From: a virus
Taxonomy: Duplodnaviria > Heunggongvirae > Uroviricota > Caudoviricetes
IMG/VR virus record: IMGVR_UViG_3300013094_000021
DNA: 64,000 nucleotides
Strand: one strand, 5' to 3'
How positions within the stretch are numbered: the stretch's first letter is position 1; every line of letters begins with the position of its first letter. The notes below the pieces were generated by a model. The model worked only from the letters and a program-made list of their open reading frames with translations. It did no database searches and was not told the DNA's origin. Made by a program: the position numbers and the translations under genes. This document shows, piece by piece, positions 1 to 64,000 of the stretch.

Positions 1-219
1 TATATTTTTGACGAAAAATCCCTTGGAATTATTCAGGGACATCTCCATCTTAATAAAATAGATAATTTAACCCCTAAAAGATACGTTGTCGGTCAACTTT
101 GCAAATCCGACCATCATAGAGATAAGAATAAAAAAGGCGGAAACTACTTGCTTTTGGGCGAGAATGGTATAGAATATAAAGCGTTATGAGTTGTCTAGCT
201 AATAAATAAAACAATTAAT

Positions 220-687
220 ATGAAAATTCAAAATATACTATTAAAAGGAGTCTATGATAAACCCACTGGAAGGTATATTTATTCCTATTCTTGTTCTGTA
301 TGCGGAGCGAAAAAGACCGCCAAACTTGGACGTAAAACATACTTAGGGACTGGAAAGTGCAAAAAGTGTATAGCCACCGAGCAATCCTATAATTCAGAAC
401 AAAGTGGCAAGCCGCTTCATTTTAAAGGCAAGCCAGTTTCTTTTAGATTTTACAATAGAGAAGAGGTCGAACACGCCGAATCAATTAGAGCTTTTTGCAG
501 AAAACATCCAGAGCTAGGAGAAAACGCCAGCTATCATTTTTCAGGCGTTATTAATGGAAAAAGACTCCACTATAAAGGATGGTTACTTGGAAGCAATAAA
601 GTCAAGCTAGAAGAAAGTAAAGTAAAAACAATAGAAATGACATTAGTAAATAGGGCGATAATTAATCTCGATTATTTCAAAAAGTAA
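220..687 (+). CDS. hypothetical protein with CxxC...CxxC zinc-finger-like cysteines
   Basis: 155-aa ORF on the dominant strand, A-rich leader; CSVCG...CKKC pairs. Confidence 0.4.
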   Translation: MKIQNILLKGVYDKPTGRYIYSYSCSVCGAKKTAKLGRKTYLGTGKCKKCIATEQSYNSEQSGKPLHFKGKPVSFRFYNREEVEHAESIRAFCRKHPELGENASYHFSGVINGKRLHYKGWLLGSNKVKLEESKVKTIEMTLVNRAIINLDYFKK

Positions 688-697
688 TTCTATATCA

Positions 698-901
698 ATG
701 ACGCGCACCTGTAAATTTTGCGGCAAATCCGGCCTTTTATGGAAAACCATTGACGGCAAGTGGAAATTATTTGACAAAACAGGCGGCAAGCATTATTGTA
801 TTAAAGAGAAGCCTAAAAGTGATTTTGATATTAAGAGTTTTAGAAAAGATGCGGCGATAGAAAAAGCATTAAAGATATTTAAGAAGAAATTAATAAAATA
901 A
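698..901 (+). CDS. small zinc-ribbon protein
   Basis: 67 aa, CKFCG...HYC motif, follows previous gene by 10 nt. Confidence 0.35.
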   Translation: MTRTCKFCGKSGLLWKTIDGKWKLFDKTGGKHYCIKEKPKSDFDIKSFRKDAAIEKALKIFKKKLIK

Positions 902-940
902 ACTCACTGTGACGCTATTTTTAGTGTAAATAGTGTCATT

Positions 941-1492
941 ATGAGTTTTGCTAAAGATTTAACCGGAATGGTATTTAATGATTGGACTGTCTTGTTCAGA
1001 AACGGTAAGTATAAAACCGGCTGTGCATTATGGAGATGTAAATGTAAGTGCGGGTTTGAAAAAGACCTGCGAACTTTCCACCTAACAAAGAGCTACAGTA
1101 AACAATGTAGAGGGTGTGCAGATAAATCAGTAGGGATAAAATCACGAATCATTTTTGATACTGGTCTAGCCAATAACCAATTTTGGGGTAGAAATGTTTT
1201 ATATGTAGCGAGAAAAAGAAAAATACCTGTTTTATTAACACTGGACGAAGCCAATGATATATTCTTCTCACAAGATAGAAAATGCGCTTTAACCGGCGTT
1301 AGCCTAAAATTTCCATCTAGAAGAAAAGATAATAATGGAACGGCATCATTAGATAGAATTGACTCATCAAGACCGTATGAAAAAGGTAATGTTCAATGGG
1401 TTCATAAGGATGTAAATAAAATGAAAATGGATTTTGAAAATACATATTTTATTGAAATTTGCAAACTAGTATCTAATAAATTTAAATCTTGA
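941..1492 (+). CDS. HNH homing endonuclease
   Basis: C-terminal LDRIDSSRPYEKGNVQWVHKDVNKMK matches HNH motif of phage homing endonucleases. Confidence 0.65.
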   Translation: MSFAKDLTGMVFNDWTVLFRNGKYKTGCALWRCKCKCGFEKDLRTFHLTKSYSKQCRGCADKSVGIKSRIIFDTGLANNQFWGRNVLYVARKRKIPVLLTLDEANDIFFSQDRKCALTGVSLKFPSRRKDNNGTASLDRIDSSRPYEKGNVQWVHKDVNKMKMDFENTYFIEICKLVSNKFKS

Positions 1493-1521
1493 CTTTGTAA
1501 TGTAATATATTATCATTAAGT

Positions 1522-2094
1522 ATGAATTATTGGTGGACGGCTGACAGTCATTTTTTTCACAAAAATATTTGCCTATATTGTAATAGGCCATTTGAATCTG
1601 TAGAAGAAATGAATGAAAAAATTATTGAAAATTGGAACAATAATGTCAAAGATAATGATATTATATTTTTTCTAGGTGATTTTGCTTTTGGAAACGAAAA
1701 ATGTATTGGCGAGCTTTTATTAAGACTAAAAGGAAATATTAAAATAATCTTTGGGAACCACGACAAAACCCTAAGAAAGTTTGCTAAATGTGATTTTAAA
1801 TCTGGTCAGTATTATAATTTACATAAAAGAATTGAGTTTTTAGGAGACTATAAAGAAATTTCAGTAAATAGCCAGTATATTACTTTGTCTCATTATGCTA
1901 TGCGCGTATTTAATCGTTCTCACAGAGGCGGCTGGCAGTTGTGGGGCCATTCTCACGGCTCTTTACCTGACGACCCACACAGTTTAAGTTTTGATGTAGG
2001 GGTTGACTGTCATAATTATTCTCCAATTAATTTTGAGCAAGTAAAAGAAATAATGAGTAAGAAACAATTTAAACCAATAGAACATCACGCTTGA
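1522..2094 (+). CDS. calcineurin-like metallophosphoesterase
   Basis: WWTADSHFFH, FLGDFAFGN, GNHD, GHSH motifs of the metallophosphatase fold. Confidence 0.65.
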   Translation: MNYWWTADSHFFHKNICLYCNRPFESVEEMNEKIIENWNNNVKDNDIIFFLGDFAFGNEKCIGELLLRLKGNIKIIFGNHDKTLRKFAKCDFKSGQYYNLHKRIEFLGDYKEISVNSQYITLSHYAMRVFNRSHRGGWQLWGHSHGSLPDDPHSLSFDVGVDCHNYSPINFEQVKEIMSKKQFKPIEHHA

Positions 2095-2233
2095 AATACA
2101 ATAAAAACAAAATTAAATTTGACTTTAGCTCTAGATTAAATTATCCGTCTGGTAGGTTCTGGCTTTGGTATGTAGGCCAAAATAATAAATCTAAACGCTT
2201 GACTAAAAAAACTAAACCTATTAAAATCATCCA

Positions 2234-2635
2234 ATGAAAGAAAAAAATTTAATAGACTTATTTTTATTATACTTTTGGTATTACCGATGCCGATTTACCT
2301 TCTGGCTTCAAGGCGGAAAGTATTTCCACATATCCGTTGGAGAATCGAGCGAGCCGCTATGGAAAGCGTATCAGGAGTTTCATAGAATTCTAAATGAGCC
2401 AAAGCAAAAAACAAGCAACCAAACCGATTACGATATTTTTGGCGGCAAGGAAGAGGAAGATTTAAGAAAATTTTACCAGAATAAATATTCTCTTTCGGAC
2501 TCGGAAATATGGGACTTGCATTCAAGCTTTAGTCCTAGAAAAGTTAGGTCAGACCTAACATATCACGAAATAAAATATTACATTGCAAGATATAAATACA
2601 GAACCAACCAAAGTAAAAAAACCCTTAATCAATAA
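2234..2635 (+). CDS. hypothetical protein
   Basis: 133-aa ORF, + strand, no recognisable motif. Confidence 0.35.
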   Translation: MKEKNLIDLFLLYFWYYRCRFTFWLQGGKYFHISVGESSEPLWKAYQEFHRILNEPKQKTSNQTDYDIFGGKEEEDLRKFYQNKYSLSDSEIWDLHSSFSPRKVRSDLTYHEIKYYIARYKYRTNQSKKTLNQ

Positions 2636-3037
2636 ATGAAGCCAGATTTAATAAAAATATCTAAATCATCCGGCATAAAAGCCGCCGAAACAAAATGCGG
2701 TTTCAGATACAAAATAGCTAACTACAAAAAATTTAAAAAAAAGAAAGGAGTCGTATATATTTTCGAGGATTACGGCGAAAAAGCCGCCTTCAAAACTATT
2801 TCATATCAATTTTCAGATGGCAAATTTACAAAATCGTCGAGCGCTTTTTGGCTCAAAATAATAAACAACAAACTAAAAATACAAAAATCAAATGGATTTA
2901 ATATTCCATATCCAGAAACAATATCGAACCGCAACCACGCTCTTTGTAAAAAATTCGACCTTAAAACCTCAGGCCGAGAAAAACTTCAAATCAATTCTTT
3001 TGAAATGGCTCTCCAGAAACGAAATAAACATACCTAG
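2636..3037 (+). CDS. hypothetical protein
   Basis: 133-aa ORF; 3' end overlaps start of next ORF in another frame. Confidence 0.3.
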   Translation: MKPDLIKISKSSGIKAAETKCGFRYKIANYKKFKKKKGVVYIFEDYGEKAAFKTISYQFSDGKFTKSSSAFWLKIINNKLKIQKSNGFNIPYPETISNRNHALCKKFDLKTSGREKLQINSFEMALQKRNKHT

Positions 3038-3920
3038 AAAATACCAAAAAAACCTATCAATACTCCTATACGTCGCTTCTTATCCGAATTTTAAATACAT
3101 CGTTGACGTATTTAATCCAAGTATTAGCGGATATTTCCAAATTCCATCACCACTAACCAAAGAAATAAATAAGTCTAAAGGCTGGAACGATTTTCTAAAT
3201 AGATGTTTTAATACGAAAGGAAAAAGAATAAAGGAAATAGTTTCCAGATATTTCAAGTCCTCAAATTTAGATATATTCTGTAGAGGTCTTTTATTTAAAA
3301 AATTAATAACAGTTGATGATTTTCTAAATAATTATGAAAAAATACAAAAACTTAACGAAATTAATTCATACAAATTAAAATCAATGAGATTTTTTCTTCG
3401 CAATTTCCATAGGGACACCATAATTAAATTCATTGATGAATCTAACCATGAAATTTATAAATTTTCTAACTTACACGACTCCGCCAATCAATTTTACTCA
3501 AACAAATCAAAAATTATACTTCCAAATTCAAATAACTTAAAATTCATCCACGACTACATTTCAGTTGAGGCTAGGAAAATTGAGAAGGAACCGATTGACT
3601 ACTCCGAAATAATAAAAAAATATTCAGAAATAAATAATCTAAAAATTAAAGATTTTTCAATTGAAATTCCTCCAAATAGCCATAAATTAATCGAATATGG
3701 TCAATTAATGAGTAATTGCATAGGCGGCTACTCAAATTATATGAAAAATCCGAATAATTTGATATTGTCGGTTTACAAATCTGGAAAGTTGAAGTATAAT
3801 ATAGCCATATCGAATAAAAAAATACATCAGTTCTACGGCGAGAGAAACAGCAAGCCGGACGAGAACGAATTTAAAGAAATAAGTCAATTATTAATTGAGA
3901 AAAATTTACTAGAAAATTGA
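2892..3920 (+). CDS. hypothetical protein (342 aa)
   Basis: long ORF, + strand; true start uncertain (overlap with 2636..3037). Confidence 0.4.
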   Translation: MDLIFHIQKQYRTATTLFVKNSTLKPQAEKNFKSILLKWLSRNEINIPRKYQKNLSILLYVASYPNFKYIVDVFNPSISGYFQIPSPLTKEINKSKGWNDFLNRCFNTKGKRIKEIVSRYFKSSNLDIFCRGLLFKKLITVDDFLNNYEKIQKLNEINSYKLKSMRFFLRNFHRDTIIKFIDESNHEIYKFSNLHDSANQFYSNKSKIILPNSNNLKFIHDYISVEARKIEKEPIDYSEIIKKYSEINNLKIKDFSIEIPPNSHKLIEYGQLMSNCIGGYSNYMKNPNNLILSVYKSGKLKYNIAISNKKIHQFYGERNSKPDENEFKEISQLLIEKNLLEN

Positions 3921-3923
3921 AAT

Positions 3924-4580
3924 ATGAACTTAAACCTGAATTCCTTTTCAGTTTTGGTTGTTAATCGCTCTTGGATGCCACTAGGAACGACTACCATAAG
4001 GAATGCCATAAAATCCTTATTCTCCTCTCCTAATGGCAATAGCATGGCCGCAAGACCATTTCTGATTGAATACGAGCAAACCGGCGAAGACACTTGGAAC
4101 TTTGAAAATCCAATTGTTATAAAACCAATAGACGTAGAGGAATGGCTAAATTTAAACATAAGACCGTTCGACAGATTTATATCATCTGCCAAACAAAAAG
4201 TCAGAATTCCAACCGTTATTCAGGCGGTTAATTGCGACAAAACTCATTTAAGAGATATTAAGCTAACTAGAAAAAATATTCTCGAAAGAGACGGCGACAT
4301 TTGCCAATATACTAACAAAAAACTACCTAGAAGCCAATTGAACATTGACCACGTTATTTCTAGGGACGAATGGAAAAGGCGCGGACTAGCTGGTTCACCC
4401 GATAACTGGGAAAATATGGTGGCTTGCGACAAAAGAATAAATTCTTTGAAAGGAAATAAATCCGCGCAAGAAGTCGGACTCTCTCTAATAAGAAAGCCTA
4501 AAAAACCACTTCCAGTTCCGGCCTCGGCAATGATAAAAGAAGTTAGGAACAAAGACTGGGAAATATTTCTATTAAAATAA
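3924..4580 (+). CDS. HNH endonuclease
   Basis: CQYTNKKL...NIDHVISRDEW...NMVACDKRINSLKGNK = HNH (Cys/His-Asn-His) motif. Confidence 0.6.
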   Translation: MNLNLNSFSVLVVNRSWMPLGTTTIRNAIKSLFSSPNGNSMAARPFLIEYEQTGEDTWNFENPIVIKPIDVEEWLNLNIRPFDRFISSAKQKVRIPTVIQAVNCDKTHLRDIKLTRKNILERDGDICQYTNKKLPRSQLNIDHVISRDEWKRRGLAGSPDNWENMVACDKRINSLKGNKSAQEVGLSLIRKPKKPLPVPASAMIKEVRNKDWEIFLLK

Positions 4581-5098
4581 TGAAATTATCTTTTAAAATA
4601 CTTCTTTATCCTTCCTTTTATAGAGAATTGTGGTATGACTACGTTTCCACGGTTTTAAAACCTAGAAATAGATGGTATTACTCGTCAATACCTCGCCAAT
4701 TTAGGGATATTGATACTATTTTAGAGGAGTCGGTTCTAAAATGCGTTATAAATATCGTTGAACAACAGAAAATATTTGAAGTTGTTGACCTGCAAGCATC
4801 GGGCGAAAAACATAAATTATTTGAATTGGAATTAAGGAAATATTATAATTTAATTAAATATGAAATACCCGAAATAGAGAATCAAATAAAAAAAGAATGG
4901 GATAAAATTTCAAATAAAAATACAGGCAAAAACCTTAATGAAATAATAAAAGACCTACTTGAAGACTTCAATCCTACTGATAAAAATAATTACGAACAAA
5001 AATACGGAAATATAAACAGTCTGGAAGTTCTTTTACACCAAAAAAAGACCGAAGCTATGGTTTGGATTTGCGAAAATAGAAGTTATATGTGGACTTAA
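4580..5098 (+). CDS. hypothetical protein
   Basis: 172-aa ORF, start overlaps previous stop (ATGA). Confidence 0.4.
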   Translation: MKLSFKILLYPSFYRELWYDYVSTVLKPRNRWYYSSIPRQFRDIDTILEESVLKCVINIVEQQKIFEVVDLQASGEKHKLFELELRKYYNLIKYEIPEIENQIKKEWDKISNKNTGKNLNEIIKDLLEDFNPTDKNNYEQKYGNINSLEVLLHQKKTEAMVWICENRSYMWT

Positions 5099-5125
5099 AA
5101 AATGTCCAATCGTGTATTTCTATGA

Positions 5126-5470
5126 GTGTCAATTAAATTTATTTTAAAATCTAAACATTTAGTAACAAAATCAGAAAGAGAACAATTAAAAAGGCTCCAT
5201 TTCAGAGACGGGCTAATGTGGCCTTTTTTCACAAATAAAAGCAAGCTTGGCATTGTCATACTTGCTAAAATAAATTCTAAAATAGTCTCTTGGGGGCTTG
5301 TATTTGAAAGAAATGAAGAAAAAACCCTGTTTTTATACACTGCGCCAGAACACCGCAGAAAGAAGATAGCAACTAAAATATACCAAATAGCATTCAAAAA
5401 TTTTGGGGATTTATATGTCAGCAAACACGATAAAAGAGCTACTTATTTTTACGAATCCGTTGGACTTTAA
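5126..5470 (+). CDS. GNAT-like N-acetyltransferase (tentative)
   Basis: YTAPEHRRKKIATKIY resembles GNAT motif A (R/Q-x-x-G-x-G/A). Confidence 0.35.
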   Translation: MSIKFILKSKHLVTKSEREQLKRLHFRDGLMWPFFTNKSKLGIVILAKINSKIVSWGLVFERNEEKTLFLYTAPEHRRKKIATKIYQIAFKNFGDLYVSKHDKRATYFYESVGL

Positions 5471-5525
5471 TAGTTTTAGTGCTATAATATATTAAATAAA
5501 ACTTATTTTTAAAAAATAAATTAAT

Positions 5526-5870
5526 ATGAGTGTAAATCAAAACGAAATGAGAAAAAGCATCGTTAAAATGGAGGAGGAAATTAATCAGCAGTTAGCTTGC
5601 CTTCAAGCTACCGCTCCGTTCCTTCTATCATTGAGGGCTAGAAAAATATCTGAACTTGAATACATAATTAAAAAAATGGAAACTGAGTTTTCCGACGAAT
5701 TAGAGACTCGCGCTCAAAGAGTTCACGCCGAAATAATTAACCTAGAAAAGAAAATAAATTGGGAGCAGCGCGAATGTTCAAGGTTTGATGAAAAAATTAT
5801 CAAATTCAATGAAGCTAAAGAAAACGACCTTTTGAAAAAATTCTCAAAGCAAATATTAAAAAACAATTGA
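5526..5870 (+). CDS. coiled-coil hypothetical protein
   Basis: 114-aa ORF, heptad-like charged sequence. Confidence 0.4.
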   Translation: MSVNQNEMRKSIVKMEEEINQQLACLQATAPFLLSLRARKISELEYIIKKMETEFSDELETRAQRVHAEIINLEKKINWEQRECSRFDEKIIKFNEAKENDLLKKFSKQILKNN

Positions 5871-5888
5871 AATAATTAAATAAAAACC

Positions 5889-6167
5889 ATGATAAAAAAA
5901 ATAAAAGAGACGCTAAAAAGCGGTTTATTTTACCTACTATTATTCTCTCCTTCAATAGTAATATTTTCCTTCTTATATCTTTCACAGGCCCGTCTTGAGT
6001 TTGAAAAACAAAGGAAGGACGGCGCAAGCAAATATCCATTAATTCAACTTATTACAACTCAAGACCCATTAGTAGAAGGAAATCAAATGTATGTATATGT
6101 AAGGCTTAGTGATAATACATTCGCTTGGATTAGTAAAAACGGTTTCTCTGTCAAAACCAGCTTCTAA
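5889..6167 (+). CDS. small membrane protein
   Basis: 92 aa, N-terminal hydrophobic helix. Confidence 0.3.
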   Translation: MIKKIKETLKSGLFYLLLFSPSIVIFSFLYLSQARLEFEKQRKDGASKYPLIQLITTQDPLVEGNQMYVYVRLSDNTFAWISKNGFSVKTSF

Positions 6168-6228
6168 AATTCTATAACAAACTTGACTTTTTAATAGTTT
6201 AGTTTTAAACTATATTCATTCTAAAACT

Positions 6229-7188
6229 ATGTCATTACAATCAAAATATCCTAATATTGTCGGACAAACTTCCGTCCTAAATAAACTCGACTTCTTCGTT
6301 GAAATACAAAATAAAACAGGTTTCTTTCCTTTTGTTTTGTTTGCCGGTCAAAGAGGCTCTGGCAAAAACACATTAAGCGTTGACTTATCAAATCAATTAA
6401 AAAATCCTGAGAATTCAAAGATTAAACCTTGCTTTGAAATTAATAGCGCGACAATTGAAAAAATAGATGACTTTTATGCAGTTCTTGATTCATACGTTGT
6501 AAATAAAAATCATGTCACTTTAATATTTGACGAATTCCACGCTATAAGTAAAGTTGATGGACTGATTGATATATTTCTATCCATATTCAACACAAATAAT
6601 CAAATAAATAAAATCTCCAGAAATGGACTAGACTATTCTATTGACAAAAATAAAATAAGTTTTATCTGTATGACGAGCGAGCCTCAAATGCTGCCGGAAA
6701 CTCTCTTGTCAAGAATGGAAATAATTCAACTTGAACAACTATCTTTGAATGAGCTTTCCGCCATTATAAAAAAGAATTTAAAGGAAATTTCCGCCCCAGA
6801 AGAAGTCCTAAATTCGGTGGCAAGCGTTTCAAGAAACAACGGCAGAGAATCCTTTAAATTAGCTGAAAATATATACAAACATTTAAAAAATAAAAACAAA
6901 AACACGCTCCTTGAAGAAGATTGGAACGAAATAAAGCAAAAACTCGGAATAAGAAAGCACGGTATAAATAATATCGAATTTAATATTTTGAAATTTTTGA
7001 ATGCTAATCCAAACGGCGTAAGCTTGAGTCGCTTAAGTTCGGCCATGCAACTAACCGCCGATAGCTGTAGGCTTAATTTCGAGAGATTTCTTCTAGGTAA
7101 CGACTTTATTGAAATATCAGCCGGTAAAGGCAGACAGCTAACTCACAAAGGCAAACAATACATAAACCAATACCAAAATGAACATTAA
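6229..7188 (+). CDS. RuvB-like AAA+ ATPase
   Basis: Walker A FAGQRGSGKNTLS, Walker B LIFDEFHAIS, C-terminal winged-helix-like segment resembling RuvB. Confidence 0.55.
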   Translation: MSLQSKYPNIVGQTSVLNKLDFFVEIQNKTGFFPFVLFAGQRGSGKNTLSVDLSNQLKNPENSKIKPCFEINSATIEKIDDFYAVLDSYVVNKNHVTLIFDEFHAISKVDGLIDIFLSIFNTNNQINKISRNGLDYSIDKNKISFICMTSEPQMLPETLLSRMEIIQLEQLSLNELSAIIKKNLKEISAPEEVLNSVASVSRNNGRESFKLAENIYKHLKNKNKNTLLEEDWNEIKQKLGIRKHGINNIEFNILKFLNANPNGVSLSRLSSAMQLTADSCRLNFERFLLGNDFIEISAGKGRQLTHKGKQYINQYQNEH

Positions 7189-7540
7189 TCATAGTTATAT
7201 TTTTTTATTTATTAAATGCTGGGTTTCGCTCGGTTTAATTGGTTTTTTATTAGGCGGCGCTTGCCTAATTTTAAAGCAAGGTTTTGCTAAAAACTTTTCT
7301 TTTTTAATACTTTATTCATTAGTTTCAACTATTTGCGGGCCAATCATTCTTTTAAATTATATATTAAGGGGATGCACTCAATCAAATATAGCAACTTTGA
7401 TAGTTTATTCAAATAAATTTTACAAGAGAGTATTCAAGAGAAGAATCAAGATTAAATACAAAATATCCGTTCCGCATCCAAACTATGCCGTATGTTGCGA
7501 ACAAAACAAAAAATTACCTAAAAAAAATAAAACTATCTGA
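7178..7540 (+). CDS. membrane protein
   Basis: 120 aa, two hydrophobic helices. Confidence 0.35.
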   Translation: MNINHSYIFLFIKCWVSLGLIGFLLGGACLILKQGFAKNFSFLILYSLVSTICGPIILLNYILRGCTQSNIATLIVYSNKFYKRVFKRRIKIKYKISVPHPNYAVCCEQNKKLPKKNKTI

Positions 7541-7584
7541 AAAAATAATGAAATGGGCTGTAAAAACTGATAGTAAATACAACT

Positions 7585-7782
7585 ATGTCTAAAGATGACT
7601 TAAATAAGATAAGTAACGTCACAATGGGAGGAATCAATCTAAAAGACTGGCCGGATTTGTGTGATTCATTCGTCGAATCCTGCTTTATAGGAGAAAGACA
7701 GGCGACCGAAAGCGAACTGGAAGACATAAATAATAATCACGGTGAGATTGTTTACGAATTGGCCGTAGCAAGTATTTTTTAA
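7585..7782 (+). CDS. small acidic hypothetical protein
   Basis: 65-aa ORF on dominant strand. Confidence 0.3.
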   Translation: MSKDDLNKISNVTMGGINLKDWPDLCDSFVESCFIGERQATESELEDINNNHGEIVYELAVASIF

Positions 7783-8039
7783 ATTATGAACGATTTTCCC
7801 CAAATAAAATACCTCTCATGCGAGCCTTTTCAGATATCGGGCGTTGCTCAAAATATCAAACCAGAATTATTAACTTTTTTATATTTTTCGATATTTTGTT
7901 TGATTTACTTTTTAATAAAATTAACTAGAAAATGCCGCCAAGAAACACCCTTTTATTTAGTTGACTTTTTTGAGTTCTATTTTTATATTTTTGCAGTGGG
8001 ATTTTCTTGCAATGCTTTGTTTAGAATTTCCAATTTATT

Positions 8040-8771
8040 ATGGAATTAATTAGCAAAAATAAAAAAATATTAATTTTTTCGGACACTCACCAAGACGTTG
8101 ATAAGGCTGAAAAGATAATCAAAGAGGAGAGCGCGGATATAAATATTCACGTTGGCGACTTTTTTGATTCGATGTTTCATAACAATCAGGGGTTTATTCA
8201 AAAAACCTGCAAATTTATAGAAAAATATAGCAAATTAGAAAATCACTATTTCCTCTTTGGGAATCACGATTTGCCATATTTATACGAAAACCAATTCACG
8301 ATTTGCTCTGGTTTTGAAATTGTTAAAAAGACATATATAAATAATTCCTTGGATGTAAAAAAAATAAGAGAAAAATTTCTATGGTATATTTGGATTGACG
8401 ACTTTCTTGTTAGCCACGCAGGTCTTCATCCTTATTTTCTTCCTGAAAAAATGGAGATAAATAAGGTAAATATAGATAAATTTCTTAAAGAGGAACAGGC
8501 CGAATGCAATCATAAACTTTTAAATGGCTTTCCGCATTGGTTTTTCTTGGCTGGAAAAGCCAGAGACGGAAAACAAAAGTTTGGCGGCTTGACTTGGCTA
8601 GATTTTGATGATGAATTCAAAATAATAGAGGGAATTCCTCAAATCGTAGGACATACCTTTCATAGTAGGATTGGATGCAATAGAGGTAATTTTTGCATTG
8701 ATACCAATCTAAATTATTATTTAACCATAACCAATGGAAAATTTGAGGTTAAAAATTTCATTGACATTTAA
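8040..8771 (+). CDS. calcineurin-like metallophosphoesterase (second copy)
   Basis: ILIFSDTHQD, HVGDFFDS, FGNHD motifs. Confidence 0.6.
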   Translation: MELISKNKKILIFSDTHQDVDKAEKIIKEESADINIHVGDFFDSMFHNNQGFIQKTCKFIEKYSKLENHYFLFGNHDLPYLYENQFTICSGFEIVKKTYINNSLDVKKIREKFLWYIWIDDFLVSHAGLHPYFLPEKMEINKVNIDKFLKEEQAECNHKLLNGFPHWFFLAGKARDGKQKFGGLTWLDFDDEFKIIEGIPQIVGHTFHSRIGCNRGNFCIDTNLNYYLTITNGKFEVKNFIDI

Positions 8772-8796
8772 AAAAAAGCCTTTACTATAAAAACAA

Positions 8797-9162
8797 ATGC
8801 AAGAAATAAAAGTCGCAAAAATGGTAAAAGGCAACGCCATCATCTTCACGCCAAAAGAAGTTGGGGCCGAAAAGCCATTTTCCGAATCAGCACCTAAATT
8901 AATCGCTGAAAAATCGGAAAACGCAAATAAAAAAATAAATGAATATAAATGCTGCATTTGCGGCGGCGTTGTCTCTCTAATGAGAGCGGCAACACTTTTT
9001 GAGATTGGCCGCGCTCCAGAACTTTTTAATTGTATGGCTTGCGCTAGTAGCGCGGACGTTAAAAAAATGAAAGCTATACAATCTAAATCCACAATACTTA
9101 TCCCAGCTTTTATAAAAAGAGAAAATGAATGCTCATTTGCTCACATTACGGAGATTGATTGA
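8797..9162 (+). CDS. cysteine-rich hypothetical protein
   Basis: CCICGG...CMAC zinc-ribbon-like. Confidence 0.4.
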   Translation: MQEIKVAKMVKGNAIIFTPKEVGAEKPFSESAPKLIAEKSENANKKINEYKCCICGGVVSLMRAATLFEIGRAPELFNCMACASSADVKKMKAIQSKSTILIPAFIKRENECSFAHITEID

Positions 9163-9428
9163 TGAAAAAAGATTTGATTCCAGAAGAAAAATCTGTTGCA
9201 ATTTTAGATGAAGGATGCTATAATGTCCTCATAACTAACGAAGGAAAGATAATAGAAAATAATCTTTTCTTTCGCAAAGAGTCGGCGGTTTCTAGGTTTT
9301 TCAACCTGTTGGTCGAGTTTTCAAGTTCAACTCTTGGAATGGATGATTTGCAAAAATTCATAAAATTAGGCTTATTTGAAAACGGAAAAACGAAAATATA
9401 CTTTTCAGAGCCAAAAATAAACAAATAA
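9159..9428 (+). CDS. hypothetical protein
   Basis: 89-aa ORF, start overlaps previous stop. Confidence 0.35.
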   Translation: MMKKDLIPEEKSVAILDEGCYNVLITNEGKIIENNLFFRKESAVSRFFNLLVEFSSSTLGMDDLQKFIKLGLFENGKTKIYFSEPKINK

Positions 9429-9432
9429 TTAT

Positions 9433-9639
9433 ATGTTAAAATCAGGTGATAGAGTCAGAGTCCTAAAAAGAGGAGAAAATTCATTGGTTTTCAATGAAAT
9501 CGGCAAAGGCGTTGTCCTTGCCGTTGCGAGCGGAAAGCATTCTGATTGGATTAAATATCTTGACAGAGATTGGCCTAGCGTTGAATGCGGCGAATGGATT
9601 TGTGTAAATTCAAGTCGCGTTCAGGTTAGAAAAATTTAG
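9433..9639 (+). CDS. hypothetical protein
   Basis: 68-aa ORF. Confidence 0.3.
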   Translation: MLKSGDRVRVLKRGENSLVFNEIGKGVVLAVASGKHSDWIKYLDRDWPSVECGEWICVNSSRVQVRKI

Positions 9640-10030
9640 TTTACTTATAGCTAAATTTTAATCTTTAAAATCTATAAAAAACTTATTCCAAGCTGAAGAA
9701 GGTGAACACTCTCGTTTTGAAGACATTCCAGTTGAAAAACTTTGCAAAGACGCCTCTCATAATCCTCCGACTCACCTACATATTCCATACGGAAAAATTT
9801 GTATTCATATTTGTCCGACCTGCCGCCGAAAGCTAATAATTCAGCCTCCGCAAATTTCTTTCTAATTTTTCAGAAATTCCTTGACAGTCTATTTTTTTTC
9901 TTTATTATGTATTTGTCGTTAATAAAAAACAAAAAAAATAAAAGAAAAAATAATATGATTGCAATTATCCTTGTCGTCGCTTTCGGAGTTAGTCTAGCTA
10001 ACCGGATTTAACAAAAAAGACAATAAAGTT

Positions 10031-10492
10031 ATGGTATTTTTAGAAAAAAATATTCTTGATATAGAAAATGGCATAATCTGTCAGTCGGTAAACTGCCAAA
10101 AAGTTCAGGGTTCCGGTTTGGCTAAACAAATAAGAGATAAGTGGCCGGATGTTTATAGCGGATATATTGAGTATTCTAATCGTTTCCGCATGGACTTTGA
10201 GAGGCTTGGCGAATATCATATTGTCCAAGTAGGTAAAAAATTAGCTGTTTTAAGCATTTTCGGCCAGCTTTTTTATGGAAACGATGGCAAGCGATACTCC
10301 GATTATTCCGCTATTAACTCCGCTCTTAAAAGCATTGCTAGAGATAGATATTATATGAAGGAAACTTATTATTTTCCATACAAAATTTTTTCAGACCGTG
10401 GCGGAGCCGATTGGAGCATTGTTAGCAAAATGATTGAATATTATTTTCCCAATGCAATAATCTGCAAGCTTCCAGAAAAACAATTCTCTTGA
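10031..10492 (+). CDS. macro domain protein (TARG1/OARD1-like ADP-ribose-binding/processing)
   Basis: GIICQSVNCQKVQGSGLAKQIRDKWP resembles macro-domain N-terminal signature. Confidence 0.5.
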   Translation: MVFLEKNILDIENGIICQSVNCQKVQGSGLAKQIRDKWPDVYSGYIEYSNRFRMDFERLGEYHIVQVGKKLAVLSIFGQLFYGNDGKRYSDYSAINSALKSIARDRYYMKETYYFPYKIFSDRGGADWSIVSKMIEYYFPNAIICKLPEKQFS

Positions 10493-10516
10493 CAATAAAA
10501 AAATCCTCTTTATAAT
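10489..10516 (+). promoter_or_regulatory. sigma70-type promoter (TTGACA-16-TATAAT), representative of >60 near-identical copies
   Basis: cttgacaataaaaaaatcctctttataataa; same extended motif upstream of most genes. Confidence 0.6.
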
Positions 10517-10547
10517 AATCCAGACAAAACAAAAAATCTAAAAAACT

Positions 10548-10763
10548 ATGTTCTCAAACGCTAAAATTAAATTCACCAAAGGCAAAGCTATTATCGAAAT
10601 TCCAGAGAGCATTGCCAAGAAACTATATCCTAAACAGGAAAAGGAAGCCGATATTTTCCTGACAGTCACCAATGGAATTCTTCAAGGCTCCGCAAAGTCG
10701 CCAGATACCTTCATTCCGCTAACCGAGGTTACGGAAGAGGATTTTGTCAAGCAAAAAGATTGA
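10548..10763 (+). CDS. hypothetical protein
   Basis: 71-aa ORF behind consensus promoter. Confidence 0.35.
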   Translation: MFSNAKIKFTKGKAIIEIPESIAKKLYPKQEKEADIFLTVTNGILQGSAKSPDTFIPLTEVTEEDFVKQKD

Positions 10764-10849
10764 TAAATAATTAAAGGAGGGATAAAATTCAGAATAATCT
10801 TGACAATAAAAAACAAATCCTTTAATATAAACGGACGAATAAAAAAACA

Positions 10850-11713
10850 ATGAAAACCAATCTACGCAAAGCAACTAAAGACTTCATGCTCGGAACCGAC
10901 CCCGAACTATTGCTTTCTCACGGCGGACAACCTGCAAAGTTTTTCGGACAAGCCCATGGAAAATTCGGACTTGACGGGAACGGCAGAACTTGCGAATTGA
11001 GAGTTGACCCTTCCGCCAATCCTCTCGAATTGGTTTCTCAAATCCACACTCTTTTCAAGGATTATGCCAAGAAATATCCAGTCTCTCTTAAATTCAATTG
11101 GGATGCTGGCTCGTTTGTTCACGGCTTTCCTATCGGCGGACACGTTCATTTTGGCGTCTCAAAGTTCAACCTAGACCACGCAACCGCAAGCGAAGTTATT
11201 TCAAATTATTGTGGCGCGCTATCTCTATGTATTGAAGATACAAAAGAGGCGAAAAGCCGCCGTCAAATCAAGGAATATGGCGGCTATCACGATTTCAGAC
11301 CCCAAGCGCACGGTTTTGAACACCGCAGTTTTTCAAGCTGGCTAACCAGTCCGGCGGTTGCTTCGGCGGTTTTGTGCCTCTGCAAGACGGTAATGTTTGA
11401 AATGCTCAACAATAAAGCGTTTTCTCCTACTCAATATTTCGACGCCAATACCTTCCACAAGGTAGAAAAGCAAGACATTAAAAAGAAATTTCCTTACGTT
11501 TGGAAAGAAATAACCGAAATGCAGCTTTATCCTAGATACAAAAAGCACATTGACGTTATCCATTTTCTAATTACAAAAGATTTGAGTTGGTATCCTAAAA
11601 ACTCTCTTAAAGAGGTTTGGGGGCTAACAGAATTCGCAGTTAAGGAAGAGCGAAAGATGATTTCACTAGACGAAATTTGGAAAACCAACAACAAAAATGA
11701 GCATAATTTTTAA
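10850..11713 (+). CDS. YbdK/GCS2-like carboxylate-amine ligase (amidoligase)
   Basis: N-terminal GTDPELLL (GxDxE) and GGHVHFGV (HxHxG) motifs typical of glutamine-synthetase-like amidoligases; paralogue of 20169. Confidence 0.5.
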   Translation: MKTNLRKATKDFMLGTDPELLLSHGGQPAKFFGQAHGKFGLDGNGRTCELRVDPSANPLELVSQIHTLFKDYAKKYPVSLKFNWDAGSFVHGFPIGGHVHFGVSKFNLDHATASEVISNYCGALSLCIEDTKEAKSRRQIKEYGGYHDFRPQAHGFEHRSFSSWLTSPAVASAVLCLCKTVMFEMLNNKAFSPTQYFDANTFHKVEKQDIKKKFPYVWKEITEMQLYPRYKKHIDVIHFLITKDLSWYPKNSLKEVWGLTEFAVKEERKMISLDEIWKTNNKNEHNF

Positions 11714-12080
11714 ACAATCCGACTTCAATTTAGATAAAGTCAAAAAACTCTGCGCCTTTGGCGAGCAGAAACTTAAATTCAAATACTGGATTTACGGTTT
11801 GGGGGACTTTAATTCTAATCCGCCTGTTAAAATTGAACACAATTTTGAAATATTTAAAGAGGGTGGTCAAAAATCCATCTATAAATTTTTCAAAGGCAAC
11901 GGTATTGCCGTTCAATTTGAGGATAACAAAAAGGACGATTATATCAATATCGGCTTAAGAAAAGATGTTCGCGAAGACGTTTCGGTTTCCGCCGCCATCG
12001 TGAAAACTTTGATTCAATTCAATGAAGGCTTGATTGATTTAAACGAAAAGCCTGAAAAATTGGTTGGCATACCTAAATAA
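11697..12080 (+). CDS. hypothetical protein (paralogue of 29326..29742)
   Basis: shared SxDFNL... and IGLRxDxRxDxxxSAAIV segments with 29326 ORF. Confidence 0.45.
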   Translation: MSIIFKQSDFNLDKVKKLCAFGEQKLKFKYWIYGLGDFNSNPPVKIEHNFEIFKEGGQKSIYKFFKGNGIAVQFEDNKKDDYINIGLRKDVREDVSVSAAIVKTLIQFNEGLIDLNEKPEKLVGIPK

Positions 12081-12149
12081 ACAAACATAGAAAAAATCTT
12101 GACATTGAAAAATAATCCTTCATAATAAACTCAACAACAAAACAAATAT

Positions 12150-12602
12150 ATGGCTGAAAACAAAAAAACATTGGAACTGTGCAAACTAACAATTTCATCC
12201 TCCCCCGAAAGAGGTTTTGAAATCTTCCTTCAAAGCGAATATGACTTCAACAAGCTTTTCGCCGCCAAAGGTGATAAAACCTTCAATCTCGGCGGGGTAA
12301 AATGCGGCATTCCTCGCAATGGCGATGGCTATCAGTTGCAAGGTGTTAGAGGTTACTTCAACACCCATTCTGAAACATTTGAATACGAAGGTTTTCTCAA
12401 CCTTTCTCTCCTACTCGCCAAGGATATTAAAAACGGCGTAACCTTCAATTTCGGCGTTTTTCCTATCAGTCAGGAAAAGATTCAGCAATACGCAGAAAAC
12501 TTCAAGCAACAGGTTAAGATGATTTATCTGACCTACATGAAGACCATCAAATATTCGGTTGTTTTCAATACTGTCACGATTGAAGAAGAGCAACACGATT
12601 AA
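12150..12602 (+). CDS. hypothetical protein
   Basis: 150-aa ORF behind consensus promoter. Confidence 0.45.
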   Translation: MAENKKTLELCKLTISSSPERGFEIFLQSEYDFNKLFAAKGDKTFNLGGVKCGIPRNGDGYQLQGVRGYFNTHSETFEYEGFLNLSLLLAKDIKNGVTFNFGVFPISQEKIQQYAENFKQQVKMIYLTYMKTIKYSVVFNTVTIEEEQHD

Positions 12603-12610
12603 TCTTAAAT

Positions 12611-13528
12611 ATGTTCAAATTTATTGACAAAATCGGCCTTGAAATAGAAGGCGGGTGGAGCAAGTCTAGGAGCGACTTAACTCCCGACGGAAGCGTTAGA
12701 CTTCAAGACTTCGACGATTCAGAGGTTGCAATGTGCGGCGAGCTTATCAGCAAGCCATTCGCGTCAAAAGAACTTTGCGAGAAATTTATCTTGTCAAACT
12801 GGCCGACTTCCACGCAACCTAAATGCGGCTTTCATATCCACTTCTCTTTAAAGGATATCTCCTATTATGTCGCTTTAATGTCGCCGGAATTTCTAAATTA
12901 TTTTTGCGATAAAATGTCCGAATTCGGAAAAAGTTATCCAATTCAAAACGAGCAATTTTGGGACAGGCTCGCCGGAAACAACAAATTTTGTCGCAAAGCT
13001 TACGAAGGCGAATTTCAAATCAGAGCCAAGAAAAAGAATGACTGCAATAGATATACCATTCTTCATTATGCTTATGGAATTCATAAGACGATTGAATCAA
13101 GACTTCTTCCGACTTTTGTAAGCGCGGAAACTGCATTGGCGGCTTTTAACGCCACCATATCAATTGTAGAAGAATATCTATCTAAAAAAGAAATCAAGCC
13201 ATTCAACTTTAAAATCGAGGATAATGTCTCCAACGAAGACCATACCTTTGAAAAGCGCGACGAGGAAACTATTACAGCCGAAATTCCGAAACAAAAGCCG
13301 ATGACGAAATTTAATTTCTTTGAGGCTAAACTTGGAAAAAACAAGTCTATTCCCAATAGACTTAAAAATAAAAAGAATACTTATGAAGGCGGAAATTTTG
13401 TATCTGTTTTCACAGACTCATACAATAATGGCAACGAAACCCCAAAGTTTTCTTACAAAAAGGTAACAGCCTATGAGGACTATATAACCACCGAATTAAC
13501 TTCCACTCCTAGCGTTATTATTTATTGA
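12611..13528 (+). CDS. YbdK/GCS2-like amidoligase
   Basis: IGLEIEGGW (GxExE) and CGFHIHFSL (HxH) motifs; paralogue of 36252. Confidence 0.5.
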   Translation: MFKFIDKIGLEIEGGWSKSRSDLTPDGSVRLQDFDDSEVAMCGELISKPFASKELCEKFILSNWPTSTQPKCGFHIHFSLKDISYYVALMSPEFLNYFCDKMSEFGKSYPIQNEQFWDRLAGNNKFCRKAYEGEFQIRAKKKNDCNRYTILHYAYGIHKTIESRLLPTFVSAETALAAFNATISIVEEYLSKKEIKPFNFKIEDNVSNEDHTFEKRDEETITAEIPKQKPMTKFNFFEAKLGKNKSIPNRLKNKKNTYEGGNFVSVFTDSYNNGNETPKFSYKKVTAYEDYITTELTSTPSVIIY

Positions 13529-13569
13529 AGAATAATCGAAAATAAAAAAATTTAAACAAATAAAAAATC

Positions 13570-14457
13570 ATGTGCTTAATCGCTATCTGCGTAAAGAAAA
13601 AACCGTCCGCTGAAATCATCAGAGCCGGTTGGGAGTCGAACTCTCATGGTGCTGGCATAGCCTTTCTAAATCGAAAGACTAGACAGGCCGAATATTTGAA
13701 GTCAATTTCATCCGCCGATGATTTAATTAAAGTTGTCGAAGCTACTCCACTGCCATTTGTTTTGCATTTTAGGCTCGCATCGGTGGGCGGAAAAGACGAG
13801 TTGCTAACGCATCCTTTTGAAGTTACCGAAAAATCTGAATTAAAAAAATCCGGCTCTGCCGAAAAGCTTCTAATCCATAACGGAACTGAATCCGACTGGA
13901 AGAAATGTCTATTTGCCGCCGATATATCCTATGGCGACGATGAACCAATGTCAGACACTCGCGCGGTTGCGATGATTATTGCCAAAAATAAAAATAATCG
14001 CTTCCTCGAAATTGCCAGCGGTAAATACGTTGTCATTGGATTTGAGGATAAAAAAGATGATATCGGCATTAGATACTATGGAGATTTTGAAGAAAATGAC
14101 AGCATTCTTTATTCCAATACTTATTGGGAATACAGACTGAAAAAATCTCATCAAACTTATAGCGGAAATTTATATAATGGCGGCGGTCATTACAAAAAAT
14201 CAAGATATGATGATGACGATTGGCGCGGAGACAGTAACTATTACGGTCATGGCAGCGGTAATAATCATAGCTCACATCAAACTCAAATTGACAGAGCCGA
14301 TAAAACCACTTCTAAATCGCAGTCATTTGACTTCACCGACGATTATAAGAAGAAACGCAAAGCTTGGTGGGACAAAAAATTAAATAAAGTCAAATTGAAC
14401 ACTCAACAAACGGAGAAAGCCGAAGAAGACGAACTTTTTCTAGGCTGCGGATGCTAA
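13570..14457 (+). CDS. class-II (Ntn) glutamine amidotransferase-like protein with low-complexity Gly/Tyr/Asp tail
   Basis: N-terminal Met-Cys (MCLIAI), NSHGAG, HNGTESDW as in GAT-II/YafJ family. Confidence 0.5.
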   Translation: MCLIAICVKKKPSAEIIRAGWESNSHGAGIAFLNRKTRQAEYLKSISSADDLIKVVEATPLPFVLHFRLASVGGKDELLTHPFEVTEKSELKKSGSAEKLLIHNGTESDWKKCLFAADISYGDDEPMSDTRAVAMIIAKNKNNRFLEIASGKYVVIGFEDKKDDIGIRYYGDFEENDSILYSNTYWEYRLKKSHQTYSGNLYNGGGHYKKSRYDDDDWRGDSNYYGHGSGNNHSSHQTQIDRADKTTSKSQSFDFTDDYKKKRKAWWDKKLNKVKLNTQQTEKAEEDELFLGCGC

Positions 14458-14522
14458 AAAAACTTGACATAAACAAAAAAAACTTTAATATATATCAAAC
14501 GACAAAACAATAAACAAAAAAA

Positions 14523-15131
14523 ATGAAAACGAAATCTGTTAAAACCACGAAAAAGTCAGCCGCAAAGACCAAAAGCCAGCCGAAGATGAAAATCGCCGTG
14601 CTTTCCTTTGGAAACCTTATGAAACGCTCCAAAGGCATTGTTACTGCCGATGGATGGAAGAAAAACGGGCCGAAGCTTCCGGTTGAATTCTGCCGCATCG
14701 CCAAAGCCGGTCACTTGGCTCTGGCGATTTCCGAAAACAACGGCGTCTTGAACAAATCTTTTTACGCCCAATCCAACAAAAAGACTCTTAATGACGCAAT
14801 TCCAGAAATTGCCGCCAGAGAAGGAATTTCCGAGGAATTGCTTGGCGTAGTTGACGTTAAAAACGAAAGAGCGAACGAGAAGGCTTCCAATACTCCAGCG
14901 GTAACGAAGGAGATTGTCGCTTGGGCGAAAAAGAACAAATTCGACGCCGTTATTTTTAACGGTTTGTCTCAAAAGTTCAAGGATAAAATCAATGTTCCTT
15001 TCTCGGTTGGTGCAGCCGTAAATTACGTTAATGGCTTGAGCGGAAAAACTCGCAAGCTCGCAGAAGACTATATCAAAGGAATTCCGAAGGAAATTCAGAC
15101 TCCTTTCAGAACCGTCTGGAACGAAATGTAA
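14523..15131 (+). CDS. hypothetical protein with lysine-rich histone-H1-like N-terminus
   Basis: MKTKSVKTTKKSAAKTKSQPK...; followed by intrinsic terminator. Confidence 0.5.
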   Translation: MKTKSVKTTKKSAAKTKSQPKMKIAVLSFGNLMKRSKGIVTADGWKKNGPKLPVEFCRIAKAGHLALAISENNGVLNKSFYAQSNKKTLNDAIPEIAAREGISEELLGVVDVKNERANEKASNTPAVTKEIVAWAKKNKFDAVIFNGLSQKFKDKINVPFSVGAAVNYVNGLSGKTRKLAEDYIKGIPKEIQTPFRTVWNEM

Positions 15132-15146
15132 GTTTAGCTAAACAAG

Positions 15147-15182
15147 TCCGCCGGAAACATTAATTCCGGCGGATTTTTTTTA
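15147..15182 (+). terminator. rho-independent terminator
   Basis: tccgccgg-aaacattaatt-ccggcgga followed by T8. Confidence 0.6.
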
Positions 15183-15258
15183 AAAAGGCTTGACTAACGA
15201 AAAAAATCCTTTAAGATATAACCAGTTAATCGAAACAATCTAAAAAAATAAAAAAATC

Positions 15259-16101
15259 ATGTGCCGAATCGCAATTTTCCACAATTCAATTAAACGCTCC
15301 GAAGCTATCTCTATCTTGGAGAATATGCTTGGCGCAAACACACACGGGTGCGGCGAAGCCTATATAAAGGACGGCAAGTTTGTAGTTAATAAATACGCTC
15401 TTTCTCTAACGAATGTTTTGAAGCGCGGCAAACCATTCCTTAATCATCTTGGCGGACACCAAGGCTATACATTAGTCCATCTTCGCGCGGTTAGTGTCGG
15501 CGTTATTTGCCGCGATAATAGCCATCCTTTTGTATCTATGAACGGCAGAATTTGCCTAGTTCATAATGGAACTTGGAAGCAACATCGCCCACTTAATATG
15601 TATCTTCAAACCTGCTTGGGCTATAAATCCACTACTGACACGGCAGCAGCTACCGAATTGATTTCCAGAATTGGCGGCGAAGACTTTACCGAATCATTTG
15701 ATGACGCTGGCGTATTTTGTTTTTTAAATCAAAAAGGCGAGTTGCATATTTCAAAAACTAGCGGACAACTTGCAATTACTCGCCGCGAAGACAAATCAAT
15801 TTTGATTGCTTCCGAATTGGATGACGATAAGTATAAAAATCAAGAATTCGCAAGAGGTTATTACAAATTCGATTTGAACGCAAAAGTTATCAAATACAAG
15901 CCCAAAGAATACCATTGGCAAGGTCAATCATTCTCTGGCGGCAGTCGCGGATATGGAGTCTCCGATTGGTATCAAAGAACCTACGGACACGGTGCATTGC
16001 CAGCGCATTATCATGGCGAATCCAATCTTAAATATGATGCCGAAACCAATAATTTCGTTAGACAACCTAATGGCGGCATGGCTTACATGGGCGACGAATA
16101 A
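15259..16101 (+). CDS. class-II (Ntn) glutamine amidotransferase-like protein (second copy)
   Basis: MCRIAI N-terminus, HGCGEA, CLVHNGTW; Gly/Tyr-rich C-terminus. Confidence 0.5.
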   Translation: MCRIAIFHNSIKRSEAISILENMLGANTHGCGEAYIKDGKFVVNKYALSLTNVLKRGKPFLNHLGGHQGYTLVHLRAVSVGVICRDNSHPFVSMNGRICLVHNGTWKQHRPLNMYLQTCLGYKSTTDTAAATELISRIGGEDFTESFDDAGVFCFLNQKGELHISKTSGQLAITRREDKSILIASELDDDKYKNQEFARGYYKFDLNAKVIKYKPKEYHWQGQSFSGGSRGYGVSDWYQRTYGHGALPAHYHGESNLKYDAETNNFVRQPNGGMAYMGDE

Positions 16102-16122
16102 AAAACAAATAATAGAACTAAT

Positions 16123-16977
16123 ATGGCTCGAAAACTAGACATAATCGCCGTTACCATTCCATCGGAGGAAAAAAGCGTTAAAAGACTTGGCTTTAACACC
16201 AGAGTCAATATTTACGAAAGAATTGAAGAATTTTACGCTCGCAATCCATACGCCGTAGTCATTCGATTTGGAAATTCTGTTAAATTAAACAATAGAAATT
16301 TCAAACCAGAGGAATTCGGGTATGTCGTTAATCATGCCGACAAAATAGCGGAAAACTGCGACAAGCGCGGCTCACTCGCTCGTCTTTCTAGCGTTGTATT
16401 GACCCCGCGAGTTTACACAGGCAAAGTTAATGTAAATAAACTTTTGGTCATTCGCCCCAACTCTCATAGCTCCGGCAGCGGTTTTAGAGTTCAAAAAGGA
16501 CCCGTTGTTTTAGATAACAACCATCACGCATTGGAATACATCAAAAGCAAGACCGAATTAAGAGTTTGGTTTTGCGGCAATAGCTGCGTCACCGCCAAAA
16601 GAATCAGCGAAAAACACAAAAATGACAAATTTCCTTGTCGCTCTAAATGGGGATATCTTTTCAGAAAGACGAATCCGACTTTAAGAAGGCAGGTATTGAA
16701 GGCGGCGAAGGTTCTTGATTTGCAATTCGGCGCATTTGATATCATTGTCAAGGATAATAAATTCTATTTCCTAGAAAATAACTCTGCCCCAACTTTTGAC
16801 AATAAAAAGATAATTAAATTTTACAAATCGAATCTTATTAAATTGGTTAATAAAAAATTCCCTAAAATCACGAAATACAAAAAAGAGCAATTCATTTCTC
16901 TTTCTAGTATCTTTGGCTCGCTAAAACCTTCTATTATTAACTCTCTTAAGAATTTAGGAGTTAAAGTGAATGGATAA
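16123..16977 (+). CDS. ATP-grasp ligase (RimK-like)
   Basis: LLVIRPNSHSSGSGFRV, ELRVWFCGNSCV, FGAFDIIVKDNKFYFLENNSAP match ATP-grasp nucleotide-binding motifs. Confidence 0.6.
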   Translation: MARKLDIIAVTIPSEEKSVKRLGFNTRVNIYERIEEFYARNPYAVVIRFGNSVKLNNRNFKPEEFGYVVNHADKIAENCDKRGSLARLSSVVLTPRVYTGKVNVNKLLVIRPNSHSSGSGFRVQKGPVVLDNNHHALEYIKSKTELRVWFCGNSCVTAKRISEKHKNDKFPCRSKWGYLFRKTNPTLRRQVLKAAKVLDLQFGAFDIIVKDNKFYFLENNSAPTFDNKKIIKFYKSNLIKLVNKKFPKITKYKKEQFISLSSIFGSLKPSIINSLKNLGVKVNG

Positions 16978-17368
16978 TAAAATTTTCACCAAAATACCAG
17001 TTTCTAAAAAACTGTTTGGTTCCACCAATGAATTTTCCTTTTCGCTTAAACCTTCAAGTCTAGGCGGCGTTGGAGTATTCGCAAATCACGGAATAAAAAA
17101 GGGAACTAGGCTATCTCTTTTCTATTCTAATGTCAGAATTCTAAAAAAAAATAAGGTAAAAGGCAATCTGAAAAAATTCTGTTTGTTTTTTGGCGTTGAA
17201 ACCAAAAACGAATATCACATACCAAGAAATTTTGGAAGAATGGATATCGGATGGTATCTAAACCATTGCGATTCTTTTAACGCAATTCACGACAAGTATT
17301 ATAGATATTTCGCGTCAAAAGATATTCAATCCGGCGAAGAGGTTACGATTAATTACTCTGATTTATGA
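16970..17368 (+). CDS. SET-domain protein (putative lysine methyltransferase)
   Basis: GGVGVFANHGIKKGT, LNHCDSFNA (NHSCxPN-like), GEEVTINYSDL (GEELTxxY-like). Confidence 0.55.
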   Translation: MDNKIFTKIPVSKKLFGSTNEFSFSLKPSSLGGVGVFANHGIKKGTRLSLFYSNVRILKKNKVKGNLKKFCLFFGVETKNEYHIPRNFGRMDIGWYLNHCDSFNAIHDKYYRYFASKDIQSGEEVTINYSDL

Positions 17369-17850
17369 AAAATATTATTAAACAAAAACATTTTAATACA
17401 ATCTATTTGGGCGGGCCAAAAAACGAGATTGAAACTCTGAATTTCTCTCTTTATAATTTCAATCAGAGATTTAATAGTGATTTAATCGAAATGTCAGACG
17501 ATTTCTTTTATTTTATAACCACTGAAAAGGATTACATTAAAGCCAGAGCAAGGAATATCCACTTTAATTGTAAATTAGACTTTGATACCGGAGACAAAAG
17601 AAAGAATTTTCTATCTACTTTGAAAGTTAGAAGAATTTGCAATCAAAAAGCCAAAAAAGAATTCGATGGCATCAAAGAGGAAAGCTTTGTAGTTCCATAC
17701 GAATCATCCTTCAATGAGTATTCATTTGGAAAAATTGTCAACAAATTAAGTGAAGTAAACTTAAAAGAGGATGAAACCAAGTTTGAGGTTGGCATTAAAA
17801 TTGAAGAAATTAACGATTCCGACGACGAATCAGAAGAAGAAAAGATTTGA
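17365..17850 (+). CDS. hypothetical protein with poly-acidic C-terminal tail
   Basis: ends ...EEINDSDDESEEEKI. Confidence 0.45.
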   Translation: MKNIIKQKHFNTIYLGGPKNEIETLNFSLYNFNQRFNSDLIEMSDDFFYFITTEKDYIKARARNIHFNCKLDFDTGDKRKNFLSTLKVRRICNQKAKKEFDGIKEESFVVPYESSFNEYSFGKIVNKLSEVNLKEDETKFEVGIKIEEINDSDDESEEEKI

Positions 17851-17901
17851 CAATATAAAAAAATTCTTTAATATAAATACATAAATAAAAACACAAAAAC
17901 T

Positions 17902-18189
17902 ATGAATACAATCCGCGAATTCCGCCAAAACAAATTCAAGATTAAGGTAACTCATTTTCGCCGCATTTCCGGCGAAACCGACTTGGTTAGCCTTTTTAAT
18001 ATCCGCGAGAAAAAGCTTCAAAATCGCATCCTTCCGCGCGGCGGGGCAACCGTTTTGGACGTAACCACTCCAGAAAAGAAAGATTTGAGAATTGAGGCAA
18101 AATGCTCCTCAAAAGATTCATTTAACAAAAAAATCGCTATTTCCGTTCTTATCGGACGCTTGAATAAGCAAATCGAAGCAAATAATTAG
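17902..18189 (+). CDS. hypothetical protein
   Basis: 95-aa ORF behind consensus promoter. Confidence 0.4.
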   Translation: MNTIREFRQNKFKIKVTHFRRISGETDLVSLFNIREKKLQNRILPRGGATVLDVTTPEKKDLRIEAKCSSKDSFNKKIAISVLIGRLNKQIEANN

Positions 18190-18198
18190 TCTTTTTTT

Positions 18199-18792
18199 AT
18201 GTATTATTGCCACGCGATATACAAAACCTATTTAAACGGGCAGGTCAAAAATGATTATAGCAAATGTCACGCCTCATGCTTCTCTAGTCTTGGCTACTAT
18301 CCAGACAGAAGCGGACGGACGCCTTTAGACTTGGTTGAGGTTACTTTTGATTCAATTGGCGAACTAACCAAGGAGCAAATTAACTTTTATTATGGCTTTC
18401 TAAAGGAAATCACTGCTGGCGATGACTATTCATTTTCCTACGAATTCAAAGACAAAAATCTTGAAGTATCTCTAAAAACTAATCCAAAAAACTTTGAATC
18501 AAGATATAAGGCTCTTCTCTATTTAACCGCCTTAAGATACGTTCAGGAATATCCAGAAATAGTTAAGGCTCTTATCGCGCACAAAGACGAGCCTATCGAA
18601 ATTAAATTTGATAAATTTCAGGAAATTCACGAATTAGCATCCAACGGAAAAATCAGACTCGTAAAATACGGAAATTTAGCCGGACACGGATTAATGTATA
18701 AAATGTATAGCAAAGAAAGAATTGATTTAAATAAATTCAAAAATAACCTGAAATCTTCATTAAAAGACTCGGTGAATTCATATTTCACTTGA
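18199..18792 (+). CDS. hypothetical protein
   Basis: 197-aa ORF. Confidence 0.45.
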   Translation: MYYCHAIYKTYLNGQVKNDYSKCHASCFSSLGYYPDRSGRTPLDLVEVTFDSIGELTKEQINFYYGFLKEITAGDDYSFSYEFKDKNLEVSLKTNPKNFESRYKALLYLTALRYVQEYPEIVKALIAHKDEPIEIKFDKFQEIHELASNGKIRLVKYGNLAGHGLMYKMYSKERIDLNKFKNNLKSSLKDSVNSYFT

Positions 18793-18828
18793 CAATTAAA
18801 CTTTAAACCTTAAAATATTAAAAAATAT

Positions 18829-19395
18829 ATGATATCTAAAGAAACACTGGAAATGAAAAATCCATACGCGGACGCCGGAAACGGATATTTCACTGTTTAC
18901 GACCCCAAGACCAAAACCAATATTGACAATATTCATTCCTGCCGAGAAACCTTCTCGTCATTTTTGAACTCTTTGAGTGCCGAGCGCCGAGAATTCATCG
19001 GATTCTCTCTTGTCGGCGTAAACATTGAGACGATGGAAAAGTTTATGTCCATTCTTGAAGGCGAAAAACTCAAACTCAAAGAAAAGAGTGTCCTTTACAG
19101 AACCAATCTGAAAAATTACGTTATCATCAAGCCCTCTAGCTTTTGGATGCAAAACGTGACTAGACGCGATATTTTCACCATCTTCCTTCGCTCTGCGCCT
19201 AAAATGCAGGATGGAGACGGAAAAAAGATTCTTCCCGCCGTCCTGCGCTATAATCTTGGTGCGGCGGTAGTGATGGCGATTGTCCATTTTATGAGAGGTA
19301 ATGTCAATCCGACTTACGGAAACAGCTACAGCGGATTTGTCAATAAATTCCAAAACATGAAGCCCGCCGAATTGGAGAAGGCGTTAGTTCATTAA
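18829..19395 (+). CDS. hypothetical protein (paralogue of 19404..20027)
   Basis: shared SCRE(T/L)F..., KLKLKEK, RR(D/E)IF(T/S)... blocks. Confidence 0.45.
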   Translation: MISKETLEMKNPYADAGNGYFTVYDPKTKTNIDNIHSCRETFSSFLNSLSAERREFIGFSLVGVNIETMEKFMSILEGEKLKLKEKSVLYRTNLKNYVIIKPSSFWMQNVTRRDIFTIFLRSAPKMQDGDGKKILPAVLRYNLGAAVVMAIVHFMRGNVNPTYGNSYSGFVNKFQNMKPAELEKALVH

Positions 19396-19403
19396 TTAAA
19401 TTT

Positions 19404-20027
19404 ATGATTTCCGATAAAACTTTCTTGTTTTCAAATTACAACGAATACGTTCCTAGCGTTGGCGTTCACTGCGGATTTGGATTAATCTCCAAAGAACTTC
19501 AAGGGAAATATTTTACCTCCTGCCGAGAATTGTTTCACGAAGATTGGGGTTGCAGATATGTAAAATCAATGATGGACAATTCCATAATTGTATTTAAAAA
19601 CCATTTCGATTTAAATAAAATTAATAAATTCTTCAATATCGTCCATCGAAAATTAAAATTGAAGGAAAAAATCATCTTCTATAAATCCAACATTGCGGCT
19701 AAATCATCCTTTGTAGTTTCAGTTCCTAAATTTTGGAGAAAGAATGATGTTCGCAGAGAGATTTTCTCTGTTTTAATGCGCGCTGCGTGTATGTATAACG
19801 GCTCCGAAAGCCTTAATAAATGCCTTTCAAGATACATTCAAATTCGCCACGTTATTCATCCAATCAAACATTTTCTAAATGGAAATGTAAATCTTGGAAT
19901 AAAAGTTAGTCTTTACAATGGCTATAATAATGGATTCATTTCTACTTTCGAGAGCGTGGGAAAAGACGAAATCAAATCAATTCTTGTAAAAAGAAAAAAA
20001 ATCGAAAGCAAAAAAGTCTTGACTTAA
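19404..20027 (+). CDS. hypothetical protein (paralogue of 18829..19395)
   Basis: see above. Confidence 0.45.
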   Translation: MISDKTFLFSNYNEYVPSVGVHCGFGLISKELQGKYFTSCRELFHEDWGCRYVKSMMDNSIIVFKNHFDLNKINKFFNIVHRKLKLKEKIIFYKSNIAAKSSFVVSVPKFWRKNDVRREIFSVLMRAACMYNGSESLNKCLSRYIQIRHVIHPIKHFLNGNVNLGIKVSLYNGYNNGFISTFESVGKDEIKSILVKRKKIESKKVLT

Positions 20028-20168
20028 TAAAAAAACTCTTTATTATAAATCTATGGTTTACGTTAAAAATCTACAACTTGGCAGTTCGGTTTGTGTTGTC
20101 CATGATTGTTTTAACCAATGCCATATTTAACGTAAGCCTGAAATTTAAACAAAAAAATAAATAAAACC

Positions 20169-21065
20169 ATGAATAAAAATAACCAGTTCACTATCGGCGG
20201 CGACCCAGAGGTTTTTATCTCCGGCAAAAACGGCGAAATTCATTCATCCATTCCTATCCTTAAGCGCGACAAGCATAATCCGATTGTTCTTGACAAGAAA
20301 AGCGGCGTAAAGACTTATGCCGACAATTCTCTGGCGGAAATGGCTTTCAATCCAAGCAAAAGCAAGAAAGAGTTTGTCGAAAAATACCGCAAAGCCTTCC
20401 TCGGACTCCAAAAATATCTTGGCAAGAATTATCGAATCAAAATTCAATCCGCACACTTCTTTAAGGAAAACGAGCTTGAAGCCGCACATGGAATTGACCC
20501 GATGCAAGTCGGTTGTTCTCCTGAATTTAACCATTGGAAGCGCGAAGTTAATCAGCTTGGCGAATTCACCAATACAATGCGTTCCGGCTCGTCTCATATT
20601 CACATTGGACATGAAATGTTCAAAGATATCAACAACAAGGAGCGCGCCTTGAAGATGATTGAAATTTTCCTTGGTTGCTCCTCTGTCATTTGGGACAATG
20701 ACAAGACTTCTTCCGTTCGCCGCGAAAAATATGGCACAAGCGGCTCGTTTCGCCCCACCGATTATGGATTTGAAACGCGCTTTATGTCCAACTATATGCT
20801 CAATTCTCCGAAATTGGTTGAATTGGCATACGATTTGATTGAATTCTCTCTTTCCTTTGTTTTTAACGACAAAGACGCCGAAATTCTCTCAAAGGTTAGT
20901 GTTGAAGACGTTCAAAATGCAATTAATAAATGCGACAAAGATTTGGCCGTTTCGGTTTTGAAACAGGCCGGACTTACCGAAGAACTCTTCAAAAGAGTCG
21001 TCGAGCAATCCAAAAAGAGCTATTCCACGAAAGATTTCTACAAGGAGTGGGATATCAAAGTTTAA
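20169..21065 (+). CDS. YbdK/GCS2-like amidoligase
   Basis: GGDPEVFI and SSHIHIGHE motifs; paralogue of 10850. Confidence 0.5.
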   Translation: MNKNNQFTIGGDPEVFISGKNGEIHSSIPILKRDKHNPIVLDKKSGVKTYADNSLAEMAFNPSKSKKEFVEKYRKAFLGLQKYLGKNYRIKIQSAHFFKENELEAAHGIDPMQVGCSPEFNHWKREVNQLGEFTNTMRSGSSHIHIGHEMFKDINNKERALKMIEIFLGCSSVIWDNDKTSSVRREKYGTSGSFRPTDYGFETRFMSNYMLNSPKLVELAYDLIEFSLSFVFNDKDAEILSKVSVEDVQNAINKCDKDLAVSVLKQAGLTEELFKRVVEQSKKSYSTKDFYKEWDIKV

Positions 21066-21436
21066 GGAGCTTTCTGCTTGGCGTTTATTAGTGTAACCAG
21101 AACGATAAACAAATAAACACACCTATCAGCGGCAATGTTAGATACGGACATTGAAATTAGGTAATGACGTGGAGAATCGGGATTCGTCATAAACGCCAAT
21201 CAGAATTAAATTGACAAACAAATTACCTTCTTTATAATAAATTCATGCAAGAAAGAAAAGACATTTGGCCGGATTCGTTTTTGATGGCTATTTTGTTTTT
21301 TCCTTATTATGTATTGCGCGACCAAGAGTTTTCTATTGCTTTTAGAGTTTTACTTGCTACGGTTATTTCCGCTCAATATATCTGTTTTTTGATTGCCTGT
21401 TTTTGCAGATTGATGGTTTTTATTTTGAATTAATTT

Positions 21437-21844
21437 ATGAATCGAGAAATTAAATTTCGAGTCTGGGATAAAAAAAGGAATCGGTTTCTTGAACAGTATG
21501 GATTTAATGTCGGAATCCCAAAAGACAATATTTGGTATTGTTTGGCGAAAATCCTTTCTGGGGAAGTTTATCCTTTTTTAATTCCACAACAATTCACCGG
21601 CCTGAAAGATAAAAACGGAAAGGAGATTTACGAAGGCGATGTTTTGGAAGCTTCGGGTTGTGCCCAACCCAATAAACTTCAAGTAGTTTGGGCAGACGGA
21701 ACTGTAAAATTCGACCATATACTAGGTTTCACTCTAATCAGAGTTGACAAAATAATCCAATACGGTTTCAGCGAAAGATTTCCAACTACAAAAAGAATTA
21801 TTGGCAATATCTACGAAAACCCAGAATTAATCATTAAATTTTAA
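21437..21844 (+). CDS. YopX-family phage protein
   Basis: MNREIKFRVWDKK... N-terminus and EGDVLE block typical of YopX. Confidence 0.5.
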   Translation: MNREIKFRVWDKKRNRFLEQYGFNVGIPKDNIWYCLAKILSGEVYPFLIPQQFTGLKDKNGKEIYEGDVLEASGCAQPNKLQVVWADGTVKFDHILGFTLIRVDKIIQYGFSERFPTTKRIIGNIYENPELIIKF

Positions 21845-21897
21845 AATCAACAATATATCATTGACAATTTCAAATTATCCTTTAATATATAAACCAC

Positions 21898-22548
21898 ATG
21901 AATAAAACCAAAAGAATCGCCTACGTTATCGGCGTCGGCAATCAAGATTACGGCTATGGCAATTGGATGCAGATAGATAGATTCACAAACGATATTCGCG
22001 AGGCTAATTTTTGCATAGGTCTTGGCGGCAGCGACGTTTCACCAAGTTTTTATAATATGCCAGACAGCGGGCTTTGCCATTCCGTTTATTCTGTGGATAT
22101 TCAGGAATACAAAGACTACAAAAAAGCGATTGAATTGAAGAAAAAAATCGTCGGCATTTGCAAAGGTAGCCAATGGCTTTCAGTTTTGGCGGGCGGCAAA
22201 CTTTTCCAGCATATTGACCACGACTATATCCACAAAATCAAAACCTTTGATGGAAAAGAGCTTTTAACCAATAGCCTACATCATCAAATGAGCGACTTGG
22301 AAGAATTGGCCGAAAACTCCGATTACAAATTGCTCGCATGGTCTGAAAGTCTTTCCAATTTTCATATTGACGGAAATAGCGATGACAGAAAATGCAGCAA
22401 AGAACCGGAAGCAATTCTCTTTCCGAAAATCAATGGACTCGGCTTTCAAATGCACCCAGAAATGATTTTTAAGTCGGCTGGCAAGAATCATCCTTTTATT
22501 AATTGGAGCAGAGAAATACTTAATAAATTTTTGGATAATAAATTGTGA
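21898..22548 (+). CDS. class-I glutamine amidotransferase-like / peptidase C26 (gamma-glutamyl hydrolase-like)
   Basis: IGLGGSDVSPSFYN, ICKGSQWLSVLAGG, HHQM, FQMHPE (Cys-His catalytic pair context). Confidence 0.55.
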   Translation: MNKTKRIAYVIGVGNQDYGYGNWMQIDRFTNDIREANFCIGLGGSDVSPSFYNMPDSGLCHSVYSVDIQEYKDYKKAIELKKKIVGICKGSQWLSVLAGGKLFQHIDHDYIHKIKTFDGKELLTNSLHHQMSDLEELAENSDYKLLAWSESLSNFHIDGNSDDRKCSKEPEAILFPKINGLGFQMHPEMIFKSAGKNHPFINWSREILNKFLDNKL

Positions 22549-22856
22549 AACTAGCCTTTCCATTTAAAAAAATAATTTCTCCGCGTAAGAAAACAAGGTG
22601 GTTTTTTTGTTTTTACAACTTGAAGTGTGACGAGAATCAAATAATTGGCGAATCAATTAAATTTTTAGACGCCTTCGACAATCAAAAAAACAAAATTCCT
22701 AGAAAAGTAAAAGAATTAATTAAAAAAGAATTCAATTCAAAGAAATTTTTCTTTTTTAGAAAGTATAGGCCAGATGATTATGTTCTCATCAAAGTTTTAA
22801 AAAACGATAAATGGGTAAGTATTTACTTCTGGCCTGTGAAAAACCTTGACATTTGA
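22545..22856 (+). CDS. hypothetical protein
   Basis: 103-aa ORF, start overlaps previous stop. Confidence 0.35.
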   Translation: MKLAFPFKKIISPRKKTRWFFCFYNLKCDENQIIGESIKFLDAFDNQKNKIPRKVKELIKKEFNSKKFFFFRKYRPDDYVLIKVLKNDKWVSIYFWPVKNLDI

Positions 22857-22883
22857 ACCTGAAAGCCTTAAAATAAAAACACA

Positions 22884-23675
22884 TTGAAAACAATCAATCT
22901 CTACAATCTTAAGAATGTTAAAGTTATCTTATTTCCAGATAACCAGCCTCACGTTATCATTGAAAACATTCAAGCTGGCGATGAAGTTAGACTTGTCGCG
23001 CCACTTCGCACAAGTCTTGAAGTCCTTCAAATGCTGGAAGTATCGAATGCCATAGATGAAATTGGCGCAATCAAGAAAGATTTGGTAATTCCATACCTAA
23101 TGGGCGCAAGATTCGACAGAATCATGCAAACCGGAGACAGTTTCGACCTTAAAGTAATTGCTAATTTGATTAATTCTTGCAATTTTCCAGTAGTTAATCT
23201 TTTTGATGTTCACAGCAAGGTTTCCACTGATTTAATTAAAAACTCTCGCAGCCATAACAATAGCAAGCTTTTAAAGGCTTACGACAAGAAAAATGTTGTT
23301 TTGATTTGCCCAGACAAAGGCGCGCTAGGACGAGTTGACTTTTACAAGCAAAATCTTGATATTAAAGACGTTGTTTATTGTGAAAAAAGCCGCGATTTGA
23401 GCAACGGCAACTTAACTCTGACCGTTAAAAATCCTGAAAAATGCGAAGGGCAAAATTGCGTTTGTGTTGATGACATTGCCGATGGCGGTGGGACGTTTCT
23501 TGCTATCGCCTCTCAAATCAATCCCGCACATTTTACTCTTATAGTTAGCCACGGCATTTTTAGCAAAGGTTTTTTAAAATTAGAGGAGTTTTTTGACGAA
23601 ATTATTACGAGCAACAGCTATCGAAAAAACTACGAAAGTAATATAGTTAAGGTGGTAGATTTAAATCTCTATTGA
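22884..23675 (+). CDS. ribose-phosphate pyrophosphokinase (Prs)-like protein; possibly an ADP-ribose pyrophosphokinase (Adps-like)
   Basis: IPYLMGARFDR (cf. IPYFGYARQDR), VCVDDIADGGGTF PRPP-binding loop. Confidence 0.6.
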   Translation: MKTINLYNLKNVKVILFPDNQPHVIIENIQAGDEVRLVAPLRTSLEVLQMLEVSNAIDEIGAIKKDLVIPYLMGARFDRIMQTGDSFDLKVIANLINSCNFPVVNLFDVHSKVSTDLIKNSRSHNNSKLLKAYDKKNVVLICPDKGALGRVDFYKQNLDIKDVVYCEKSRDLSNGNLTLTVKNPEKCEGQNCVCVDDIADGGGTFLAIASQINPAHFTLIVSHGIFSKGFLKLEEFFDEIITSNSYRKNYESNIVKVVDLNLY

Positions 23676-23771
23676 GATTATTTGGACTGCCTAAAATTCA
23701 CACACCAAAATAAAACTTGACTTTAAAATAAAAATCATTAATATAAACAGACAACAAATTAATATAAAACA

Positions 23772-25235
23772 ATGAATCTAAAAACCAATTCTTTTCTTTT
23801 TTGCGACTTCTATAAGTGCGGCCACCCTTTCCAATATCCAGACAAGACTCAATTTGTTTACATTAATTGGACGGCGCGCGGCTCTCGCCTTGAAGGAATT
23901 AATGACATGGTATTTTTCGGCCTTCAATATTTTATTAAAGGCTATCTTATCCAAAACTTTAATGATAATTTTTTCAAACGTCCAAAAGACGAAGTTATGG
24001 CCGAATATAAGCGCATTATTCGCAATTCTCTTGGCGGCGATTTGCCTACTTATAGCCATATTGAAAAGCTTCACGATTTAGGTTATTTGCCTATTAAAAT
24101 CAAAGCTCTTCCAGAGGGCGTTAAAGTTCCTATGCGCGTTCCCTGTTTGACTATACTCAACACGCTTGAAGACTTCTATTGGCTTCCGAATTTTATTGAA
24201 ACCTTAATGTCGTCGGTTTTGTGGTTGCCTTGTAATTCGGCAACAATTGCCAATGCCTATCGAAAACTTTTGGATGGTTACGCCGAAAAAACAGGAATGC
24301 CAAAAGAATTTGTTCAATGGCAAGGACATGACTTTAGCTTTCGCGGAATGAGTTCCTTTGAAAGCGCAGTTACTTCCGGCATGGGTCACTTGCTATCCTT
24401 CACCGGAACGGACACCGTTCCGGCGATTGTAGGACTTGAACAATACTATAACGCCAATAGCGACAAAGAACTTATCGGCGGTAGCGTTCCAGCTACGGAG
24501 CATAGCGTTATGTGTTCTGGAGAGAAAGATAACGAACAAGAAACATTTGAAAGACTAATTACAAAAATCTATCCTAATGGAATCGTATCAGTTGTTTCTG
24601 ATACTTGGGATTTGTGGAGAGTTTTGACTGAATATCTTCCTAATTTGAAAGATAAAGTTATGGCTCGTAACGGAAAGCTTGTTATTCGTCCAGATAGCGG
24701 CGACCCCGTTTTGATTATTTGCGGCAATCCAGACGGAAAAACCGAAGCGGAGCGCAAAGGCGTAGTTGAATTGCTTTGGGATGTTTTCGGCGGAACGGTT
24801 ACAAGCAAAGGATTCAAGTTGCTTGACAGTCACGTTGGAGCGATTTATGGCGATAGCATCACGCTAAAAAGAGCGGATGAAATTTGCTCTCGCTTGATGG
24901 CTAAAGGATTCGCTTCGCAAGTCGTTTTCGGTATTGGAAGCTTCACCTATCAATACAATACTCGCGACACTCTAGGCTCTGCGGTTAAAGCCACTCATGT
25001 AACCATTGACGAAAAAGATATTAGTATCTCTAAAAATCCTATCACCGATAGCGGACTCAAAAAATCGGCCTGTGGATTGTTGCAGGTTGCAAAGGAAAAC
25101 GGAAAATACGTCCTGCATGATAACGTATCTTGGATTAAAGAAGCGCAGGGCGAATTGCAAACCGTATTTGTGGACGGAAAACTTGTTAAGGAATGGACGC
25201 TTTCAGAAGTAAGAAATAATCTAGCTAATTCTTAA
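23772..25235 (+). CDS. nadV: nicotinamide phosphoribosyltransferase family protein (NadV/NAMPT or Namat-like)
   Basis: DFYKCGH, FFGLQYFI, GTDTVPA, VPATEHS, VVSDTWD, IRPDSGDP all align with NAMPT signature blocks; 487 aa. Confidence 0.8.
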   Translation: MNLKTNSFLFCDFYKCGHPFQYPDKTQFVYINWTARGSRLEGINDMVFFGLQYFIKGYLIQNFNDNFFKRPKDEVMAEYKRIIRNSLGGDLPTYSHIEKLHDLGYLPIKIKALPEGVKVPMRVPCLTILNTLEDFYWLPNFIETLMSSVLWLPCNSATIANAYRKLLDGYAEKTGMPKEFVQWQGHDFSFRGMSSFESAVTSGMGHLLSFTGTDTVPAIVGLEQYYNANSDKELIGGSVPATEHSVMCSGEKDNEQETFERLITKIYPNGIVSVVSDTWDLWRVLTEYLPNLKDKVMARNGKLVIRPDSGDPVLIICGNPDGKTEAERKGVVELLWDVFGGTVTSKGFKLLDSHVGAIYGDSITLKRADEICSRLMAKGFASQVVFGIGSFTYQYNTRDTLGSAVKATHVTIDEKDISISKNPITDSGLKKSACGLLQVAKENGKYVLHDNVSWIKEAQGELQTVFVDGKLVKEWTLSEVRNNLANS

Positions 25236-25238
25236 TCT

Positions 25239-26024
25239 ATGACTAAAGAAAAATTAAAAATTTCAGAGCCTAAAAAAAATAGGGGCGCCCTATCCGAAGG
25301 TAGAAACAGAGGATTCGGCCAGTGTTTTGTTAAAAAAGTTGGTAATTTAATTGAAATGCCTTACCCTATAAGTGCTTGCGGCGACTTCATTAACGACCAA
25401 TTACATTCGCAAGTAACCGGAAAAAGCTGGAATATCCACGGGCAAAACAGTCAGAGGCACGAGGGGCTTTTTGACGAAAAAAATAATTGCGCCTATATGC
25501 TTGGCTCGGTTTTAACCATAAACAGAGGCGGCAAATACGACAACTACGACAGAGATTTGAAATGTCTGGAATCTAATTACTCTCATTTAGAAAAATTTAT
25601 TAATTTCTTTGAGAAATCTTTTAAATTAAAGAAAAAAACTTCCATTACTAGAATCAAGGAAAATTTGTATCTATTTAAATTACCTTTGTTTTGGACGGAA
25701 TCAATTTATTTAATTTCTCTTTATAAATTCCTGTCTCGCGTCGGTATTTTTTATGATGGCGGGAATCCTATGGATTTTTTGAATTCATTTGATAAGGACT
25801 CTGGCGACGTTTATATGTGGAGTTCAATCAAACCTAAAATAATCTCCATGATGAAAGGATTTATACCTAAATTTCCAATGAGCGCATGGGATGGTTGCCC
25901 GCATAATCTAGGGATTGTTTCGCAAATTTGGCCTAAAGAGGAAATGCAAAAACAATCTCAAAGAGCCAATATATCATCTAAAAAAATTACCGCGACCGAA
26001 AGACAGATTTGGAAGCCAATTTAA
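25239..26024 (+). CDS. hypothetical protein
   Basis: 261-aa ORF immediately after NAMPT gene. Confidence 0.45.
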   Translation: MTKEKLKISEPKKNRGALSEGRNRGFGQCFVKKVGNLIEMPYPISACGDFINDQLHSQVTGKSWNIHGQNSQRHEGLFDEKNNCAYMLGSVLTINRGGKYDNYDRDLKCLESNYSHLEKFINFFEKSFKLKKKTSITRIKENLYLFKLPLFWTESIYLISLYKFLSRVGIFYDGGNPMDFLNSFDKDSGDVYMWSSIKPKIISMMKGFIPKFPMSAWDGCPHNLGIVSQIWPKEEMQKQSQRANISSKKITATERQIWKPI

Positions 26025-26070
26025 TCCATAATTAAGTTGACAGGATAAAAAAATCCTTCATAATAATTAC

Positions 26071-27258
26071 ATGAAAGTTTTCACTAACGGCAGAGTTCCA
26101 ATCAAAAGCTGGTGCAATAATCCAGAAGCGGGAGCAATCGAACAGGCTACCAATCTCGCCAATCTTCCTTTTATCTTTAAATGGCTCGCTTTGATGCCTG
26201 ACACTCACCAAGGCTACGGAATGCCGATTGGCGGCGTTTTGGCGACCAATGGAGTCGTAATACCTAATGCGGTTGGTTCTGACATTGGCTGTGGAATGAG
26301 TTTCATCGAATCTGATATCAAAGAATGGGGCAGAGAGGATTTAATTGAAATTTTAAAGACTATCCGCGCCACTATTCCAGTTGGCTTCAACAAGCACAAA
26401 GTAAAGAAAACATCCGACTCAATTCCGTCTATTGAATCTCAATTCTCTAATGGCGAAAACCTCCCTATAATCAGAAAAGAGTTTGATAATGCTCTTTTTT
26501 CTGTTGGGACGCTCGGCGGCGGCAACCATTTTATTGAATTGCAAAAAAACGAATCCGGCAATCTTTGCGTTATGATTCATTCCGGCAGTCGAAATCTTGG
26601 CAAAAAAGTTGCCGACCATTACAATAAGCTCGCCGAAGAACTGAATTCAAAATACTTCTCTAGCGTTCCAAAAGAATATGATTTAGCTTTTTTGCCGCTT
26701 GATTCATCCGAAGCGCAGGAATATATTTCTGAAATGAATTATTGTGTTAATTTTGCATTGGCTAATCGTATGCAAATGATTTTTGAATGTAGAATGGCTA
26801 TTTGCGAGGCTTTTCAAAACAAGGTTGAAAAGGTTAATTTTTCTAATTTTATTAATATACCCCACAATTACGCCAGACTGGAAAATCATTTCGGCGAAAA
26901 TGTTATGGTTCATCGCAAGGGAGCGACCTCTGCGAAATTAAATGAATTAGGATTAATTCCGGGTTCGCAAGGTTCTAGTAGCTATGTCGTTCGCGGCAAA
27001 GGAAATGTCAATAGTTTTTCCAGTTGCTCGCACGGCGCGGGCAGAAAACTTGGGCGCAAAGAAGCTCAAAGAACGCTCAACATCGAAGAGGAAAAAAATC
27101 GTTTGGAAAAACTTGGCGTAATCCACGCCATTAGAAGCGTTGATGATTTAGATGAGGCTGCGGGCTCCTATAAGGACATTGACGTAGTTATGGAAGAGCA
27201 AAAGGATTTGATTGAAATCGTCCAAAAACTTCAACCTCTGGCGGTTGTAAAAGGGTAA
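26071..27258 (+). CDS. rtcB: RNA-splicing ligase RtcB
   Basis: MPDTHQGYGMPIGGV, GSDIGCGM, GGGNHFIEL, PHNYA, SCSHGAGR conserved RtcB metal/GTP-binding motifs; 395 aa. Confidence 0.85.
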   Translation: MKVFTNGRVPIKSWCNNPEAGAIEQATNLANLPFIFKWLALMPDTHQGYGMPIGGVLATNGVVIPNAVGSDIGCGMSFIESDIKEWGREDLIEILKTIRATIPVGFNKHKVKKTSDSIPSIESQFSNGENLPIIRKEFDNALFSVGTLGGGNHFIELQKNESGNLCVMIHSGSRNLGKKVADHYNKLAEELNSKYFSSVPKEYDLAFLPLDSSEAQEYISEMNYCVNFALANRMQMIFECRMAICEAFQNKVEKVNFSNFINIPHNYARLENHFGENVMVHRKGATSAKLNELGLIPGSQGSSSYVVRGKGNVNSFSSCSHGAGRKLGRKEAQRTLNIEEEKNRLEKLGVIHAIRSVDDLDEAAGSYKDIDVVMEEQKDLIEIVQKLQPLAVVKG

Positions 27259-27268
27259 TAAAATATCC

Positions 27269-27296
27269 TTGACAATTAAAGGATATCCTTTATAAT
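27269..27296 (+). promoter_or_regulatory. consensus promoter upstream of rsr with 80-nt leader
   Basis: ccttgacaattaaaggatatcctttataat. Confidence 0.55.
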
Positions 27297-27378
27297 AAAT
27301 TTGTCGTGGCGAAGTTTAGAGTTACTTCACTTGTTATGGAAAAACACTTTAAACGCTTATTCCCGACACTAAATTTAC

Positions 27379-28686
27379 ATGAAATCAAATAAAAAAGAAT
27401 TGGTTGAAAAATTAACCGAAGAAGGCGCGAAAGCCGCGCATATTACGCCTTATCAATCGCTTCGCCGCTCGGTTTTATCCACACTCCTTTTTGAAGACAA
27501 CTTTTATGAAGACGGAATTTCCGTATCTGAAAGAATTAAAGAATTAATTAAAGCCGTTTCGCCGGAAAAAGTCGCGGATTTGGCGATTGAAGCCAGAACT
27601 AAATTCAAGCTTCGCCATATACCTCTTTTTTTGGTTCGCGAATTGGCTCGTTACGAAAAATCAAGATACCTTGTGGCCGAAACTTTGTCGGCGGTTATTC
27701 AAAGACCGGACGAATTGGGGGAATTCCTTTCTCTTTACAACAAAGACGGAAAGCAACCTTTGGCCGCATCCGTCAAAAAAGGCTTGTCTCGCGCCTTCCA
27801 AAAGTTTGACGAATATTCTCTTCAAAAGTATAACGGTGGAACTCCCGAATATAAACTTCGCGACGTTCTTTTCCTCTGTCACGCCAAACCAAAAAATGAA
27901 GAGCAGGAAAATCTTTGGAAAAAATTGATTAATAATCAATTGGAAACGCCGGAAACTTGGGAAACCAAAATCGGCAAAGATGGTAAAAAAGAAGCTTGGG
28001 AGTCTCTTTTGCACGAAAGAAAGCTTGGCTCTCTCGCTCTTTTGAGAAATTTGAGAAACTTCAAAGTAAATGGAGTATCAGAGAAATTAATTAAATCCGC
28101 CATTTCGGAAATGAAAACCGATAGAGTCCTGCCTTTTAGGTTTATCACCGCCGCGAAATATTATCCTTCCCTTGAATCAGAACTGGAAGGCGCGATGTTT
28201 AAATGCTCAAAAAACATTGATAAAGTCAGCGGAAAGACTCTTCTTCTTATTGACGTTTCCGGCTCAATGGATAAGCCTCTATCCTCAAATTCTGAAATGA
28301 CTAGACTTGAGGCGGCTAATTCTTTGGCTATTCTAGCGCGCGAAATCTGCGAAGAAGTTAAAGTATTTACTTTTTCCAAGCAAATCATTGAAATTCCAGC
28401 TAGACGCGGATTTTCCTTGAGAGACGCTATTAACAGTAGCCAGCCTCACAAAGACACCTATCTGGGCGCGGCAATTAAATATTTAAACGAAAATGAATCA
28501 TTTGAAAGATTAATTGTTATTTCTGACGAACAATCGGACGATGAAGTTCAATTTCCTAAATGCCCGAAAGCATACATGATAAATGTAGCCAACAACAAAA
28601 ACGGAGTAGGCTACAATAAAAATTGGATTAATATTTCTGGTATGTCGGAGTCGGTTTTCGACTATATTCAAAATATTGAAGAATAA
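27379..28686 (+). CDS. rsr: Ro60-related protein Rsr (TROVE domain + C-terminal vWA/MIDAS)
   Basis: N-terminal TROVE-like region (LLFEDNFYEDG..., HIPLFLVRELA), C-terminal LLLIDVSGSMDKPL MIDAS motif; adjacent to rtcB as in bacterial rsr-rtcB operons. Confidence 0.6.
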   Translation: MKSNKKELVEKLTEEGAKAAHITPYQSLRRSVLSTLLFEDNFYEDGISVSERIKELIKAVSPEKVADLAIEARTKFKLRHIPLFLVRELARYEKSRYLVAETLSAVIQRPDELGEFLSLYNKDGKQPLAASVKKGLSRAFQKFDEYSLQKYNGGTPEYKLRDVLFLCHAKPKNEEQENLWKKLINNQLETPETWETKIGKDGKKEAWESLLHERKLGSLALLRNLRNFKVNGVSEKLIKSAISEMKTDRVLPFRFITAAKYYPSLESELEGAMFKCSKNIDKVSGKTLLLIDVSGSMDKPLSSNSEMTRLEAANSLAILAREICEEVKVFTFSKQIIEIPARRGFSLRDAINSSQPHKDTYLGAAIKYLNENESFERLIVISDEQSDDEVQFPKCPKAYMINVANNKNGVGYNKNWINISGMSESVFDYIQNIEE

Positions 28687-28729
28687 ATTTGACATATAAA
28701 TTTTATTCTTTATAATCAATTCGTAAACT

Positions 28730-29308
28730 ATGTCGTCAACCTCATACAAGTCAATCTCTAATGACACCAAGGAACTATGTTCCGCTGCGTATGCCGGATT
28801 AAAGCTGGCTAAAACCGAAATTCCTTATATGCAACACGCGGAGCGAGTAAAGGATATTTCCTTTGCCTATGCAATCTCCGGCAAGCATTCACCGATGGTT
28901 ACGGAAGCGTATGACCTAATCTGCCATTTTGGATTTAGCGTAGCTTCATTTTATTCTATTCTTGACGTTGTTTCTTTGGCGCATGACGTTGAAAATGTCG
29001 CTTGCAGTCGGGGTTTTGACAATAATTGGATTCTTAAAAACCTCAAACAAAGAAATCCAGAAACCAGAGACGACTTCTTTTTTCTAATTAAATCCTCTCT
29101 TAATGCTGTGACCTACGGCAAAGAGGATAAATTTTGGGATAGACTAAATAAAGCCAAAAAAGAACCAATCGCAAGAATTGTCGCCTATTCAAAACTTCAC
29201 TTTCTTTTAAATGAAGTTCAGAATCTTCCATCCGGCGAAAAAACCAAGTTTGAAAACGCAAGAGAAATCCTGCTTGGAAACAAAGTCAAAAAACTTAAGA
29301 TTTATTAA
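28730..29308 (+). CDS. hypothetical protein, possible HD-domain phosphohydrolase
   Basis: MQHAERV ... LAHDVEN spacing resembles H...HD motif; weak. Confidence 0.35.
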   Translation: MSSTSYKSISNDTKELCSAAYAGLKLAKTEIPYMQHAERVKDISFAYAISGKHSPMVTEAYDLICHFGFSVASFYSILDVVSLAHDVENVACSRGFDNNWILKNLKQRNPETRDDFFFLIKSSLNAVTYGKEDKFWDRLNKAKKEPIARIVAYSKLHFLLNEVQNLPSGEKTKFENAREILLGNKVKKLKIY

Positions 29309-29325
29309 TCAATTTAAAAAACTAT

Positions 29326-29742
29326 ATGCCAATCTCAATTAATTCAAAAGACTTCAATCTTCAAGAGATTTACGCCGCCGCAAAGCTGCAAAACACAGCA
29401 ACGGCATACAATTTCCGCCTTTACGGACTCAAAAACTCCAATAATCCTGCGGTTTTGATTGGTAAGACCAATTTTCACAATAATAATTTCGACCGAATCG
29501 CCGAATTATTCAATAAAAACAAAATTTCTCTTGAATTTGAATCTGTCAGACAAGAGGATAACGAAAAAAACTTTATCTACATCGGCTTGAGACACGATTT
29601 GAGACACGATATCGGACTTTCTGCCGCCATTGTCACTACGATTATTCATCAAATAGAAGGCAATATAAAAGACTTCGACACTAATTTCAAGATTAAAACT
29701 AAATCATTTAAAAAGAAAGCCGCCGCCAAAGCCAAAAACTAA
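29326..29742 (+). CDS. hypothetical protein (paralogue of 11697..12080)
   Basis: see 11697. Confidence 0.45.
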   Translation: MPISINSKDFNLQEIYAAAKLQNTATAYNFRLYGLKNSNNPAVLIGKTNFHNNNFDRIAELFNKNKISLEFESVRQEDNEKNFIYIGLRHDLRHDIGLSAAIVTTIIHQIEGNIKDFDTNFKIKTKSFKKKAAAKAKN

Positions 29743-29837
29743 AAACAAAGAAGTAAAAGAATCTATAAAAAAATCTATAAAAGAACTCAATGTAATTTTC
29801 GGCACTAACACTGAAGAATAAATTTAATTTAAAAATC

Positions 29838-30149
29838 ATGTTTGATTACAAAAAAGCCAACGCTTCCAGCGAATTTCCATCCGCCGAAAAAGTAAAGGAA
29901 ATTTACGATTCTGTTCACGTTGATTTTACCAAGGAGAATTTTCAAAAACTGCTTGAGAGAAATGTTGAAATGGACTTGGCCTTAAGTCACCTAATCGCCT
30001 TTTCTCGTCGAATCTGGGATGAAACTGAAATGGTTTCCGGCTGCATAAAGCTAAAAGATATCGAGGAGATTTTGAAAAGAAATGATTTAGTTCTTGGTCA
30101 AATCGCCGAAGCGCCTTTAGTCCTAAAAAAAACCGAAAACAATCCTTGA
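29838..30149 (+). CDS. hypothetical protein (paralogue of 30639..31016)
   Basis: shared LLERNVEMDLALS / LLIRNIEMDLMLS and ERNDxxLG blocks. Confidence 0.4.
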   Translation: MFDYKKANASSEFPSAEKVKEIYDSVHVDFTKENFQKLLERNVEMDLALSHLIAFSRRIWDETEMVSGCIKLKDIEEILKRNDLVLGQIAEAPLVLKKTENNP

Positions 30150-30196
30150 CAAATTAAGATTATCCTTTATTATTGAATTAAGCAATAAACAAATAT

Positions 30197-30592
30197 ATGA
30201 ATACCAATCAAAACACCGAAGTTACCTCCAGCCGCAAAGTTGGCCGCCCGATTAATCCTAATGCTACGCGCGAAATCTTTTTGAGAAAGACCAAGGACGC
30301 CGCCGGAAACGAAGTTCTTACGCCGCTCGGCAAAGGGCGCCGTGGCTCTGGAAATTTCGTTAAGGTGGTTGTCCATCGCTCCATTGACTCCTCTAACTAT
30401 ATTCATGGTCAAACTCCGATTGTCGGCGAACCAGTGAATGTTTCGGTTGAGCCGCAAGCCTCCGAACAAAAAAGCAATCCTGTTTCCGTGACCGTGCATA
30501 TCAGCGAGGAAAAAACCGAAATTCCGATTACTCAACAAAGTCAATCGGTTTCCTCCGCCGAATCCGAAAATCCAATTCCCGCCTCCGCATGA
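30197..30592 (+). CDS. hypothetical protein with AT-hook-like KVGRPINP motif
   Basis: 131-aa ORF, Ser/Pro-rich. Confidence 0.4.
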   Translation: MNTNQNTEVTSSRKVGRPINPNATREIFLRKTKDAAGNEVLTPLGKGRRGSGNFVKVVVHRSIDSSNYIHGQTPIVGEPVNVSVEPQASEQKSNPVSVTVHISEEKTEIPITQQSQSVSSAESENPIPASA

Positions 30593-30638
30593 AGTTTAAA
30601 ATAAAAGAAATATACCTGTCTATAAAAGCGACTTTGGT

Positions 30639-31016
30639 ATGTTTTTTTATCGTTTTCTTTTGGTTTTTGCCAGTTTATTTATACTGGCGGCATCAAATCT
30701 CGAAAAACTCAAACGACGAAAATTCTGGAAGGTAAAAACTCAAATGCTTGATGACGAAACATTAAGATTGAAGTCAATGGAGATTTTCAATTCAATTAAT
30801 ATTGAATATTCGCCGGAAAACCTTAACAAACTTCTAATTAGAAACATTGAAATGGATTTGATGCTTTCGGAAGTTATTTGTGCCTCTAAATTTGCTTGGC
30901 CCGCCGCCAAAACTGTTACCGGCTATATATCTCTACATCCAATTGAAAAAACACTTGAAAGAAACGACGAAATACTTGGAAAGCTCTGCAAACCAAACGA
31001 ATTAAAAAGCCAGTAG
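30639..31016 (+). CDS. hypothetical protein with N-terminal signal/TM
   Basis: paralogue of 29838. Confidence 0.4.
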   Translation: MFFYRFLLVFASLFILAASNLEKLKRRKFWKVKTQMLDDETLRLKSMEIFNSINIEYSPENLNKLLIRNIEMDLMLSEVICASKFAWPAAKTVTGYISLHPIEKTLERNDEILGKLCKPNELKSQ

Positions 31017-31030
31017 TTCAAATTAAAAAT

Positions 31031-31231
31031 ATGTCAATCTCCGAAAAACAATTAAAAGAATTGAAGAAAAAAGGTATTTCTGACGACATTTTGCGCGAAG
31101 CTGATATTTTCTTGACAGAAAATAAATTTGAATTACTATATCTTACGGATTTAGGCGCTGGTGAGTATCGAGTAATGTTTAGAAGACCGGACGGCAAAGG
31201 TGACGCCAGAATCTTCAACTATCCTAATTGA
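31031..31231 (+). CDS. small hypothetical protein
   Basis: 66 aa. Confidence 0.3.
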   Translation: MSISEKQLKELKKKGISDDILREADIFLTENKFELLYLTDLGAGEYRVMFRRPDGKGDARIFNYPN

Positions 31232-31232
31232 A

Positions 31233-31487
31233 ATGAAAGAATTTGAAGGCTTTGAATTTATCAATCCAAACGTAGAGGATTTATCAAGTATAGTAGTTAA
31301 AGGCTATAACAAAATCGCCTATTGGAACCCTTTGCTTGCAAAACCTTCTTTCTTCACCGGACACTCTGGCCGAACTCTTATATATATGAAGAATAACTTC
31401 GCGGCCTGTCAATACTTTTATAGAGTAATTAATACGCCGCCGAAACAAAAATTTCCATGCGACAAACCTTTTCCTTACGGATTTTGA
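31233..31487 (+). CDS. small protein with conserved C-terminal FPCDKPFPYGF tail (family member 1)
   Basis: start placed at MKEFEGF just after preceding stop; C-terminal motif shared by six ORFs. Confidence 0.4.
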   Translation: MKEFEGFEFINPNVEDLSSIVVKGYNKIAYWNPLLAKPSFFTGHSGRTLIYMKNNFAACQYFYRVINTPPKQKFPCDKPFPYGF

Positions 31488-31946
31488 ATGAATATTCCAG
31501 AAGGATATCAAATAATTGACGACCCAGATTATATCATAAAATCTGGGGATAAATTTCTCGCGCAAATACCATCAAGTAAAATACATGATTTTGTTGATAG
31601 TGTTGGAGCCACATTAAGATACGTCAAAGTGTATTTAGGAAAAATCGTTGTTCTCTCAAAAATAGAAAAACCAATTAATTCTATTGAAGAAAGTAAAAAT
31701 CAATTAAAATTAGACATTCAAGTTCCAGACTCAAAAGTTCCGCCCGAAGGCTACGAAATTTTAGATAAAAAATTTTACTCAAAATATTACATAAAAGACT
31801 CCGACCTTGTTTTTGCAAATGGGCAATGGATTAAGGCTAATAGGATTTTAATTCGCTCCTATAATGTAAAATATAACGAAAAATACATAACCAACAAAGA
31901 AGTCATTATTGCTTGCAAAGGCAAGCCCTATCCTTATGGATATTAA
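31488..31946 (+). CDS. protein with C-terminal CKGKPYPYGY tail (family member 2)
   Basis: ATG immediately after preceding TGA. Confidence 0.4.
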   Translation: MNIPEGYQIIDDPDYIIKSGDKFLAQIPSSKIHDFVDSVGATLRYVKVYLGKIVVLSKIEKPINSIEESKNQLKLDIQVPDSKVPPEGYEILDKKFYSKYYIKDSDLVFANGQWIKANRILIRSYNVKYNEKYITNKEVIIACKGKPYPYGY

Positions 31947-32184
31947 AGAGAATAAATTTGAAGATATTACTCATTTGGATGACCTTGTTTTGGAAAGGAA
32001 TGAATTATTTGATTATTTTTTCGATTACGCAGACCACAAAAAAGAAAAATTCCGCATCAGGAGCATACTTTTAAAAAACAAGGTTTCCATATTGAAAAAA
32101 AATTGGTATGGAATTAAAATCTATCGAAAATTGAAATATCCAGTCCTGTTTGAGACTGAAAAAAAATTTCCTCACGGCTATTAA
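31936..32184 (+). CDS. small protein with C-terminal EKKFPHGY tail (family member 3)
   Basis: start ATG overlaps the YGY-stop codons of the upstream gene. Confidence 0.35.
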   Translation: MDIKENKFEDITHLDDLVLERNELFDYFFDYADHKKEKFRIRSILLKNKVSILKKNWYGIKIYRKLKYPVLFETEKKFPHGY

Positions 32185-32224
32185 AAATTCTTGACAAATT
32201 CAATTTGTCCTTTATTATAAAGGC

Positions 32225-32461
32225 ATGAAAAACAATTTCTCTAAACAATACTCAACGAAAAACATCCAATTCCAATACAGCCTTGCCTCTAAAAAGTGGC
32301 AGTTTGATATCACCAAAATCAACCACACGCTTCTTTATCCTTGTGTCGGGGGCGTTGCCGTGGCGCGCAAGGTTGCGGCGGCAATTGAAGGCGGCTTGAC
32401 TCGCAGCAATCAAATTGACGCATTGGCGCGCGGACAAATCAAGCATTTGACCGGCTTTTAA
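32225..32461 (+). CDS. hypothetical protein
   Basis: 78-aa ORF behind consensus promoter. Confidence 0.35.
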   Translation: MKNNFSKQYSTKNIQFQYSLASKKWQFDITKINHTLLYPCVGGVAVARKVAAAIEGGLTRSNQIDALARGQIKHLTGF

Positions 32462-32481
32462 TTTAAAATAAAAAAAATACC

Positions 32482-32706
32482 ATGAAAAATTCTCCATCCT
32501 TTTATCAGGCGGAAAAACTATCTTTTTTTGAAAAAATTTTTTGTCGTTATAAAACTATTCCGGTTGAAAGCGGGGAAGAAAGAAGGTTTATCTTTAGCTA
32601 TCGAGGTATCAGAATTCCAAACAGCGAATTCATAAGAGGATATATCATCTATCACAAAATTGACCGCTTGACCGGCGGCTATGAAATTGTTAAAGCTTAT
32701 GATTAA
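32482..32706 (+). CDS. hypothetical protein
   Basis: 74-aa ORF. Confidence 0.35.
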   Translation: MKNSPSFYQAEKLSFFEKIFCRYKTIPVESGEERRFIFSYRGIRIPNSEFIRGYIIYHKIDRLTGGYEIVKAYD

Positions 32707-32758
32707 AAATTCTTGACAAAACAGAAAAATCCTTCATAATAAATCCATAATTAATTCT

Positions 32759-32977
32759 ATGGCAAACAAAAATCAAAAACAAATCCGCCAAAGCATCGCC
32801 GCCGCCTTTAAAGGTGGGCGCTCCGAAATCGCAATCGAAATTCCGGCGGGCGGATATCACAATAACGTCAAAGGCGCGTGGCAGACTCGTCGCATTGCCG
32901 TTGGGCCGCAAAAGCGCAAGTCAATTTCCGCAAAGGTTGGTGGCGCAAAAGGCAAAACGGCGGCAGAAAATGAATAA
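32759..32977 (+). CDS. small basic protein
   Basis: 72 aa, Lys/Arg/Gly-rich, behind consensus promoter. Confidence 0.3.
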   Translation: MANKNQKQIRQSIAAAFKGGRSEIAIEIPAGGYHNNVKGAWQTRRIAVGPQKRKSISAKVGGAKGKTAAENE

Positions 32978-33359
32978 CAGGTTTCAAGAAAAATTAATTG
33001 AAATCTCGCGGGCCTTGAAGCTTGAAAAGCAAGGCATGAGAGAGTTTCATGTTTGCTTTATAACTCGAAAAAATAAATTAATAGCTGTCGGCTGCAATTC
33101 AACTAAAACACACCGATTAGCCTTGGACTTTAAATATCCTTTTGCCGAAAAAGGAACTCACGCCGAATGTCAGGCGATAATTCGCGGCAAAAAGAAAAGT
33201 TATCGCGGCCATGAAGCCTATATTTTAAGAATAAACAATAACAATCAGGCCGATTTTTCCGCGCCTTGCTCCGCTTGTTCAATTTTGTTAAAAAGAATGA
33301 AGTTCAACAAGATTTATTTCACTAATAAATCCGGCTCGTTTGTATGCCAAAAAAATTAA
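32970..33359 (+). CDS. CMP/dCMP-type zinc deaminase (cytidine-deaminase fold)
   Basis: HAECQAI (H-A-E) and PCSACSILL (PCxxC) zinc-binding motifs; start taken at MNNRFQ, 8-nt overlap with upstream stop. Confidence 0.5.
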   Translation: MNNRFQEKLIEISRALKLEKQGMREFHVCFITRKNKLIAVGCNSTKTHRLALDFKYPFAEKGTHAECQAIIRGKKKSYRGHEAYILRINNNNQADFSAPCSACSILLKRMKFNKIYFTNKSGSFVCQKN

Positions 33360-33634
33360 AATTTGAAAAATTCTACTATTGGGGCTACGGTAAGCGCAGC
33401 ATTGGAAGCCTTAACTTTTTTTACGCTTCATCAGGAGAAAAAGTTTATTGTTTTGACGTAACGGATGAAAAAACGGTTGCCGAAATTTGCCATAATGTTT
33501 CACCCAGCTATAAATTAAATCAATTTAAATTTATCGAAATTCCTAAAAAAGAAATTCCGGCTAATGTAATAGAGGCTTTTGAAAAAGTCGGCCAACAAGC
33601 AAAAATTTTCAAATTAAAGAAATTCAAGCCATGA
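33344..33634 (+). CDS. small hypothetical protein (tandem paralogue 1 of 3, ends FKLKKFKP)
   Basis: three consecutive ~86-96-aa ORFs with shared W/Y-rich core and FKxKKFxP C-terminus. Confidence 0.4.
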   Translation: MPKKLKFEKFYYWGYGKRSIGSLNFFYASSGEKVYCFDVTDEKTVAEICHNVSPSYKLNQFKFIEIPKKEIPANVIEAFEKVGQQAKIFKLKKFKP

Positions 33635-33891
33635 ATCCAGAAGATTTCAATTACTATCTAATTAAAGGCAATAATTATCTATACCGATTTCCAAAAGACG
33701 GTGAGAAATTCGGTTGGAGTTGGGGTCTTTCCACAGTTAGTCACCAATCCGATTGGAGCGCAGGTCTATATGCCAGACAAACTTACCCGACTAATTGGGA
33801 ACTAATAACTCTCGAAAAAGCCAAAGAAGTTTGTCCTCAAGCGTTTGTAGAAAAAGTTTATTTTAAATTTAAAAAATTCAACCCCGTTTAA
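33631..33891 (+). CDS. small hypothetical protein (tandem paralogue 2 of 3)
   Basis: see 33344. Confidence 0.4.
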   Translation: MNPEDFNYYLIKGNNYLYRFPKDGEKFGWSWGLSTVSHQSDWSAGLYARQTYPTNWELITLEKAKEVCPQAFVEKVYFKFKKFNPV

Positions 33892-33893
33892 AC

Positions 33894-34154
33894 ATGAACT
33901 TAAGAAATTACAAATATTTCCTCTATCAAAAAAACAAGACTGTTTACCGATTTTCAAAAAATATCGAAAAAAACAAAAACGGTCACTATTGCGACTTTGG
34001 AAGCGACCAATGGTTTGCTGGCGTTCACTGGAACGCCGGAACTCCATACTGGAAAGAAATTTCAATCGAAGAATTAAAAAAGATAAATCCAATCCTTTTT
34101 GTTAAAAAACAAAAATTCATCCTTAAAAAATTCAAAAAACCGTTGACTTTTTAA
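33894..34154 (+). CDS. small hypothetical protein (tandem paralogue 3 of 3)
   Basis: see 33344. Confidence 0.4.
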   Translation: MNLRNYKYFLYQKNKTVYRFSKNIEKNKNGHYCDFGSDQWFAGVHWNAGTPYWKEISIEELKKINPILFVKKQKFILKKFKKPLTF

Positions 34155-34178
34155 AAAAAATATTCATAATAAACGCAC

Positions 34179-34730
34179 ATGAAAAAAATCTCAATTATTA
34201 TCGCAATTTTGGCGGCAATCGCATCATCCGCCAACGCCGAAATTTCAACGACTGCATCAAATTTGGAAAACTCGGCTTCTTCCATCTCTAAATCCTGCAC
34301 CAATATAAATGATGCGGTGGCTTCAATTTTGATGGGTGCAAAATCGGTTGGTGGCGAAATCTACTCCTCTTCCAAAGACTCCATTGCTTCCGCTGTGGAA
34401 ATTGTTAAAAAACAAGCGCCCGATTTGGTGAAGGAATTTATTATTTGGAATTTGATTGGAGATATGTTTCCTTTGTGCGGCTGGCTTTTTGTAAGTCTTT
34501 GCGTATTTTCATTTTTCATTTGGACTTTTTCATGCGAAAAAAAACTCAAAAAAGATAATAGATGGAGAGATAACCGCGAGCCGATAATTACTGTTAGATT
34601 TATTTCTCTTATTGTATCAATCGCCGTTTTTACAATATCGTCCATTTCATACGGAACTGAATTATTTCAAATCTATTTCGCTCCAAAATTCTTCATCCTT
34701 CAATATGTCATCCAACATATTAGAGGTTAA
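34179..34730 (+). CDS. secreted/membrane protein
   Basis: signal peptide MKKISIIIAILAAIASSANA, Ser-rich segment, two downstream TM helices. Confidence 0.45.
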   Translation: MKKISIIIAILAAIASSANAEISTTASNLENSASSISKSCTNINDAVASILMGAKSVGGEIYSSSKDSIASAVEIVKKQAPDLVKEFIIWNLIGDMFPLCGWLFVSLCVFSFFIWTFSCEKKLKKDNRWRDNREPIITVRFISLIVSIAVFTISSISYGTELFQIYFAPKFFILQYVIQHIRG

Positions 34731-34893
34731 AACAATGAAGCTCAAAGCTCAACAATTAAATCTATCGGTAGTCAGGTCTAAAATTCTCATGGCCGAGAAA
34801 ATCCTGCACCACAATAAAACTTTAAAAACTCCAATTAAACCACAAGGATTTTTTAACAAAGTTTTGAACAAAATTAAATTATTTAAAAATTAA

Positions 34894-35187
34894 ATGAAAA
34901 GATTTTTTATTAGAAACGGATATTATGGGTATTGCCTAGAAAACGATAGCTTGTTTTTCGGAAAAAAAGACGCGACTTCAAACGTCAGCAATATAGCTAT
35001 TATTCCATTTAAAAAATCCGGCTACGCTCCGGCTCAAGTCAATCAAATGAAGGGCTTCCAAGAAGTGAGCGTCGAATTGTTCAAAAAAGAATTTCCGCCT
35101 AAATTTTTTCCAAATCTTTACAAACATTTTCCAAAGAAAAAGGAAAAAAAATTCTTTTCACTAAAGAAATTCAACGGCTCAATTTAA
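34894..35187 (+). CDS. hypothetical protein
   Basis: 97-aa ORF. Confidence 0.3.
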   Translation: MKRFFIRNGYYGYCLENDSLFFGKKDATSNVSNIAIIPFKKSGYAPAQVNQMKGFQEVSVELFKKEFPPKFFPNLYKHFPKKKEKKFFSLKKFNGSI

Positions 35188-35201
35188 ATGGTATTAATTT
35201 T

Positions 35202-35456
35202 TTGTATATTATTCCTTTTTCTTTGCATGAAGAAATGAAAAATAACTTCCATCCTGATTTCAAAAAAGGCGACGAAGTTGTTTTTCTTTCTGAATTGAAC
35301 TTGGTTAATTTACATGAGCATACTATGAAGGTGGTTTCATTCACTATTGACGCCAAAGGAGTTGAGTATAAACTTAAATTAAATGATAATAAAAGAATCA
35401 CATTTGCTATGCAAGGCCAGTTGGTTAAATATCAAAAAAAACTTGACTTCCAATAA
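35202..35456 (+). CDS. hypothetical protein
   Basis: 84-aa ORF. Confidence 0.3.
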   Translation: MYIIPFSLHEEMKNNFHPDFKKGDEVVFLSELNLVNLHEHTMKVVSFTIDAKGVEYKLKLNDNKRITFAMQGQLVKYQKKLDFQ

Positions 35457-35477
35457 AAATTCTTCAAAATCAAATCA

Positions 35478-36209
35478 ATGAAAAACACAAAAAAGCCTGT
35501 CATTGGTATTACCGGCCCCTCTCAATTCACCGCTCAAGTCCGTGAAATGGTGTCCGATTTTTTCGGCTCAATTCCTTTGGATATCAACCAGAACGGCTAT
35601 AACGATTTGAAGCAAATCGCGGAAGTTTGCGATGGCTTTATTTTTGCTGGCGGCGTTGATTTGTTTCCAGCGACCCTAGACAGAGAGATTTTGACCGGAA
35701 AAGGCTACTCAAAATTTGACCGCAAGCGCGACCTTCGCGAAATTAATCTAATTAAAATTGCGGGCGAACAAGGTAAATCAATTTTCGGCATTTGTCGCGG
35801 CCATCAAATGTTGCTCTCCAATCGCGGCCTTTATCTTATTCCAGATATTAGCGGAATTTCCGATGTTTGCCATAGCCCCAGAGAGATTGAAACCAATAAC
35901 GAGCCAATCCATTTCGTTCGTGGCATCGGAAAAGGTGTCGCTGAATTCGGCGAAAGAGAATTAGTTAATAGTTATCACCATCAAGCCATCCTTTACGGAG
36001 ATAAAGCCAAACAAAATAAAGAAGTGGAAATTCTTGGTATATCTAGCGTGTCTTTTGCCAGAGGCGAAAATACCGGCGTTAAAATCGTCGAACTCGCCAG
36101 AGGCGACGGCTTTCTTTCCTGCCAATGGCATCCAGAACTAGACTGGAAAAACGTCGAATCATCTAAAAAAGTTTTGACAATGGCAAAGAAAATGTTCAAT
36201 ATTGAATAA
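35478..36209 (+). CDS. class-I glutamine amidotransferase-like / peptidase C26 (second copy)
   Basis: FIFAGGVDLFP, ICRGHQML, NSYHHQAI, CQWHPE. Confidence 0.55.
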   Translation: MKNTKKPVIGITGPSQFTAQVREMVSDFFGSIPLDINQNGYNDLKQIAEVCDGFIFAGGVDLFPATLDREILTGKGYSKFDRKRDLREINLIKIAGEQGKSIFGICRGHQMLLSNRGLYLIPDISGISDVCHSPREIETNNEPIHFVRGIGKGVAEFGERELVNSYHHQAILYGDKAKQNKEVEILGISSVSFARGENTGVKIVELARGDGFLSCQWHPELDWKNVESSKKVLTMAKKMFNIE

Positions 36210-36251
36210 AATCTTGACATATAGAATTTAATTTTTTATTATAATCGCATT

Positions 36252-36872
36252 ATGAAAATCGGACTTGAAGTAGAGTTTTTCCTCACTAAAGACGGAAACA
36301 TTATTAACGTAGGTAAGGCTGGCTTGCCTAGCGACGAATATCCATTGCTTGCCGAGGCGCGCGGAAATGCTTTCGACTGCATTTTTCAAGCTGTTGGCTC
36401 TGTGCGCGGCGAAATTGAAAGAATTGTTTCCCTCGCTAGTAAAATTGGCGCAACCCCATTGTTTTCCGATTGGATAAAAAAAGATGGATTAACTGAAAAA
36501 TTAGATGAAGAAATTCTTCGCCAAGGTTTTTCAAAGCATATCGGCTGGCGAAATCTTTACGGCAAAAATCCGTCCTCTAAAAACAAACGATTCATTCCTG
36601 CCGGTCTTCACGTTTCATTTACGCAAAGCAAGTCTTTTGCCTATATTACATCACAAAATCAAAATCAAGTTTTCCAATACAATTCTTTATTTGATTATCC
36701 TCACGTTTTTAATAACATTACCAAGGAATTTCTGCCAGAAATTAAAGCCTCTGGCCGAGTTGAGGGATTTTACGAAGTCAAGGATGACGGACGAGTTGAA
36801 TATCGAAGCCTACCAGCGACTCTTATTAATTCGCAAAACTTTGCGGAGCGTTTGTTTCGTTGTTTAAAGTGA
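36252..36872 (+). CDS. YbdK/GCS2-like amidoligase (short form)
   Basis: MKIGLEVEFFL (GxExE) and AGLHVSFTQ. Confidence 0.45.
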   Translation: MKIGLEVEFFLTKDGNIINVGKAGLPSDEYPLLAEARGNAFDCIFQAVGSVRGEIERIVSLASKIGATPLFSDWIKKDGLTEKLDEEILRQGFSKHIGWRNLYGKNPSSKNKRFIPAGLHVSFTQSKSFAYITSQNQNQVFQYNSLFDYPHVFNNITKEFLPEIKASGRVEGFYEVKDDGRVEYRSLPATLINSQNFAERLFRCLK

Positions 36873-36912
36873 AAAATCTTGACAAATCAAAATAATTCAT
36901 TACTATCTAGTT

Positions 36913-37419
36913 ATGAAAATTTTTATTCCTGAACTTGGCACCCAGCTTAAACTAACAAAGGCCCAAGAGTTTTTGATAGCTTTTGAATATCGGAATGAAT
37001 CAATTTTTAAGGTATTTTTTCCGCATCTTTTTGCTCAACGCCAAGCGGCGGAAGAAAAACGAAAGAAGGAAAGAGAAAATTGTTGGAAACCGATTAAAAG
37101 TTTTTACGGCGGAAGGGAATGGGCTGGCGATACGCCTGAATATAAAAAGGCTTGCAATGAATTTGATTATATTTGCTCGCAATTCCCAAAGGAAAAAAAA
37201 TTTAAATTCACCAAAGGAACTATTTTTGAAGTTGACCGTATCTATATCCGCCAAGGAAATTCTTATCATTCGTCAGTTACTTTCAAAATTCGCCTCGAAA
37301 AAAGAGTTTTGCGTTTTTGGTTGCCATTGTCAGAAGTCAATACTATTGAATGCGAAATTGTTGGAAATCCGTCCGAAGCACGAAAGAAAAACATTTCTCG
37401 CAATTCGATTGGTGGATAA
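36913..37419 (+). CDS. hypothetical protein
   Basis: 168-aa ORF behind consensus promoter. Confidence 0.4.
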   Translation: MKIFIPELGTQLKLTKAQEFLIAFEYRNESIFKVFFPHLFAQRQAAEEKRKKERENCWKPIKSFYGGREWAGDTPEYKKACNEFDYICSQFPKEKKFKFTKGTIFEVDRIYIRQGNSYHSSVTFKIRLEKRVLRFWLPLSEVNTIECEIVGNPSEARKKNISRNSIGG

Positions 37420-37465
37420 AAACATTTAACTTGACAAACTTAAATAATCCTTTATTTTAATAGAA

Positions 37466-37906
37466 ATGAAACCTAATTATATCTTTTGGTCTTTATATCT
37501 TGTTTGGTTTGCTTTTTATCTGGCGAAGCAGTTCAATCTAAAACTCGCCTACGAAGTCGCCAAAGGCAAAAGAAAATTCTCTTATTTGAAGATTAAAGTT
37601 TCCATTTGGCCGGACACCGGACAATACGAATTCCGTAAGCCAGAGACTTTCAAAGAACCATACAGAACGCATCTTAAAAATCACACTGTCGAAATTCTTC
37701 AACTTGTAGAAATTCTGGAAGAATCAGATGAAATAGTTTTTTGCGCGGGCGCTGACAGTATCGGGAATTGGGATTTTTCATTTAGAGATAAATCTAGGCT
37801 ACCTTTCAGCAGTGTCCATATTGACAAATCCTTGATTATGGAAATAACTCCTGTGAAATTTAGCTGGAAAAGATTTTGCCTTGAATACCATACTAGCAAT
37901 GATTAA
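37466..37906 (+). CDS. hypothetical protein
   Basis: 146-aa ORF behind consensus promoter. Confidence 0.4.
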   Translation: MKPNYIFWSLYLVWFAFYLAKQFNLKLAYEVAKGKRKFSYLKIKVSIWPDTGQYEFRKPETFKEPYRTHLKNHTVEILQLVEILEESDEIVFCAGADSIGNWDFSFRDKSRLPFSSVHIDKSLIMEITPVKFSWKRFCLEYHTSND

Positions 37907-38031
37907 GAATTAGCTGGCAGGGTTTTGTAGATTATTTTAATTTCACTTGACAAAAGAAACTTATTCTTTACCATAGTCTCCATGCAAAACTTCCTTCCAT
38001 TCAACGATTTTGATAAGAATTTGTATATAAA

Positions 38032-38766
38032 TTATTTCATGTATTGTAATTTTCTATTCAATATCCTTGAAATTGAGGCGTAAGATATATTTCCTATTTT
38101 ATTAGCAATTTGAGTTAAAGATAATCCTTTTTCTCTTAAATAGAATATTAATTCTATTTGTTTTTTGTTAAGTTTTTTGATAGAGAGTGATAGATTCTTT
38201 TTATGGGATTCGGATTTTGGTTTATTAGAAAGAGCTAATGAAATCTTTTTTCTTGTATGTTCTGTGATAACTTGTTTTTTTCTTGACTCTGATATTTTTT
38301 TAAGAGCTTCTGTTGAATGTCTTTTTCCAAACATACCGTTATTTTTGCCCGTAACTTTTAGTTTGTTTTCAATTTTTTTCATGTGATGGTTTTCTCCAGA
38401 GTGTTTCTCGCGATACTCTTGGTTTTTCCAAGTATTTTTCATTATTAATGAAATATTATTTGAGGCCGTTTCGCCTCCGTCGGTCATATTAACTAAACGA
38501 TAATTTTGTTCTTTTAAATGCTTAATCCAGTAAATTTCTCTCTCTTTCCAATTGTTTTCATCGCACGATTCAAGAAGCTGAATAGTTGGGACTAAACTCT
38601 CTTTTAATAAAGACTCTATCCAAAATTTTCTATGGTTTTTCTTTTCATACTTGACATTTGATATGTGTTGTGATAATCTCTTTTTTAGAGAAGCTTTTGT
38701 TTTACCAACGTAACGTATCTCGTTAGTAATAGGATGCTTTAAAACATAAATATTAATTTGATTCAT
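38032..38766 (-). CDS. GIY-YIG homing endonuclease
   Basis: NIYVLKHPITNEIRYVGKT (GIY...YVG), downstream R, E, N..DGG motifs, C-terminal HTH; only minus-strand gene in a + block. Confidence 0.7.
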   Translation of the reverse strand: MNQINIYVLKHPITNEIRYVGKTKASLKKRLSQHISNVKYEKKNHRKFWIESLLKESLVPTIQLLESCDENNWKEREIYWIKHLKEQNYRLVNMTDGGETASNNISLIMKNTWKNQEYREKHSGENHHMKKIENKLKVTGKNNGMFGKRHSTEALKKISESRKKQVITEHTRKKISLALSNKPKSESHKKNLSLSIKKLNKKQIELIFYLREKGLSLTQIANKIGNISYASISRILNRKLQYMK

Positions 38767-38806
38767 ATTAGTATATTACACTAAAACTCTATCGAACCGT
38801 CTTATT

Positions 38807-39397
38807 ATGCAAACTTTTTTACCTTATTTTGATTTTAAAATGTCGGCAAAGTGTCTTGACAACAAACGTTTAGTAAAGCAGAATTTAGAAAATAGACAAA
38901 TTTTAAATACTCTTTGTGGTTTTAGTAGTGGATGGTCAAAGCATCCGGCTGTTTTACAGTGGAAAAACAACATTCTTGCCTTAATTTCTTACGGACTAGC
39001 TATTAATGATGAAGTGGTAAAAAGAGGATTTAAAGATAGCTCTAGCCCTTATAATAAATATTTAGAGTATGCTAAAGAAAACAATTTAAATTACAAATTA
39101 CCAGACTGGACTAACAACGAATCTATAACTAGCAGTCATCGCTCGCGACTGATTTGTAAAGGTGAGATTGATTCTCTCTGCGATGCAATCAAAAAACATT
39201 TCAAAATTAAAAAAATTGACGATTGGTGCAAGGAAAAATTCAAATTAACAAAAAACGCCTTGCGCTATGAACACGTCGCTCTCTTGCAACAAATTTGCGC
39301 CGAAAACAATCTATCGGTAAAACAAAATCATTACAAACAATTCAACTGGACGGACAATCCCGCCGCCGAATACGTTTGGCCGAAAGGAAAGGAATAG
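38807..39397 (+). CDS. pyrimidine-dimer DNA glycosylase-like (T4 endonuclease V / DenV family), tentative
   Basis: HPAVLQWKNNILALISYGLAINDEVVKRGF resembles T4 endoV [37 protein letters not shown]. Confidence 0.45.
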   Translation: MQTFLPYFDFKMSAKCLDNKRLVKQNLENRQILNTLCGFSSGWSKHPAVLQWKNNILALISYGLAINDEVVKRGFKDSSSPYNKYLEYAKENNLNYKLPDWTNNESITSSHRSRLICKGEIDSLCDAIKKHFKIKKIDDWCKEKFKLTKNALRYEHVALLQQICAENNLSVKQNHYKQFNWTDNPAAEYVWPKGKE

Positions 39398-39430
39398 TAA
39401 AATTAGTGTTTTTATCTTTCATCATATACA

Positions 39431-39778
39431 ATGAATTATTTAAATCCAAGAATTGTCTGCGCGGCTATGAGGATGGATGATGGAAAAATCATCGTCGGCG
39501 TCAGACATTTTAGCCCAGAAATGCGCGAAACTCTTGCGCGCATATATGGAAAAGGAATTAAATTATTTGGTTTTTTTATTAGAAAGCCATACCATTTAAG
39601 AGTGGCGGAACAAGGATTTATTGACCAATTCGGCAAATTCCATTCTCGCAGCGCGGCTTGGGAAATAGCTGACAAAAACGGACAAATCATCAGGCCAACC
39701 GGATTTGAAAAAAATCCATCGCCAAGAAAATCCAATATAGGAGATAAAGAACTTCTTTTTTCAGAAAATCTTTACTGA
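39431..39778 (+). CDS. hypothetical protein
   Basis: 115-aa ORF. Confidence 0.35.
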   Translation: MNYLNPRIVCAAMRMDDGKIIVGVRHFSPEMRETLARIYGKGIKLFGFFIRKPYHLRVAEQGFIDQFGKFHSRSAAWEIADKNGQIIRPTGFEKNPSPRKSNIGDKELLFSENLY

Positions 39779-39826
39779 TATTTCTTGACATTAAAAAGTA
39801 AATTCCTTATTATAGTATAACAAACT

Positions 39827-40159
39827 ATGCCGACAAAAAAACAGCTTGATTTCTACGAGAAGAATAAATCAGAATTTGATTATTTTTTTGAAGCTAGAGG
39901 TAGAGCGTATGATTTAATTTACGAGGGGGAAATTCTGGCGACCGACTATGTAGCCGGACTTAGAAAAAGTAGATTCAGTGAAAAGAAAAGGTTTGCCTTG
40001 CAAAAAGTCTGTCTAAATCCTGACTCAACTTCAACGGTTGAACGCTATGCGAAAGATTTTGATTTGCCTTGGATTATTCTCGCTTGCCGCCCGAAGAAGA
40101 AAACTATAAGTAAAAATAAAATCTTTCCTTCTGAAAAGGATTTTCCGCATGGATTCTAA
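39827..40159 (+). CDS. small protein with C-terminal KIFPSEKDFPHGF tail (family member 4)
   Basis: C-terminal motif family; stop overlaps next start. Confidence 0.4.
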   Translation: MPTKKQLDFYEKNKSEFDYFFEARGRAYDLIYEGEILATDYVAGLRKSRFSEKKRFALQKVCLNPDSTSTVERYAKDFDLPWIILACRPKKKTISKNKIFPSEKDFPHGF

Positions 40160-40466
40160 TTTAATAAAAGAATTGCACGAAAAAAATTCCGAAACCTTCG
40201 ATAAGGTTTTAACTGGCTATTTAGGTTACGGATTGGAGTCTTTAAAAAAACAAGGATATGTATTGGCCGACCATCCTAGAGACATTATTAAATCTGGGTG
40301 GTTTTTTTTAGCGGCCAATCACACTTTAGGAAGAGCGACCATTTATGGCGGTAAAACATACGAGTATCTTTATAATACCTACGGTCTTCAATTATTTCTA
40401 AAAAGAGCCCCGTTAATTCCAAAAAAGATTTTCGCCTGTGAAAAGGAATATCCCCATGGATTCTGA
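40149..40466 (+). CDS. small protein with C-terminal KIFACEKEYPHGF tail (family member 5)
   Basis: start ATG lies inside PHGF codons of upstream gene. Confidence 0.4.
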   Translation: MDSNLIKELHEKNSETFDKVLTGYLGYGLESLKKQGYVLADHPRDIIKSGWFFLAANHTLGRATIYGGKTYEYLYNTYGLQLFLKRAPLIPKKIFACEKEYPHGF

Positions 40467-40785
40467 AAAAATAAAAGAATTAAAAGAAAAATACCTAGAG
40501 TCTTTTAATAAAGAATTAATTAATAAATATGGAAAAGATTTGAGTCTTTTTGAATCTCAAGGCTTTGTTTTGGCCGATAACCCGAATGATATTTTAAAAA
40601 GACGCGGCATTTTTGCAAGTTCCCAAGGCTACTCTCGTTTGTATTTGGATGAAGCCTATGATTATGCTGGAAAAACCTACGAGAGACTTTTTGAAAGTCA
40701 CGGAGTAGTTTTATTTTTGAAAAAAATAAAAGTTAATCCAAAGAAGATTTTTCCATGTGAAAGGGATTTTCCCTATGGCTATTGA
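40456..40785 (+). CDS. small protein with C-terminal KIFPCERDFPYGY tail (family member 6)
   Basis: start taken at MDSEKIKEL, overlapping upstream PHGF-stop; clear paralogue of 40149. Confidence 0.4.
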   Translation: MDSEKIKELKEKYLESFNKELINKYGKDLSLFESQGFVLADNPNDILKRRGIFASSQGYSRLYLDEAYDYAGKTYERLFESHGVVLFLKKIKVNPKKIFPCERDFPYGY

Positions 40786-40842
40786 TTTGACTTGACGAAA
40801 ACATAGGAATGATTTAAAATCAATTCGTCGCCAGTTAAATAC

Positions 40843-41037
40843 ATGAAAAACATTAAACAAGTAATTAAAAACCTTCAATCAAAAGGTTTCAAAACTGAAT
40901 CCGGCTCTGGCTCAAGATTGAAGATTATTCCGCCGAATAAGGCGATGGAAATATATAGTCTTCATATTGACAATACCGGCAAAGCCTATTTTCCACTTAA
41001 ACGATTCGCCAGAAAGAATTGGGGGATTCAAATTTAA
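40843..41037 (+). CDS. small hypothetical protein
   Basis: 64 aa. Confidence 0.3.
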   Translation: MKNIKQVIKNLQSKGFKTESGSGSRLKIIPPNKAMEIYSLHIDNTGKAYFPLKRFARKNWGIQI

Positions 41038-41047
41038 TTTATAAAAA

Positions 41048-41299
41048 ATGAAAACAAAAACAAAAATCATCCTATCCATAGTTTCGGCGCTTTTCCTGCA
41101 TTTAGTTAATTCAATTTTTAACTTTATTTACTCGCCGATTATTGGTCAAATTTCGGCTCAACAAGTCAATGACTCGGTATCTGATTATGCCTTGGCTAAA
41201 TTTTTTAGAGACGGTTGCTTTTCGGAATGCTTGTTTTTGATTTGGGCGTCTTTTATTTTAGGAGTTTGGTTAATTGGAAACAAAAATAATAAAAAATAA
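41048..41299 (+). CDS. small two-TM membrane protein
   Basis: 83 aa, two hydrophobic helices, basic C-terminus (holin-like topology, unproven). Confidence 0.35.
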   Translation: MKTKTKIILSIVSALFLHLVNSIFNFIYSPIIGQISAQQVNDSVSDYALAKFFRDGCFSECLFLIWASFILGVWLIGNKNNKK

Positions 41300-41324
41300 C
41301 AAAAATAACAAAAAAAATAAATAA

Positions 41325-42356
41325 ATGAAAAATACTACTTTAAAATTGGCTATTAGCGCGGCTCTCGTCGCGACAATGATTGGCTCAACTGGCTGCATTA
41401 AGCCGCCAAAAGTGCCCGACACGAAGGAAATCAAACCCAATGAGACGGCTTGGGTTATTCCATTGGAAGGGTCATCGCAGTCTGGACAAACTAAATTCAA
41501 TTCGGTTGAATTTTTGGAGCAGCACAAGGTTGCGACTAAACGTATCTGGATTGATAAGGCTGAGAAGCCAATTGGACGCTTTTCTTGGGAAATCGAATGG
41601 ATTCCTGCCGTTCGCGTTATTACGGTTGACAGAAGCCTAGTTACTAGAGAATGGACTGACAATACTCAAACCGGAACATCTTCCGGCAACCAAGGTATTC
41701 CAGTTAATACAAAAGATAATATCGGCCTTACCATTGGACTGACAATCACCGCCTCAATTGATGAGGACGACGCTTCAACATACCTATATTATCACGGTGA
41801 AAAGGCATTGGCCGATGTTGTGGATTCAAATGTAAGAAGTTTTGCGGTAGCTGAATTGAATCGCCAAGTTTCTTCACTTACTCTAGTGGATTTTCAGCAA
41901 CAACAACCGCAAATTTACGCAACGCTATTTAAAGACACCGCCGCCTATTACAAAACCAAAGGCGTAACCATTCAATACCTTGGAAATGCCGAAGGCTGGC
42001 ATTTCATACACAAGGAAATTCAAGATTCAATTGATAAATCCTTTATCACTCAACAAGATAACAAGACTGCCGAAATGGAACAAAACGCTCAAAAGACCAG
42101 AAACGATACTCAAATTCTAATCAATAAAACTGATAACGCAATCAAGGTTGCAACTGCACAGGCCGAAGTTGACGCCGCCACAAAACTTGAGGGCGCAAAA
42201 GAAGCCGCATTGTTTAGAAACAATCTTCAAGTTCAACTCTTGAACGCTCAAGCTAAAATGCAAATGGCTACCAAGTGGGACGGAAAGATGCCATCAAACA
42301 TTTTGCCTGAAAACTCTCCGATGCTACTCAACATGGGGACTTCAACAAATAATTAA
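41325..42356 (+). CDS. lipoprotein with C-terminal coiled-coil
   Basis: signal + lipobox (ATMIGSTGC), Ala/Gln-rich coiled coil near C-terminus. Confidence 0.5.
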   Translation: MKNTTLKLAISAALVATMIGSTGCIKPPKVPDTKEIKPNETAWVIPLEGSSQSGQTKFNSVEFLEQHKVATKRIWIDKAEKPIGRFSWEIEWIPAVRVITVDRSLVTREWTDNTQTGTSSGNQGIPVNTKDNIGLTIGLTITASIDEDDASTYLYYHGEKALADVVDSNVRSFAVAELNRQVSSLTLVDFQQQQPQIYATLFKDTAAYYKTKGVTIQYLGNAEGWHFIHKEIQDSIDKSFITQQDNKTAEMEQNAQKTRNDTQILINKTDNAIKVATAQAEVDAATKLEGAKEAALFRNNLQVQLLNAQAKMQMATKWDGKMPSNILPENSPMLLNMGTSTNN

Positions 42357-42376
42357 ATAATTAATAAATCAACAGT

Positions 42377-42406
42377 CCGCCAGAGAAATCTGGCGGATTT
42401 TTTTTC
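42377..42406 (+). terminator. rho-independent terminator
   Basis: ccgccag-agaaat-ctggcgg + T9. Confidence 0.6.
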
Positions 42407-42435
42407 TTGACAGATTGAACTTATCCTTTATTATA
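42407..42435 (+). promoter_or_regulatory. consensus promoter driving an ORF-free ~220-nt transcript
   Basis: cttgacagattgaacttatcctttattata. Confidence 0.5.
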
Positions 42436-42813
42436 TTAATATATTAAAGTTTCCGCCAGAGAAGTAATCAAGTCCATATCAAAGTATTGTCGCCCAAGAA
42501 ACGAGCGGACGACGACAAAATCCGGCGGACAAGCAGTTTATGACCGTCGAACCTGTAAAATCGAAACGGTTGAGGTTGGAGAGAGTTAATTAGTTAATAC
42601 TTGCAAGAACTCTTTTCTTATACTGGTGGCGCGCGGAGTAGCTAACCGCGCGCCATAAAAAATTTCTTGACATTTGCAATTAATTAATTACCATATCGGT
42701 ATGAATTTAATCAAAAAATCAAATCATCGGAAACATTTTTGAATCAACAATTATTCTTCCGAAGAATTAAGTTGACAATTCCGAATAAATCTTTATTATT
42801 AAACAAATATAAC

Positions 42814-43278
42814 ATGAATATCTTCAAAAAAATCTTTGGTGGATTTAAAAAAGTCAATACCCCACAGAATTCCGGCGATTACAACAGGAAAATAGCCAAC
42901 GCCGAATTTGATAATAAGCAGGAGTTTATTTTTAAATCAATTATTTCCGACATGGAAATAAAAAACAGAATTTCACAAGACTTCTACTTTTCATTACACG
43001 TCGCAACCTTTGTTAATTATTGTTCAAAATCAGAAGGAAATTACGGATTGCGTGTTTATAAAAGCACGGTTAAAAACTCTGAAACAAAATTCGAGGGAAC
43101 CGTTAGCGACACTCAAACAAATAAGGAATTAATTAAATTCAACAACTACTATTCCGAACTTCTTTATAATAAAATAGAAAAAAGATTCAGAGAAATCCGA
43201 CTTGAAGAGAAGCAGGAGGAATTAAAGGAAATCGAATCCTTAATTGAAAAAAAATTCGGTAAAATGAAAGATTTTTGA
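42814..43278 (+). CDS. hypothetical protein
   Basis: start moved to MNIFKK, 6 nt after a consensus promoter -10. Confidence 0.4.
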   Translation: MNIFKKIFGGFKKVNTPQNSGDYNRKIANAEFDNKQEFIFKSIISDMEIKNRISQDFYFSLHVATFVNYCSKSEGNYGLRVYKSTVKNSETKFEGTVSDTQTNKELIKFNNYYSELLYNKIEKRFREIRLEEKQEELKEIESLIEKKFGKMKDF

Positions 43279-43290
43279 CGGTAAATAATT

Positions 43291-43533
43291 ATGAAACCTT
43301 GCCGAATCGGACAACTTGTTACTTTCTTCAATAATGTCTTGCGGTGCGGTTATATGGAAAAGCTTGGCAGGGCCGCTTTTGGCCGAGAGCTTGCCGCCCT
43401 GCTTAAACAAACTCATTCCGCCGAAAAGCTTTGGCCGACAATCTCTTTAAAAGGTGCGCCCGAACCATTTGAATTAAATTTTAAAATGTCCAACGCCGCC
43501 GATTGCTCCGATTGGATTGCCGATAATAATTAA
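43291..43533 (+). CDS. hypothetical protein
   Basis: 80-aa ORF. Confidence 0.35.
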   Translation: MKPCRIGQLVTFFNNVLRCGYMEKLGRAAFGRELAALLKQTHSAEKLWPTISLKGAPEPFELNFKMSNAADCSDWIADNN

Positions 43534-43538
43534 ATAAA

Positions 43539-43802
43539 ATGAAATCCTACAAACATTCTTCTAAAATTAATAAATCAATTAATAAATCAATCTCCGATAA
43601 ATACGGCCAATCCATTACCATCAATTCCAAAGTCGCCTTTAATTGGTGCGGTGCGGTCTGCATTGGCCGGATTAAAGAAATACAATCAAAAGAAAAAACA
43701 AACTATTTCGGCGAAAAAGAAATAAGTAATAAATTCATCATCGAACATTCAAACGGAGGAAAATCCACCGTTAAAAACGTGGATTCTTTGGTTGTGATAT
43801 GA
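43539..43802 (+). CDS. hypothetical protein
   Basis: 87-aa ORF. Confidence 0.35.
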   Translation: MKSYKHSSKINKSINKSISDKYGQSITINSKVAFNWCGAVCIGRIKEIQSKEKTNYFGEKEISNKFIIEHSNGGKSTVKNVDSLVVI

Positions 43803-44009
43803 AATTATTTAATTTAATTTCAGTGTTAATTCTTTCATTCGCTATCAGGTTTTTGTTAATTGAATTTTACTGGTGGTTTAAATTCAATATTTACTGGCCT
43901 TTTGTTTTCTGGATAACTTGGAAAGATTGGTATATTAATCTAATAATTAAATACCGAGAAATAAAAAAGAAACTCTTGACATAAACATTAATTTCTTTAT
44001 CATTGATAT

Positions 44010-44456
44010 ATGAATAAGTATGTGATTAAAGCAAGCAGCCAAAAACAAAAAGATTCAATAACTAAATCTCTTTTGGATGCTGGACTTGTGCTTTACAAAG
44101 GTTTTTCCCTTTATCCGAAAACAGTTGAGGAATTTCGACTAAAATCTCCTCATAGACAATGCCCGAACGTAATTTTTGAAAGCTCTGGCTACATTGCTAC
44201 TTGGTTTGAAAATATAGAATCATACAAACGCGACCACACCATTCTTGACTATAACGATAAAGAACATCGAAAAATCTTCAAGAACTTCCTTAAAGAATTC
44301 AAAGAAAAAAATAAACTTAAATTTTCGCAATTAGAGGTTAGTCACAAAGGATTGCGCGTTACCACTGCCGACCGATGCGAAAAATGCAATAACAAAACAA
44401 ACTGGACTGTCAATGTCGGCGGGCGAAAAGCCTATTGGTGCGGATGCGGCAATTAG
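44010..44456 (+). CDS. hypothetical protein with C-terminal zinc ribbon
   Basis: CEKCNN...CGCGN. Confidence 0.4.
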   Translation: MNKYVIKASSQKQKDSITKSLLDAGLVLYKGFSLYPKTVEEFRLKSPHRQCPNVIFESSGYIATWFENIESYKRDHTILDYNDKEHRKIFKNFLKEFKEKNKLKFSQLEVSHKGLRVTTADRCEKCNNKTNWTVNVGGRKAYWCGCGN

Positions 44457-44534
44457 TTCGACCGCTATCCTTCTGATAAAGGAGCGGTCATGTTTGATTT
44501 AAATGAATTTAGTTTATCTGACGAAAAAAAATAA

Positions 44535-44705
44535 ATGAAAAAACCCAAAATTCCTAAAGGCTGGTATCTTCTTCTGGAGGGCGCGAGAATTAAAAAGGGC
44601 GACAAATCTCTTTGCCTAGAGAACAAATTAGGCTTGATTGGAATTGCTTTCGTCGGTGACTATGTGAAAGAAGGAGAAACAGTTATTAGGCAATTAATTA
44701 AATAA
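44535..44705 (+). CDS. small hypothetical protein (56 aa)
   Basis: below ORF-track cutoff; read manually. Confidence 0.25.
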   Translation: MKKPKIPKGWYLLLEGARIKKGDKSLCLENKLGLIGIAFVGDYVKEGETVIRQLIK

Positions 44706-44710
44706 TTTTT

Positions 44711-44899
44711 ATGGCTAGAAAAATTCCAGATGGTTTTATCCGCATCACTCGCAACCATAAACCTTTGCAGGGCGATTGCTGGTTGCCAGCTAATCCAATT
44801 TACAAAGAGCCAATTCCATGCTTTACCGCCATCGGACGAATCGCCCGCTATCGCGACGGCGAATATAAAAACTGCACCTTGATTCGCCCAGTTGCCTAA
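44711..44899 (+). CDS. small hypothetical protein
   Basis: 62 aa. Confidence 0.3.
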   Translation: MARKIPDGFIRITRNHKPLQGDCWLPANPIYKEPIPCFTAIGRIARYRDGEYKNCTLIRPVA

Positions 44900-44919
44900 A
44901 AATAATTAAATAATTAATT

Positions 44920-45138
44920 ATGGAAAAATTCTACCTTTCATCATTCAACGGCTACATTTACAAATCCAATAAGGAAGGAGTATTCTTTTACAGAGACGGG
45001 TGGAGGGTATCAAATTTTAATAAGTTAGATATTTTTATTGACTGGATTTTAGGATTTTCTCTTTTCAAAAAAATTGATGAACATAGGGCCCAATACGAAC
45101 TAATTAAAAGAAAATACGAACATTTAATAATTAAATAA
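44920..45138 (+). CDS. small hypothetical protein
   Basis: 72 aa. Confidence 0.3.
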   Translation: MEKFYLSSFNGYIYKSNKEGVFFYRDGWRVSNFNKLDIFIDWILGFSLFKKIDEHRAQYELIKRKYEHLIIK

Positions 45139-45281
45139 TTCTATTTTTCAGAAATCTGCGGCCAAAGGTATTCTTTTTTACTATTTATCTAATAATATTT
45201 GCTCATAATTTCCTCTTGACATAGTAGAAAGTTCCTTTAATATAGAGAAAACAAAATAAAGCTTTAAAAATTAAAAAATAT

Positions 45282-45485
45282 ATGTCCGCCGAACCTTTTA
45301 TTTGGTTGTTTTTAGTGCTTGTCGGCTTCTGCTTCATGGCTCTTTCTTTTCACTTTTACGAATCCAAAAGGAAGCAATCTTTAGTTCAACACTGTTTTTT
45401 AGTCGGACTTTGTATTTGGTTTTTCTGCTTTGTTTATGCGGTTATTTGCGTCTTTTCCGCCGGAAAACTAATTGTAATAACTTGA
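45282..45485 (+). CDS. small membrane protein
   Basis: 67 aa, two hydrophobic helices, behind consensus promoter. Confidence 0.3.
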   Translation: MSAEPFIWLFLVLVGFCFMALSFHFYESKRKQSLVQHCFLVGLCIWFFCFVYAVICVFSAGKLIVIT

Positions 45486-45548
45486 CCAAAACAAACTTCA
45501 AATAACACCAGAATAACAATTACTTAAATAAGCAATAAGACATATAAG

Positions 45549-45584
45549 TAAATAGATAAATAAATAGATAAATAAATAGATAAA
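45549..45584. repeat. 3 x 12-bp perfect tandem repeat (taaatagataaa) inside a ~600-bp ORF-free, extremely AT-rich region
   Basis: direct reading; iteron-like. Confidence 0.7.
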
Positions 45585-46138
45585 TAATATAAAATAAATA
45601 AGTAAAAAAATATATGCTTTCTGGACGACTTATTTAATTATTTCCACAATACCTAGTATTATCAATACTTTTATATACATTATATAGTATGATTTCAAAT
45701 AAATCTTTTCCTAAAACTGTTTATATTTCTTTCAATAAGAGATTTAAATTCATTGTAATAGTAGAAACTAATAGGAAAACTTTAGTGAAAATTTTAAAAC
45801 ATCCAATTTATAAAAATTATTCTAAAATATTCAAATTTTCAATAGATTATTAAAACATAAAAATATATAATAAAATCAATAGTTTTATAATTAGTTAATT
45901 AATAGTGATAATTATTTCATTATTAATTTTTTCATTTGATTTAAGTTGGTTTTACCTCTAGTGAAAATAAACTTGGGCAAAAGAAAATAATAATAAAGTA
46001 ATTCAAAATAATCCAATGGAATCAATGGTTTTCTAATTATTCAATTAATAATTTAAAAATGAATAAATAATAATCAAATAATTCAAAAAGCGGGCGGATT
46101 TGTGTTGACAAGGATAATTATTTCTTTAATATGAATAC

Positions 46139-46342
46139 ATGAGTAAAAATATAGATGATTCCCGTGTTTTTCCACTTACTATTAACAATAGCGCATTGGA
46201 GCGCGGTATGTCTTTGAGACAATATGCGGCCATTCATTTACAGGTTCCCGACAGCGGAATTGATTGGCTGGATAAAATGATTAAAGAGTCAAGAAAATTA
46301 AATAAAGAACAAAATCAAAAATCATTTAAATCAATTGGATAA
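46139..46342 (+). CDS. hypothetical protein
   Basis: 67-aa ORF behind consensus promoter. Confidence 0.35.
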   Translation: MSKNIDDSRVFPLTINNSALERGMSLRQYAAIHLQVPDSGIDWLDKMIKESRKLNKEQNQKSFKSIG

Positions 46343-46381
46343 TTTCTTGACAAATAAAAGTTTTTTCTTTAATATAGGTAT

Positions 46382-46546
46382 ATGAATAAATTTGAAGAAC
46401 TTCTATTGTTTAATGTTTTCATTTGGATTGTTTGCGCCGCTGTAAGCGTTAAACAAAAAGATTTTACTGGAATTATAGTGGCTGGGGTGCTTACTGCGCT
46501 TTGTGGCTGCCGCGCTTTGTTCGCCAAGAAACTTTTTGAGAAATGA
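46382..46546 (+). CDS. small membrane protein (54 aa)
   Basis: leaderless behind consensus promoter; read manually. Confidence 0.3.
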   Translation: MNKFEELLLFNVFIWIVCAAVSVKQKDFTGIIVAGVLTALCGCRALFAKKLFEK

Positions 46547-46550
46547 GGTT

Positions 46551-47054
46551 ATGAAAAACAGTTTTGAAACGCCGGAAAATAGGGCGCAAGAGTTAATCAA
46601 AAGCATCCTCGTTCATGCAATGGTAGCACCGCATCCAGACATTGCGAGAGTCACCGCTCTCATCCAGAAGGCGGATGAGTCTGACGAGTTGCGTAACTGG
46701 AAAGAGATAAATTCTATAACGGAAAAATGCACTCAATGCGGACATAGCATGAGTCCGTCCTATATTGAATCTGGTTGGTGTATGTCCTGTATTTGTAAGG
46801 ACTACAAAGTTAAATTGGAAAATTCGGAATCATCCAGAAAGTTTTTATCGAGTCGAATTAATGCAAGTTTAGCCGAACGCAACACCCTGAAAGCGGACAA
46901 TGAGAAGTTGCGCGAGGACGCCGCTCGCTACAAATACATTCGCACTCTCAACCCGCGCGTTTTTTGCGAGATTTCGGAAAGGAGCATTAACTACGGAATT
47001 CCTTTTGATGACTTGGTTGACGAGGCAATCCAAGACGCGAATAAAATTCCTTGA
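46551..47054 (+). CDS. hypothetical Cys-rich protein
   Basis: start taken at MKNSFETPEN with GAGG RBS; CxxC...CxxC pairs. Confidence 0.4.
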   Translation: MKNSFETPENRAQELIKSILVHAMVAPHPDIARVTALIQKADESDELRNWKEINSITEKCTQCGHSMSPSYIESGWCMSCICKDYKVKLENSESSRKFLSSRINASLAERNTLKADNEKLREDAARYKYIRTLNPRVFCEISERSINYGIPFDDLVDEAIQDANKIP

Positions 47055-47085
47055 CAATTAAAATAATTCCTTCATAATTAAATCC

Positions 47086-47361
47086 ATGAGCAATTTCATT
47101 ACAGATTTCTTTAAGGGCCAAAAGTGCCGAAAGCTTGAAAAGATTAAGCTGGCGGAAGACTTGAAAAAAGCCAGAACGGAGGAGGCACAGAGACTTATGC
47201 GTGAGGCATCCAAAGAGGTTGCCATTTTAGGTATTAAAACGTGCCAAACTTTCAATTTATTAAGCAATAATACAGTTACAATTCATGGCGCATCTAAAAA
47301 TGGAACTATTTTTAAAATTACAGTTAATAAAAATGGCGCGCTTTTCATAGAAAGAATTTAG
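47086..47361 (+). CDS. hypothetical protein
   Basis: 91-aa ORF. Confidence 0.35.
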   Translation: MSNFITDFFKGQKCRKLEKIKLAEDLKKARTEEAQRLMREASKEVAILGIKTCQTFNLLSNNTVTIHGASKNGTIFKITVNKNGALFIERI

Positions 47362-47409
47362 ATATTTAAATAATTTGACAAATCAAATTATTTATTTATA
47401 ATAATAAAC

Positions 47410-56850: not shown

Positions 56851-56978
56851 GAGTGCGTGGCGAAATGCAAAGACGCAAGCTGGAGATGCTACTTGTAGCG
56901 GAAACCAGATAGTGTGCGACCTGAAATCGCGAGCAGAACTCGAAACACTTGCAGGTTCAAATCCTGCCGCACTTAACA
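56851..56978 (+). ncRNA. 128-nt tRNA-like structured RNA (acceptor-like stem + canonical T-arm flanking a ~100-nt branched insert); candidate Y-RNA-like / tRNA-mimic
   Basis: 5' gagtgcg pairs 3' cgcactt; T-arm gcagg-TTCAAAT-cctgc with G53-C61; internal hairpins gctac-ttg-gtagc, ctgg...ccag, agtgt...acact; no CCA, no 7-nt anticodon loop. Confidence 0.45.
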
Positions 56979-57081
56979 AAAATAAAATAAAAAAATATGA
57001 AAATGTCCTTCTATTTTGACCGCGCCAATGGATTTTTCCGCCGCAAATGGAAATTCACCAAAAAGAAATAATTAAAAAAAT

Positions 57082-57324
57082 ATGGACGCCCTTCAACGCA
57101 TTCGCCAGATTGAATCGGAGATAACCAATGCCGAAATTCAATACAACGCATCGGCCATCGCTTTCCAAAGCAAATTAAATAAATTAATTTCTGAAAAGTC
57201 ATCCCTAGTCTTGATGATGGCTAAAATCAAAGCGGCCCAAATGACGATTGACGGCCAATCAGCAGAGCAAAAAGCCCCCCAGCCGCAAGCCAAAGACGGC
57301 ACGAATCGAATTAAATTTAATTAA
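57082..57324 (+). CDS. coiled-coil hypothetical protein
   Basis: 80-aa ORF. Confidence 0.35.
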   Translation: MDALQRIRQIESEITNAEIQYNASAIAFQSKLNKLISEKSSLVLMMAKIKAAQMTIDGQSAEQKAPQPQAKDGTNRIKFN

Positions 57325-57380
57325 AAAAAATCCTCAAAATAAATAATTGACAAATTAGATTTGTTCTTTATTATTAGAGC

Positions 57381-57833
57381 ATGAAACGACTAATCGCCAA
57401 AATTGAAGCGCGGAACAAAGTAAATTCTGAATGCAACCGGCTTTTGCCGATAATGATTGACTATTTCCGCCCGTTTGTTGGTAAAAAGATTTTGATTGCC
57501 GGTAATGAACTGGCTTCAAAGGTGAAGGATAATCTGCCGAAAAGTGAATTGTTTTTTTATCACGACAGAAGCAGTTATTATATCTATTTTAATTTGCGCG
57601 CGGAAAGCCGCCACGCGGACGGCAATGGTTATCAACGCGCGGAACAAGTTATCACAATTGGCGAGATTAAAGACGGCGTTTTAATTCGCCTGAATGAAAC
57701 TCCCCAGTCTTGGCGCACAAATTACAACGCGGAAGAGGTCATCGCGGCCCGTAAAAAATGCGAAGAGGCGCGGGATGCGTTGCGCCAAGCTGAAAACGGA
57801 TTGCATGGGTTCGGCGAGCATGATAGTTTTTAA
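57381..57833 (+). CDS. hypothetical protein
   Basis: 150-aa ORF, leaderless. Confidence 0.4.
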   Translation: MKRLIAKIEARNKVNSECNRLLPIMIDYFRPFVGKKILIAGNELASKVKDNLPKSELFFYHDRSSYYIYFNLRAESRHADGNGYQRAEQVITIGEIKDGVLIRLNETPQSWRTNYNAEEVIAARKKCEEARDALRQAENGLHGFGEHDSF

Positions 57834-57883
57834 TTAAAAAAGAATTAGTTGACAAATAAAATTTCTCCTTTATTCTTTACTTC

Positions 57884-58306
57884 ATGCAAGTGCAATACAA
57901 TGACGGAGGGCGGCATCACTATTTCACCGCGAAGAATGTTGGTGATTGCGTCTGCCGCGCAATCTGCATCGCTCTCGAAAAGAATTATTTAGAAATTTAT
58001 GGCATGATTAATGCCATGTCGAAAAAAAATGAGGGCAAGCTGCGGGCGCGGAACGGCGTCTATAAGAAAACTTGGCAAGACGTAAAAGATTATCTAATCA
58101 GTCAGGGTTGGCAATGGACGCCCACGGCTGGCATCGGCCAGCGGGAAAGATTAAAATTAAATGATTCCTTTCCTAAATCCGGCACGTTCATTTGCCAAGT
58201 GTCCAAACATTTGACAGTCGTAAAAGATGGAGTCATCCACGACACCCACGATTGCTCACGCGGCGGCAATAGAATGGTATATGGTTATTTTACAAAAAAG
58301 AGTTGA
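57884..58306 (+). CDS. hypothetical protein
   Basis: 140-aa ORF, leaderless. Confidence 0.4.
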   Translation: MQVQYNDGGRHHYFTAKNVGDCVCRAICIALEKNYLEIYGMINAMSKKNEGKLRARNGVYKKTWQDVKDYLISQGWQWTPTAGIGQRERLKLNDSFPKSGTFICQVSKHLTVVKDGVIHDTHDCSRGGNRMVYGYFTKKS

Positions 58307-58336
58307 CAAAATAAGTTTTTCATTTATCATTCTTTT

Positions 58337-58711
58337 ATGCTTTTTCATAAGCAAATTTATCTTCCGCCCGAAGCGAAAGCTTTAATCGGGCGAAATTTGA
58401 ATTTGTCTTATTCTCACCATGCTAAATTGGCTTGCGTAAATGACAGATACGGCATAATCTCAAAGCCGCCTTTTCAAATAGGAATTAATTTAGATAATTT
58501 AATCGAAGTTGAAACCGAAAACTCCGTTATCGTTAAAGTTGTTGTCCGCCAGAAATATGACTCAAAATTTGACATTGCATTAGCAATCTCAATCGAAGGA
58601 AAAAACTCCACGGTCAAATCAGTTTGGCTTAACGATAGCAGCGACAAGCATTTTACATTGGATAGGTCAAAGTATCAACCTTTCCCGAAGTCTTTGGGCT
58701 TGGCAATTTAA
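58337..58711 (+). CDS. hypothetical protein
   Basis: 124-aa ORF. Confidence 0.4.
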   Translation: MLFHKQIYLPPEAKALIGRNLNLSYSHHAKLACVNDRYGIISKPPFQIGINLDNLIEVETENSVIVKVVVRQKYDSKFDIALAISIEGKNSTVKSVWLNDSSDKHFTLDRSKYQPFPKSLGLAI

Positions 58712-58722
58712 TTAAGTAAAAA

Positions 58723-58902
58723 ATGAAATCTTTTTTGAAATGCGTTTTTGTTATGTGGCTTTTGGCGATGGCTTTAGCTATTCCAATTAGATTTTATACT
58801 TTCGGACGATTTGATTTAATAAACGATTTTTTTGATTGTTCTGGCGCTTCCCTATTTATCGCTTTGCCCTATGGTTTTGTCATGTGGTTAACTAAAAAAT
58901 AA
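58723..58902 (+). CDS. small membrane protein (59 aa)
   Basis: read manually; two hydrophobic helices. Confidence 0.3.
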   Translation: MKSFLKCVFVMWLLAMALAIPIRFYTFGRFDLINDFFDCSGASLFIALPYGFVMWLTKK

Positions 58903-58940
58903 TTAGTTGACTTTTAAATAAAAAGCCTTATCTTATCCGC

Positions 58941-59156
58941 ATGAATAAAGCAATTGACTCTGAAATGGCGCGGATTTTAAAACATCAATCAATTTTAAAT
59001 GAAATTGACATGATTGACGGGCAGCTATCGCCTGAAAATCTTAATTGTGATGGAGAAATCACTCGCGAGCAAGCGCAATTAAAAGCAAATAAACTTTGGG
59101 CGCGCCGAGCCAAATTGGAAAGTGAAATTGGGCGCAAGGTGGAATATAAAGGATAA
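58941..59156 (+). CDS. hypothetical protein
   Basis: 71-aa ORF, leaderless. Confidence 0.35.
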   Translation: MNKAIDSEMARILKHQSILNEIDMIDGQLSPENLNCDGEITREQAQLKANKLWARRAKLESEIGRKVEYKG

Positions 59157-59430
59157 AAGCAAATAATTTTATTATGAAATCCGTTCAAAATTCAGAGCAA
59201 ATCAAACCTAGGGAACGGGCCGCGATACTCGCGAAGGATAAAAACCACTCGTGGGGAAAGGACGGATTTTGCTTGCATTGCTTCAATGTTCACCAAACTG
59301 ATTTTCGCTGGAATGATTTGTGCAAATTTTTAATGAAATAATTATTTGACAATTTTTTATTTATGCTTATCATTGTTGTTGTCGCGGTTGTATCAATGGC
59401 CGCTTTAAAATAAAAACAAATAAAAAAATC

Positions 59431-59715
59431 ATGCAAGCCATCGTTACAAAGTTCTTCCCATGCACGAACACGAAGCCCGACCGCATTCAGGCGAAAGCCG
59501 CGCGCGGAAGCAAATTCTTTTCCGTCAATTCTGAAAAAATGGTGAAATTCTCTGGCAATAGCGAAGAAAACCACCGGACGGCAGCGCGCGAATTGTGCGA
59601 ATTCTTTTGTCGCGAAGACGTTGCCCGCTGCGGCGGCAGCAAATGGATGGGCGAACTCTTTACGGGTCAATTGCCGGACGGAAGCTACGCACACGTTTTC
59701 AACCCCAATGATTAA
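59431..59715 (+). CDS. hypothetical Cys-rich protein
   Basis: 94-aa ORF. Confidence 0.35.
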   Translation: MQAIVTKFFPCTNTKPDRIQAKAARGSKFFSVNSEKMVKFSGNSEENHRTAARELCEFFCREDVARCGGSKWMGELFTGQLPDGSYAHVFNPND

Positions 59716-59927
59716 TTAAATAAATAATTTTCGTTAAACCAGCTACGGCAAAAATGCGAATTGTGTTCCGCAAGTCAAAGGTTTAAGCTGCGGAAATAGC
59801 AAGATGGAGGCTCAATCTTGGCGAAAAATAAAATAGGGGTAAGAGGCGCCCCTTAAAAATAACTTGACAAATAAAAAGAAACTCTTTATCATTTTCTCTC
59901 TGTTAGCAAACAAATAAAAAAATAAAT

Positions 59928-60053
59928 ATGAAAAAACTCATCCTAGCTGCAATCCTCGTTTCCCTCGCTCTCCCGTCATTCGCGCGCGGCGGACACGGCG
60001 GCGGTCATCACAATCACAAGACGACCGCAACCCCGCACACGTTCAAACTTTAA
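59928..60053 (+). CDS. small secreted His/Gly-rich peptide (41 aa)
   Basis: MKKLILAAILVSLALPSFA-RGGHGGGHHNHKTTATPHTFKL; promoter upstream, terminator downstream. Confidence 0.35.
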   Translation: MKKLILAAILVSLALPSFARGGHGGGHHNHKTTATPHTFKL

Positions 60054-60077
60054 AAATTGTCCGTTTGCTTGTTTGTT

Positions 60078-60116
60078 CCCTCGCTCGGCCCAATAAGCTG
60101 GGCGAGGGTTTTCATT
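60078..60116 (+). terminator. rho-independent terminator
   Basis: ccctcgc-tcggcccaataagctgg-gcgaggg + TTTTcaTTT. Confidence 0.55.
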
Positions 60117-60149
60117 TAATTAAATAATAAATAATCTCGAAATAAATAA

Positions 60150-60178
60150 TTGACAAATTAGATTTGTTCTTTATTATT
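60150..60178 (+). promoter_or_regulatory. consensus promoter, 39-nt exact duplicate of the one at 57335..57373
   Basis: aaataaataattgacaaattagatttgttctttattatt identical at both sites. Confidence 0.55.
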
Positions 60179-60184
60179 GTTGTG

Positions 60185-60326
60185 TCGCGAGTATTGGACG
60201 TTAGGCGAAAGCCAAAAAACAGGAAAGCGGCAAGCACGGCGAAACTTAAACTTTGCGCGTCCCGTGGATAAATAAGACTGGGAAAGTTAATCAATCCGCC
60301 AGCGTCCAAAACTGGCGGATTTTTTA
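60185..60326 (+). ncRNA. candidate sRNA (~140 nt) between duplicated promoter and intrinsic terminator
   Basis: no ATG-initiated ORF; terminator ccgccag-cgtccaaaa-ctggcgg + T6 at 60296..60326. Confidence 0.4.
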
Positions 60327-60378
60327 TTTAGAAAAATAATTAGTTGACAATTAACTAAAAACAATTACAATCTTTATT

Positions 60379-60627
60379 ATGAATGCGAACGAAATTTACC
60401 TTGGAAATTGGGGGACAGTAATTTTCCAAAATGAACAACACAAAAACTATTTAATACTCGCGAAAAATTTGCGCGACATTCAAAGTTCAATTGCAAGCTG
60501 GCATGGCGAATGGCTCTCTAATGAAATGGAAAAAAACTTTCTAAAATCGGAGGCCGAAGCAAAAGCCAAATGCGATAAACTCTGGGAATTAATTCCAGAT
60601 AAAGATAATTTGTCAAAATCTCATTAA
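60379..60627 (+). CDS. hypothetical protein
   Basis: 82-aa ORF. Confidence 0.35.
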   Translation: MNANEIYLGNWGTVIFQNEQHKNYLILAKNLRDIQSSIASWHGEWLSNEMEKNFLKSEAEAKAKCDKLWELIPDKDNLSKSH

Positions 60628-60666
60628 ATAATTGACAAATAAAAATAAATAAATTACAATTCAAAT

Positions 60667-60939
60667 ATGTTCAATTATCAATTCAATTCATTTTCTGTTG
60701 GCATGGGGCTGCAATGCGTTTGCGATTGCTCTGCGGCGGGCGCGGTTGACGAACAAGTTAGCTTTTGGGCTCGAAACCTTATCCGGCCCTCGGAGGCTAC
60801 GCCCGAAGCAATCAAAAAAGAATTAAAAGAATATGGGGCGTGGGACGAAATTGAACTTCAAGACGACGAAAAGAATTGGGAGCGAATTGTCTGGATTGCG
60901 GCTTGCAACATGAAGGAACAATGCCCCGAATTAAATTAA
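60667..60939 (+). CDS. hypothetical protein
   Basis: 90-aa ORF. Confidence 0.35.
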   Translation: MFNYQFNSFSVGMGLQCVCDCSAAGAVDEQVSFWARNLIRPSEATPEAIKKELKEYGAWDEIELQDDEKNWERIVWIAACNMKEQCPELN

Positions 60940-61014
60940 AATAATTAGTTGACAAATAAAAACAATTACTTTATTATTTGTTGTCGGTCAAAAACAAATA
61001 ACAAATAAAAAAAT

Positions 61015-61200
61015 ATGGAAAAAATCGAACAAGCTCTGAAAAAATTCCCCAAGGCAAAGCGCATCGCGGTCGAAAACTTCACAAGCATGGGCGCGGGCCG
61101 GTGGGACATGGCGGCGGCGATGAATTTAGAAGCTGATAGGGCAGCTTACGGATGGAACGCCCACACTGTAAACGCAATCAAGTGGGTGATGAAAAATTAA
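61015..61200 (+). CDS. small hypothetical protein
   Basis: 61 aa; followed by terminator. Confidence 0.35.
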   Translation: MEKIEQALKKFPKAKRIAVENFTSMGAGRWDMAAAMNLEADRAAYGWNAHTVNAIKWVMKN

Positions 61201-61217
61201 ATAAAATAAAATCTCAC

Positions 61218-61246
61218 GGGCGCAATTAAGTTTGCGCCTTTTTTTA
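61218..61246 (+). terminator. rho-independent terminator
   Basis: gggcgcaa-ttaagt-ttgcgcc + T7; preceded by atctcacggg as at 61611. Confidence 0.55.
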
Positions 61247-61304
61247 TTGACAAATAAAAATAATTCTTTATCCTATTATTGTTAGTTAAAAATAAACAAA
61301 CAAA

Positions 61305-61598
61305 ATGCAAATCAAATTAATCCATTCCAAAACGGGCCGCGTCTTTTCAGAGGGCGAAACCGTCCAAACTATGCGCGGCGAAACCGGAACCCTCGAAACT
61401 ATCCGGCCCGACGAAGGGCGGAACGGTAAAGTTTACGTCCGAATCGCGGGCAAATCATTCACCCAGTGTTTTTACCCTTCGGTCATCGGATGCGAATTTT
61501 CATCGGGCGAAGTTGAAATGTTGGATGGTGTCCCATACGTTAAGCCCGCCGCATGGTATGACGAACAAGCTGAAATGGAACGGGCCGGACGACAATAA
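61305..61598 (+). CDS. hypothetical protein
   Basis: 97-aa ORF; followed by terminator. Confidence 0.4.
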   Translation: MQIKLIHSKTGRVFSEGETVQTMRGETGTLETIRPDEGRNGKVYVRIAGKSFTQCFYPSVIGCEFSSGEVEMLDGVPYVKPAAWYDEQAEMERAGRQ

Positions 61599-61617
61599 AA
61601 GAATTAAAAAATCTCAC

Positions 61618-61647
61618 GGGCGAGCCTAAAAACTCGCCCTTTTTTTA
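61618..61647 (+). terminator. rho-independent terminator
   Basis: gggcgag-cctaaaaa-ctcgccc + T8. Confidence 0.55.
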
Positions 61648-62130
61648 TTTGTTTTTTTCTTAAAAAAGTAATTGACTTTTTTTAATTAATTCTTTATTCT
61701 ATTCCCGACCTTTGAAAGACAAGGGAGGCGCACCGCCCCTGCACTAATTCCTTTATCGTTAATTTAGCAAACCATGTGCCAACATGACAAAAAACAAAAT
61801 CCGCCGTAAAGCAAAGCCCATGCCAAGACAAAATAAATTGAAAAAAATTAATTCTTCATTAATTCTGGCATGGAAATTGAATTCCTTTTAAAACGATTTT
61901 GTTAATAATTAAAATTTGAAAAAAAGCCAATGAATAACAATAACTGTAAATCATCCGGCGTCGTCATACTGCCGGAAAATAATAGGCCTCAATTTTATCG
62001 TTAAATAAAAGTGTCTAAAAATTGGAATAAACGAAACTTGGCATGGAAAATGATTTGTCCAAAAATAAGACAATAAAAATAATTCAATAATTAGTTGACT
62101 AAAAACAATTAATTCTTTATTCTGTGGCAA

Positions 62131-62667
62131 ATGAAAACAATTTCTCAAAACGAATTACTTAAAATCATTTCCGAATCAAAGGGCGCAATTCCGGTGGGCT
62201 TGTTTAGTGTCACCGATGCGCGGGCGCGGAAAACTGGCAATCCATACGGAAAAATTTTCAAACTTTGTCGGGCCGTGGGTTTTGTGGGCGCCAATTATCA
62301 ACGGGCCGTTGAAAATGAAGCCGCGCGGCAGGGTGAAAATGCAAGCGAATTTCAGGCGGAGAGTTTGCCTTGGGGAAATTGGCTTATTCAAAACAAAGTT
62401 ATTGAACACAAGGGCGAATTGTATCTGCGGACACAAACGGCGCCCGGCCAGCGCCGCAAACAACCCGCTCGCGTCACGGGATACTTGTCCGAATCTCTTC
62501 AAATTTTGTCCCGCGAACAAGTGAAGCCCTTTCTGCCCGAATCGCGTGAATCATCCAAACAACAAGACGAGGCGGGACTTTCCGAAACTGTCTGGGTCAG
62601 AACATATAAATTTAATTCAATTAAAAAAATCCGCATTAATGGCAAAACTTACTGGCTGAAAAATTAA
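62131..62667 (+). CDS. hypothetical protein
   Basis: 178-aa ORF, leaderless behind consensus promoter. Confidence 0.4.
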   Translation: MKTISQNELLKIISESKGAIPVGLFSVTDARARKTGNPYGKIFKLCRAVGFVGANYQRAVENEAARQGENASEFQAESLPWGNWLIQNKVIEHKGELYLRTQTAPGQRRKQPARVTGYLSESLQILSREQVKPFLPESRESSKQQDEAGLSETVWVRTYKFNSIKKIRINGKTYWLKN

Positions 62668-62761
62668 TTAAAAAATTAGTTGACGAAAAAAATAAATACT
62701 TTATTATTTAACCAATGGCACGACGCCAGAAAACAAAAACAATAAACAAACAAAAAACATT

Positions 62762-63826
62762 ATGTCACACGAAATTCTGAAAAACGACAAACAAGAGGGC
62801 CGGACAATGGCTTGGCATGGCAAAACTATCGTCAACCCTGATTTGACGCTGGCGAATTGCCATTTGAACCCGAACCGGGCCGACGACGGAAAACCCAAGT
62901 GGGATTATGTTGGCAAATCGGTTGACGTTGACGGAAAACCCACTGGTTTTCACATTCTGGGCGTGACCGATGGCGCGACGACTGAAAACGAGGACGGGCA
63001 GGAATTCCCGCTTGTCATTGGTGACAGCTACAATCCCGTGAAATTCAAACCCGTGACAAACGAAAAATTGATTGAAATTTTGACGCCCGCTGTGGCGGAA
63101 CACGGGTTGACCCTCGAATCATGCGGGACTGTGAAAAATCGTGGTCGCCAGTTTTTTTCATTCGCGATGGTCGGGAATGAATTCAATGCCGCGGGCCGTC
63201 CGTTCAATTCGTTTTTCAATGTTGGCAATGGTAACGATAAATCCAGCCCGCTGTGGGTTAATACGTCCAATATTTGCACGGTTTGCAACAATACTTTCAC
63301 GATGAACATGGACTTGTCGGGCTTCGTGATGGAAGTTAAAAAAACGAAGTTTTCGGAATTGAGAATCACAAACTTGGGCCGCGCGATTGAAGCCATGCTT
63401 TCCGGTCAAAAGGAATTCGCCGCGCAACTTAACAAACTGGCGGGTTATGAATGCGACGAAAACAAGGCGCGCGAATTTTTCGCCGGTTTTCTCGCGACTT
63501 CGCCCGATGCGCCCTTGTCAACTCGTTCCCTGACTGCCCTTGAACGCCTCACCCAGCTATTCAAAGCGGGCGCGGGCAATGATGGAAATGATTTTTCCGA
63601 TGTTTTCCAAGCGGCTACTGATTTTTATTCGCACGAAGCCGCAAGTGCGGCGGGCGATGAAGCCGCAAATTGGAAAAATTACGTTTCAAGTGAATTCGGC
63701 GCGGGCCGCAAAGCGAAACAAGATGTTTGGGAAGCAATCGGGACGGAAAAAACCCGCAAGGGAATGCTGGCAATCGGAAAAAAAGTTTTGAAAATCACGG
63801 CGGATAATGCGCGCAAAAGCGAATAA
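62762..63826 (+). CDS. hypothetical protein, possibly DUF932-type phage/plasmid-like protein
   Basis: 354 aa; N-terminal MAWHGKT resembles the conserved WHGLG block of that family (weak, from memory). Confidence 0.3.
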   Translation: MSHEILKNDKQEGRTMAWHGKTIVNPDLTLANCHLNPNRADDGKPKWDYVGKSVDVDGKPTGFHILGVTDGATTENEDGQEFPLVIGDSYNPVKFKPVTNEKLIEILTPAVAEHGLTLESCGTVKNRGRQFFSFAMVGNEFNAAGRPFNSFFNVGNGNDKSSPLWVNTSNICTVCNNTFTMNMDLSGFVMEVKKTKFSELRITNLGRAIEAMLSGQKEFAAQLNKLAGYECDENKAREFFAGFLATSPDAPLSTRSLTALERLTQLFKAGAGNDGNDFSDVFQAATDFYSHEAASAAGDEAANWKNYVSSEFGAGRKAKQDVWEAIGTEKTRKGMLAIGKKVLKITADNARKSE

Positions 63827-63846
63827 ACTTTCGCGCAAATAACAAA

Positions 63847-63885
63847 GCGGTGGGGACTAGCAATCCCCGCCGCCCTTTTGATTTT
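63847..63885 (+). terminator. rho-independent terminator
   Basis: gcggtgggga-ctagcaa-tccccgccgc + cTTTTgaTTTT. Confidence 0.5.
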
Positions 63886-64000
63886 GTCAGGATGCCGCGC
63901 CGGTCAGGATGCCGCGCCGGTCAGGATGCCGCGCCGGTCAGGATGCCGCGCCGGTCAGGATGCCGCGCCGGTCAGGATGCCGCGCCGGTCAGGATGCCGC
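63886..64000. repeat. GC-rich 17-bp tandem repeat (gtcaggatgccgcgccg), at least 6.7 copies, truncated by window end
   Basis: direct reading; perfect copies. Confidence 0.9.

Follow-up and report, generated by a model that had tools for sequence, protein, structure and literature searches.

The window, by which we mean the whole stretch of 64,000 nucleotides that was analysed, is the apparent early-gene region of a large, low-GC uncultured phage that carries some T4-family genes. No structural genes were found in these 64 kb. Three small genes follow one another at 39827-40785, and their starts are identical to those picked by the gene callers of public assemblies (Table 1). A sequence-only reading had described them as three genes of about 105-110 aa with a common C-terminal tail, and their lengths and coordinates are as given there. 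The wording of the tail in this window is K-K-I-F-P-C-E-K-D-F-P-H-G-F.

Table 1. Genes and sequence features at the three-gene cluster, at the first cluster and around them (positions in the window).
Feature	Coordinates	Strand	Remarks
131-aa gene	30197..30592	+	GRPxNPNATR motif; homologs immediately precede arrays of tail-family genes in four further contigs
First-cluster member	31233..31487	+	84 aa; tail ...KFPCDKPFPYGF
First-cluster member	31488..31946	+	152 aa; body domain present twice; tail ...KGKPYPYGY
First-cluster member	31936..32184	+	82 aa; tail ...ETEKKFPHGY; start within the Tyr-Gly codons of the preceding gene
Sigma-70-type promoter-like site, TTGACA-N17-TATTAT	39785..39813	+	13 nt before gene 1 ATG; function from consensus only
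Gene 1	39827..40159	+	110 aa; tail ...NKIFPSEKDFPHGF; ends ...EKDFPHGF
14-residue tail codons, gene 1	40115..40156	+	
AAGGA, Shine-Dalgarno-like	40136..40140	+	Within the tail of gene 1 (Glu-Lys-Asp codons); 8 nt upstream of gene 2 ATG
Gene 2	40149..40466	+	105 aa; tail ...KKIFACEKEYPHGF; ends ...EKEYPHGF; start within the His-Gly codons of gene 1
14-residue tail codons, gene 2	40422..40463	+	
AAGGA, Shine-Dalgarno-like	40443..40447	+	Within the tail of gene 2 (Glu-Lys-Glu codons); 8 nt upstream of gene 3 ATG
Gene 3	40456..40785	+	109 aa; tail ...KKIFPCERDFPYGY; ends ...ERDFPYGY; start within the His-Gly codons of gene 2
14-residue tail codons, gene 3	40741..40782	+	
Weaker promoter-like site, TTGACG-N17-TAAAAT	40792..40820	+	Directly after gene 3; 10/12 matches
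64-aa gene	40843..41037	+	Homologs within or next to arrays of tail-family genes in four further phage contigs
Intrinsic-terminator-like hairpin and T run	42374..42399	+	

The earlier description implied that the three genes are uniform. This holds for the tail, which is common to all of them, but not for the body of gene 1, which is not recognisably family-like. Genes 2 and 3 are paralogs with 45% identity (E 2e-30), and the similarity of gene 1 to either of them is confined to the last ~37 residues (E 3e-6). When the bodies alone were searched with an HMM built from members outside the window, gene 3 was recovered with an E-value of 0.004, gene 2 was not significant on its own, and gene 1 was undetected, its body having no detectable relation to the family domain.

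The tail is not confined to this cluster. A six-frame scan of the window for stop-to-stop segments of at least 30 codons ending in [FY]P[HY]G[FY] found exactly six such open reading frames, which end at 31487, 31946, 32184, 40159, 40466 and 40785; the motif is internal to no segment. By chance, 0.005 such tails would be expected, which is the mean of 200 simulations of the window under a first-order Markov model; the highest count in any of them was 1. Homology to the canonical family in the body is clearest for the first-cluster gene 31488-31946 (body-only HMM, E 3.8e-12). The 10 kb that precede the window contain no additional tail-family members.

The shared-tail family is real and far larger than the earlier reader could see from the window. 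The set compiled here has 50 unique members on approximately ten metagenomic phage contigs; it consists of proteins from the window, from contigs L214, L215, L216, L217, L219 and L220, and from protein-search matches, while further members on an IMG/VR contig (L233, L234, L236) were left out of the 50. These are small proteins of very different body that share an end of ~14 residues (...KPRFKTDKPYPFGY). There are from six to at least nine copies per phage, mostly in tandem arrays on large low-GC phage contigs: six in the window, six in L214, seven in L219, seven in L220, and at least nine in the IMG/VR contig UViG_3300035171_000016. The three genes are members of an undescribed, phage-specific multigene family with several copies per genome.

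The consensus of the tail is K-P-R-F-K-[T/C/S]-D-K-P-Y-P-[F/Y]-G-Y-COOH. Among the 50 members, the glycine at -2 is invariant, the proline at -4 is present in 49, and an aromatic residue occupies each of positions -1, -3 and -5 in all 50; slightly more variable are the phenylalanine at -11 (48/50), the threonine, cysteine or serine at -9 (48/50), and the lysine at -7 (45/50). Pairwise identity among the members is 68% in the tail versus 21% in the body. The tails of the window are the most divergent, with 40% identity to those of other members, which share 76% among themselves. Judged by its sequence, the window tail is a divergent version of the canonical end: the family pattern [FY]-x-[TCS]-[DE]-[KR]-x-[YF]-P-[FYHW]-G-[YF]-stop is matched by genes 1-3 and by the first-cluster ends at 31487 and 32184, and 31488-31946 matches it over the last seven residues only. 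The tail is strictly terminal. No member has an internal copy, and proteins composed of two or three body domains have a single tail at the very end. In the 31 tails for which DNA is available, all four proline codons, all four glycine codons and five arginine codons are in use at the conserved positions. With every synonymous codon in use, it is the peptide that is under selection.

The family was opened up by an exhaustive profile search of 1.84 billion representatives, which added one protein (P0007); a word-indexed protein search led back to the same contig only, whether the query was one member or all six from the window. The canonical-tail pattern had one match in JGI metagenomes, none in IMG/VR and none in GTDB genomes. 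A relaxed pattern retrieved one genuine IMG/VR contig, and in genomes nine matches at chance level, none of them with the upstream motif. Scans of IMG/VR with window-type tail codons gave chance matches only. Pfam and PHROGs had nothing significant for the six window proteins or for 26 family members, a profile search of PDB sequences gave no match, and in GenBank phages neither a family member nor a 26-mer that includes the tail had a match; megablast of the cluster region likewise found nothing. The literature searched had no paper with the tail motif strings and nothing relevant on the topic. The nearly invariant tail of 14 residues has no database annotation and no match in the searched literature. 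It is borne by fast-evolving, probably early proteins, six to at least nine of them in each genome, and the large uncultured phages concerned form a rare clade.

The body domain of the family comprises ~60 residues with the pattern P.GY..I.D.NYVI..GD...W...G.T and the order β-β-β-α-β. AlphaFold models this as a small domain of the same order followed by an unstructured tail. Two AF2 models (pLDDT 81.5 and 76.7) have a folded core and a tail in coil at pLDDT 54-65, and the model of gene 3 has an N-terminal helix, an alpha/beta core and a last stretch of ~19 residues that is unstructured. The N-terminal helix is 33 residues long in genes 2 and 3. The tail is predicted to be unstructured, low pLDDT being only a weak sign of disorder. 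The bodies are best explained as small, fast-evolving soluble domains.

The head-to-tail overlaps reported earlier for genes 1-3 were borne out. The ATG of gene 2 lies in the cAT-Gga (His-Gly) codons of gene 1, and that of gene 3 in the same way in gene 2, so that the overlaps at 40149-40159 (ATGGATTCTAA) and 40456-40466 (ATGGATTCTGA) are 11 nt each. An overlap of this length arises because the Tyr/His-Gly codons contain ATG. In the three-gene cluster, the tail codons GAAAAGGA double as a Shine-Dalgarno site (GAAAAGGA-N8-ATG). The overlaps of 11 nt thus come about incidentally, through the Tyr/His-Gly codons, and are reinforced in this cluster by the good Shine-Dalgarno sequence in the tail codons. 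This is a case of dual coding, where the codons of a conserved peptide have shifted (proline to aspartate or glutamate at -6) and also spell the ribosome-binding site of the next gene. The same overlap recurs in relatives, at 5218 in L214 and at 9751 and 10001 in L219. Overall, the next gene begins inside the tail at 6 of 31 junctions, and at several others it begins no more than 13 nt from the stop. The tail of gene 3 also has an embedded ATG, at 40775, which opens a reading frame of six codons only. Two tails of the window lack the embedded ATG (TAC-GGA at 31487 and CAC-GGC at 32184), and canonical Phe-Gly tails have neither ATG nor Shine-Dalgarno sequence.

The earlier description also called the three genes translationally coupled. 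The arrangement is that of coupled genes, with an upstream stop that overlaps the next start and a Shine-Dalgarno sequence inside the upstream gene, and from the sequence translational coupling at 40149 and 40456 is plausible. As in stop/start coupling in other phage operons, the upstream stop lies beyond the next start and the coding sequence of the first gene holds the Shine-Dalgarno sequence, 8 nt ahead of the next ATG, although the usual overlap is 1 or 4 nt, against 11 nt here at several junctions. The RNA structure of the junctions is nothing unusual (z-scores 0.12 and 0.00), and none is conserved or unusually stable. Nothing in this structure would tie initiation at the downstream starts to ribosomes arriving from upstream, and the genes may equally well initiate independently. 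The conservation of the tail is not due to coupling: Phe-Gly tails have no ATG, all synonymous codons are used, and many family genes end right before a new promoter and not before another gene. A TTGAC promoter-like sequence or a gap follows directly after the genes ending at 32184 and 40785 in the window, in L216, at 2352 and 4948 in L219, and at 10558 and 13872 in L220.

Exact matches to the promoter-like sequence TTGACA-N16/17-TATTAT number 15 in the window, where 0.05 would be expected; all are on the + strand, and one is the site just ahead of gene 1. The window shows no enrichment of T4-type late promoters, and none is near either cluster. Going by the promoter consensus, the tail genes are probably expressed early, from promoters of host type. 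The hairpin downstream is the probable end of a transcription unit that starts at 39785 or 40792. The window also encodes two COOH-NH2 ligases (10850-11713 and 20169-21065), a class-II GATase and two Peptidase_C26/GATase-I genes, and the same ligase and GATase enzymes are present in relatives that carry the tail family. No maturase-type Pfam or PHROG match adjoins either cluster.

As the best reading we propose that the tail is a portable C-terminal docking peptide carried by variable early proteins; we put the probability of this reading at about 40%. Each protein would consist of a variable domain and a flexible, nearly constant C-terminal tail of 14 residues, which would act in trans as a docking or recognition peptide and would require a free C-terminus. 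Through the tail, many different variable proteins would connect to a single conserved partner, which would be a host machine or else a protein common to the phage clade, and the variable bodies would supply different specificities. We infer the early timing, the docking role and the common partner. Portability is illustrated by gene 1, which bears the tail although its body is not recognisably the family domain. In ~200 kb of phage DNA, however, the bodies of all other tail carriers are family-like small proteins and that of gene 1 is the sole unrecognisable one. Apart from gene 1 the tail is found on one domain family, and the two might instead function jointly, as in self-association; the conserved threonine, cysteine or serine and the lysine would equally suit a modification site.

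Short constant peptides that address many proteins to one machine include clamp-binding and SSB tails, capsid-targeting sequences, F-box/PRANC motifs and degrons. C-terminal docking tails are found in E. coli SSB (...DDDIPF), in T7 gp2.5 and gp4, which have a C-terminal phenylalanine, and in the clamp-binding tails of T4/RB69 polymerase, gp33 and gp55. Like these, the phage tail is a short, flexible extreme C-terminus with an aromatic end, where the free carboxylate would matter and the tether would be portable. In contrast to them, it is basic, proline-rich and aromatic rather than acidic and hydrophobic, and it is nearly confined to one variable domain family, whereas the known tails occur on unrelated enzymes that share one hub. 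It has no match to the clamp or SSB consensus sequences (QL[SD]LF, ...DDDIPF and the T4-type acidic-hydrophobic tail). Adaptor families with a related layout are the poxvirus ankyrin/PRANC F-box-like proteins, and the bacterial adaptor SspB with its C-terminal ClpX-binding peptide. In them, too, a linker joins a variable domain to a C-terminal peptide that is constant, with several fast-diverging paralogs per genome, but there is no sequence or fold relationship between them and the tail family. An unlikely, further-reaching version of the docking idea makes the tail a universal address with which a clade of large phages would plug diversifying early proteins into one conserved cell machine (such as a protease, the ribosome or the polymerase); the domains would pick host targets, possibly defence proteins, and the constant tail would hand these over. 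In its exotic variant, the C-terminus would be ligated to targets by the carboxylate-amine ligases, as in ubiquitin- or Pup-like tagging. If true, the phages would have a counterpart of eukaryotic-virus adaptors such as the poxvirus ankyrin/PRANC proteins. The tail is a ready bait, since a synthetic peptide could fish the partner, and that partner would expose either a new host vulnerability that the phage exploits soon after infection or a hub or modification system of the phage's own that is new.

Several other explanations would also place the action of the tail in the finished protein. The tail may bind conserved positions of the body, in the same molecule as autoinhibition or in a neighbouring paralog to form homo- or hetero-oligomers. 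Its near exclusivity to one domain family agrees with this, as do the few aromatic and glycine positions that the body retains (P.GY..I.D.NYVI..GD.YY...W....G.T), and window members that depart from the canonical tail also deviate at conserved body positions. We nevertheless regard self-association as unlikely, because the tail is undocked in single-chain AF2 models (the coil described above), gene 1 has it on an unrelated or unrecognisable body, and a single tail serves two or three domains in the multi-domain proteins. It is rather unlikely that the tail is an acceptor for a phage enzyme, modified or ligated at its carboxylate, at the lysine at -7 or at the hydroxyl or thiol residue at -9, for which the carboxylate-amine ligase, amidotransferase and gamma-glutamyl-cyclotransferase set of these phages would be candidate enzymes. 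The conservation of these residues, the strictly free C-terminus and the occurrence of the enzymes in the window and in family-carrying relatives all suit this role. Yet the ligase and GATase genes lie 4-29 kb from the tail clusters and are never adjacent, and their co-occurrence may reflect shared ancestry only; such ligase sets occur in many phages that have no tail family (phiEco32 type). There is also no RiPP-type maturase near the clusters, and a constant tail with variable bodies reverses the usual leader/core logic: compared with RiPP precursors, the conserved part is here the C-terminal 14 residues and the variable part a folded domain. A C-terminal degron or protease decoy, which would send early proteins to a host or phage protease and so limit their lifetime or saturate the protease, is improbable. 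An exposed, flexible, aromatic-rich and strictly C-terminal peptide in a multi-copy, probably early family is what it would predict, but the tail looks unlike the C-degrons known from bacteria, the ssrA LAA type among them, and 14 nearly invariant residues are more specificity than most degrons need. Quite improbable is a sorting signal that directs variable cargo to the capsid, or to some other structure of the phage, for delivery to the next host. The parallel here is with T4 internal proteins and the C-terminal cargo-loading peptides of encapsulins, that is, polymorphic families, often of several copies per genome, that share only a terminal address peptide of ~10-15 residues; the logic of a tandem family with a short constant terminal peptide is the same, and these phages have some T4-family genes. 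The T4 signal of ~10 residues, however, is N-terminal, is cleaved after L/I-x-E and goes with late or prohead-associated expression, whereas the tail is C-terminal and its genes stand amid host-type promoters in an apparent early region with no T4-type late promoter nearby and no structural genes in the window; the encapsulin consensus differs as well, and the tail has no sequence similarity to either signal.

Two further explanations place the action of the tail in cis. As a nascent peptide, it would act in the ribosome exit tunnel at termination, by arrest or slow release, and so set downstream translation. The tail always abuts the stop codon, its proline-, aromatic- and lysine/arginine-rich make-up resembles tunnel-binding peptides, and at 6 of 31 junctions it contains the downstream start. 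What makes this very improbable is that several family genes precede a promoter-like sequence or a gap and no gene, and that downstream genes and spacings vary. In arrest peptides of the SecM, MifM and TnaC type, by comparison, the peptide regulates a single particular gene after it by way of a set RNA arrangement; here what follows may be a family member, an unrelated gene or a promoter, with junction RNA structure that is neither conserved nor unusually stable, and six to nine paralogs with folded variable domains would be odd for leader-type regulators. The other explanation is a cassette at the nucleotide level (Shine-Dalgarno sequence, ATG and stop, or a recombination site) of which the peptide is a by-product. 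The GAAAAGGA-N8-ATG arrangement in the tail codons of the 39827-40785 cluster is the reason to consider it, and its probability is close to negligible: the 31 tails with DNA keep their amino acids fixed but differ freely at synonymous positions, canonical tails have no Shine-Dalgarno sequence or ATG, and two window tails have no ATG. As a general cause the cassette was rejected on codon usage, and it survives only as a local secondary constraint in this cluster.

In the sequence of its helix and strands, the family domain is reminiscent of the N-terminal domain of HicB, and the neighbouring 64-aa gene has a weak HicA_toxin match (E 0.042) that is below the cut-off. A HicA/HicB toxin-antitoxin pair is not supported, given this sub-threshold match and the lack of fold similarity between the family domain and HicB N-terminal domain structures. 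The pI of the bodies spans 4.5 to 9.8, and a role as DNA mimic was rejected for this reason.

The sequence-only reading had claimed a second cluster of genes with a shared C-terminus at 39827-40785, and this cluster is real. Three genes on one strand (genes 1 to 3, together cluster 2) end in variants of the same 14 residues, here called the tail, and their starts are identical in the gene calls of public assemblies. In a six-frame scan of the window, [FY]P[HY]G[FY] followed by a stop closes exactly six segments, three in cluster 2 and three in cluster 1 (31233-32184), and has no internal copies. In Markov simulations of the window, such endings average 0.005, which confirms that a tail shared by six ORFs far exceeds chance.

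Coordinates of the features discussed (window positions unless a contig is named; genes 1 to 3 from the ORF list and the sequence)
Feature	Position	Detail
Gene 1	39827-40159	110 aa, ends ...IFPSEKDFPHGF; body-only HMM: not detected
Gene 2	40149-40466	105 aa, ends ...IFACEKEYPHGF; body-only HMM: not significant
Gene 3	40456-40785	109 aa, ends ...IFPCERDFPYGY; body-only HMM: E 0.004
Cluster 1 gene	31488-31946	body-only HMM: E 3.8e-12
Other cluster 1 genes		body-only HMM: not significant
11-nt overlap starts	31936, 40149, 40456; L214 5218; L219 9751, 10001	
AAGGA	40136-40140, 40443-40447	8 nt before embedded ATGs of genes 2 and 3
TTGACA-N16/17-TATTAT starts (exact, +)	9881, 30146, 32191, 36214, 39785, 42407, 42772, 51657, 52501, 53582, 53900, 54878, 57347, 60150, 60949	promoter-like
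tRNA-Met(CAT), tRNA-Arg(TCT)	47967-48042, 48118-48193	phage-encoded
GRPxNPNATR gene	30197-30592	131 aa; upstream of cluster 1
GRPxNPNATR homologs	L214 4572-4907, L215 2504-2803, L219 1055-1267, L220 9069-9341	
64-aa gene	40843-41037	just after cluster 2
64-aa protein homologs	L215 4115-4267, L219 4473-4673, L220 11743-11940, L236 589-780 (-)	
Amidoligase set	10850-11713, 15259-16101, 20169-21065, 21898-22548, 35478-36209	unusually rich: two phiEco32-type COOH-NH2 ligases, one class-II glutamine amidotransferase, two Peptidase_C26/GATase-I proteins

Single-sequence and six-sequence protein searches with the window members returned the same contig only. When 1.84 billion representative proteins were searched exhaustively with a profile, just one more was gained, P0007, which ends in ...DKPYTFGY. 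The metagenomic contig that encodes it, L214, is from a different phage that carries T4_Y16D, and six of its ORFs end in ...KPRFKT[DE]KPYP[YF]GY. A 12-sequence profile retrieved 24 further tail-bearing proteins. Among the contigs of other phages, seven members lie within 20 kb of L219, seven within 20 kb of L220, two in L215 (part of a 165.6 kb contig) and two in L217, while a 147.8 kb IMG/VR contig has at least nine (relaxed DNA pattern). The family totals 50 unique proteins, a count that excludes the IMG/VR contig members found later. Across these 50, and counting from the C-terminus, the tail reads K-P-R-F-[K/P/E]-[T30 C13 S5]-[D34 E7] from -14 to -8 and K45-P45-[Y45 F5]-P49-[F34 Y12 H3 W1]-G50-[Y47 F3]-COOH from -7 to -1. 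The window tails are the most divergent known, with 40% identity to the other members, which share 76% among themselves.

No family member is present in 50,697 GenBank phage records or, as judged by DNA patterns, in any remaining IMG/VR contig. The GTDB representative genomes lack the family as well: one tail pattern had no matches there, and a relaxed pattern had nine chance matches lacking the upstream motif. No relatives were found in Pfam, PHROG or PDB, and the motif strings do not occur in the full text of 8 million papers. We rate the protein family and its tail motif as previously undescribed; the clade that bears them is one of rare, uncultured phages.

The bodies, that is, the proteins without their tails, retain a sparse signature (P.GY..I.D.NYVI..GD.YY...W....G.T) and little else, and their pI spans 4.5 to 9.8. 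The AF2 model of gene 3 (pLDDT 81.5) has a long N-terminal helix (residues 3-25) followed by a small alpha/beta core, with the last ~19 residues as coil (pLDDT 54-62). That of the canonical 75-aa member P0017, from a 26-sequence alignment (pLDDT 76.7), has a β-β-β-α-β core (residues 5-59), and its tail is also coil (pLDDT ~64). Neither model has significant structural neighbours. An HMM of bodies only was made from non-window members with the tails stripped and run on the window ORFs (Table). Gene 2 is placed in the family by its 45% identity to gene 3. Gene 1 has the tail alone in common with the family, and thus the tail behaves as a module able to sit on different bodies. In L214, a 99-aa protein (4085-4384) has the family N-terminal body signature (MNIPKGYYRLPSNAILKDGDLIY...) without the tail, so the body domain also exists tail-free.

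Since the cluster 2 tail codons GAA AAG GA(T/A) and the embedded ATG resemble a coupling cassette, a nucleic-acid element was tested by codon analysis of the 31 tails with DNA sequence. At conserved residues, all four Pro codons, all four Gly codons and five Arg codons occur, as do both codons each of Lys, Tyr and Phe, and the stops are TAA (23), TGA (7) and TAG (1). The ATG is missing from canonical Phe-Gly tails and from two window tails (TAC-GGA at 31487 and CAC-GGC at 32184). The varied codons and stops, together with the tails lacking ATG, indicate that selection acts on the peptide. Identity between members is 68% in the tail versus 21% in the bodies. No family member has an internal tail copy; where a protein has two or three body domains, a single tail stands at its extreme end.

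The head-to-tail overlaps, with each next start inside the tail codons of the preceding gene, are present as had been described: the second and third ATGs sit in cAT-Gga (His-Gly) codons, producing overlaps of 11 nt. This overlap (ATGGNTAYTRA) forms the next member's start six times in three different phages, and is possible wherever -3 is Tyr or His with the codon TAT or CAT. The cluster 2 tail departs from the canon at -6, where Pro is replaced by Asp/Glu, and this places AAGGA exactly 8 nt 5' of each embedded ATG, which looks like a secondary, dual-coding adaptation. The gene 3 tail retains the SD-ATG layout, although its ATG opens only a 6-codon ORF. Compared with shuffled controls, the junction RNAs show no gain in folding (z 0.12 and 0.00), and no sequence feature is seen that would force the downstream starts to rely on upstream ribosomes; translational coupling of the three genes is plausible. 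Directly 3' of several members lies a TTGAC promoter-like sequence rather than a gene (window 32184 and 40785; L216; the family gene ends at L219 2352 and 4948 and L220 10558 and 13872), which argues against the tail as a cis-regulator of the downstream cistron. The dual-coding overlap of cluster 2 is instructive.

The tail is a flexible 14-mer, basic, aromatic and rich in Pro, that occurs strictly at the C-terminus and is strongly constrained at the peptide level. Its carriers are hypervariable, occasionally unrelated small bodies, numbering from 6 to at least 9 per genome, and their genes, which lie among host-type promoters, are confined to the rare phage clade and have no copies in bacteria. 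The best fit, tentatively held at a probability of roughly 0.4, is a docking role that we infer: the tail, with its free C-terminus required, would act in trans as a docking or recognition peptide, and would connect many variable early proteins to a single conserved putative partner. Self-association of tail and domain is unlikely. Somewhat less probable again is that the tail is a substrate of the phage carboxylate-amine ligase/amidotransferase set; such modification stays a live idea because T/C/S at -9 and Lys at -7 are conserved. The window, the 165.6 kb contig, L220 and L236 each encode both this set and the family, but the set never borders a tail-family cluster. We consider a degron or protease decoy improbable, a capsid or structure sorting signal more so, and a nascent-peptide effect at termination slightly more doubtful still, while a nucleotide cassette is scarcely credible given the synonymous variation at conserved residues in the 31 tails.

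In its logic, the tail family is similar to three kinds of system: viral adaptor families (poxvirus PRANC), the C-terminal docking tails of SSB, T7 gp2.5/gp4 and T4 clamp binders, and the address peptides that polymorphic families such as T4 internal proteins and encapsulin cargo carry. It fits none of their sequence or positional definitions. The motif is a very clean signal and a direct experimental handle.

Two other genes accompany the arrays. The GRPxNPNATR gene, named after its N-terminal motif, immediately precedes tail-family arrays in five contigs including the window, and its 131-aa window product has no Pfam or PHROG match. The conserved 64-aa protein (GS..K.YPPNK..FYSLH...GK..FPL.RF) is encoded inside or beside the arrays in five phage contigs, again including the window; its match to HicA_toxin is weak and sub-threshold (E 0.042), and a HicA identity found no support in a PDB profile search. 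Both genes are candidate functional partners of the family, and their linkage may simply reflect synteny between phages that are related. Relatives have the same amidoligase enzymes as the window, and one adds a GGACT gamma-glutamyl cyclotransferase-like gene. A second paralog pair (29838-30149 and 30639-31016; 43% identical over 74 residues, E 3e-21), without family annotation, lies just upstream of cluster 1.

We read the window as an early region, belonging to a large virulent phage with some T4-family genes. The + strand carries nearly all sizeable ORFs, GC is ~0.36, and there are two tRNA genes. Pfam matches comprise RtcB, Ro60/TROVE, NAMPT, a PRPP-synthetase-like protein, a UvrD-type helicase, a pyrimidine-dimer excision endonuclease, T4_Y16D, an opposite-strand GIY-YIG endonuclease, two phiEco32-type COOH-NH2 ligases, one class-II GATase and two Peptidase_C26/GATase-I proteins. 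There are 15 copies of TTGACA-N16/17-TATTAT, every one on the + strand, where 0.05 would be expected; their spacers are alike too (…AATT.AATTT.T.CTT), and the sites at 57347 and 60150 have the same 28-mer. Some of these sites end just 6-13 nt 5' of an ATG (32218 to 32225; 39813 to 39827, 13 nt before gene 1), implying that mRNA leaders are very short or absent. The window has no excess of T4-type late promoters, and none is near clusters 1 or 2.

A JGI freshwater metagenome contig and two Logan assemblies share the window sequence, and the longest contig bearing its proteins is 115.7 kb; megablast found no GenBank phages similar to the region. RtcB RNA ligase (26071-27258) adjoins a Ro60/TROVE-vWA protein (27379-28686). 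The bacterial RtcB and Ro60/TROVE pair accompanies Y RNAs; in the window, Rfam at gathering threshold recognises only the two tRNAs, and no Y-like RNA. The PRPP-synthetase-like gene (22884-23675) adjoins NAMPT (23772-25235), a pair that would be a phage NAD salvage module. The GIY-YIG homing-endonuclease-like gene (38032-38766, -), among the very few convincing minus-strand genes, closely precedes the pyrimidine-dimer endonuclease gene and lies ~1 kb ahead of cluster 2. At a point in the JGI contig some 9 kb 5' of window position 1, one assembly of the phage, L223, carries a TnpB/OrfB_IS605 (Cas12f-like) gene (124-1206, -), where the other assembly, L222, has a different minus-strand gene; this difference may be an insertion polymorphism.
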